DNA from: a virus
Taxonomy: Duplodnaviria; Caudoviricetes
Direction: 5' to 3' (one strand)
IMG/VR virus record: IMGVR_UViG_3300020042_005023
Location: 1-38,613 of that record
Length of the DNA: 38,613 nucleotides
In this document: positions 1-38,613 of the stretch, in pieces
Numbering within the stretch: position 1 is the first letter of the stretch
Layout of the letters: each line of letters opens with the position of its first letter
Notes under the pieces: generated by a model
Seen by the model: only the letters and a program-made list of their open reading frames with translations
Database searches by the model: none
Told to the model about the DNA's origin: nothing
Position numbers and translations under genes: made by a program

Positions 1-29
1 CCGTCATATAGCACCTTTTTTGTTAAATG

Positions 30-260
30 TTAACTCCTCGATTTGGCGACTAAGCCGTCGTCAAGGATTGCCTGTAGGCGGGCTTTCAACCGCTCAAGTC
101 CTTTGAGCGTGTGAAACATGTTGGAGCGGGCGTCGTCGTCGGCGTAACCCGACATGCGCCACTCTTCAAAAATATCTTTTTCCACTTGGGCAAACGCTTC
201 CTTGAGAAGTTCATCATCAAGAAGACGCTTTGCGTGGTTAGCTTTTGATATAGGGTCCAT
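30..260 (-). CDS. Small head-module protein (between portal region and scaffold), copy 1
   Basis: 76 aa, conserved in the second copy, coupled to the upstream gene. Confidence 0.8.
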   Translation of the reverse strand: MDPISKANHAKRLLDDELLKEAFAQVEKDIFEEWRMSGYADDDARSNMFHTLKGLERLKARLQAILDDGLVAKSRS

Positions 261-1708
261 TAGATCAACGGCATCAAAGCGGGGTTGATGGTCATCGCGG
301 GCTGCGCTTGTGGCGCAGGGGCGTTTGCCGGAAGAAGGCCACTATACTGCGGCTGAAAGAACATAGCTTCTGGGCCAAAACCATACCGCTCATAATCCGA
401 GATGTTCGGATTGACGCGCATATCTTGGCGGGGGGCAAAGCCTGCGCCCGTGCCAAATGGGGAGACATACGGCGTTGCCGTACCTGTGCCGCCACCGCCA
501 GCCAAAAGGCTTTGCAGAAGATCAGCCCCGACACCACCAATGGATAGGAGTTGCGGTATGGTCAGGCCAGTGCCGAGAACGCCATCTTTACCAGAAGGCG
601 GTGCTTCCGCCGCAAGGGCAGCGTCCATTGGGAGAGTTCCGAGCACCGCAGGTAGACCTGCAAGGGCGGAGCCTAGACCGGGGTCTGGCGTTACCGTAGG
701 CACGTTGGCCTCGACAACTATCGGGTTCCGCTCGGCCTCGATATCTTCCGCCGTTTTGGGTTGGTTTGCAGCCAATTCGCCCGAAAGCATCTCGTTGACA
801 GGGACAGAGAACGCCGCTCCGAACGGTAAGCCAGACCCAGATATGGCCCTGTTGCCGCTGACAATGATAGGTTCTATACCGGCGTACATATCAACTGGCG
901 GTAGCAACGCTTCCGGTAACGGCTGTTGCGCAAACTGCTCGGCGGGTGTCTGGTAGCCGCTTAGTGCACGCGAAGCTGCGTTGGCTGCTTCCGATAGAGC
1001 CGCTTGGCCGAGCGCGCCGCCTGCGCCTTGCAACGCCTGTGAAAGGCCAGTGACTACGATGTCGCCTGTGGCTTGCTTTGCTAATTCTTCCGCAGTCTTG
1101 CCCGCGACTGTACCCCCGATTTCTCCCAACACGCCGCCAAGTGCTTTATCAGCCCCAGTAGCCCCTACCGCACCGGCACTGGCAGCGGATAATCCGGCTC
1201 GGAGCAATGTGTTTTCTAGACTGCGCCCTTGGGCAACGCTTGACGCCGCAGAACCCAAAGCCGCGCCAAGAATTGGGCCAACGCCGGGGATAAAGCTGGC
1301 GGCAATCGGCAACGCCACATCCGCAATCTTGCCGAGAACGTTCTCGTTAACTTTCTCGCGGGCAACATCGTTCCAGCGCGTGCCGCCCACACTGCCGTCG
1401 GTGTTAAGGTAACGGTCGCCAGTCTGGATCATCCAGCCAGCCTTGTTACCTTTTTCGTCTGTTATAGATTGTCCTAGGGCGACCGCTTGCCGGGCCGCTT
1501 CAGGGCCAAAGCCACTAAACAGCACTTTGCCCTTGTTGTCTACCATGCGTATTTCTTGTTCGTCACGGACGCGGAAAGTGTTATCCTGACCAAAGCCAGT
1601 CGCGTTTCCTTTGTTAGATAGAGCAGACGTAATCAGTTCGCCTACTGGCATCATGAAATCTGGACGTCCGAAACCAGCGTTAAGTCCGGGTGTATCACCA
1701 AAGGGCAT
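260..1708 (-). CDS. Variable Gly/Ala/Pro-rich virion/ejection-like protein, allele A, with TonB-box-like motifs
   Basis: 482 aa; start overlaps the portal stop; glycine-zipper segment IPGVGPILGAALGSAAS; DIVVTG, PIIVSG, PIVVEA motifs. Function inferred. Confidence 0.75.
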   Translation of the reverse strand: MPFGDTPGLNAGFGRPDFMMPVGELITSALSNKGNATGFGQDNTFRVRDEQEIRMVDNKGKVLFSGFGPEAARQAVALGQSITDEKGNKAGWMIQTGDRYLNTDGSVGGTRWNDVAREKVNENVLGKIADVALPIAASFIPGVGPILGAALGSAASSVAQGRSLENTLLRAGLSAASAGAVGATGADKALGGVLGEIGGTVAGKTAEELAKQATGDIVVTGLSQALQGAGGALGQAALSEAANAASRALSGYQTPAEQFAQQPLPEALLPPVDMYAGIEPIIVSGNRAISGSGLPFGAAFSVPVNEMLSGELAANQPKTAEDIEAERNPIVVEANVPTVTPDPGLGSALAGLPAVLGTLPMDAALAAEAPPSGKDGVLGTGLTIPQLLSIGGVGADLLQSLLAGGGGTGTATPYVSPFGTGAGFAPRQDMRVNPNISDYERYGFGPEAMFFQPQYSGLLPANAPAPQAQPAMTINPALMPLI

Positions 1709-4080
1709 TACATCATCCCTTCTGGTGGGAGTTCAACGGGCGTCTGCATTTCAGTTGGCATCTGCGCTTGCTGAACTGCCTGTGCCATCTGCGCGTTCTG
1801 TACAGCCTGCGCAGCTTGCGTCGCCGCACGATCCATTTCGTTTTGTTGACGAACTAACTCACGGTCACGCAGCATCATCGCTTCAATGCCAGCCGTGTTG
1901 ACCGGAGCGCCGTACTTAGCTTCAAGTTCAGCCGCCTTAATCATTAGGTCGGCGTCAAGTTTGTCGCGCTCACGGTCGTCCTTGCGCAGCATCTCTTCGC
2001 GCTGCAACTCAAGTTCCGCTGCCTTCTTCTGGATGTCCGCACGGATTGCTTCCATCTGAACCTGAGACAGCATCTCTTCCGGTGTCGGCTGCGGTGGTGC
2101 AGGCGGTGGCGGGGGCGGCATCATGGCTGGGTCTTTGAAGAATACAGTTGGGTCTTTGTATCCAGCCAGCGCCATCATCTGCGCCAGCGTATTGTAGTAG
2201 CCTTGCATGTCAACCAACGGCGCGCCGGTCTGCATCAACATCTCTTGCTTGGCTGCGACTTGACCTAAGAACGCCATCTTCTCTTCGTTGCTGCCCGTGC
2301 CAATAGCGACGTTGACGACAACATCCATGTTCGCGTCCCATACCCGTGGGTCAATCGGAACGAACGTGTTGCGCAGACGCACCATGCGCGGCGCGTCTTG
2401 GTTCTTGGTGATAAGCTGCATTGACTTGCGGAACAGGCCCTTCATGCCTGTCTCAGCGAAGATACGGCAAATCAGTTCGATGTGTTGCGCCGCTGCGGTA
2501 ATCGTGGCCGCAACAGCAGCGCGGGTCGAAGACTGAAGCGCGTTTGCATCGAGGCCAGATGCGGCCTTGGAAATACCTGTGCGGTTCTCGCGCAGTTCAT
2601 CCATGTATTGCAACATCGGGAAGGCTTGCTGTCCGACGAACGGCATAGTGAACGGCTGCACCATACCTGGTGCGCGCATACGGATGATGCCACCAACTTC
2701 GGTGTTCATTACGTCTTCAAGGTTGACTTGGCCTTCAACAACACCCGTGCGTGGGTGGATTGACTGAGCCAAGCTGTCCAGCGTGTTACGCAGGATATTC
2801 GACTTGATAAGCTGAATGTCCATCGTCACGTCGGCAATCGACATACCGAAGAATGTGTGCGGCTCTGGATCAGGGCAGAAGTCTACGAACGGAATAAAGT
2901 CGCAGGGTTCGTAGTGCAGTATCTTGTTAGCCGAGCCAGCAACGCAGACGCGGCAAAGTTCCGCAATCCCGTCGCCGTCCATGTCAACATACACATAGCC
3001 CTCGATGTATAGGACTTTGCGCGATGTCGTATCTGTGCGGCCAGTAATCTGAACGAACGCTTGTGGGTTACGGTCGAAGGCTTCTTGGTTGCCTTCAAAG
3101 TCATCAAGCGTTTCGTAGCCAAGGTCTTGGACCTCATCGAAATCGTAGCCCATCTTCACAAGATCGGACACGGTAACGTAACGACGGTGGGCTACAAATT
3201 CGGCTGTCTCAATGGAACGCGCACGGCGGTCAATCAGAAACTCTTCTGGCGGTACGGACTGAACGCACAGACGGCCCTTCTCAACTGTACGAACAACCGT
3301 GCAGTCGTATGTCGCGGGTGGGGGCGGGGCCGGCATACCCATCATTTCAGGCGGAACCATCGGCACTGGGCCGTAGGTAATCTCTACGTCCTTAACTTCG
3401 ATGTTTTCATCGGCCTGAAGAACCGAGAAGGTAGCCTCGTCCAGACCCGTAAAGTAATGGGTCGTGACATCTTTCTCAGTATTCCACCAGACTTTCATGA
3501 TACCGTTCTTACGGATCAGTGCGTCCTTGAATGTGGAATAGCATTCGCTAAATAGGTTGTTGTCGCGTGTCAGGCAGTAGTTAACATAATCCGTTGCTTG
3601 CTGCGCGCTTTCAATATCTTCAGGGCCGTTCGGCGCAAACTCGACGACGTTGTTCGCCGCGAAGAATACTTTCATAATCGACGGCATCATGGCCTGTACA
3701 GTATCCCGTACATCCATAGACATCGCCTGCGACCGGCCTTCCTCTTCGTTGCCGAAAGGTTCGCCCTTATAGTATTGGCCAGCAAGCGCACGCTCCGGCG
3801 AGATAACATCGTCGATGTAATCTTGCGCGTCGTCAATCTCAGCGGTGATAATGTTCTGAAGTTCTTCTTCGGATACAGGGTCTTCTACCTGTTCGTCTTC
3901 CATTTCAGGCTCTTCAATAGTAACTTCCGTACCGTCGGCAAGTTCCATTGAAGTTTCATTGTACATGTCTTCGCTGTCGCCGTTTTCAGAGTTGGTGTTA
4001 GGAACCCCCGTATCTTGATACATACGGTTGTTCTTAGCCATAGTAGCCTTGGTCGGCTTACGGTTATTGCGATATGCCAT
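1708..4080 (-). CDS. Portal protein (P22/SU10-like)
   Basis: 790 aa; YYKGEPFGNEEEGRS, VPPEEFLID, DGDGIAEL, PHTFFG motifs; Q/M/P-rich tail; downstream of TerL. Confidence 0.93.
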   Translation of the reverse strand: MAYRNNRKPTKATMAKNNRMYQDTGVPNTNSENGDSEDMYNETSMELADGTEVTIEEPEMEDEQVEDPVSEEELQNIITAEIDDAQDYIDDVISPERALAGQYYKGEPFGNEEEGRSQAMSMDVRDTVQAMMPSIMKVFFAANNVVEFAPNGPEDIESAQQATDYVNYCLTRDNNLFSECYSTFKDALIRKNGIMKVWWNTEKDVTTHYFTGLDEATFSVLQADENIEVKDVEITYGPVPMVPPEMMGMPAPPPPATYDCTVVRTVEKGRLCVQSVPPEEFLIDRRARSIETAEFVAHRRYVTVSDLVKMGYDFDEVQDLGYETLDDFEGNQEAFDRNPQAFVQITGRTDTTSRKVLYIEGYVYVDMDGDGIAELCRVCVAGSANKILHYEPCDFIPFVDFCPDPEPHTFFGMSIADVTMDIQLIKSNILRNTLDSLAQSIHPRTGVVEGQVNLEDVMNTEVGGIIRMRAPGMVQPFTMPFVGQQAFPMLQYMDELRENRTGISKAASGLDANALQSSTRAAVAATITAAAQHIELICRIFAETGMKGLFRKSMQLITKNQDAPRMVRLRNTFVPIDPRVWDANMDVVVNVAIGTGSNEEKMAFLGQVAAKQEMLMQTGAPLVDMQGYYNTLAQMMALAGYKDPTVFFKDPAMMPPPPPPAPPQPTPEEMLSQVQMEAIRADIQKKAAELELQREEMLRKDDRERDKLDADLMIKAAELEAKYGAPVNTAGIEAMMLRDRELVRQQNEMDRAATQAAQAVQNAQMAQAVQQAQMPTEMQTPVELPPEGMM

Positions 4081-4089
4081 GTTCTAGCC

Positions 4090-4239
4090 TTACTTCTTTT
4101 TAGTCTTGACGTCTTTGGCGTGTACAAGTTTTTTAGAAGTACTGCCATGCTCTTTACCAGAATACAAAGCCGCACCCATTTTATGGGTAGCGCCTTTCCA
4201 CTCCGTGCCATTTGGTAGGTAGTGCTTTACACCCTTCAC
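4090..4239 (-). CDS. Small basic hypothetical protein (49 aa, GTG start)
   Basis: Hand-translated MKGVKHYLPNGTEWKGATHKMG...KTKKK; overlaps the upstream stop (GTGA). Confidence 0.6.
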   Translation of the reverse strand: MKGVKHYLPNGTEWKGATHKMGAALYSGKEHGSTSKKLVHAKDVKTKKK

Positions 4240-4397
4240 TTCTTTTTAGCTTTCATCGGCTTTGCGGTCTTGGCCGCAGCCTTAAACGCAGCCGCAGTAG
4301 GAGCGCCTTTGGTTCCCGGCTTACGCATCTTTTCACCAGAACCAGCTTTGATCCGGTCCTTCTTGGCTGCGATGTTGCTGTATAGACCCATCTTCAT
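4236..4397 (-). CDS. Small basic hypothetical protein (53 aa)
   Basis: Hand-translated MKMGLYSNIAAKKDRIKAGSGEKMRKPGTKGAPTAAAFK...; ATGA coupling; type common near portals of aquatic phages. Confidence 0.75.
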   Translation of the reverse strand: MKMGLYSNIAAKKDRIKAGSGEKMRKPGTKGAPTAAAFKAAAKTAKPMKAKKK

Positions 4398-4684
4398 TTT
4401 GACTTCCCCTTGTTTCGGGTTGATATGGCTTTGGCTTTCGACTTCGCGTCTGCTTTAGATGACGCACCCCACGCTTGCAGCGATAGGAGCAGGCGGGTTG
4501 GTTCGCCTTTCGCATTACGCTCTGGCCCCGGTGTGTTCCCCATGCGCGCTAAGAATGATGCTCTCCGTGGATTGTCACCTGATTTGACAGGTGCTTTCAA
4601 GTTGGCCCCTTCAGTCTTCTTGAAGTGGCTACGGCCCGCTTCATTGAGGCCACCCTTTGGATTTTGAAAACGCTTCGCAACCAT
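4394..4684 (-). CDS. DUF6321-like small basic phage protein
   Basis: KGGLNEAGR...NLKAPVK.GDNPRRASFLARM...SL.AW pattern; start reassigned to ATG at 4684. Confidence 0.75.
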   Translation of the reverse strand: MVAKRFQNPKGGLNEAGRSHFKKTEGANLKAPVKSGDNPRRASFLARMGNTPGPERNAKGEPTRLLLSLQAWGASSKADAKSKAKAISTRNKGKSK

Positions 4685-4688
4685 GCAA

Positions 4689-5117
4689 CTAAACCTGTCT
4701 CTTCGGCGTATACGCGCCGCGCTCACTCAAGTACACAATGGCCCGGTAAAGAATATCTGTATTTTCTCTAGCGTGGCCAAGAACTAAATTACACTTCTGA
4801 CAAAGTATGCCGCGTATGTCCCCAGTCTCATGGTTATGGTCTACGACACCTGATCTCTTACCCTTATACGCTATTGTCTCAGGTATTTCTACCTTACAAA
4901 TACCGCAAGCAAAATTATGGTCAGCGATTAGGTTACGATATTCCTCGACGTCAATACCGTACCGGCGTTGAAGGTTACGATTGCGGTTATAGTCTGGGTC
5001 AGCGTCTCTAAAGCGTTGTTGGTGTTCGCGCACGCACGGCTTACAGGTGCGTCTCTGGAAGTAGAAGTCATCTATAGCCTTCTCTTCGCCACATTTTGGA
5101 CAAGTCTTTGTACGCAT
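4689..5117 (-). CDS. Endonuclease VII-family (HNH-like) nuclease
   Basis: N-terminal CxxC..CxxC; RRYGI; CGIC; VDHNHETG.IRGILCQKCN.VLG. Confidence 0.9.
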   Translation of the reverse strand: MRTKTCPKCGEEKAIDDFYFQRRTCKPCVREHQQRFRDADPDYNRNRNLQRRYGIDVEEYRNLIADHNFACGICKVEIPETIAYKGKRSGVVDHNHETGDIRGILCQKCNLVLGHARENTDILYRAIVYLSERGAYTPKRQV

Positions 5118-5164
5118 AGGTCCGACCCCTATGGATAACTATAGCATAACATTTCAAGAAAAGC

Positions 5165-5301
5165 AAAAAAGGGGGTGGCGGCGGGATGAACAAACGGGGC
5201 AGCATCCTATCGTTCCATCGCTATTACCGGATAAACCGCGCACACCCCTAGCTGCCTATGTTGCCCGACAGGAGAGGGAGAGAGAAAAACCTGCCGGGCA
5301 A
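5165..5301 (-). other. Structured intergenic element: hairpin with CU-rich loop, then long stem ending in a U-tract (terminator or sRNA)
   Basis: Inverted repeat ttgcccgacagg/cctgccgggcaa at 5261-5301; ggggtg/cacccc stem at 5171-5248 followed on the minus strand by T6. Confidence 0.5.
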
Positions 5302-5329
5302 AACAAATATATCACATCGTTAGTTTATG

Positions 5330-6739
5330 TCAAACAATGCCCCGTATATTCCTACGCAAGGCTCCGGACTTGTTGGCCATTGAGTAGCCGTGCATGATAG
5401 TCGATATATCGGTGGCAAGGCACAAGCATAAAGCATCCGCCTTATCTGGCGATGGAAGCCCACGCTTCTTCATGCTTTCCTTGCTCTCGATCTGCATCTT
5501 GCCCGACGATGTAAACGTGTAACGCGGTGACGCCAACTCGGCGAACAACTGCTCATCCTTCGGTATCTTAACATCGCGGTTCGCCAGCCATCCTTTACAC
5601 TTGAACCACAATTCGGCGCGTAGGTTGGCGTAAGTCCCTTTCATCGCGGGGCTTTCGGCTACGTTAATGCCACGCGCTGGTAGACCCAGTTCGCGCAGAC
5701 GGTCAAGGACACCCGCTCCAAGCCCGATGCTATCGACCAGTATCTCGACTGGCTGCTCCGATGGCGTCAGCGCCTCATACTCGGCAACGACTGCACCTGT
5801 TAGCTGCATCAGGTCCAGACCTTTCCAAGTCTGTATCTCTTCAACAACTGGGCCGCGCCGCTTGGCGAGTGCGCTGGCATCGGAACCCATACGCGCAACG
5901 TCTAAGCCCCATACGCTCTTGGTGTTCTTGGCAATCTTGATCTCGCGGTTCATGGCCCCGTCAATCAACTCGACAGGGATAACGGTATCTTCTTCACGCG
6001 GTGGGAAGTTACCAAGAACACGGACGTGATACGCTGGGCTGTCGTCACCGTATCGCAACTGCATCTCTCGGACAAACGCATCGGACACGCGTGGGCTGTC
6101 GAGGCAGCTAACGTGGAAGGTTTTCCATTCACCCTTCAGACGGTTGTGCGTATCATAGAACAATCCGCTGTTTCGCGTAGGGTTTCCCAGAAGAAGCGTT
6201 GTCGCATTATGGCCGGACATAGAACCGGACGCAGCTTCATACACACTTTCAGGTATACCCGACGCCTCATCGGCGACGAGCAGCACGTTATCGGCGTGGA
6301 TACCTTGCAAGGCTTCTGGCGTTTCTGCTCGGCTCGTTCGGGCGGAGATAAAGGCTTCACTGGCTGCGGCCTTCAGTTCGATACGGTCGGCCTTGACTTC
6401 GATCAGAACCTTCAGCACTTCAGGTAGTTCATTCACCCATCGCTTCAGTTCCGCGAACATCGCATCGAACAACTGTGCGGATGTCGGCGCAGTCACAACA
6501 ACCTTCACGGGATACCGCGTCAGGAAGTAATGAAGCATGGCCCAGCTTGCGGCTGTAGATTTACCCACACCGTGGCCTGAGCGGACGGAGATACGACGGT
6601 TCCCGGCGCTAATCGCTTTCAGAAACTCGACTTGCCAAGGGTCTGGCTTAGTTCTCAGAATATCCCGCACGAACCCTACGGGATCATCGCGGTATTTCTT
6701 CAGGAACTCCAAAAAGAAGTTCGGCTCAGATTTCGTCAT
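5330..6739 (-). CDS. terL: Terminase large subunit
   Basis: Walker A SGHGVGKS, Walker B LLVADEASG, GNPTR motif, RNase H nuclease GLDVAR...SPDKADAL. Confidence 0.96.
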   Translation of the reverse strand: MTKSEPNFFLEFLKKYRDDPVGFVRDILRTKPDPWQVEFLKAISAGNRRISVRSGHGVGKSTAASWAMLHYFLTRYPVKVVVTAPTSAQLFDAMFAELKRWVNELPEVLKVLIEVKADRIELKAAASEAFISARTSRAETPEALQGIHADNVLLVADEASGIPESVYEAASGSMSGHNATTLLLGNPTRNSGLFYDTHNRLKGEWKTFHVSCLDSPRVSDAFVREMQLRYGDDSPAYHVRVLGNFPPREEDTVIPVELIDGAMNREIKIAKNTKSVWGLDVARMGSDASALAKRRGPVVEEIQTWKGLDLMQLTGAVVAEYEALTPSEQPVEILVDSIGLGAGVLDRLRELGLPARGINVAESPAMKGTYANLRAELWFKCKGWLANRDVKIPKDEQLFAELASPRYTFTSSGKMQIESKESMKKRGLPSPDKADALCLCLATDISTIMHGYSMANKSGALRRNIRGIV

Positions 6740-7406
6740 TCTTATCTCCCCGGATTACGCGTGCGATTGTTTGATGGCTGACTGATATACCATGACGCTT
6801 TGCTACGATAATAGCAATATCGCGGTAGCTATGGCCTTTAACGCGTGCGGCTTTCATTGTAATCATTGCGTCCTGCGCGTTTGGTTCTGGATGCAGCTTG
6901 GCCTTGCGGCCTGTGCCTGACTTCTTATACCCAAATGGTACTTTGCCACCGACATATCCACCCTGTGACCGCTTTGCTCTTTTACCGGCGGTGACACGTT
7001 CTCTAATACGGCGGCGCTCTTCGCCTGAGAAGACGGCCATGATTTCTAGCATGAAGCGTCCGTTCGGGTTGGCTTTGTCCATGACATTACCATAGCCATT
7101 GATGATCAGATTGATGTTCGCCGTCTCCCAGTCGGCAATCACGTTTAGTGCGTCCCGTGCGTCACGGAACATACGGTCTAGCTTCGATACGATAACCGTA
7201 TCGCCGGGCCGAAGGAACGCCAGCTTGCAACCTTCTTCTCGGCGGAGCAGCGGGACACCGCCAGAGACGCCGCGCTCTTCGTATATATGCTCCAGTTCCA
7301 AATTATGCGTGAGCGCGATGCCTTGTATTTGGCGGGCTTGGTCATCGAGTGATGTGTTCTCGATCTGGTCTTCAGTCGAGACGCGAGTATATCCATAAAC
7401 AGCCAT
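6726..7406 (-). CDS. Serine recombinase (resolvase/invertase catalytic domain plus short C-terminal DNA-binding region)
   Basis: YTRVST catalytic Ser, GVSG, VSKLDRMFR, ERRRIRER, GGKVPFGY; RBS GAGGAG; TTG-free ATG start; overlaps the terL start by 14 nt. Confidence 0.93.
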   Translation of the reverse strand: MAVYGYTRVSTEDQIENTSLDDQARQIQGIALTHNLELEHIYEERGVSGGVPLLRREEGCKLAFLRPGDTVIVSKLDRMFRDARDALNVIADWETANINLIINGYGNVMDKANPNGRFMLEIMAVFSGEERRRIRERVTAGKRAKRSQGGYVGGKVPFGYKKSGTGRKAKLHPEPNAQDAMITMKAARVKGHSYRDIAIIVAKRHGISVSHQTIARVIRGDKNDEI

Positions 7407-7834
7407 TGTATTTCTCCTCTTTTTGATTGTTCATCGCTGTTACACTCTACTGTTACATCTTGGCAAGTAAAAAGTTAGGAATTTTTTGGAAGGGATTATG
7501 TTAAATACGAGGGTGTAGGGGGGTGGGGGCCACATCTTGATGTCTGTTAGGTTGTACACACATACCCCCCGCGCGTGGCGGGGGCCGGGGGGGGTCAAAC
7601 CGAAGGTCACTTTGCGCCTCATACCCAAAAAACCACGCATTTCTGCGGATTTTACGCTGTAACAGTGTATTAGTGCTGGACCAAATGGGGTCGGAGGCGC
7701 ACGAAAAGCGAAGCGCGGCGCTGCCCGCTTCCCTTGTTGAAACGGCACACCGTTCCTGCGCTAGAATTTATATAGGCAACGCAATCACATTGCGATGTGA
7801 TGTAAATTATATCTATCCTGATTACGATTTGTGC

Positions 7835-7863
7835 TTGACTGGTTGGAACGCTGTTCCTATTGG
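7835..7863 (+). promoter_or_regulatory. Putative sigma70 promoter with palindromic operator GGAACGCTGTTCC
   Basis: TTGACT at 7835, palindrome at 7845-7857 in the spacer; weak -10; heads the + strand small-gene operon. Confidence 0.5.
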
Positions 7864-7893
7864 TAACGCCTCAACAAAAGAGGGACTAACGAA

Positions 7894-8007
7894 ATGACTT
7901 TTGATTTATCACAATACATACCATTCAACGCATTCGCATTCCTATGGATAGCCTGCACGTTGGCTGGTTTCACATTCGCTATCCGTAACGACAAAGGAGA
8001 GAACTAA
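7894..8007 (+). CDS. Small membrane peptide (37 aa)
   Basis: MTFDLSQYIPFNAFAFLWIACTLAGFTFAIRNDKGEN; GAGGGA RBS; one hydrophobic helix. Confidence 0.55.
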   Translation: MTFDLSQYIPFNAFAFLWIACTLAGFTFAIRNDKGEN

Positions 8008-8010
8008 ACC

Positions 8011-8148
8011 ATGATTAAACCACAACAAGCCGCGCCATTAGGCCGGAGCCACCGTGTATCATCCGACAGTGCGTGGCCGCTGCGCGGCCTCGATGGTAAG
8101 ACATTCGCGGAACGCCGCGCAGAACGTGAAAAGGAACTAAGCAAATGA
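8011..8148 (+). CDS. Hypothetical protein (45 aa)
   Basis: AAGGAG RBS; MIKPQQAAPLGRSHRVSSDSAWPLRG...; ATGA coupling to the next gene. Confidence 0.6.
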   Translation: MIKPQQAAPLGRSHRVSSDSAWPLRGLDGKTFAERRAEREKELSK

Positions 8149-8327
8149 CCAATGAAGACGATATGTTAATCACACACGCCGCACGGGTTATCTGTGCCGC
8201 GCAATCCGACAAGCAGGACAACAGCGACAGCCAGCTATATCGTTCTGGTGGCTGGGACCACACTATCTGGATGCGGCTCGTTGAGCAGGGCATCCGCAAG
8301 GGCATTGAGATTGGGCGGATGCTATGA
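8145..8327 (+). CDS. Hypothetical protein
   Basis: 60 aa, in an ATGA-coupled chain. Confidence 0.7.
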   Translation: MTNEDDMLITHAARVICAAQSDKQDNSDSQLYRSGGWDHTIWMRLVEQGIRKGIEIGRML

Positions 8328-8518
8328 CCGACTATGATGATGAAGATGACGAATTGGCACTGCCCGAACGATACATCGAACGGGCCGGGGAAACCTTGGC
8401 CTACCGATTGATGGAGTATCTGGAGTTTCTTGGCGTGATAGGCAAAGACCATGTGTCCTATCTGCGCTGGCCACCGATTGAATTAATCGAGGATGCAGAA
8501 AAGGACATGCTGGAATGA
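8324..8518 (+). CDS. Hypothetical acidic protein
   Basis: 64 aa, ATGA-coupled. Confidence 0.7.
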   Translation: MTDYDDEDDELALPERYIERAGETLAYRLMEYLEFLGVIGKDHVSYLRWPPIELIEDAEKDMLE

Positions 8519-8736
8519 CAAGTGATGGTGAAGGCCCCCAAAAGATAAAGATTGTTAATACCGCTATCGGCAAAATCCCAGTCACCGATGAGTTTATTCC
8601 TCGCAAAGATTGGGACGCATATATGGAAATGTCCCGTCAATACGCACGGGACGCATGGTGCGCTGGCGTTGACTATACCGCCCTAACCGTAGAGCAATTC
8701 CGTAAAGGTTATAGGGAACAGGATCAAAGCAAATGA
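8515..8736 (+). CDS. Hypothetical protein
   Basis: 73 aa, ATGA-coupled, AAGGA RBS. Confidence 0.65.
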   Translation: MTSDGEGPQKIKIVNTAIGKIPVTDEFIPRKDWDAYMEMSRQYARDAWCAGVDYTALTVEQFRKGYREQDQSK

Positions 8737-8912
8737 CAAGTGATGAATTTAAAGCAACACGCGAGACGCTGAAGCTGACGCAGGGCCAGCTTGCCCAGAA
8801 GATTGGACTGTCCGAACGGGCTATCCGATATTACGAACAAGGTGGCCGAGCTATCCCGGCTCCTGTCTCTATCCTCTTAGAGACGTTTCTAAGGGGTCTG
8901 GAGCGTGCCTAG
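8733..8912 (+). CDS. XRE/Cro-family helix-turn-helix regulator (59 aa, below ORF-track cutoff)
   Basis: Hand-translated MTSDEFKATRETLKLTQGQLAQKIGLSERAIRYYEQGGRAIPAPV...; classic XRE pattern. Confidence 0.88.
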   Translation: MTSDEFKATRETLKLTQGQLAQKIGLSERAIRYYEQGGRAIPAPVSILLETFLRGLERA

Positions 8913-9000
8913 CTATAATCGGGACCGTAACCTAGCAATTGCCATGTATGCCTCTCTATGGGCTTTATATGGGCTTCTAACACTGTTAAAAGGATAAGGC

Positions 9001-9525
9001 ATGGCTGGACATATTAAACGGCGCACGATTGCGTCGAACTTGGACAAGGTTGGCGAGAGTGTTTTGCTGGAGAAGATTGCATCCGGCCTGACAATGGCTG
9101 GTCTCGCCCGTGAACTGAACATCAGCAACCTGTCGCTCTATAATTGGATACGCAAAGACCTCGACCGGGAAGAGCGGTTCAAGCAGGCTAGGGCAATCGC
9201 GGCGGATCAATGGGCAGATGAATGTCTGGACATTGCCGACGCCTCGGACAACACATCGGCCAATGCCGACAGGCTCAAGATTGAAACGCGCAAATGGCTG
9301 GCTGGGGTGACTGCTCCGGATAAGTTCCAAGCCAAGCCGACCACAGCAATCCAAGTGAACGTAAACCAACTTCATCTTGATGCACTGAAGCAGCTAAACT
9401 TGGCGTCATCAAATCCTCATGACGACATCGAGGACGACACCATCATCGACATCACACCACCCAAGCAAGTCGGCTCTCATAACCTCGATGCGGACGACTT
9501 GCCGGGTGTTTTTGACGACGATTAA
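9001..9525 (+). CDS. terS: Terminase small subunit (Sf6 gp1-like)
   Basis: LEKIASG.T...AR, LYNW, QARA..AD..ADE.LDIAD, RLKIETRKWLA pattern. Confidence 0.85.
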   Translation: MAGHIKRRTIASNLDKVGESVLLEKIASGLTMAGLARELNISNLSLYNWIRKDLDREERFKQARAIAADQWADECLDIADASDNTSANADRLKIETRKWLAGVTAPDKFQAKPTTAIQVNVNQLHLDALKQLNLASSNPHDDIEDDTIIDITPPKQVGSHNLDADDLPGVFDDD

Positions 9526-9539
9526 CGGAAAACTGCCAT

Positions 9540-9820
9540 CCGTGCACGGTTTGCATATCTCCGTGCACGGTTCGGGCCGGGTTTAGGGCCGGGTTTACCC
9601 ACGCATTTCCGCCAATGTGCACGGAGTGCACGGTTTGTCGGCGCATTAGTCCCCATAAATAAGTAACAGTGTAATATACCACTTCAACACTGTTACTTTT
9701 ATTAGGGCGGATTAACTTTTTTAAACCGTGCACTTCTGGCACATCCTTAGATTTCAGCCATTTTATCTGGCCCTAAACCGTGCACCAACCATGCACGGAC
9801 CCTCTCAAACCGTGCACGGA
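9540..9820. repeat. Iteron cluster and AT-rich palindromic core: candidate replication origin
   Basis: Seven GTGCAC cores (GTGCACGG left, AAACCGTGCAC right) flanking an AT-rich 12-bp inverted repeat at 9661-9698. Confidence 0.7.
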
Positions 9821-9866
9821 TTTGGCTCAAGCCATGATAGGTCCACATCGGCCCTAATATTAGCAC

Positions 9867-9895
9867 TTGACAAGACCGGAACACTGTTCCATAAT
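9867..9895 (+). promoter_or_regulatory. Sigma70 promoter TTGACA-17-CATAAT with operator GGAACACTGTTCC
   Basis: Near-consensus hexamers; perfect palindrome at 9878-9890. Confidence 0.7.
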
Positions 9896-9950
9896 GCAAA
9901 CGCGGATCGAGAGGGCCAACCCTCCGACCGTTCTTAAAAAGGAAGATGAG

Positions 9951-10109
9951 ATGACAACAAAATATCAGATACACGGCTACGATAAATATATGTCGGAAGA
10001 CTACATCAAGGCCACGCTTTACGACACATACGAAGCGGCCTTCGCCATGGCCCATTCAAACCACGAGTGGGTGGTGAAGGTTGAGCCGGTCAAAGGGGAA
10101 GAGCCATGA
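9951..10109 (+). CDS. Hypothetical protein (52 aa)
   Basis: MTTKYQIHGYDK... after AAGGA, downstream of the promoter. Confidence 0.6.
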   Translation: MTTKYQIHGYDKYMSEDYIKATLYDTYEAAFAMAHSNHEWVVKVEPVKGEEP

Positions 10110-10285
10110 TTAGCATAGCCAAAAATGCAGACCGAATTGCGGACACCCTGCGCGACAATCAAGCCATGGATTGGGATTTGCTGCGCGATCTCTGCGACCA
10201 GCAGACCGGCGGCGACCTCGACTATCTGCAACTCGACCTACTAACCGACAGCGTGCAGTCTCGTTTGAGCAAGCAAGCCGAATAA
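10106..10285 (+). CDS. Hypothetical protein (59 aa)
   Basis: Hand-translated MISIAKNADRIADTLRDNQ...; ATGA coupling; ends at the terminator. Confidence 0.6.
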   Translation: MISIAKNADRIADTLRDNQAMDWDLLRDLCDQQTGGDLDYLQLDLLTDSVQSRLSKQAE

Positions 10286-10318
10286 AAAAGAGGGGGCGCT
10301 ATGCCCCCTCAACTTTTT
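10284..10318. terminator. Bidirectional intrinsic terminator
   Basis: aaaaaag-agggggc-gctat-gccccct-caacttttt between convergent genes. Confidence 0.7.
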
Positions 10319-10586
10319 GTATCAGTCGGTCGAGATACCATCGGGCCTTCTTCAAGTCCTCAACCGGCTTCGACTTCTTCTCATACCGCCAGAGATACTT
10401 CATGACATTGCCCTTGAGGTAGCCAGCATATGCCTCTGGACCCATCGACGCTTCGATCCCTTCGATAGCCTCGATGCCACCAGACTTATAGTGCGATGGA
10501 TCATTGACCATATCAACGACCTCGGCATTGAGCGCATCCCTGATGTCTTTGTATCTCATAAAATCATTTCCATACATTACCCTCAC
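10299..10586 (-). CDS. DUF3310 family protein
   Basis: VNDPSHY..GGIEAIE...YLKGNVMKYLWRY..K....EDLKKARWYL. Confidence 0.92.
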   Translation of the reverse strand: MRVMYGNDFMRYKDIRDALNAEVVDMVNDPSHYKSGGIEAIEGIEASMGPEAYAGYLKGNVMKYLWRYEKKSKPVEDLKKARWYLDRLIQKVEGA

Positions 10587-13051
10587 TCCTCACTTGCTTT
10601 GAAGTTAATCTGAACGCCGAAGAAATCGTCTGCGCTGTCATCAATCATGGCATTTATTATCATGTGGTCTGCATCGCCTATGAGAAGTTCAAGACCACGG
10701 AACACACGCTTCGTTCGTGTCGCCCGGTCCCTTGTGGCATCATAGCCATGCGTCTTCATCTCACCATTGAACTTACGCTGCGACCAGTCACGGCCCTTGG
10801 CTTCGTTGTTATCCTTGCACCAGTCGCGGAAGTCATTGAACGCCTCACCTGTGGTCATCTCGTTATTAGCCCCAGCCACGCAACGCTCAGTAATCCAGCG
10901 GGCCAATGCGTCTTCTCCTGCGAGATACTCATCGGTAGCTTGGATGACTACCTTTGGTGGGTTCAAACCTTCAGCAAGCCAAGCCTTCGCCCCTTGTATG
11001 ACCCACGCCAAGATGGCGGGGTATTCCTCTTTCAGCTTATCCGGCAAGTCAACGTCCTTACGGACAGGCTTAGTGTCAAAAGGTATGAGGTGCATACGAC
11101 GCCGCATGGCGTCATCCACATTAGTAATCTCTGGCTTTGTATTGCCTGCAATGACCAACGTGAACTGCGGCTCGAACTCAAACAAGTCCTGACGCATGAA
11201 CCGCGCACTGATCTTGTCCCCGCCAGTCAGCGACTTGACTTTGGCTTCGTCCCACTTACGCGATGGGTCAATCTCCTGCGCGTGAACCAGCCGAGCGCCC
11301 ATCAACGATGCCAACTCTGTAGGGTGACGCTGATTGTTCGACGCGAGGAACACGTCCGCACTGGCCACGGTGGCATAATCGCCAAGGATATTACCTACGG
11401 CTCCAAGGAACGTCCCTTTGCCATTACCGCCGGACCCGTGGGCGAAGGCAAGCACATGCTCTTTGGTGCTACCCGTCGCGGAATACCCAGCCAACCTTTG
11501 AAGGTAGGAAATCATCTCAGCATCACCGTTGCACGCCTCATTGAGAAACGCTTGCCATTGCGGGGCTGGCTTGCTGAAGTCCGCCTCAACCGATGTGCAT
11601 TTGGTGCACATGCGCGAACGGTCATGCGCGAACAACACGCCTGTCTTCAGGTCCACCATGCCCGACCGGGTGTTGAGGATATAGATGTCCGCGTCTAGCT
11701 GTTCGGTGGTCGCCTGTAAGGTAGGTTCTACCGCAGCCAGCTTGGCTACGTTGGCAATCACATTGTATGACGCCACACGCTGCGCGATACGCTCCGCCTT
11801 TTGCGGGCTTTCGATCTTGTCCAAGGCTTCAGCCGATGCGTGCGCGCAAACCTTGCGGACGATGGACAGGTGCTTGTTCGCCACGTCCTTCGCCCACTTG
11901 TTGCCATCCCATGCGACCCAGCCCAGCCCGCCCACAACGTATCGAATATCCGAAACGTGTAGACGAGCAACGCGCTGCGCCAATGCAATGTCGCTATACT
12001 CAATCGGCGTTTCGCCAGCCGAGGCCACCATGCCGAAGTCTTCATCGTCAAAGTCCGACACCTCGAACTCATCGACCTCGCGCTTGTAGCCAAAGGTCGC
12101 GGCCTTACCCGCCAGCCAGTCCCAACCCAACTCATAGGGCGGGTGCATACGACCGAAGTCTGCTTCGATAGTATCGAGCGAGTTAACGCCGTCTTCCCAA
12201 CGCTCGGCCCACGATGCGAATATCTCGAACGCATCTGGCTCATGGTCTGGGCCACACGCCGCTTTTATAGCATAGCCCATGCGGATGTAGTCATCGCGGT
12301 CAGGGAAATGCTCGGTCTTGTTTGGGATAGCGGCCACTGCGGCTACTACTTGGGTAAGACTTGGCGCAGTAAGCGACGCTTGATCGACGGACTGCCGCTC
12401 GACTGCCTTCTGTGCTGTCTTATCCGCGTGGATAATCTCGCAGCCCATCATCTCCAACGTCTCTGTCAGGTCGGCGAAGAACCGTTCAATCTTTTCCCGC
12501 GTGACCTTCTTCAACACAGCAGGGCCACGTTGCTCCAAGTCCACATCGAGACTGTAAGGTTCCTTAGTGATAGGGTGAATACCAGCGATGACGTATTGCT
12601 GCCCGTCCCCTAGAAACTCTACAAGCTGCTCGACACCACGGCCATCACGGAACCGCACTTGCATCCGGCCTATCTTATCGTCGGTGCGATACATAAACAG
12701 TCGCTTGGGGTAACGACCGATACGCATCGGGGCTTTGCCCAATGCCTTCACCGCCATATCACCGATGACCCTAGCCAGCCCCTCGTTAACAACATCAATG
12801 TCAACCGCAGGATACTTGCTGGCCTTCAAGCCGATATTAGCATGGCTGCGGTCCCACCGCTCAACGTCATTGGCTGTCGGGCTGTAGTCCTGCCAGCCGT
12901 AGCCGCCCCATGTGCCTTGCGCGTTCAACCGACCGGGCGCTTTGCCTGCTTGGTCCGCTTGGATTTTAGACATGGCCGACAACTCGGCGTTCGGTGGGAT
13001 AACGGACACCAGATCGGTGAACCCAATCTCGTATAGTGTCTTAAACTTCAT
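10583..13051 (-). CDS. Primase-helicase (prim-pol N-terminus, PriCT-2, D5/P4-family SF3 helicase)
   Basis: NIGL..AVDID, QQYV..GIHP.T..PY, Walker A GSGGNGKGT, KSLTGGD.ISARFM, GNTKP, RRRMHLIPF. Confidence 0.93.
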   Translation of the reverse strand: MKFKTLYEIGFTDLVSVIPPNAELSAMSKIQADQAGKAPGRLNAQGTWGGYGWQDYSPTANDVERWDRSHANIGLKASKYPAVDIDVVNEGLARVIGDMAVKALGKAPMRIGRYPKRLFMYRTDDKIGRMQVRFRDGRGVEQLVEFLGDGQQYVIAGIHPITKEPYSLDVDLEQRGPAVLKKVTREKIERFFADLTETLEMMGCEIIHADKTAQKAVERQSVDQASLTAPSLTQVVAAVAAIPNKTEHFPDRDDYIRMGYAIKAACGPDHEPDAFEIFASWAERWEDGVNSLDTIEADFGRMHPPYELGWDWLAGKAATFGYKREVDEFEVSDFDDEDFGMVASAGETPIEYSDIALAQRVARLHVSDIRYVVGGLGWVAWDGNKWAKDVANKHLSIVRKVCAHASAEALDKIESPQKAERIAQRVASYNVIANVAKLAAVEPTLQATTEQLDADIYILNTRSGMVDLKTGVLFAHDRSRMCTKCTSVEADFSKPAPQWQAFLNEACNGDAEMISYLQRLAGYSATGSTKEHVLAFAHGSGGNGKGTFLGAVGNILGDYATVASADVFLASNNQRHPTELASLMGARLVHAQEIDPSRKWDEAKVKSLTGGDKISARFMRQDLFEFEPQFTLVIAGNTKPEITNVDDAMRRRMHLIPFDTKPVRKDVDLPDKLKEEYPAILAWVIQGAKAWLAEGLNPPKVVIQATDEYLAGEDALARWITERCVAGANNEMTTGEAFNDFRDWCKDNNEAKGRDWSQRKFNGEMKTHGYDATRDRATRTKRVFRGLELLIGDADHMIINAMIDDSADDFFGVQINFKASEE

Positions 13052-13272
13052 CAGTGTAACCCCCTCTTTTCAATTTGGTCCCGCTTCTGCATCAGCATAT
13101 CTATCGCTGCGTCTATCGCGTAGACGGCGAAGTCAGGCTCGGCTTCGTTCAATATATTATAGGCAGCGGTGGTTATTACTACACCGCGTTCAAACTCTTC
13201 TTCAAAACCGATGATGAATACTGGAACCAGCTGAACGGTTTGTTTTTCGTCCTTCCACCGTATCTTGTCCAT
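13051..13272 (-). CDS. Hypothetical protein
   Basis: 73 aa, coupled to the primase gene. Confidence 0.7.
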   Translation of the reverse strand: MDKIRWKDEKQTVQLVPVFIIGFEEEFERGVVITTAAYNILNEAEPDFAVYAIDAAIDMLMQKRDQIEKRGLH

Positions 13273-13274
13273 GG

Positions 13275-13544
13275 CTAATCCCCTACGAAGTCAGCACCCT
13301 CGACCGCAGCGTTGACATCTAGGTAGCTGTTGAAGTTGACAACAGACCGGCCAGTGTAAGACGCTTTGTTGTCCGCTTGGATTTGCCTTGTAGTTCTCTC
13401 CGCCAGAAGCGACTGTGCATATAGCAGAAGTTCGTAGGCATCAATCGTGCCTTCGATATAAATTTTGTTGCCGTCCCGTTTAGCCAAGCCGCGTGTGTTG
13501 TCGGCAATCCACTCGGCCAGTTGTGCTGCTAATACCTGTTTCAT
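13275..13544 (-). CDS. Hypothetical protein
   Basis: Start reassigned to MKQVL after GGAG. Confidence 0.7.
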   Translation of the reverse strand: MKQVLAAQLAEWIADNTRGLAKRDGNKIYIEGTIDAYELLLYAQSLLAERTTRQIQADNKASYTGRSVVNFNSYLDVNAAVEGADFVGD

Positions 13545-13735
13545 TTCGTTTCTCCCTTTACAAACCATATATAACGGTTCCCGAATTGAACCGACCAATG
13601 CCAACGAGGTCTCGGACTACCGGGGCTGACGTATTTTGCCCGTGAATAACAGAAGCCGAACTTTTCTGAGGCCCTATATTTTCCAAAGCCAAACTCAAAG
13701 TGCTTCCTTATTCTCTTGGATATGAACTTCTTCAT
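13541..13735 (-). CDS. Hypothetical basic/aromatic protein
   Basis: MKKFISKR start after GGGGAG; ATGA coupling at both ends. Confidence 0.6.
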   Translation of the reverse strand: MKKFISKRIRKHFEFGFGKYRASEKFGFCYSRAKYVSPGSPRPRWHWSVQFGNRYIWFVKGETK

Positions 13736-13887
13736 TTCAAATGCTCCCCTTCTGCAATACGATCCGCCAGCCAACGTGTGCTGCGCTCAAACATGTTCAT
13801 CTTGGCGGAGCGAAGCCACGCGATGATGGCTTCCTTCTCATCCACAACAGGTGGCTTTTCCTCAACAGTTTTTGTAATCCGTGTCAT
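13732..13887 (-). CDS. Hypothetical protein (51 aa)
   Basis: Hand-translated MTRITKTVEEKPPVVDEKEAIIAWLRS...ADRIAEGEHLK; coupled at both ends. Confidence 0.65.
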   Translation of the reverse strand: MTRITKTVEEKPPVVDEKEAIIAWLRSAKMNMFERSTRWLADRIAEGEHLK

Positions 13888-14651
13888 TAAGTTAACTCCC
13901 TCATTTTGAAACCCTTCTTCTCAGCATAAGCAATGAAGTCATCGAGCCACATCACGCCTTTACCTGAAACATAATACTGATTGATGCCCCTGTGGGGTAT
14001 GTTATTCACGTCGCCCCATGTGTGAGACGACTGTTCGAACATGCGAATATCTGCGCGATGAACCGACGGGTGCGTGCGGCGCAGAAAGTTTGCAGCTTCA
14101 GCGGCAACCATTTTAGCCCGACCATTAAACACCCGCTTAGCAACCGTGCCATCTTCACCGATCTTGAGCGCAGCGGTCTTATCATTTTGCACCCGCCATT
14201 CGTCCCTAGACAATGCAGTAAGACCTGTCTCTCTAAGCCAACCCACAATCGTTGGCCGGTTAGTATTGTATAGACGCATCAGTTCTGCGCGGGTCATGGT
14301 CGGGGCCATCTTGGTAAACGTCGGCGGGATAGCTTTCTTTCTACCACCTGTAACAATCTCGGTGAGTTGAAGTTCATCTATCCAACGACTGATTACAGAC
14401 CTAGCGCGTTCGTAATGTTTGACGAGTTGGGTCACGTTCATCGTCTGTAACATCTCCTCTAAATCACTTGGCGGTGGCGTCTTCTGCGAAATAAATTGCC
14501 GCTTCAGCCCCAGCTTCCTACGCCGACTATCAACGGCATCAACGGAACGGCCAATCGCTTCCGCAATCTGCGCGTGCGTCAGGTTATTCTCGTAAAGTCC
14601 GGTAAGTTTAGCGTCCTCTTCAGGTCGCCACGCGGTAAAGCTGTTGTCCAT
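13887..14651 (-). CDS. Multi-HTH DNA-binding protein (GcrA/Myb-like N-terminus)
   Basis: WRPEEDAKL...THAQIAEAIGRSVDAV..RRRKLGL plus two further HTH-like repeats; RBS AGGGAG. Confidence 0.7.
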   Translation of the reverse strand: MDNSFTAWRPEEDAKLTGLYENNLTHAQIAEAIGRSVDAVDSRRRKLGLKRQFISQKTPPPSDLEEMLQTMNVTQLVKHYERARSVISRWIDELQLTEIVTGGRKKAIPPTFTKMAPTMTRAELMRLYNTNRPTIVGWLRETGLTALSRDEWRVQNDKTAALKIGEDGTVAKRVFNGRAKMVAAEAANFLRRTHPSVHRADIRMFEQSSHTWGDVNNIPHRGINQYYVSGKGVMWLDDFIAYAEKKGFKMRELT

Positions 14652-14800
14652 AATCTCCCTTACTTTCCTATTGCCCTTCTTGGGTGGCACAGTTTGAATA
14701 TCGAATGCAAGAACTTTTTTTTTGTTGACGACACTATATGATTTGTGCCAGCTATAGGGAAAGCAAACGTGACACCGACAAAAAAGAGGGAAAGAACAGC

Positions 14801-15403
14801 ATGAAAATTCTAGTGGCTTGCGAATATAGCGCAACAGTCCGAGATGCTTTTCGGGCTAAAGGACATGACGCCTGGTCGTGTGACTTGTTGCCGACGGACG
14901 GTAATCCACATTGGCATATCCAAGGCGACGCTCTTGCGCTTGCGCATGGGCATGATTGGGATTTGATGATAGCCCACCCACCATGCACTTACTTGACCAA
15001 CGCTGGGGTAACTTGGCTGCACAAAGACCCAACCCGCTGGGTCAAACTGGATGAAGGCGCTGCCTTCTTTAAGGAATTGTGGGACGCACCGATAGAGCGT
15101 ATCGCCATTGAGAACCCCATCATGCATAAGTATGCAAAGGAACGGATTGGGGGTGTGAAGCAGACGCAGACTATCCAGCCGTGGATGTTTGGCCACACGG
15201 AACAAAAGGCAACGTGCCTGTGGCTGAAGAACCTGCCGCCTTTGGTGCCAACGAATAACGTCAAGGAAGAGATGCTGACACTACCAGCCAACCAGCGCCA
15301 ACGGCTGCACTATCTACCGCCCAGTGCGGACAGGTGGAAGCTACGCAGCACAACATACAAGGGCATCGCCGAAGCAATGGCCGACCAGTGGGGTGCGCTA
15401 TGA
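14801..15403 (+). CDS. DNA cytosine-5 methyltransferase (short phage type)
   Basis: ILVACEYS, SCD, AHPPC catalytic motif, IENP, QPW.FG, KATCLWL, RSTTY.GIA.AMA.QW. Confidence 0.9.
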   Translation: MKILVACEYSATVRDAFRAKGHDAWSCDLLPTDGNPHWHIQGDALALAHGHDWDLMIAHPPCTYLTNAGVTWLHKDPTRWVKLDEGAAFFKELWDAPIERIAIENPIMHKYAKERIGGVKQTQTIQPWMFGHTEQKATCLWLKNLPPLVPTNNVKEEMLTLPANQRQRLHYLPPSADRWKLRSTTYKGIAEAMADQWGAL

Positions 15404-17307
15404 TTGTATCAATCGACTTCGAGACGCGCAGTGCCGTCGATCTTCGCAAGACAGGTGTGTATAAATACGCATCGGACCAATCCACTGACATCTGGTGCAT
15501 GGCATACAAGGCCCCGTGGTCTGACGACGTGCAAGTATGGTTGCCCGGCGATGAGCCAGATGCACACCTCGAAGATTGGATCATCGCAGGCGGATTGCTG
15601 TCGGCATGGAACGCTAACTTCGAGCGCACAATCTGGAACGAGATTATGGTTGGCCGCTACCTGTGGCCACGCACCAACATTAAGCAATGGCGCTGCACGA
15701 TGGCGCAGGCCAGCGCGATGGGACTACCTCGTTCACTAGGCCAAGCGGCTGCGGTCCTTGGCGTTGAAGAACAGAAGGACAAGACTGGCGCAGCCCTTAT
15801 GCTCCGGATGGCACGGCCCCGTAAGGTGAACGCCGACGGCAGCTACACATGGTGGGACACGAAGGCGAAACTCGATGCGCTAGTAGCGTACTGTATCCAA
15901 GATGTTAAAACGGAACTATCCGTAGCCGAGACACTGCACGCAATGCCTGACAGTGAGCGTCGCCTCTATCAACTCGATCAACGTATCAACGACCGGGGCG
16001 TGGCGCTCGATGTTGACTTGGTGACCCGCATTAAAAACCTAGCGAACAATGCCAGCGCAGAGATTGATGCTGAAATCCAACGCCTCACTAAGGGTCAAGT
16101 CAAAGCAGCAACAAACGCTATGGACTTGACCGCATGGCTGAACGCGCATGGCATACGCGCCAAGTCCGTTGACAAGCAGACCGTTGGTCGGTTGTTATCC
16201 TTTGACCGATTGCACCCTGTCATCCGCGAGGTTTTGAAACTCCGGCAGAACGGAGCCAAGTCCAGCACAGCCAAGTATGATGCCATGCTGCACGCGGTCA
16301 ACGGCGACGGACGGATGCGCGGACTTCTTGTTTATCACGGCGCGGCAACGGGCCGGTGGTCGGGACGATTGGTGCAGCCACAGAATTTCCCACGTCCGCA
16401 AAAGAAACAAGAAGAGTTAGACGAAATCATCGCCAAGCTACAGACCGGCGAAGATGTGTCGGAGCATGGGGCCGGAACGGTCCTAGCGTCTGACTTATTA
16501 CGCTCGACGCTGATAGCTGGCGAAGGCAACCGCCTTATGTTTGCCGACTACTCGGCGATTGAAGCCCGCGTTCTTGCGTGGGTAGCCGGACAGCGCGACC
16601 TTGTTGAGACGTTTCGCAACGGGGGCGACGTATATAAAGAGATGGCATCGGCTATCTATAGCGTGAATGTTGATAGCGTCACCGACAAACAACGCCAAGT
16701 TGGCAAGATGGCGATCTTGGGTTGCGGCTACGGCATGGGCGGCAAACGCTTCGCCGAACAGTGCGCCACGATGGGTATCAATGTAGCCGAGGACGAAGCT
16801 AAGCGCATCGTGTCCGTCTACCGTGAGAAGAACGATATGATTGCGTTATACTGGCGCAACATCGAGCAAGAATTTGTAGAGATGGTGAAGGGGGCGGGCC
16901 GTGTTGGGACGGTCCCGCTTCCCCTACCTAGCGGGCGGTCGCTTACTTACCACAATCCGCGCATCATTCAGCGAGAGACACCTTGGGGGGCTATGCGCGA
17001 CACAGCCCAAGTCGATACGCTGAATAGTGTGACGCGTCAGTGGGTATCTCAGATTATCTGGGGTGGCCTATTGACCGAGAACGTGGTGCAAGCAACCGCC
17101 CGCGACCTGATGGCCACGGCCATGATGGCGTTGGAAGTTAAAGGCTACAACGTAATCCTGTCCGTCCACGATGAAATCATTTGCGAAGTGCCAGATGATT
17201 TCGGTTCGCTCGACGAAATGATTGACATCATGACGCAAGTTCCTGCATGGGCACACGGATGCCCAATCAACGCCGAAGGCAAAGAAGGAAAGAGGTATCG
17301 GAAATGA
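15400..17307 (+). CDS. polA: DNA polymerase family A with 3'-5' exonuclease
   Basis: DFETRS, NANFE, TGRWSG..QPQN, DYSAIEAR, RQVGKMAILGCGYG, VHDE. Confidence 0.96.
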   Translation: MIVSIDFETRSAVDLRKTGVYKYASDQSTDIWCMAYKAPWSDDVQVWLPGDEPDAHLEDWIIAGGLLSAWNANFERTIWNEIMVGRYLWPRTNIKQWRCTMAQASAMGLPRSLGQAAAVLGVEEQKDKTGAALMLRMARPRKVNADGSYTWWDTKAKLDALVAYCIQDVKTELSVAETLHAMPDSERRLYQLDQRINDRGVALDVDLVTRIKNLANNASAEIDAEIQRLTKGQVKAATNAMDLTAWLNAHGIRAKSVDKQTVGRLLSFDRLHPVIREVLKLRQNGAKSSTAKYDAMLHAVNGDGRMRGLLVYHGAATGRWSGRLVQPQNFPRPQKKQEELDEIIAKLQTGEDVSEHGAGTVLASDLLRSTLIAGEGNRLMFADYSAIEARVLAWVAGQRDLVETFRNGGDVYKEMASAIYSVNVDSVTDKQRQVGKMAILGCGYGMGGKRFAEQCATMGINVAEDEAKRIVSVYREKNDMIALYWRNIEQEFVEMVKGAGRVGTVPLPLPSGRSLTYHNPRIIQRETPWGAMRDTAQVDTLNSVTRQWVSQIIWGGLLTENVVQATARDLMATAMMALEVKGYNVILSVHDEIICEVPDDFGSLDEMIDIMTQVPAWAHGCPINAEGKEGKRYRK

Positions 17308-18449
17308 CAGCACACGCAAAGTTTGGCGCGTCCAATGCAAAGCGCCGCATGAAATGCCCCGGCTCACTTGAGGCCGAGGCTCCGTTCCCTAACGAGAGTT
17401 CGCCTTATGCCGAACTTGGTACAGCGGCGCATGAACTTGGTGAGTTCTGCTTAGTCAATGGGCATGAAGATGCCTTCGCCTTCATTGGCCAAGAGCATAA
17501 CGGCCACAAGGTTGACGACAACATGGCGCGTGCGGTTCAGGTTTACATTGACTACATCCGAGATGTGGCCGCATCGGAACCAAGCCTATGCCGCTATGAG
17601 AAACGCTTTAGCCTCGACAAACTTGATCCGCCCATGCCGATGTTCGGCACAGCCGACTGTATCATCTACGGCAAAGAGACTGGCACGCTTTACGTCATCG
17701 ACTATAAGCACGGCCAAGGTATCGCTGTTGAAGTCGCAGACAACGAGCAGCTTAAATATTATGCGCTCGGCGCTATCCTAGAGATTGGCGACAAGGCTCC
17801 AGTCAACAAAGTCATAACGGTTGTAGTCCAGCCACGCGCCATGCACCCTGACGGGCCGGTGCGGGAGTATAGCTACAGCCGTGACGACATCATGGACTTT
17901 GGCACAGACCTTATAGACGCAGCGCACGCGGCCATGAAGCCAGATGCTCCGCGCATTTCTGGTGCGCACTGCACATTCTGTCTAGCGGCAGGGACTTGTT
18001 CGGCCCTGCGCAACAACGCCCTTGAGATTGCACAAGACGAGTTCGGCACAGTACGAACCGTCAATGACCTATCTCCTCAAGAGATAGCGGATTTCCTGCA
18101 AAGGGTTCCGCTGATCGAGGAGTGGATCAAGTCTTTGCGCCGCCATGCCAACAATCTGTTGGATGCTGGCGCGGAACTTCCCGGCTACAAGCTGGTTGAG
18201 AAACGTCCCACACGTCGCTGGCGTGTTGAGGATGAGGTTGTGGCTTGGGCCACAGAAGAAGGTCTCGATGACGACGACATCTACGAAAAGAAGTTGAAGT
18301 CGCCACCGCAGATCGAGCGCATCGTTGGTAAAAAGAACTTGCCAGCATCGCTCGTCATAGCTGTATCATCCGGCACATCAATGGTCGCTGATACAGATAA
18401 CCGTCCAGCAATCGCTACATTAGCGATTGATGACTTTACCGTTGAATAA
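17304..18449 (+). CDS. DUF2800 Cas4-like PD-(D/E)xK exonuclease
   Basis: CPGS, GTAAH, FGTAD, IDYKHG, QL..YALG, C.FC..C cluster. Confidence 0.92.
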   Translation: MTAHAKFGASNAKRRMKCPGSLEAEAPFPNESSPYAELGTAAHELGEFCLVNGHEDAFAFIGQEHNGHKVDDNMARAVQVYIDYIRDVAASEPSLCRYEKRFSLDKLDPPMPMFGTADCIIYGKETGTLYVIDYKHGQGIAVEVADNEQLKYYALGAILEIGDKAPVNKVITVVVQPRAMHPDGPVREYSYSRDDIMDFGTDLIDAAHAAMKPDAPRISGAHCTFCLAAGTCSALRNNALEIAQDEFGTVRTVNDLSPQEIADFLQRVPLIEEWIKSLRRHANNLLDAGAELPGYKLVEKRPTRRWRVEDEVVAWATEEGLDDDDIYEKKLKSPPQIERIVGKKNLPASLVIAVSSGTSMVADTDNRPAIATLAIDDFTVE

Positions 18450-18459
18450 GGAAACACCG

Positions 18460-19020
18460 ATGTCCAAAGTTATTACACCCGAAGCAATCATCTCCTACCC
18501 GCATGTGTTTGAACCACAGATACCGCCCGGCGCGACTGAGCCAGTATATTCTTGCTGCCTTGTGTTCCCTGACGGCACTGACATGTCCGAACTCAAAGCG
18601 GTTGCGGCGTCTGTTGCTAAAGAAAAGTGGGGAGACAAGACCAAATCGTTGATGGAAGGCGGCAAAATCCGTATGCCTTTCCGCAACGACGGCGAAGAGA
18701 AGGGCTATCCTGAAGGCTCAATCTTCATGAACGTCAAGTCGAAGCAGGCCCCTGGTGTAGTCAGCAAGTTTGCTGGCGAGAACGGCAAGCCCGCTCCGAT
18801 TACTGATCCCAAGGAAATCTATCCGGGTGCAAAAGTTCGTGCATCGTTGCGGGCCTACGCGTACAGCGTGAACGGCAACAATGGCGTTGCCTTCTCACTG
18901 GGCAATCTTCAGAAGGTTGGCGACGGTCCCCGTATGGATGGCCGACTGTCAGCTTCAGATGAGTTCACTGCGTCGGAACGTCCGTCCGCAGACATCTCGG
19001 ACCTTGACGATTTGCTCTAA
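18460..19020 (+). CDS. DUF2815 single-stranded DNA-binding protein
   Basis: SYPHVFEP, PFRNDG, EIYPG, NNGVAFSLGNLQK.GDG, acidic tail. Confidence 0.92.
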   Translation: MSKVITPEAIISYPHVFEPQIPPGATEPVYSCCLVFPDGTDMSELKAVAASVAKEKWGDKTKSLMEGGKIRMPFRNDGEEKGYPEGSIFMNVKSKQAPGVVSKFAGENGKPAPITDPKEIYPGAKVRASLRAYAYSVNGNNGVAFSLGNLQKVGDGPRMDGRLSASDEFTASERPSADISDLDDLL

Positions 19021-19027
19021 GTGAAGG

Positions 19028-19064
19028 GAAGGGCCGGGGAGTTTGGAAGTCGCCCCGGCCCTTC
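19028..19064. terminator. Hairpin between convergent SSB and helicase genes
   Basis: gaagggccgggg...ccccggcccttc 12-bp stem. Confidence 0.6.
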
Positions 19065-20348
19065 TTAATCTAAAGCCTCAGAAATCATCTGGGCTTTCTT
19101 GGCTAGGGTCTTAGCCACAATCTCATCGACAGAATTGACAAGGCCAAACGTCCGCACGATGACGGGCTTTGTCTGGCCGATACGGTGGCAACGCTTAGCC
19201 GCCTGCGCGTTCACCGCCGGAACCCAGTCCATCTCCACAAACGCCACCTGATTTGCGGCTGTCAATGTAATTGCGGTTGAACAGGCCGTAATCTGGCCGA
19301 TGAATACGCGCACCTTCGGATCGGTTTGGAAGTTATCAATCGCCGCTTGACGGTCGGCTGTCGCCATACCGCCCGCGACTACCACAGGATTGAAGTCCGT
19401 TAGTCTATCGTAAAGCGTCTGGATTGCGTCGGTGTGGTAGGCAAAGATCACGATCTTGTCGTAGGCATCATCGGCCAATTCACCCGCTATCTGTGTGGCG
19501 ATGGGCGCTGCCTTGGCCGTACCCGTCAGCCGTCTTAATGACGCGATGTGAGGGGCAAGGCTTTCAATCTCGGAAGACAAGTCCTGATTGGTGAGCGAAT
19601 GCGCAAGGATCATATCGACGGCTTCGGCTTGGCGTGGGTCGTCGATGTGTTTCCTGTCGCTCCAGTTATCAATCTCAACGGGTGCGCTCTGCCACCAGAT
19701 TGGCGGTAAATCTTTCAGCACAACCTCGCCCTTGCGGCGCAGCATCATAGCCTTCAGCACGGTCTTGAACTCGTCCATGCGTTCGGCTTTGTTGCCAAGT
19801 ATTTGCAGGCCGAACTGTCCACTCCAAGTCTTGCAGAAATACGTTGTGTATTCGGCGAAGTTTAGAGGGTACTTCCAAATCGCTTTGAGATGTGTCCAGA
19901 AATCACTGACGTTGTTAGGAATGGGAGTACCACTAAGAAGCCAAACACGATCAGCGAAACGAACAAGCCCATCGCCGCGACAGTACTGACCATATAGATA
20001 CTTTGTGCGCTTAGCAGTACGGTTCTTGAGATAATGCGCTTCATCCAAGACGAGAACGTCTGGCTCAAACTTTGCGATTTCATTGCGGACCTCCTTCGAC
20101 TGGGTAATCTTATCGTAGCTAAAGACTTTAACTTCGCGCTCTACGATTCCCCACTTCTCGAACTCACGACGCCAGTTAATCTTGGCGATGGCGGGGCAGA
20201 TCACGACGACCTTTGTTAGGCCGAGTGTATCACATGCTGCAATAACTTGAAGTGTTTTGCCAAGGCCCTGCTCATCGGCAAGGAATGCGGCGGGGTTCTT
20301 ACAAAGAAAGTCTGCGCCGACTTTTTGGTAATCGAATAGGTGGTCCAT
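19065..20348 (-). CDS. SNF2-family SF2 helicase
   Basis: LADEQGLGKT, DEAH, LSGTP, QAAKRCHRIGQ. Confidence 0.94.
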   Translation of the reverse strand: MDHLFDYQKVGADFLCKNPAAFLADEQGLGKTLQVIAACDTLGLTKVVVICPAIAKINWRREFEKWGIVEREVKVFSYDKITQSKEVRNEIAKFEPDVLVLDEAHYLKNRTAKRTKYLYGQYCRGDGLVRFADRVWLLSGTPIPNNVSDFWTHLKAIWKYPLNFAEYTTYFCKTWSGQFGLQILGNKAERMDEFKTVLKAMMLRRKGEVVLKDLPPIWWQSAPVEIDNWSDRKHIDDPRQAEAVDMILAHSLTNQDLSSEIESLAPHIASLRRLTGTAKAAPIATQIAGELADDAYDKIVIFAYHTDAIQTLYDRLTDFNPVVVAGGMATADRQAAIDNFQTDPKVRVFIGQITACSTAITLTAANQVAFVEMDWVPAVNAQAAKRCHRIGQTKPVIVRTFGLVNSVDEIVAKTLAKKAQMISEALD

Positions 20349-20826
20349 GTTGTTCTCTCTCTCCAGCGTAACAAGCAAGAAGCGCAGCCTCTGCCCGTCC
20401 GTCGTCCTTTTTCCGTGCGAAGAGATGAGCGTAATCGGGGAACAACTCTTGCGCCCGCTGCCGACTACCGTCCTTCCCCCCGAACGTGCGCATAGACTTA
20501 ATCCAAGTCGCAGGCGGTATCAACTCAAAAGATACAGACAGGCCAGCAAGGACACCTTCGACGATACCGGCGGCACGGCCAAAGCTGAACATCGAGGACA
20601 CACCTTGGCCCGGCATGGCGTGAACCTTCTCGATAAGGGCGCTAATTTCACCGCCTACATGTGGCCGCAGGCTATCCGCCAGCATGTGCGCGTCAACCTG
20701 ATTGACGACACGCGGTCCACGCTTGACCTTTAGGGTAGGCATGTCGATGATGACAAGTTCTCGGCTATCCTTATCCAGAATAGCGACGGCTCCGAACGCG
20801 CCGGGATCAATGCCCATGAATTTCAT
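20299..20826 (-). CDS. RuvC-like Holliday junction resolvase
   Basis: GIDPG..GA, IEKVHAMPGQGVSSMFSFG, DDGRAEAALLA. Confidence 0.9.
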   Translation of the reverse strand: MKFMGIDPGAFGAVAILDKDSRELVIIDMPTLKVKRGPRVVNQVDAHMLADSLRPHVGGEISALIEKVHAMPGQGVSSMFSFGRAAGIVEGVLAGLSVSFELIPPATWIKSMRTFGGKDGSRQRAQELFPDYAHLFARKKDDGRAEAALLACYAGEREQHGPPIRLPKSRRRLSL

Positions 20827-20843
20827 GGGCGATGTATATAGTA

Positions 20844-20975
20844 TTAGAAGCTAGTTCGCAAGTTACTGCGTGGCCCCAAAGACTTACGGTGGCGAAGCCC
20901 GTCGGGTTTGTGGCGACGCTTTGCTTTCGGCTTCGGTTGCCACGACATATCTTTAGCGCCACTCTTCTTGGCCAT
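20844..20975 (-). CDS. Small basic peptide (43 aa)
   Basis: MAKKSGAKDMSWQPKPKAKRRHK...; TAATG coupling to the ejection gene. Confidence 0.55.
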   Translation of the reverse strand: MAKKSGAKDMSWQPKPKAKRRHKPDGLRHRKSLGPRSNLRTSF

Positions 20976-23629
20976 TACTCACCTTCGCTCATTTGAGTAG
21001 CACCCGCAGCCCCACCAGTAGCCGCAGCACCCGCAACAAACTGGTTAATCAGTTCAACCTTTTTGCCACCCGACGCTTGGCTAATCCGCAGAAGCAAATC
21101 GCGTGCGGGCTTGCTTTCGTAGAACCGCTTTGAAAGGCCAAAGCCAGCACTAAGGGCTAGGCCCTGTGGAACCGACAAACCAAGGAGAGTACCGATACCG
21201 CCAAACGCGCCCATTGTGGCAAGCGGCACAAGTTGTTCGCCTGTGCGCGGTAGGAACCGCGCCTCTTGCGCACGGCTGGTAGCGCGCAGAACTTCGGCTA
21301 GGCCCTTGACGCGGCGCATATCAGAAGCGCCAAAGAACTGTGAGAAGTTGTCCGATAGGCCCATGACTTCACGAGCAAATTTATTCGGGTCTACGTCGCC
21401 TGTTTCCTTATTCATCGCCCGCTTCGCAGCGTCCTGAATAAGCAATAGGCGGGCGCTTTCACGGCCATCTTTGCTGAGACTTGTGAATAGCGTGCGAACA
21501 TCCGCTGGTTTCGATCCAGTCAGCATCTTCGTAACGAGAGTTGGATCAAACTCACCCTTGTTTAGCACGTTCTTCAGCCCACCAACACGCAGTTCGTCCG
21601 CAGTACGGGCCAACTTTGTGTTTGCTACCTTCCAGAGGTTGAAGTCCTTGGCCGTGCCATTTGCCTTGATATAGTCACCCATGTCTTCATTGAGCGCAGT
21701 GTAGACTTTCTGGAATGCTTTCTCAGACTTATCTGGGATTGACGCAAGATTAGGGTCGCTCTTTAGATTGAATAGCGTTTTGCGGTTAGCTTCAATCTTA
21801 GCAAGATCACCCGGCCCCGTAAGGCTTTTGCGAACATCTTCAAGCTGGCGAATTAAGGGGCCAAGCTGCGTTGGAAGGTTTTCCGCTTTCAGATTGCTTA
21901 GCAGTCCATCAATGGCTGAAACTGATTTCGTTGCAGCAACGTCACCGCTACCAGCGAACTGCGCGATTACGTTCTTCTTCATAGTGTCGTAGCGGTTAAT
22001 TGTAGCCGCACGGGTCTGGTTTAAATTGCTCACAACTTCAGACGCAAGGTCGCTATCTACGCTGACACCATAGTCCGCCAGAAGATTTTCAACGGCGTTT
22101 TGCCGTGCGACTTGCTGTTCACGGCGTAAACCCGCCGTACCAAGTGGCATAACTTCACCAACTGACTGCGTAAGCTGCGCTATGCGGGTTGCAGGCGGCA
22201 TAACGTCACTAGTCATGACTGGGATATTGGCCTGCTGACCAGCATCAATGATTTGTTCTGGAAAGATTTGTTGACCAGAAAAACGACCAGCGGCTGGGAC
22301 GTTTGTGCGAGGCGCGCCAGTAAATGTACCCGGACCACCCGGCAAGAAACGATTGGCAAGCGCACCGGCCCCCAACGCGCCAACCCCGCCGATAGCCGCA
22401 CCTTGAAGACGATTACCTTCGCCAGCTTCTCCGCTACCGTACAGCGCACCGTATGCGGTTTCAGCAATAAGCGGCGCGGCTCCGGCAAGCCGAGTGCCAG
22501 CGAGGATGCCTTGCGCACCGCGAATGGCTGGGATAGTCGCCATAGCACCGCCGGTAAGTTCGCCGACAAATGAAGAGACAGGGGCTGTTTCGCGTAAATA
22601 TTCTTTAGTTTCCGGGGCCATGCCGTAGCCCGCAGTGAGCGCGTTGGCCGCACCACCGAAGTAGCCAGCCGCCGATTGACCGGCCTCAGTCTTCAGCAGT
22701 TCGCCAAGAAGACCCTGTACTGCACCTGTTTCGCCAGTTGGCGTAACAACAAACTGCATAGGCCCGCCTTGTTCCGCTGCCTTACGAACAACGTCGAGAA
22801 AGGCAGGGTCAATCTGACGACCGTAACGCTGCCCAATAAACGCTATTTCTGTAAGGATTTGATTTGGAGTTTTTCCGGCGTTAATACCCGCGTTATAGAC
22901 TTCCTGCATTTGAGTTTGTACAGCGCGGTCTTCATCGGTAAGCTGTGCCGCACCAGCCGTAGCCGGAGCAAGCTGACCGGGTTTAGCACCGGCTTCCGAA
23001 ATAACTGCTTTAGCTGGAGCCAGCGACGGTGCGAGAGTGATGCCCTGCTTATCGGGATCGCCACCCGCATCCGCTACAAGACCACGGTAGGTCTCTGCGA
23101 ATGTGTTGTATGACTGCGCCCGCGAACCGTAAAGGCTAAGTGCAGTGTTCATCATGTCGGCGCGCTGTTCGGGTGACAAACGCTTACCAGTGGCAAGACG
23201 GTTGTAGTAGTTACGAATTTGTTCAGGAACACCAGCCGCGTTCTGTACGCTGGCCTGTTCACCTTCACGGACAACCGAAGTTGGATCAAGTGATTTCATG
23301 AAGGTGAAAATCCCTCCAAGATCGGTCATTGCCGAACCTTCACCCTGCATGAGCGTAACAATCTGGCGGGTGGCGTTGGATACATTCCGGAAGTCCCTGA
23401 CTTCAGGGTTGCCAAGAAACTCTTTGCGATAGTCGCCAATAAGACCACGTTCGGAAGTCGCAATGTCGCGTATTTCACCCCGTTTGGCTCGGTCCTCAAT
23501 GTCGCGCTGGCGCTTCTCGTCACGCTCCTTACGCGCAGCTTCTTCAGCCGCGCCGGGGCCTGCTACAAAAGTGCCACCGCCGGAAGGCGCTGAAGGAGCA
23601 TACTTAGCAAATGGATTAGGTTCAGCCAT
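20975..23629 (-). CDS. Large DNA ejection (internal virion) protein, P22 gp16-like position
   Basis: 884 aa; NPFAKY start, DPTSVVREGE motif, Gly/Ala hydrophobic segments; last gene of the virion module. Confidence 0.75.
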   Translation of the reverse strand: MAEPNPFAKYAPSAPSGGGTFVAGPGAAEEAARKERDEKRQRDIEDRAKRGEIRDIATSERGLIGDYRKEFLGNPEVRDFRNVSNATRQIVTLMQGEGSAMTDLGGIFTFMKSLDPTSVVREGEQASVQNAAGVPEQIRNYYNRLATGKRLSPEQRADMMNTALSLYGSRAQSYNTFAETYRGLVADAGGDPDKQGITLAPSLAPAKAVISEAGAKPGQLAPATAGAAQLTDEDRAVQTQMQEVYNAGINAGKTPNQILTEIAFIGQRYGRQIDPAFLDVVRKAAEQGGPMQFVVTPTGETGAVQGLLGELLKTEAGQSAAGYFGGAANALTAGYGMAPETKEYLRETAPVSSFVGELTGGAMATIPAIRGAQGILAGTRLAGAAPLIAETAYGALYGSGEAGEGNRLQGAAIGGVGALGAGALANRFLPGGPGTFTGAPRTNVPAAGRFSGQQIFPEQIIDAGQQANIPVMTSDVMPPATRIAQLTQSVGEVMPLGTAGLRREQQVARQNAVENLLADYGVSVDSDLASEVVSNLNQTRAATINRYDTMKKNVIAQFAGSGDVAATKSVSAIDGLLSNLKAENLPTQLGPLIRQLEDVRKSLTGPGDLAKIEANRKTLFNLKSDPNLASIPDKSEKAFQKVYTALNEDMGDYIKANGTAKDFNLWKVANTKLARTADELRVGGLKNVLNKGEFDPTLVTKMLTGSKPADVRTLFTSLSKDGRESARLLLIQDAAKRAMNKETGDVDPNKFAREVMGLSDNFSQFFGASDMRRVKGLAEVLRATSRAQEARFLPRTGEQLVPLATMGAFGGIGTLLGLSVPQGLALSAGFGLSKRFYESKPARDLLLRISQASGGKKVELINQFVAGAAATGGAAGATQMSEGE

Positions 23630-23630
23630 G

Positions 23631-23933
23631 TTATTTCCCGATTACAACGTGCCAATGCGGCCCAGTGGCGTACTTGGATGGATTATTAACTTCGTCCCTA
23701 GCTTCTACAATATTGTATCCGGCTTGGCGAATGGAATTGATGTATTGATTGAACGAGACACCCGGAATTGGGGCGATGTCAACCGCGCCCCGGCTAGTGG
23801 CATGATACGAACGCGGGTTGGCCTTTGACAGTGGATGGCTTGGCCCGCGATAGCCTGAAGTGATACGGGCATTCGGGAAAAGTTCTTTAACTACAGACCT
23901 ACCGTCCGCGAAAACCGCCGGTAGTGTTACCAC
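23631..23933 (-). CDS. Peptidase M15-like Zn peptidoglycan hydrolase domain
   Basis: ITSGYR, SYH, AVD, HWHV; possible GTG start after GGGAGG, or a frameshift fusion. Confidence 0.75.
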   Translation of the reverse strand: MVTLPAVFADGRSVVKELFPNARITSGYRGPSHPLSKANPRSYHATSRGAVDIAPIPGVSFNQYINSIRQAGYNIVEARDEVNNPSKYATGPHWHVVIGK

Positions 23934-24669
23934 TACCGCCTCCCAGATATTGCGCGGCTGTGCCCTTACCAAAGATGCTCTCGAACTGTTCCGGAGTTCC
24001 CTTGCCGGAACGAAGGTCGTCGATAGCTGACTGTGGAATAGTCTGTGCGGCGGGGCGTTGTGCGCCACCGCTAGGCATAAGATCAGATGCCTGTATGTAT
24101 GTTGTCCCAGACGGGCCGGTTACCGTGATAACACCCTGCTCCGCAGCAACATTGCGGAGAATTTTCTGGGCTTCTGGTGATCCTAGTGGGATACCGGCTG
24201 CTTGGATTTTCTTTTCGGCGTCGGTCAGTTCGCGGCCTTTTTGCCGATTAATCATATATTCGGCCAACTGCTTGCCGTCCAACAACGCAACCATATTCCG
24301 TTCACTGGGCGGGAGCGAATTAAGGAACGCTTGCTCCTGCTGTGATTTCTGCTGCAACTGGGCAATCTGAAACTGTGCGTTCAGTTTATCCATCTGCTGC
24401 TTGCGTATGCCCTGAACAACAGCGGCTGGATCAGAAGCGCCACGGCTACCCGCAGCCTGAAGTACTTGACCAACCGCAGCTATTTTCTGGCCAGTTGATA
24501 GCGGACCAATGCCGCCGCTCATGAGAGCCTGCATATCTTGAACATACTTTGCCGTTGGCGAAAGCGGAGCGTCCATTGTAGTGGGCATAACAGAATTAAA
24601 AACCGCTCCGCCACTTGGCGAAGTGCGGTTTAATCCAACTGAACGCATTATGTCTTGGATTGCCGACAT
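23899..24669 (-). CDS. DNA ejection protein (P22 gp20-like position)
   Basis: 256 aa, Q/A/G-rich, located between ejection genes. Confidence 0.65.
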   Translation of the reverse strand: MSAIQDIMRSVGLNRTSPSGGAVFNSVMPTTMDAPLSPTAKYVQDMQALMSGGIGPLSTGQKIAAVGQVLQAAGSRGASDPAAVVQGIRKQQMDKLNAQFQIAQLQQKSQQEQAFLNSLPPSERNMVALLDGKQLAEYMINRQKGRELTDAEKKIQAAGIPLGSPEAQKILRNVAAEQGVITVTGPSGTTYIQASDLMPSGGAQRPAAQTIPQSAIDDLRSGKGTPEQFESIFGKGTAAQYLGGGSGNTTGGFRGR

Positions 24670-24673
24670 CTAC

Positions 24674-25519
24674 TTAACCACCTTTGCCGAAGAGTTCAAG
24701 GAGAGTACCAATCGTGGACGCAGCCGAACCAACTTGGCCCAGCGTTGACTGGCCGGGTGCAGTTGTCGTTTGCGTGACTGGGGACGGAAGACCCTGCGAA
24801 CCCATGAGCAACGTCTGAAGCTGCTGCTGCGGGAAGCCACGCTGTTCGAGGAAGTCCTTGTAGGCCAGATCGAGGTTTTGCTGAGCCATGCCGCGCTGTG
24901 CTTGGCCTGCGCCTTGAAGCATTGCAGCGTAGGACTGCTGATTGCCAAGCGCCTGTTGGCCGTAGCCTGCAAGAGCGGATGCACCCGCAAGCTGCTGACC
25001 CGGCAGACCCTGTGCAAACCCAGCGGCTTGCGTGTATCCCTGATTATACAGGTTCGCCAGCGTCTGGGCTGTATTCAAATCTTCTTCGCCCGCAAGCTGC
25101 GCCTCATATACGCCACGACGTTCGTTGCCAAATGCCCGCGAAGCAGCAAGCTGAGCCTTGGTCGCAGCGTCACGTTCGGCGCGGTTCTGTGCCAGTCGAG
25201 CCATCGTGGCGTCGATGACGTTGGTCTGGAACGGCGACATGAAGCCGGAGACATCTTGCTGGAACTGCTGCGGCGAGTAGCCTGCTGCACGCTGGGCTAC
25301 TTCAGTAGCCCGTTGAAGTTGCGGCATACCAACTTGGTTGGTGGCTGCACCAATTGCAGTCTGGAACGCCTGTTCTTCAGCAGGACGGAAGCCCGCGATG
25401 CGTGGCCCCTGATATGCCTGATACGGAATAGCCGCAACTTGCTGTGCGGCTCCATAGTTACGCGCCAGAATATCCTGAATGAAAGGATTTAACGCCTGTT
25501 GCGTAGTAGTTACCGCCAT
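24674..25519 (-). CDS. DNA ejection/pilot protein (P22 gp7-like position)
   Basis: 281 aa, Q/A-rich; PYQAYQG.RIA, FMSPF..NVID, AFG..R motifs; amphipathic tail. Confidence 0.75.
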   Translation of the reverse strand: MAVTTTQQALNPFIQDILARNYGAAQQVAAIPYQAYQGPRIAGFRPAEEQAFQTAIGAATNQVGMPQLQRATEVAQRAAGYSPQQFQQDVSGFMSPFQTNVIDATMARLAQNRAERDAATKAQLAASRAFGNERRGVYEAQLAGEEDLNTAQTLANLYNQGYTQAAGFAQGLPGQQLAGASALAGYGQQALGNQQSYAAMLQGAGQAQRGMAQQNLDLAYKDFLEQRGFPQQQLQTLLMGSQGLPSPVTQTTTAPGQSTLGQVGSAASTIGTLLELFGKGG

Positions 25520-25589
25520 TATAATCTCCGTGCGGACTGACCGCCTAATCCTTCGTTATTAACACAAAAATAAACGGATTGACAGCCCA

Positions 25590-25805
25590 TTAGACGTGCC
25601 GCGCTCTGACTTGTTCAGAATGTGAAACGTAAATCTCAACATGATGTCCGTCTGCATCGACTAAAATCAATCTAGCTGGCGGGTGGATAAACACGTCTTC
25701 ACCCATCGTATACTTCGTATTCATCGCTTGCTCGATCAAACGGTTACGCTGTGCTTCATACAGCGGGTCGTATTGCGCAGGGGGCGTGGGGAGTTTGAGC
25801 CTCAT
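25590..25805 (-). CDS. Small tail-associated protein
   Basis: MRLKLPTPPAQYD..., ATGA-coupled to the stabiliser gene. Confidence 0.7.
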   Translation of the reverse strand: MRLKLPTPPAQYDPLYEAQRNRLIEQAMNTKYTMGEDVFIHPPARLILVDADGHHVEIYVSHSEQVRARHV

Positions 25806-27283
25806 CGACGCCCACCTGGTATAGCATTGAGCCGCTGCGTACCAACCCGCCAATCAGCGTTGCTAACGCCAGTCACCTTCATCTGAATTTGTCGGCCATT
25901 GAAGCGGACAGATGTCGGGTTCGTCAGGGTATAGGGGCCGTAGGTTTGCTCGACCCCGTTTGGATAGTAACGCGAAGAGAAGGTCGCAGTGACTTCACCC
26001 TGATTGCGCTCATCTGGTATCATCTCGTTGATGTATAGGATGTTGTCGCCTTGGCCAATCTGCACCGGCCCTGTCTCGGCGAATACGCTTTCTGTGCCGT
26101 GGTTCATGCCAATCTCGTGGTCGTAGACAAAGCCGTCGTCCGTTACCATCAATGGGTTGGCAAACACACCACGGTCAATCCCAGCGGAGCGGCCCAGAGA
26201 ACCAATCGACCAGTTGTTCTGGACGTAGTTCCAAATCACATAGCGGTTGTTCTCTTGGCTTGAAGCGGACGGATAGAAGAACCACACCTCGTCGAACTGC
26301 GAGTTGTTGACGGCGTAAGCCTTGCTGATCTGCGCTTGGTTAATGTCGGAGAATACATAGTCCGACACTTCGCAGGGAACGGCTTTGATGTAGCCATCGT
26401 ACATGTAGAAGCCACGCGAACCCATCCAGACCGCGAAATTATCTTGAACAGCAATGGCGTTAGGCCCAGCAAGGCCGCAAGCACGACCCGCAAACTCAGA
26501 TGTATATACAAATGGCTGGCCGACATAGGAGACGACGTGCGCGTCAATGTCCGTAAGAACGAGGACTTGACCACGAACACGCTTGGCTGTGATAATTTTA
26601 CCACTTGTCTGCAACTCAAGGCTACCGGCAAGGTTCGTAGATGCTGCGGTCCAGATTGTGTTGTTCTCAAAATCGGACCATGCAATTTTACGCGGGTTGC
26701 CAGACGCACCAAGAGCAAACACGGAGCGTTCGTTAGTGACAAGAACGCCTGTGTTAGATACTGGCGCATTCGTTAGCGCCGCAGCTTTTGTCGGTGTTGC
26801 CGTGTCCAACTGCCACTCATAAATCTTGCCGTCAAAGTTAGAACAACCAAGGAGATACTCACCCCATGTGTCAAGCGTCCATGTGGTAGCCGGGGTGACA
26901 ACGCCAACGTCTGGGCGTGGTGTACCGTAGAAGCCCGCACCGTAAAGACCGACGCCATAGCCACCACCAACAGTAGCATTCGCGTTGCCGACAACAAAGC
27001 CGACAGGCGTAATATCAACGATAACGCTTGATTGCGTTATTGCGTAGAGTTTGGAATGCGTGCCAACAGAGATATAGCGGGTGCTGTTGTTAGAGCGCCA
27101 TGCAATCATGCCACGGGCTTTGCCGCTAAGAGCCGTAGACGTTCGAGCCTGCCATCCACCAACGGGACGCATCATCCCCTCAACCCAGCGCACAAGGTTC
27201 ACGTCATACCACCGGCCAGAACTATCTAGTTCGGTTCCGTTGCGGTATACACCCGGCGGGATACTGATAGGAATGAGCGCCAT
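25802..27283 (-). CDS. Tail/DNA-stabilisation protein (P22 gp10-like nozzle)
   Basis: 493 aa, beta-rich; PPGV, WSD.E...W, EVWFFYPS motifs; position before the ejection genes. Confidence 0.85.
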   Translation of the reverse strand: MALIPISIPPGVYRNGTELDSSGRWYDVNLVRWVEGMMRPVGGWQARTSTALSGKARGMIAWRSNNSTRYISVGTHSKLYAITQSSVIVDITPVGFVVGNANATVGGGYGVGLYGAGFYGTPRPDVGVVTPATTWTLDTWGEYLLGCSNFDGKIYEWQLDTATPTKAAALTNAPVSNTGVLVTNERSVFALGASGNPRKIAWSDFENNTIWTAASTNLAGSLELQTSGKIITAKRVRGQVLVLTDIDAHVVSYVGQPFVYTSEFAGRACGLAGPNAIAVQDNFAVWMGSRGFYMYDGYIKAVPCEVSDYVFSDINQAQISKAYAVNNSQFDEVWFFYPSASSQENNRYVIWNYVQNNWSIGSLGRSAGIDRGVFANPLMVTDDGFVYDHEIGMNHGTESVFAETGPVQIGQGDNILYINEMIPDERNQGEVTATFSSRYYPNGVEQTYGPYTLTNPTSVRFNGRQIQMKVTGVSNADWRVGTQRLNAIPGGRR

Positions 27284-27321
27284 TTAATTACCTGTGTCTA
27301 AGACTAAAGTTCTTATATCAC

Positions 27322-27597
27322 TTATTTGGAGATTTTTACAGCCTCTACCCATGCTTGAACCGTCAAGCGATGCTTCGCGCTACAGTCTGTATACTTTGCG
27401 ATGACATCCGCTTCCCAAAGCGCCCGCTCAGGGTCGATCAATACCAGTGGCGGGTTACTCAGGGTCGGACACTTCGCTGCTAGGTTTGCCGGAGGAAGCG
27501 GCATTGGCGTCACGGACACCGCTTTCGAGCAACCGGCGCAAAGCGTCAGGAGCAGAGCAATCAGCAACAACGGCAGGAACCGTTTTGTATATTTCAC
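27322..27597 (-). CDS. o-spanin lipoprotein (Rz1-like)
   Basis: Signal LLLIALLLTLCAGC lipobox, Pro-rich PPANLAAKCP; overlaps the i-spanin. Confidence 0.85.
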   Translation of the reverse strand: MKYTKRFLPLLLIALLLTLCAGCSKAVSVTPMPLPPANLAAKCPTLSNPPLVLIDPERALWEADVIAKYTDCSAKHRLTVQAWVEAVKISK

Positions 27598-27835
27598 GAA
27601 TGGTGTTGGTTCGTTCGGTTGCCACCACATCGGCTTGATCTCGTTCGGTTTCATAGGTTTGTGAGACATCATATACTACCTCTTGTTTTTTGACGCGCAG
27701 CTTCTCGGCTTTTTCCAGAGCCTTGGAATAAGCGGCATCGCACTGCCAGTCACGGACTTTGTACCCAGAAACGGTACCGATAATAAGTGCGCCACCCAAC
27801 GCGTAAAGCACTACGGGATTAGGAATTAAAGCCAT
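27455..27835 (-). CDS. i-spanin (Rz-like)
   Basis: N-terminal TM, coiled coil, C-terminal Cys; follows the endolysin. Confidence 0.85.
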   Translation of the reverse strand: MALIPNPVVLYALGGALIIGTVSGYKVRDWQCDAAYSKALEKAEKLRVKKQEVVYDVSQTYETERDQADVVATERTNTIREIYKTVPAVVADCSAPDALRRLLESGVRDANAASSGKPSSEVSDPE

Positions 27836-28437
27836 GCTGCATACTTCTTTGTCTTGGCCCTGCGGTCATCAAGGCCGTGCGTGCCGCCGTTAATGCGCTT
27901 CGTCAGCGCGAGGATTGCGCCTTCGCTAACGCCTTGGTCGCAGATCGACCACAGTTTGTTGCGGTCAAAGAACCACAAGGCGCTTTCAAAACACAGTTCG
28001 CCCGACACAAGGTCGGGGTTGTCCATTACTTCGGGTCGTCCGATGTAGTTGGCGAAAGCTTGGTAATTTGCTTTTCCAGTAAGTTGGAGAGCGCCACGTC
28101 CACGGAACTTCCAGCCATCCCCAGACGCTTCATCACCATTGCCCATACGATTTGCATATACCCGATTAGCAATCTTTTTTGGCTGGCGTTCATACGCTTT
28201 AGCCATTGCATCAGTAGGGAAATACTTCCTAAAAATGCCGCGAAGTCCTTTTGCGCCATAGTTCAAATTCTCCGAGAATGCTTTGAAGCCGCCACTTTCA
28301 TGCGCAGTTTGAGCGAAAAAATGTGCAGCACGATCAGGTGATAGTTTATAAAAAGCCGCAGCTTTCTTAAACGTGCCTGGGCCAAATGCTCCATCTGCCG
28401 TTACTCCGATTTTCTTTTGCAGTTCAACAAGGCTCAC
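27826..28437 (-). CDS. Endolysin, glycoside hydrolase family 19 with N-terminal PG-binding motif
   Basis: DGAFGPGT, AQTAHES, ENLNY, FRGRGALQLTGK.NY, TKRINGG..GL.DR. Confidence 0.95.
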   Translation of the reverse strand: MSLVELQKKIGVTADGAFGPGTFKKAAAFYKLSPDRAAHFFAQTAHESGGFKAFSENLNYGAKGLRGIFRKYFPTDAMAKAYERQPKKIANRVYANRMGNGDEASGDGWKFRGRGALQLTGKANYQAFANYIGRPEVMDNPDLVSGELCFESALWFFDRNKLWSICDQGVSEGAILALTKRINGGTHGLDDRRAKTKKYAAWL

Positions 28438-28601
28438 TTATCTTTTCCCTTATTCCACAATTCAAACAACGTTTTGATCTTCTCTTCCGTTACGCCAAGG
28501 CGCACATCCATCTTGGCGAGGACGATGACCAGCGAGATGAACGCGAGAACAAGCGGCCAAAGCTGGCCGATTAGTTCAACGGTAGATAGGTCGCCCGCCA
28601 T
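28434..28601 (-). CDS. Holin-like small membrane protein (55 aa)
   Basis: Hand-translated MAGDLSTVELIGQLWPLVLAFISLVIVLAKMDVRL...; one TM; directly upstream of the endolysin. Confidence 0.65.
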   Translation of the reverse strand: MAGDLSTVELIGQLWPLVLAFISLVIVLAKMDVRLGVTEEKIKTLFELWNKGKDK

Positions 28602-29077
28602 TACGCTGCCGGGTTACGCCAATCAGGGAAGTCGGTTGCGTCAACTACGCCATCGCCGTTAACGTCATAGCGTAAGTCGTTGCGGTACTTTTCCCAAGGC
28701 TCCATGTCATCGTCCTCTTCAGGCTCGTCAACAAAGACCGTGCCGTTCGGATCGTCGTAGGCTTTGGGCGCTTCTGGCTCAGGTGTTGGCTCTTCCGGCG
28801 CAGGTTCTTCCGGCTTCTTGTCACGCGCATTGGCGTTGAGGCTCAAGCCACCAAGCAATCCGACAAACGCACCGATGATTGTCTGGAACGCTGGGTTAAC
28901 CGTGTCGAGGATTGCGGTGCTGTCCACTACATCATTCGGAACAAATAGGCCGATGACGAGCGCGAGTACCACAACGAGTATAACCGCCGATAGCGTGACA
29001 ATGGCCACGCGAATAACAAACTCAACGGTATCGTTTACGCCTTCGGCGTTGCTTTCAAATTGGTTTAAGAAACTCAT
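28601..29077 (-). CDS. Two-TM membrane protein with C-terminal EF-hand/dockerin-like loop (holin candidate)
   Basis: Two hydrophobic helices, P/E linker, DVNGDGVVDATD. Confidence 0.7.
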   Translation of the reverse strand: MSFLNQFESNAEGVNDTVEFVIRVAIVTLSAVILVVVLALVIGLFVPNDVVDSTAILDTVNPAFQTIIGAFVGLLGGLSLNANARDKKPEEPAPEEPTPEPEAPKAYDDPNGTVFVDEPEEDDDMEPWEKYRNDLRYDVNGDGVVDATDFPDWRNPAA

Positions 29078-29292
29078 CGGTCTGCCTTATGATCTAGTTT
29101 GTCTTCAATCCGGCGGAGGTGCATCATGACCTCATCAAACTTCTTGTCGATGGCGTTGAACTTTTCCTCGCCGTAATCCAACTTCGTCTCAAGAATTGCG
29201 AGACGATTGCTCAACTGCGTCCACACGCCGATAAGGCCGAAGACGCCAGCGACGATTGTGAGAAGCGTATCAATGCCGAATGACATATCCAT
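29074..29292 (-). CDS. TM plus coiled-coil protein (holin/XhlA-like)
   Basis: 72 aa; N-terminal TM, RLAILE...RIEDKLD. Confidence 0.7.
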   Translation of the reverse strand: MDMSFGIDTLLTIVAGVFGLIGVWTQLSNRLAILETKLDYGEEKFNAIDKKFDEVMMHLRRIEDKLDHKADR

Positions 29293-29304
29293 CGACGTAG
29301 ACCT

Positions 29305-29628
29305 TTACCAAGGAAGCGCGGGATGCACGACAGGCGGGTTGGCCTGATCGGCAATCTGCTTTGCAACGCTGGCTTCAAAACCAGCAACCGCTTCTTCACC
29401 GAGTGCGTCCTTAACCCAACCGATTACCTGTGCTTCTGTCAGCGAGGCGTAGGGGGCGAACGGCGCATCTGCGTCGAGCGTAACGCCAGCGGTGCCATAG
29501 ACGTGTCCTGTGTGTTCGCCGTCTGTGCCATTTAAGGTCCAGTGGACGCTAAAGACTACATCGTTGTGGCCTTCAGCTTCGGGGTATGCGTCAAGCTGAA
29601 CGACGCTCCATGTGTTTACAACTGCCAT
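29305..29628 (-). CDS. Tail-fibre-associated small protein
   Basis: 107 aa; VHW, PYASLTEAQVIGW, terminal LPW; typical neighbour of S74 fibres. Confidence 0.75.
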   Translation of the reverse strand: MAVVNTWSVVQLDAYPEAEGHNDVVFSVHWTLNGTDGEHTGHVYGTAGVTLDADAPFAPYASLTEAQVIGWVKDALGEEAVAGFEASVAKQIADQANPPVVHPALPW

Positions 29629-29629
29629 T

Positions 29630-31777
29630 TTACTTTCCTTCTAATTCGGCCACGCGGGCACGTAGTGCTTGAACTTCTGCAATTAGCAATGGAACAAGCG
29701 AAGATACATCCATCTGCTGATGCTTATCAGTGCCATCCTCGTTAACGGCATCCTTCTCGCCCGTGACTGCATAAGGCACAACCTCTTGCGCTTCGTGAGC
29801 GACAAGCATTGGTCGGACAACTGTCGCGCCGTGCATCTTACCGGCGTAAACCTTGAGCGCATCAATAATTAAGCCTGCATCTGTAACTGGGCCGAGAATG
29901 TCTTTTGCTCGATAATCCGAAGTGGTATTGTAGGAAACTAAACCAGCACCGCGATTGTAAGAGATAGACCCACGAGCAGTCGCAGTTCCTTCAGTAGCAA
30001 AGATGATAAACGAGTTATTACCCGTGGTTCCAGCGTTCCATATGAATGTGGTAGCCGCTGCTGGTTCGAGGTTTTTAACCCACATCCCGTCAAATGTCGA
30101 AATCGCGCTGACGGAAAGAGTTTCGTTGCTACCCAAACGTGAACTTGTCCCAATCCCAACATGTCCATCGCTGCCGATGCGCATACGTTCCGAGCCGTTG
30201 CCGACATAAGTTACGATTGACGGGTTTGTGCTGTCAAACTTCCAACCACCGCTATTTGATCCATTATTGCGGCCAAAAGAATAAGTTCCGTCGTCCGTTG
30301 CAAAGATAGCGCCGTTTACGTCGAGAAGGCCAAATGCTGGTGTTTTCCCAATCCCAACGTTACCACCGCTGGTGATGCGCATACGTTCAGTGCCAGCACC
30401 GAAAATTCCGTTATACCAACGGAATGTGCCATCGCCTTCGGAACCTACATGCCAGTTGTTAGTGGCTGTGGCAGAACTTCCATACTCAGCAAGTGCGTAT
30501 CCAGAAGCAGCGCTCCCTTGAATACGAAACTGACCCACTACATCTAACTTTTTACCCGGCGAACTCGTACCAATCCCGACGTTGCCGCCGTTTACCTGAA
30601 TACCAATATCAGCAGCGGTAGCGGATAGCGCCGTGGCCTGACCTTGGATAAGACCGATTGCCCCGTTGTTTCCAATGGCAATACCTGCCGTTGACCCGTT
30701 GAGGCCGAAGAAGGAGTTTGTACCGAATGTCCCGTTGTTACCAAAAACGTGCAGCTTTGCGGTTGGTGCGCTGTTACCAATCCCGACGTTGCCGCTGCTG
30801 TCGATGCGCATACGTTCTGTGTAGTTTGTATGCCAAACATGCGGTCCGCTGTTGGCGGAATAGTTCATCGACCCTGCACCGCCGAATGAAGCGTAGCTTG
30901 CGTTACCCGCCCAGATTTGACCCTTAGTGTTACTGCCGTCTGAGAACTCAAAGCTTCCAAAGCCAGAGGCGGTGGTGTTGGTTATGCGCGCACCAATAGA
31001 GACCCCTGATCCAGAAACATCCAACTTCGCACCCGGCGAACTCGTACCAATCCCGACATCACCCGCGCTGGTGATTATGGCTTTCTGTGTCCCGCTTGTG
31101 AATAGCTGAAGCGCACTGCCGTCGAAGCGGAGTGGTTGATAAGCCGAAGTATTGCGGTTGTAACTCTGGATAACAGACTGTGTGCCATCCCAAAGCGCCT
31201 CTATGCCAACGCCGCTTGTTGGGAAAGACGCGCCGTGAATAGCAATGCCGCCGTTAACGTAAAATTTCGTGCCCGGCGAAGACCCACCAATCCCGACGTT
31301 GCCGCTGCTGTCGATGCGCATGGCTTCGACGCCGCCCTCTACGAATGCAAGGGTGTCGGCTGCGGGAGAATAAATACCCGTATTGGTATCACCTGTGAAG
31401 GTGTAGGACGGCGTGCCAACCGCACCAAGGGCGTTGGCAATACTGGTGGCTGAAGCCGCGCCGAGGGTAGGCGTAACAAAAGTCGGGCTGTTTGACGGAG
31501 CCTTCGCGTTAAGCTGCGTCTGGATGGCGGATGACACACCATCAAGATAGCTAAGTTCCGTAGGGCTGATCGTCGCGCCATTGGCGGAGACGTTACCCGC
31601 GATGGCCAGCGTCTTGCCCGCACCGACATTTAAGCCAACGGAAGTTCCTGTACCAGCCGCCGCAAAGAGCGCATCGACTAAATCGAGATCGGTATTAACC
31701 TTTGTCCCCCAAGTATCGGCGGATGCGCCGACTTCAGGTTTCGTTAATCCAAGGTTTGTTGTGGTTGTATCAGCCAT
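29630..31777 (-). CDS. Tail fibre with GNVGIG repeats and C-terminal peptidase S74 chaperone
   Basis: [19 protein letters not shown] anchor; six (E)RMRI.S.G[NDH]VGIG-type junctions; [18 protein letters not shown], terminal coiled coil. Confidence 0.9.
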
Positions 31778-31785
31778 TTAAGTCC

Positions 31786-32667
31786 TCACGCAGCTTGCTG
31801 CCATATTTCTGCTGTATCAGAAATTGGCGTCCATGTCTCGTTTGTTGTGGATTGTGGTGTCCAAGTTTCTGCAATTACTTCGGCGGGTGTCCAAGTCTCG
31901 GATGTATCAGCCGCAGCCGTCCACGTTTCTGGCGTGATTGGCTCTGGCTCCCACTTCTTTGTGCCGTTAATAGTGACGCTAGATTGTGCGTTACAGTTAG
32001 CGGCAACCGTCATTCGGCGGTTTACGGTAACGCTTGTCGATGACGTCGCATTCGATGCGACAATCACAAGGAACACACCTTGAAGCGATACGCTTACTGA
32101 TGATGTGGCGTTTGACGTTACTGCCGCCAGCGCAATACGATTTGCGCTTACTGATACGCTTGATGTCGCGGTGTCCGTTACGCTTGCAAGAGCAATTCTC
32201 TGCGCTGCAACGGATGTCGATGATGTGGCAGTTGATGAAACCACGATGTTGGCGTAGCGGATAGCCGAGACGCTAACAGAAGATACCGCGCTAACGGTCG
32301 CGGAAACGCTCTGGACGCGATTGGCGGTAACAGATGTAGACGACAGCGCATTAACTGTGATCGAGGCCACAGCCAACCTCTGAGCGGCGACAGAGACGCT
32401 AGATGTTGCCGTTGTTGTAATCGCCGCAAACGCAACCCGGTTGGCGGTGACAGTCGTGGACGATGTGGCTGTCGATGTCGCAGATACGCTCTGGACACGA
32501 TTTGCCACAACAGTTGTGGATGATACCGCGCTAGACGCGATGGAAATACTCTGAACACGATTGGCGGTTACGGCAACACTAGACGCGGCAGTTACGGCAA
32601 TAGACGCCTCTTTAGGGTCTATTCCATAATTACCGCGTCCGTATAGACCGCTGCCGTAGCCAGCCAT
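31786..32667 (-). CDS. Ser/Thr/Ala/Val-rich repeat virion protein
   Basis: About 11 x 20-aa repeats (V.ANRV....T..A.SS.S) and 5 x 10-aa ETW repeats. Confidence 0.8.
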   Translation of the reverse strand: MAGYGSGLYGRGNYGIDPKEASIAVTAASSVAVTANRVQSISIASSAVSSTTVVANRVQSVSATSTATSSTTVTANRVAFAAITTTATSSVSVAAQRLAVASITVNALSSTSVTANRVQSVSATVSAVSSVSVSAIRYANIVVSSTATSSTSVAAQRIALASVTDTATSSVSVSANRIALAAVTSNATSSVSVSLQGVFLVIVASNATSSTSVTVNRRMTVAANCNAQSSVTINGTKKWEPEPITPETWTAAADTSETWTPAEVIAETWTPQSTTNETWTPISDTAEIWQQAA

Positions 32668-32671
32668 CTAC

Positions 32672-33052
32672 TTAGTCCAAATTGATGTCGAAGTCGCCCG
32701 CAGGAATACGGAGAACGTCACCGCTTGCAATCGTCTTGCTTGTGGTCAACGCGCCATAAGCCAGAAGGTTTCCAGTAGTTACCGCGTCATAGATCGCAGC
32801 GTAGGTCACTGTTCCCCATGCAGCAGTACAAGTTGGAAACTCAATAGCTGCCGTATTGGACGCTTGGTTGGCCGTGACTGTAAACGTAATCGTTTGACGC
32901 GCATACGAACCACCAGAGACTTCCGTCCCTGAACCAGTCTCGCCGGGATCAGACGTAAACAGTGCAACGTAAAGCGTCGCAGGCGCGGTGTATGGCGTTG
33001 CACCGAACACATGGCCGAGAACCTTGTTCTCAAGATAATTAGAAAAACTCAT
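32672..33052 (-). CDS. Virion structural protein (fibre/decoration type)
   Basis: SNYLEN, LYVALFTSDP, EVSGGSYARQ, GNLL, GD.LRIPAG pattern. Confidence 0.8.
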   Translation of the reverse strand: MSFSNYLENKVLGHVFGATPYTAPATLYVALFTSDPGETGSGTEVSGGSYARQTITFTVTANQASNTAAIEFPTCTAAWGTVTYAAIYDAVTTGNLLAYGALTTSKTIASGDVLRIPAGDFDINLD

Positions 33053-33669
33053 CCGAATGTCCTTATGCGGGGTTTCAGTTTAGACGAACCAATACGCGCA
33101 CGCTCGTCGGCGATGCGCATATCTTCTACCAGCTTCTCATACAAAGAAGTCCAGATGGCGGTGCGTTCATCTTCCTTTAAGTACGGCGCGGACTGAGCCA
33201 GCGTGCCGTACAGGTAGATGTCTGGGCTTTCAGTCAAAAGCCAGTTAGTCGGCGCTGCGTCAGACAATGGCGTCAGCTTGGCGTAGTAGAGAAGTTCCGC
33301 GGCATACGATCCGTCGGGTTGCGGCAGGACTTCAAACTGCTGGCCAACGGTCGTGAAGAACATCGGCTGACCGCCAGCACTGTAAAGTTGGCTGTCTTCG
33401 AGAAGCTGTTCCGGCGTGACGTAGACCAGCGGCGTGATAGGGTTTGTGTTCAACTGGAACCGGATTGTTTCTTTCCAGTCAGCAGGAACAGCAAAGTACG
33501 GCGTATCCATAGTTGCGGTCGCCCGCGTCACCATCTTGCGGTGACGGATTTGGCGGCTCATCTGCGCTTCAGCAAGCGAGATAAAGTTCGGAATAGCAGA
33601 AGTCAAATCGCTCCGATTGAGCCAATCGGCGACTGCGGTCTTCAACTCCGAATACGTCGTAATCGCCAT
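33049..33669 (-). CDS. Head-tail adaptor protein
   Basis: TYSELK.AVADWLNR.DL, FISLAEA, NWLL...PDIYLYG. Confidence 0.85.
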   Translation of the reverse strand: MAITTYSELKTAVADWLNRSDLTSAIPNFISLAEAQMSRQIRHRKMVTRATATMDTPYFAVPADWKETIRFQLNTNPITPLVYVTPEQLLEDSQLYSAGGQPMFFTTVGQQFEVLPQPDGSYAAELLYYAKLTPLSDAAPTNWLLTESPDIYLYGTLAQSAPYLKEDERTAIWTSLYEKLVEDMRIADERARIGSSKLKPRIRTFG

Positions 33670-33974
33670 TAAACAGTCCCCGGCCTTGTGCGGAAGTAAC
33701 GATTATCTGGATCGTTCAACCACTTCTTCATCGCCTCTTGGTCTTGTGTAATACCTTGGCGCTCAAGTTCGTAATACACTGAAATCGGAATGCTGCCAAC
33801 CTTTGTCCACTCACCCCAGCGTTCCGGCGCTTCGTTGAACTCGCGTTTGTTCTGCTCGATGATTGCGGAAACGTCTTGCTCTTTCGAGATGATCGCTTCG
33901 TCCTTACCGGCATCATAATCGTAAAAAGTTTTGACACCTGTGAAAGCATCGTCGTTGATAAGGCGTTTGGTCAT
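33669..33974 (-). CDS. Conserved hypothetical virion-module protein
   Basis: QDVSAIIE.NK, VGSIP, WLNDPDNRYFRT; start reassigned to MTKRL. Confidence 0.8.
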   Translation of the reverse strand: MTKRLINDDAFTGVKTFYDYDAGKDEAIISKEQDVSAIIEQNKREFNEAPERWGEWTKVGSIPISVYYELERQGITQDQEAMKKWLNDPDNRYFRTRPGTV

Positions 33975-33993
33975 AAAACCCTCAATAGTTAGA

Positions 33994-34016
33994 TGAGGGG
34001 GCACTTGGCCCCCTCA
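33994..34016 (-). terminator. Hairpin after the major capsid gene
   Basis: tgaggggg-cacttgg-ccccctca stem; weak U-tract. Confidence 0.5.
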
Positions 34017-34031
34017 CCCATTTATACCTTA

Positions 34032-34994
34032 TTACGAGGTGGTCAAGTCAGCTACGATACCGTGAGCCGCTTGGTTGTTCACCTTCAGACCATACTCGAC
34101 AAGGAGCAGAGCCTTCTCGGCATCGCCAGTTTTCGCCAAGTCCATTTTCTGGATTGGACGAAGAACTGCCAACGATGCGTAATCAGGATCGACAACGAAC
34201 GCATCACGGTCACGCTGGAAGCGGTTAGGAACGATGTTGACCGTACCGAAGTCAGACACATAAATGTCGGCTGCGCCGATGATTTGTGCCTGCTGACCAG
34301 CAGGAACGTCACGGAAGCGCGTCGCAATGCCGGTGAAGGCAGAAGCGGCGGTCTTGTTGAACGGACCAACCATCAACATCTTAGGCGTACCACCTGAAGT
34401 CCAGACGCTCTGGATAACACCCTTCAGAAGGGCTTCAGTGAATGCACGCTGCGTACCATCGGTACGAGCAGCAGTCGGGGTCGAACCTACAGTTGGGTTT
34501 GCGCCGCCTGTGCCGAACGAGGTGTTCGAGGTCAACCATGCAGGCAGACCAGCGGTACGACGTGCAGTTGTGGTGTTACCAGCAACAGACGCTTGGTTGG
34601 CAAGCAATGCGCTTTCCATGTCACGCTTCAGTTCCGAACCCAGCTTTGCAAGCTGATAGGTCATTTCGTTACGACGACCAGCCTTATCGACTGCTTCAAG
34701 CGTACCGGAGATAACAACGTTCTTCGTGCTGATCTGCGTGTAGTTACCAACGCGTGTGGTTGGCGAAACAGCAGTGAACGAAGAAATATCGTCACCTTCA
34801 AGTGCAGCGTTAGAAGCTGAGGCCGCAGCCAAAACGTCTGTCTGCCACTCGAAGTAGGTGTTCTTGACGCTTTCGCGGCCAATGTTCGAGATGAACGGAG
34901 TTTCTTCTGGCGAGATGTTATAGATAACGTTCGACAAGTCTTCACGAATACCGATAGCGGAGTACCGGGTAAATGTATTTGCTACAATAGCCAT
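34032..34994 (-). CDS. Major capsid protein (DUF5309/SU10-like)
   Basis: REDLS..I..ISPEETPF, EWQTD, GNYTQI, ELKRDME, LAKTGD, EYGL. Confidence 0.93.
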   Translation of the reverse strand: MAIVANTFTRYSAIGIREDLSNVIYNISPEETPFISNIGRESVKNTYFEWQTDVLAAASASNAALEGDDISSFTAVSPTTRVGNYTQISTKNVVISGTLEAVDKAGRRNEMTYQLAKLGSELKRDMESALLANQASVAGNTTTARRTAGLPAWLTSNTSFGTGGANPTVGSTPTAARTDGTQRAFTEALLKGVIQSVWTSGGTPKMLMVGPFNKTAASAFTGIATRFRDVPAGQQAQIIGAADIYVSDFGTVNIVPNRFQRDRDAFVVDPDYASLAVLRPIQKMDLAKTGDAEKALLLVEYGLKVNNQAAHGIVADLTTS

Positions 34995-35009
34995 TAGTCC
35001 AAATCCTTA

Positions 35010-36020
35010 TTAAATGAGTTTATCCAATAAGGCCGCTGCGTCTGCAACACGGCCTGTACGCGCAAGGCGCTGGGACGCTCTCTTTACATCGGTAGAACGA
35101 TTATTGACTTGAGTACCTGAAGAACCTGGGCGAACAATACGCGCAACCTTCTTTGGCTGTGCCTTTGCTTTTTCCACTTTCTTAGAACCCTTATCAAACA
35201 TCATAGCTTTGCGTAGGATCGAAACATGAGTGGCCTGAACCAGTGCGCCTAGGTCGCGTTCGCTAAACCCATTAGCCAAAGCCCATTCACGAAGTTCCTT
35301 AGCTTCGCTCTGCATTGTGCCTTCGTCTTTCCATTCAGGAATGACTTCGGTAAGTTTGGCGCGCTCTGACTGCACAATGTCAGCCAATGCCCGCTGTTGC
35401 TCTTTGCTCATCTCTTCTGCAATCCGCTGCTGTTCAGTGTTAATTGCCTGAAGTTTAGCGGCTCGTTCCTGACGAGACTTATTCCAATGCCGTTCTAACC
35501 GCGCTGCCTCAATGGGGTCTTCATTATAAAGGTTGTCCCAGTCAGGCTCAGCCTCGGACTGCATCTCGATTTGCGCTTTAAGCGTCGGGAGCAGTTCCGC
35601 GTATTGAGCGCGTTCCACACGGATTGCTTCGGCTTCGCTATGGAACGACTTGCGTTCTTCGGCTAGTGCCTGAGTTTTCCGTGTATAATCCGAATAACGA
35701 GAATAACCTTTCCGAAGTTCGTCAAGGGTGACTTCCGTTTCTTCACCGTCAAGTTTAACCTTGATGGTTAGATCGTCAGGAAGTTCCTGTTCGATAACCT
35801 CTTCTGTGTCTTCCTCTTCATCTCGGTCGAACTGTTCGTCTTCCTCTTCTTCCGAGTACTCCTCGGCTTCAGGTTCATCCGCGTCGTCCTGAGCCTCTTC
35901 AGGCTCTTGCGCCTCGTCCGTGTCTTGGTTGTCCTCATCCGGGCCAAGCAGTTGGTCGATGGCTAGTGTTGCTTCGTGGAGGCCGATCCCACCACTGGGG
36001 TTGCCGACTTGTTCCGTCAT
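35010..36020 (-). CDS. Scaffolding protein
   Basis: Acidic N-terminus, VKLDGEE.EVTLDEL..GY.R..DYTRKTQ; directly upstream of the capsid gene. Confidence 0.9.
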   Translation of the reverse strand: MTEQVGNPSGGIGLHEATLAIDQLLGPDEDNQDTDEAQEPEEAQDDADEPEAEEYSEEEEDEQFDRDEEEDTEEVIEQELPDDLTIKVKLDGEETEVTLDELRKGYSRYSDYTRKTQALAEERKSFHSEAEAIRVERAQYAELLPTLKAQIEMQSEAEPDWDNLYNEDPIEAARLERHWNKSRQERAAKLQAINTEQQRIAEEMSKEQQRALADIVQSERAKLTEVIPEWKDEGTMQSEAKELREWALANGFSERDLGALVQATHVSILRKAMMFDKGSKKVEKAKAQPKKVARIVRPGSSGTQVNNRSTDVKRASQRLARTGRVADAAALLDKLI

Positions 36021-36042
36021 ATAGCACCTTTTTTGTTAAATG

Positions 36043-36273
36043 TTAACTCCTCGATTTGGCGACTAAGCCGTCGTCAAGGATTGCCTGTAGGCGGGCTTTC
36101 AACCGCTCAAGTCCTTTGAGCGTGTGAAACATGTCAGAGCGTCCGCTATAGTCGGTATGGGCCGACATACGCCACTCGTCAAAAATATCTTTTTCCACTG
36201 CGGCAAATGCTTCCTTGAGAAGTTCATCATCAAGAAGACGCTTTGCGTGGTTAGCTTTTGATATAGGGTCCAT
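36043..36273 (-). CDS. Small head-module protein, copy 2
   Basis: Same as 30..260 except a central patch (SAHTDYSGRSD vs SGYADDDARSN) and two further residues. Confidence 0.8.
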   Translation of the reverse strand: MDPISKANHAKRLLDDELLKEAFAAVEKDIFDEWRMSAHTDYSGRSDMFHTLKGLERLKARLQAILDDGLVAKSRS

Positions 36274-37691
36274 TAGATTATCGGCATCAAAGCAGGGTTG
36301 ATGGTCATCGCGGGCTGCGCTTGGGTTGGCGTAGCATTTGCTGGAAGAAGGCCAGTATACTCTGGCCGGAAGAACATAGCCTCTGGACCGAAACCATATC
36401 GTTCATAATCCGCGATGTTTGGATTGGCGCGCATATCTTGGCCTGTGCCAAAACCTACGCCCGCGCCTGTGCCAAACGGAGAGACGTATGGCGTCTGCGG
36501 GCCTGTGCTGCCGTCACCAGCCAAAAGGCTTTGCAGAAGATCAGCCCCTACACTACCAAGGGATAGCAGTTGAGGTACGTTCAGGCCCGTGCCGAGAACG
36601 CCGCCCTTATCGGGAAGCGTTGGCGGTGTTGATGGCGGGGCGACTAATGGGCCTAGAGTAGGGAGTATAGGTTCTTCAGGAGGGGGAGACACCACTGTTT
36701 GCGGCTGCATTAACGCCGCGTCTGCGGGTGGCGGGTTTAGCGGACTTAAACTTTCAAGTATAGAGCTAGTAGGAACGCTGGGTGCGGCTGCGAAAGCTAT
36801 AGGGTCGAAGCCGCTCGGAGGGTTTATGGGCCGGTATTTGCTAACAACGATGTCACCGTTGGCTTGATCAACGCCGTTGACGACGTTTGAACTTGCGCCT
36901 GTCCCAGTGCCACTCAAAACTGACGCCGCTGGATAAGCCGAGGCAAGCCCTGCGGCAAGTGCAGCGGTTTGCGCGGCGGTCAAGCCCGTAGCCCCCGTAA
37001 CAACGATTGGGGCTAGAGCGGAAGTTGCCGTAGCGGCGGGTATTGCTGCAACTGCGGGCAGCGCCGCAGCACCACCAGCCACAGCGCCGCCGGTAGCACC
37101 CGCGCCTATACCGGCGGTAGTTGTAGCGCCGCCAAGTTGACCGAGGAGCGCACCACCGCCGAAATACGCAGCAGCCGCAAGGGCTATCGGAGTGAGCGCC
37201 GGTAAAATTTTATCTTTGAATAAATCGTTCGGCATGTTGCCCGCAACAACAACCCCGCGCGGATCGCCGGGAGTGGAAAGGTCTAAGTACGCACCCGGCA
37301 TCTTCTCGTGCATATTCGTGACGCCGGATTGCGGGTTCGCGTCATACAGACGCCAATCAGCATTTTGGCCTTGCGTAGCACTTAGATTATTGGCGATATC
37401 CTGTATCTGCTGGATTGCTTCAGGCGTGTTACCTTGGGCAAGGATTGTGCCAGTCTTGTTGTCAACCAGTGTGTAGTTGTGACCCGCATACAGCCCCGTC
37501 GTCGTAGGAGCGCCCCCGGCTACTCCCTGGCCGTTTCCAAATTCAAGAAAGTTGTTTATCGAATATGGCGTTGGCGCTAGGTTCTGCGAAGCAATAATCT
37601 GCTCCCGCTGCGACGGGTCGCGTCCGGGTGGTACTATTGCCGCAAGCTGCGCAAGCGACATCGGATTATTACCATTATAATCTATAGCCAT
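36273..37691 (-). CDS. Variable virion/ejection-like protein, allele B, with TonB-box-like motifs
   Basis: 472 aa; C-terminal ~105 aa close to allele A; hydrophobic PIALAAAAYFGGGALLG; PIVVTG, DIVVSK. Confidence 0.75.
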   Translation of the reverse strand: MAIDYNGNNPMSLAQLAAIVPPGRDPSQREQIIASQNLAPTPYSINNFLEFGNGQGVAGGAPTTTGLYAGHNYTLVDNKTGTILAQGNTPEAIQQIQDIANNLSATQGQNADWRLYDANPQSGVTNMHEKMPGAYLDLSTPGDPRGVVVAGNMPNDLFKDKILPALTPIALAAAAYFGGGALLGQLGGATTTAGIGAGATGGAVAGGAAALPAVAAIPAATATSALAPIVVTGATGLTAAQTAALAAGLASAYPAASVLSGTGTGASSNVVNGVDQANGDIVVSKYRPINPPSGFDPIAFAAAPSVPTSSILESLSPLNPPPADAALMQPQTVVSPPPEEPILPTLGPLVAPPSTPPTLPDKGGVLGTGLNVPQLLSLGSVGADLLQSLLAGDGSTGPQTPYVSPFGTGAGVGFGTGQDMRANPNIADYERYGFGPEAMFFRPEYTGLLPANATPTQAQPAMTINPALMPII

Positions 37692-38613
37692 TACATCATA
37701 CCTTCTGGCGGCATTTCGGGTTGCATCGGCATTTCAGTTGGCATCTGTGCTTGCTGAACTGCCTGTGCCATCTGCGCGTTCTGCACGGCTTGAGCGGCTT
37801 GCGTCGCTGCACGATCCATTTCGTTTTGCTGACGAACTAACTCACGGTCGCGCAGCATCATGGCTTCAATGCCAGCCGTGTTGACCGGCGCTCCGTACTT
37901 GGCTTCAAGTTCCGCTGCCTTAATCATTAGGTCGGCGTCAAGTTTGTCGCGCTCACGGTCGTCCTTGCGCAGCATCTCTTCGCGCTGCAACTCAAGTTCC
38001 GCTGCCTTCTTCTGGATGTCCGCACGAATTGCTTCCATCTGAACCTGGGACAGCATCTCTTCTGGTGTCGGCTGCGGTGGTGCAGGCGGTGGCGGGGGCG
38101 GCATCATGGCTGGGTCTTTGAAGAATACAGTTGGGTCTTTGTATCCAGCCAGCGCCATCATCTGGGCCAGCGTATTGTAGTAGCCCTGCATGTCAACCAA
38201 CGGCGCGCCCGTCTGCATCAACATCTCTTGCTTGGCTGCGACTTGACCCAAGAACGCCATCTTCTCTTCGTTGCTGCCAGTGCCGATAGCGACGTTGACA
38301 ACAACATCCATGTTCGCGTCCCATACCCGTGGGTCAATCGGAACGAACGTGTTGCGCAGACGCACCATGCGCGGCGCGTCTTGGTTCTTGGTGATAAGCT
38401 GCATCGACTTGCGGAACAGACCCTTCATGCCTGTCTCGGCAAAGATGCGGCAGATAAGTTCGATGTGTTGCGCCGCTGCGGTAATCGTAGCTGCAACAGC
38501 AGCGCGGGTCGAAGACTGAAGCGCGTTTGCATCGAGGCCAGATGCGGCCTTGGAAATACCTGTGCGGTTCTCGCGCAGTTCATCCATGTATTGCAACATC
38601 GGGAAGGCTTGCT
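37691..38613 (-). CDS. Portal protein C-terminal part, copy 2 (runs off the window)
   Basis: Protein identical to the 1708..4080 C-terminus except the last ~12 residues; DNA changes mostly synonymous. Confidence 0.92.
   Translation of the reverse strand, partial: QAFPMLQYMDELRENRTGISKAASGLDANALQSSTRAAVAATITAAAQHIELICRIFAETGMKGLFRKSMQLITKNQDAPRMVRLRNTFVPIDPRVWDANMDVVVNVAIGTGSNEEKMAFLGQVAAKQEMLMQTGAPLVDMQGYYNTLAQMMALAGYKDPTVFFKDPAMMPPPPPPAPPQPTPEEMLSQVQMEAIRADIQKKAAELELQREEMLRKDDRERDKLDADLMIKAAELEAKYGAPVNTAGIEAMMLRDRELVRQQNEMDRAATQAAQAVQNAQMAQAVQQAQMPTEMPMQPEMPPEGMM

Follow-up and report, generated by a model that had tools for sequence, protein, structure and literature searches.

Repeated TonB-box-like motifs in a family of short-tailed phage proteins, and their candidate role in TonB-powered entry

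Introduction

The 38,613-nucleotide stretch of DNA analysed here, referred to as the window (IMG/VR record IMGVR_UViG_3300020042_005023), encodes beside its portal gene a protein with several hexapeptides that resemble the TonB box. This locus raises the question of whether a phage supplies TonB boxes of its own, and for what use. For short-tailed phages, the transport of ejection proteins through the outer membrane and the periplasm, and its source of energy, are not known to be explained; TonB boxes made by a phage would be one concrete answer, and would extend TonB parasitism from bacteriocins to virions. No report of a phage-encoded TonB-box protein was found in literature searches, in which subscription journals were poorly covered. 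New here are a defined protein family in two gene contexts, an apparently host-linked shift in the form of the box, and a cultured member.

Genome features and the two alleles

The window is the genome of a short-tailed phage (38.6 kb), in which a family scan identified terminase, portal, scaffold, major capsid protein, tail fibre, endolysin and an ejection cassette (Table 1). The capsid protein is nearest to those of spring-water phages, Sinorhizobium phage phiM5 (56%) and Methylophilales phage Venkman (51%). A serine recombinase/invertase-like gene (6726-7406) overlaps the start of the terminase gene in this apparently lytic genome.

The two ends of the window (1-2630 and 36013-38613) overlap in the end of the portal gene (95%) and in the region of the 76-aa ORF (88%), and between these the alleles A and B differ. 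Contigs L033 and L034 connect allele A to the body of the genome at 98.7-99.2% identity, and positions 1-2782 are covered without any difference by a contig from another run; allele A is therefore real, and the two alleles stem from co-assembled strains. A duplication as the origin of the pair is ruled out by the joining of allele A to the genome body in L033 and L034. The record is a mosaic of two strains. A reading made earlier from the sequence alone (the sequence-only reading) had stated that the surroundings of the B motifs cannot be aligned to A. This applies to the DNA of 584-1705 and to the register of the boxes, but not to the proteins, which align with 37% identity (E 7e-70), best in the last 110 residues, and have an N-terminal domain in common (HMM E 1.9e-21). 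Allele A had no match by tblastn against 50,697 GenBank phages, neither allele was assigned to a family in scans of PHROGs and Pfam, and no RNA run was among the sequencing runs listed as containing the sequence.

Table 1. Features of the window that bear on the box protein
Feature	Position	Strand	Remarks
Allele A, 482-aa protein, three TonB-box-like motifs	260..1708	-	between portal gene and 76-aa ORF
Allele B, 472 aa, from co-assembled strain	36273..37691	-	
Portal gene	1708..4080	-	directly upstream of allele A
76-aa ORF (phrog_8161), overlaps allele A stop codon	30..260	-	second copy 36043-36273
Three-gene ejection cassette (884, 256, 281 aa)	20975..25519	-	
Box-like motif A1, DIVVTG, residues 216-221	1046..1063	-	strong copy
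Box-like motif A2, PIIVSG, residues 280-285	854..871	-	weak, deviating
Box-like motif A3, PIVVEA, residues 329-334	707..724	-	weak
Box-like motif B1, PIVVTG	36993..37010	-	
Box-like motif B2, DIVVSK	36837..36854	-	
Folded alpha/beta N-terminal domain, residues 21-120	1349..1648	-	common to both phage lineages and RW gp066c (HMM)
Gly/Ala-rich helical segment (glycine zipper), residues 124-194	1127..1339	-	AlphaFold2
Conserved C-terminal tail, residues 372-482, YxxYGxGPE motif	260..595	-	motif persists in lineage-2 homologues

Motifs and protein anatomy

All five hexapeptides listed by the sequence-only reading translate at their positions. Elsewhere in the window, over all six frames, a pattern covering the five has no match, and shuffling either protein 20,000 times never produced two or more matches; this pattern was composed after the motifs had been seen, and the independent test lies in the homologues. 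When scored against a profile of real boxes that included plasmid receptor boxes, A1 reached 16.5, B1 7.8, A2 6.0, and A3 and B2 remained under 5. The five copies are thus unequal: A1 alone matches the profile strongly, and the other four score weakly. At the place corresponding to A3 the close homologues have a canonical xIVVTA, and the SKYR type seen in B2 recurs in 35 of 120 homologues.

The AlphaFold2 model of allele A, built on 70 homologues, gives the N-terminal domain with a pLDDT of 89-98, followed by a glycine zipper that is moderately hydrophobic (peak 1.72 at residues 131-149). The pLDDT is under 50 at residues 179-236, 278-294 and 326-339, and all three A boxes are inside these segments; they are predicted to lie, not buried in a folded domain, but in a disordered and exposed linker between the N-terminal domain with the glycine zipper and the tail. 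A fold search of the whole model against the PDB yielded no match (best E 0.064; otherwise helical noise), and the N-terminal domain alone retrieved as its best PDB entry the small subunit of RuBisCO (Z 5.7, rmsd 3.3, 79 aligned), which is usual background. The best E value of a profile against PDB sequences was 0.1, a BFVD structure search returned only uncharacterised phage proteins, and the ESM Atlas contained no usable match.

Motif enrichment in homologues

Homologues were gathered by the C-terminal 111 residues alone, and the best 120 of 332 are termed close homologues; they are kin, and form two to four single-linkage clusters. The pattern [DEP]I[VI]V[TS][GA], taken from the sequence-only reading, matches 146 times in 103 of the 120, as compared with a mean of 0.115 in 200 shuffles, so that the enrichment implied by that reading is borne out. 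IVV is present in 119 of the 120, and most of these proteins carry two or three cores with a median spacing of 52 residues. A search with the whole protein among 50%-identity representatives added 143 new proteins among 150 listed of 263, termed distant homologues; since a whole-protein search scores the box region too, this set is not fully independent.

A profile made from 120 receptor boxes alone finds 95 matches in 68 of the 120 close homologues (shuffles 0.1) and 74 matches in 48 of the 143 distant ones (shuffles 0.2). Its density is 2.3 matches per 1000 aa in 64 target proteins, against 0.045 in 617 non-target ORFs of those loci. Background in the latter comes mainly from a single recurring match in an ORF of 225-253 aa, which is located 3' of the capsid genes at L059:9351-10028 and at six similar loci. 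A box-like hexamer was also seen in the 256-aa ejection gene of the window (24118-24135); it is probably due to chance, since it is not conserved in 23 distinct relatives.

Comparison with receptor TonB boxes

Ten TonB-rich genomes supplied 140 receptors, from which the stretches preceding the Plug domain were taken. This gave 121 located boxes, of which one mis-pick (L131) was dropped to leave the 120 boxes of the profile; because the locating rule itself fixes the core, only the flanks and the variable positions are free evidence of likeness. Genome G045 is labelled sphingomonad from its receptor matches, which are mostly to Sphingomonadaceae plasmids, and the form of its boxes, together with a TonB orthologue, placed G174 in the same group. 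G001 is an Arenimonas bin, and the labels xanthomonad-type and alteromonad-type of receptor genome sets are presumed.

In a leave-one-out trial, the classifier sorted 98 of the 120 real boxes correctly. The best class for 124 distinct phage motifs was sphingomonad-type in 77 cases, G200-type in 38, another in 9 and xanthomonad-type in none. The resemblance to the alphaproteobacterial form of the TonB box, which the sequence-only reading had pointed out, holds in this test, and 115 of the 124 motifs are sphingomonad-type or G200-type. Identity with a hexamer among the 65 sphingomonad-type boxes was found for 61 of 149 distinct phage motifs, and with a hexamer from the seven other genomes for none. 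The flanks match too, as 36 of 149 phage heptamers are also receptor-box heptamers, and 27 boxes of a named Novosphingobium plasmid (EMRT-2 receptors) have the same position profile.

The core of the TonB box, hydrophobic-x-V-T-[GA] with an acidic lead-in, is present in A1 and in most copies of the family. Deviations occur at two positions: 3 of 5 window motifs and 3 of 5 motifs of the Caulobacter phage RW protein described below have a proline just before the core, which none of 147 receptor boxes has, and Thr follows the core in 70 of 149 phage motifs, against 127 of 147 receptor boxes. Many phage copies may bind TonB weakly or not at all. Sphingobium DdvT is reported to have a mutationally tested TonB box with the core IIVT, which is needed for uptake, and uptake is reduced in its T43A mutant (PMC6874591).

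Predicted complex with TonB

Residues 203-236 of allele A were modelled alongside the C-terminal domain from the G045 TonB that is encoded beside exbB and exbD. The pair scored 0.51 and the best control 0.01, with contacts agreeing to at least 87% and a partner pLDDT of at least 54. In a benchmark, 116 of 157 solved pairs and 2 of 215 mismatched ones attained the mark; among those that did, 18 solved pairs and both mismatches scored 0.60 or lower. Solved TonB-box complexes exist, and the score may for this reason reflect likeness to them. The model gives weak support to a complex between the A1 segment and TonB's C-terminal domain.

Gene context in two phage lineages

In lineage 1 the portal gene lies directly upstream of the box gene in all 62 loci with enough flank (62/62), and the 76-aa ORF is its neighbour in 55 of 67 loci; the box gene is located in the head module, after the portal gene and outside the ejection cassette. 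Median identities are 92% for the portal and 97% for the capsid protein, whereas even the conserved tail of the box protein reaches 71%. The box gene is lacking in six examined phages with related capsids: five genomes (Venkman, phiM5, HTVC106P and two from Manatee Spring) have no gene at that place, and the sequence of a third from Manatee Spring is cut off. In lineage 1 it is therefore an accessory gene, and these related phages enter without it. In one Manatee Spring phage a 3-oxoacyl-ACP synthase gene lies in the tail operon (L389:7080-10387), and a Cys-rich protein with a doubled tape-measure-like module occupies the slot of the box protein.

The loci of lineage 2 belong to larger phages, several near 56 kb, and have the order tail-stabilisation gene, ORF of 76-90 aa, box gene and, directly thereafter, a phrog_4287 DNA-ejection gene. 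The 281-aa gene of the window matches the gene directly after the box gene in 10 of 11 of these loci. Between the lineages, stabilisation proteins and ejection proteins share only 21-32% identity over long matches. Many of the distant homologues end in a different, tape-measure-like module; of 30 that were scanned, 17 have a match to tape measure PHROGs, over a short C-terminal stretch of 25-100 residues only. The position in the ejection cassette and the tape-measure-like module suggest a virion role. The proposal of the sequence-only reading that the protein is ejected accordingly agrees with lineage 2, in cassette position and in a module common with tape measure proteins, and sits less well with lineage 1, where the gene belongs to the head module.

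A box was detected at threshold in 28 of 57 distinct proteins of the lineage-2 slot; of the 24 that have the N-terminal domain, 15 carry one. Ejection-cassette proteins that have no N-terminal domain (L287-L298, L307, L316, L318, L323) carry boxes of the form L-E-E-[IV]-x-V-T-[GA], which suggests a separate gain or another host group.

Caulobacter phage RW and the form of the box

The lineage-2 protein L257 finds the Caulobacter phages RW, RLK, KcrB and GB2A, and RW was reached solely through it; used as a single-protein query against IMG/VR, the RW protein retrieved no relatives. This protein, gp066c (QDH50427.1), is a homologue by its N-terminal domain (E 2.5e-14), glycine zipper and YGxGPE motif. 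Its gene has the layout of the lineage-2 ejection cassette and its tail is tape-measure-like; gp065c of GB2A is annotated as a tape measure protein. It contains five box-like motifs, beginning V-D or V-S, of which one passes the profile and none ends T-G or T-A.

An aliphatic residue three positions before the core is present in 5 of 5 motifs of gp066c and 8 of 8 boxes of Caulobacteraceae plasmids, as compared with sphingomonad-type boxes (9 of 65) and lineage-1 motifs (13 of 149), a shift that rests on 8 reference boxes from two plasmids (Caulobacter and Phenylobacterium) and on one phage species. The lineage-2 phage L257 has the sphingomonad form. The form of the box thus appears to follow the host and not the phage lineage, which is not what a phage-internal partner would predict. 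The four Caulobacter phages are reported to grow on C. vibrioides CB15, a genetic model strain, and the available text of the paper on them describes no function for gp066c and makes no mention of TonB or receptors (PMC11053796). A homologue in a phage of CB15 makes the metagenomic pattern bench-testable, and the box form could help to predict the hosts of uncultured freshwater phages.

For the window phage itself we infer a sphingomonad host. A search of positions 1-19500 against 401 genomes of the G045 family gave no spacer-like or near-identical match, and 15 short matches of 70-89% identity. The sole match in GTDB is L025, a 17-kb phage contig of lineage 1 in an Arenimonas bin, and Arenimonas boxes have another form. 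Arenimonas was rejected as host because the part of L025 that was read contains phage genes only; the contig is probably misbinned.

Relation to known systems

TonB-dependent transporters such as DdvT and the EMRT-2 plasmid receptors of Novosphingobium have the same core and flanks as the phage boxes, the same acidic or Gly lead-in, and the same exposed, disordered setting. The phage protein differs from them in having several boxes per chain, a relaxed Thr position and an occasional Pro, and in being phage-encoded; the Plug domain (PF07715) and the 22-strand barrel are absent (no Pfam match, and an AlphaFold2 model with neither). Group B colicins are similar in that a parasite brings its own box in an unstructured region. 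Their box is single and N-terminal, whereas the phage boxes are internal and in tandem, and the phage protein would be delivered by the phage tail. No cytotoxic domain was found by Pfam and no immunity gene among the neighbours, which are the portal gene and the 76-aa phage ORF. The protein would work like the TonB box of a bacteriocin, yet it is neither bacteriocin nor receptor. Import of colicin M (box ETLTV) is described as depending on a box that lies in an unstructured region, while TonB use without a TonB-dependent receptor is described for klebicin C and for colicins 5 and 10 (PMC11658791). Colicin B is reported to carry attached ssDNA into the periplasm (10.1101/2021.05.11.443673).

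Gly/Ala-rich helices and low complexity are shared with podovirus ejection or pilot proteins of the P22 gp7/gp20/gp16 type (phrog_4287, phrog_770) and with tape measure proteins. In contrast to these, A and B have no PHROG match, are encoded by an extra gene beside the usual three, and belong to the head module in lineage 1. RW gp066c is distinguished from A by its ejection-cassette position, tape-measure-like tail and more degenerate, Caulobacteraceae-like boxes. In phages T1 and phi80 infection is reported to be coupled to TonB energy (PMC11658791); there TonB acts via the host receptor FhuA, whereas the window phage would supply boxes of its own.

Interpretation

TonB binding in some form is considered likely. 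We favour, at somewhat better than an even chance, the explanation that the box protein is an internal virion (pilot or ejection) protein whose boxes engage TonB to power entry. The protein would be packaged via its conserved C-terminal tail, extended in lineage 2 by the tape-measure-like module, and would be ejected together with the other internal proteins. The glycine zipper may then insert in the membrane or oligomerise. TonB in the periplasm would grip the exposed boxes, and the TonB-ExbB-ExbD motor would help to pull the ejected proteins inward, possibly by gripping one box after another at intervals of about 50 residues, in the way that the single box of a group B colicin serves to pull it. 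A bolder version, to which we give a little less than an even chance, is that of a widespread class of podovirus pilot proteins with host-matched ladders of boxes, pulled stepwise by TonB-ExbBD and building a conduit for the DNA. If true, genome entry would be coupled to the proton motive force in a colicin-like manner without a TonB-dependent receptor, and the form of the box would help to set the host range.

A decoy function is considered unlikely. The boxes would here jam TonB, so that TonB-dependent uptake is blocked and competing phages or bacteriocins are kept out; the protein could do this once ejected, or as an inner-membrane protein made late in infection. All of the motif evidence applies equally to such a jammer, several boxes would suit the titration of TonB, and TonB box peptides are reported to inhibit the growth of P. 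aeruginosa (PMC9841981). The hydrophobic helix at residues 131-149 could serve as an anchor, and in lineage 1 the gene is accessory and far more variable than its neighbours. However, the ejection-cassette position and the tape-measure-like module suggest a role in the virion, inspection of the box protein by eye shows no evident signal peptide, and a decoy would have no need for a conserved folded domain and tail.

The boxes could also be beta-strands that dock on another phage protein (portal, capsid interior or ejection protein) or on some host protein that is not TonB, their likeness to receptor boxes being convergent; this we hold to be rather unlikely. A short strand of the form [DE]-I-V-V-[TS]-[GA] is a simple docking element, the deviations at the Pro and Thr positions would be accommodated, and the gene is fixed beside that of the portal in lineage 1. 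Convergence is harder to reconcile with the occurrence of the same form in both lineages despite the low identity between their stabilisation and ejection proteins, with its shift with the host inside lineage 2, and with flanking positions that match receptor boxes.

TonB may, alternatively, be a mere landmark, to which the boxes tether the ejected complex or by which they position it at the inner membrane, its force remaining unused. TonB is described as anchored in the inner membrane and extending into the periplasm (PMC7142613), and weak, repeated copies would suit avidity; even so, this use of TonB is judged improbable, for the known box users, receptors and colicins, employ the energised motor (PMC11658791) and the regular spacing of the boxes suits serial pulling. 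Chance, or a neutral relic in a low-complexity linker, would fit with the fact that four of the five window copies score weakly and with the kinship of the close homologues, but is very improbable in view of an about thousand-fold enrichment over shuffles that persists below 50% identity, the conservation of I217 and V219 of A1 in at least 90% of 70 aligned homologues amid a mean column identity of 17%, and the lack of conservation of the look-alike in the 256-aa ejection gene.

Endolysin

The chitinase-like endolysin of the window (27826-28437) is 70% identical to that of Flavobacterium phage immuto. Its best matches among cultured phages are those of Flavobacterium phages (70%), and are not informative on the host. 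In 4 of the 11 lineage-2 loci compared (L257, L262, L279, L333), from phages whose structural proteins show about 25% identity, the endolysin is 79-85% identical to that of the window, which may reflect gene exchange through a shared host.
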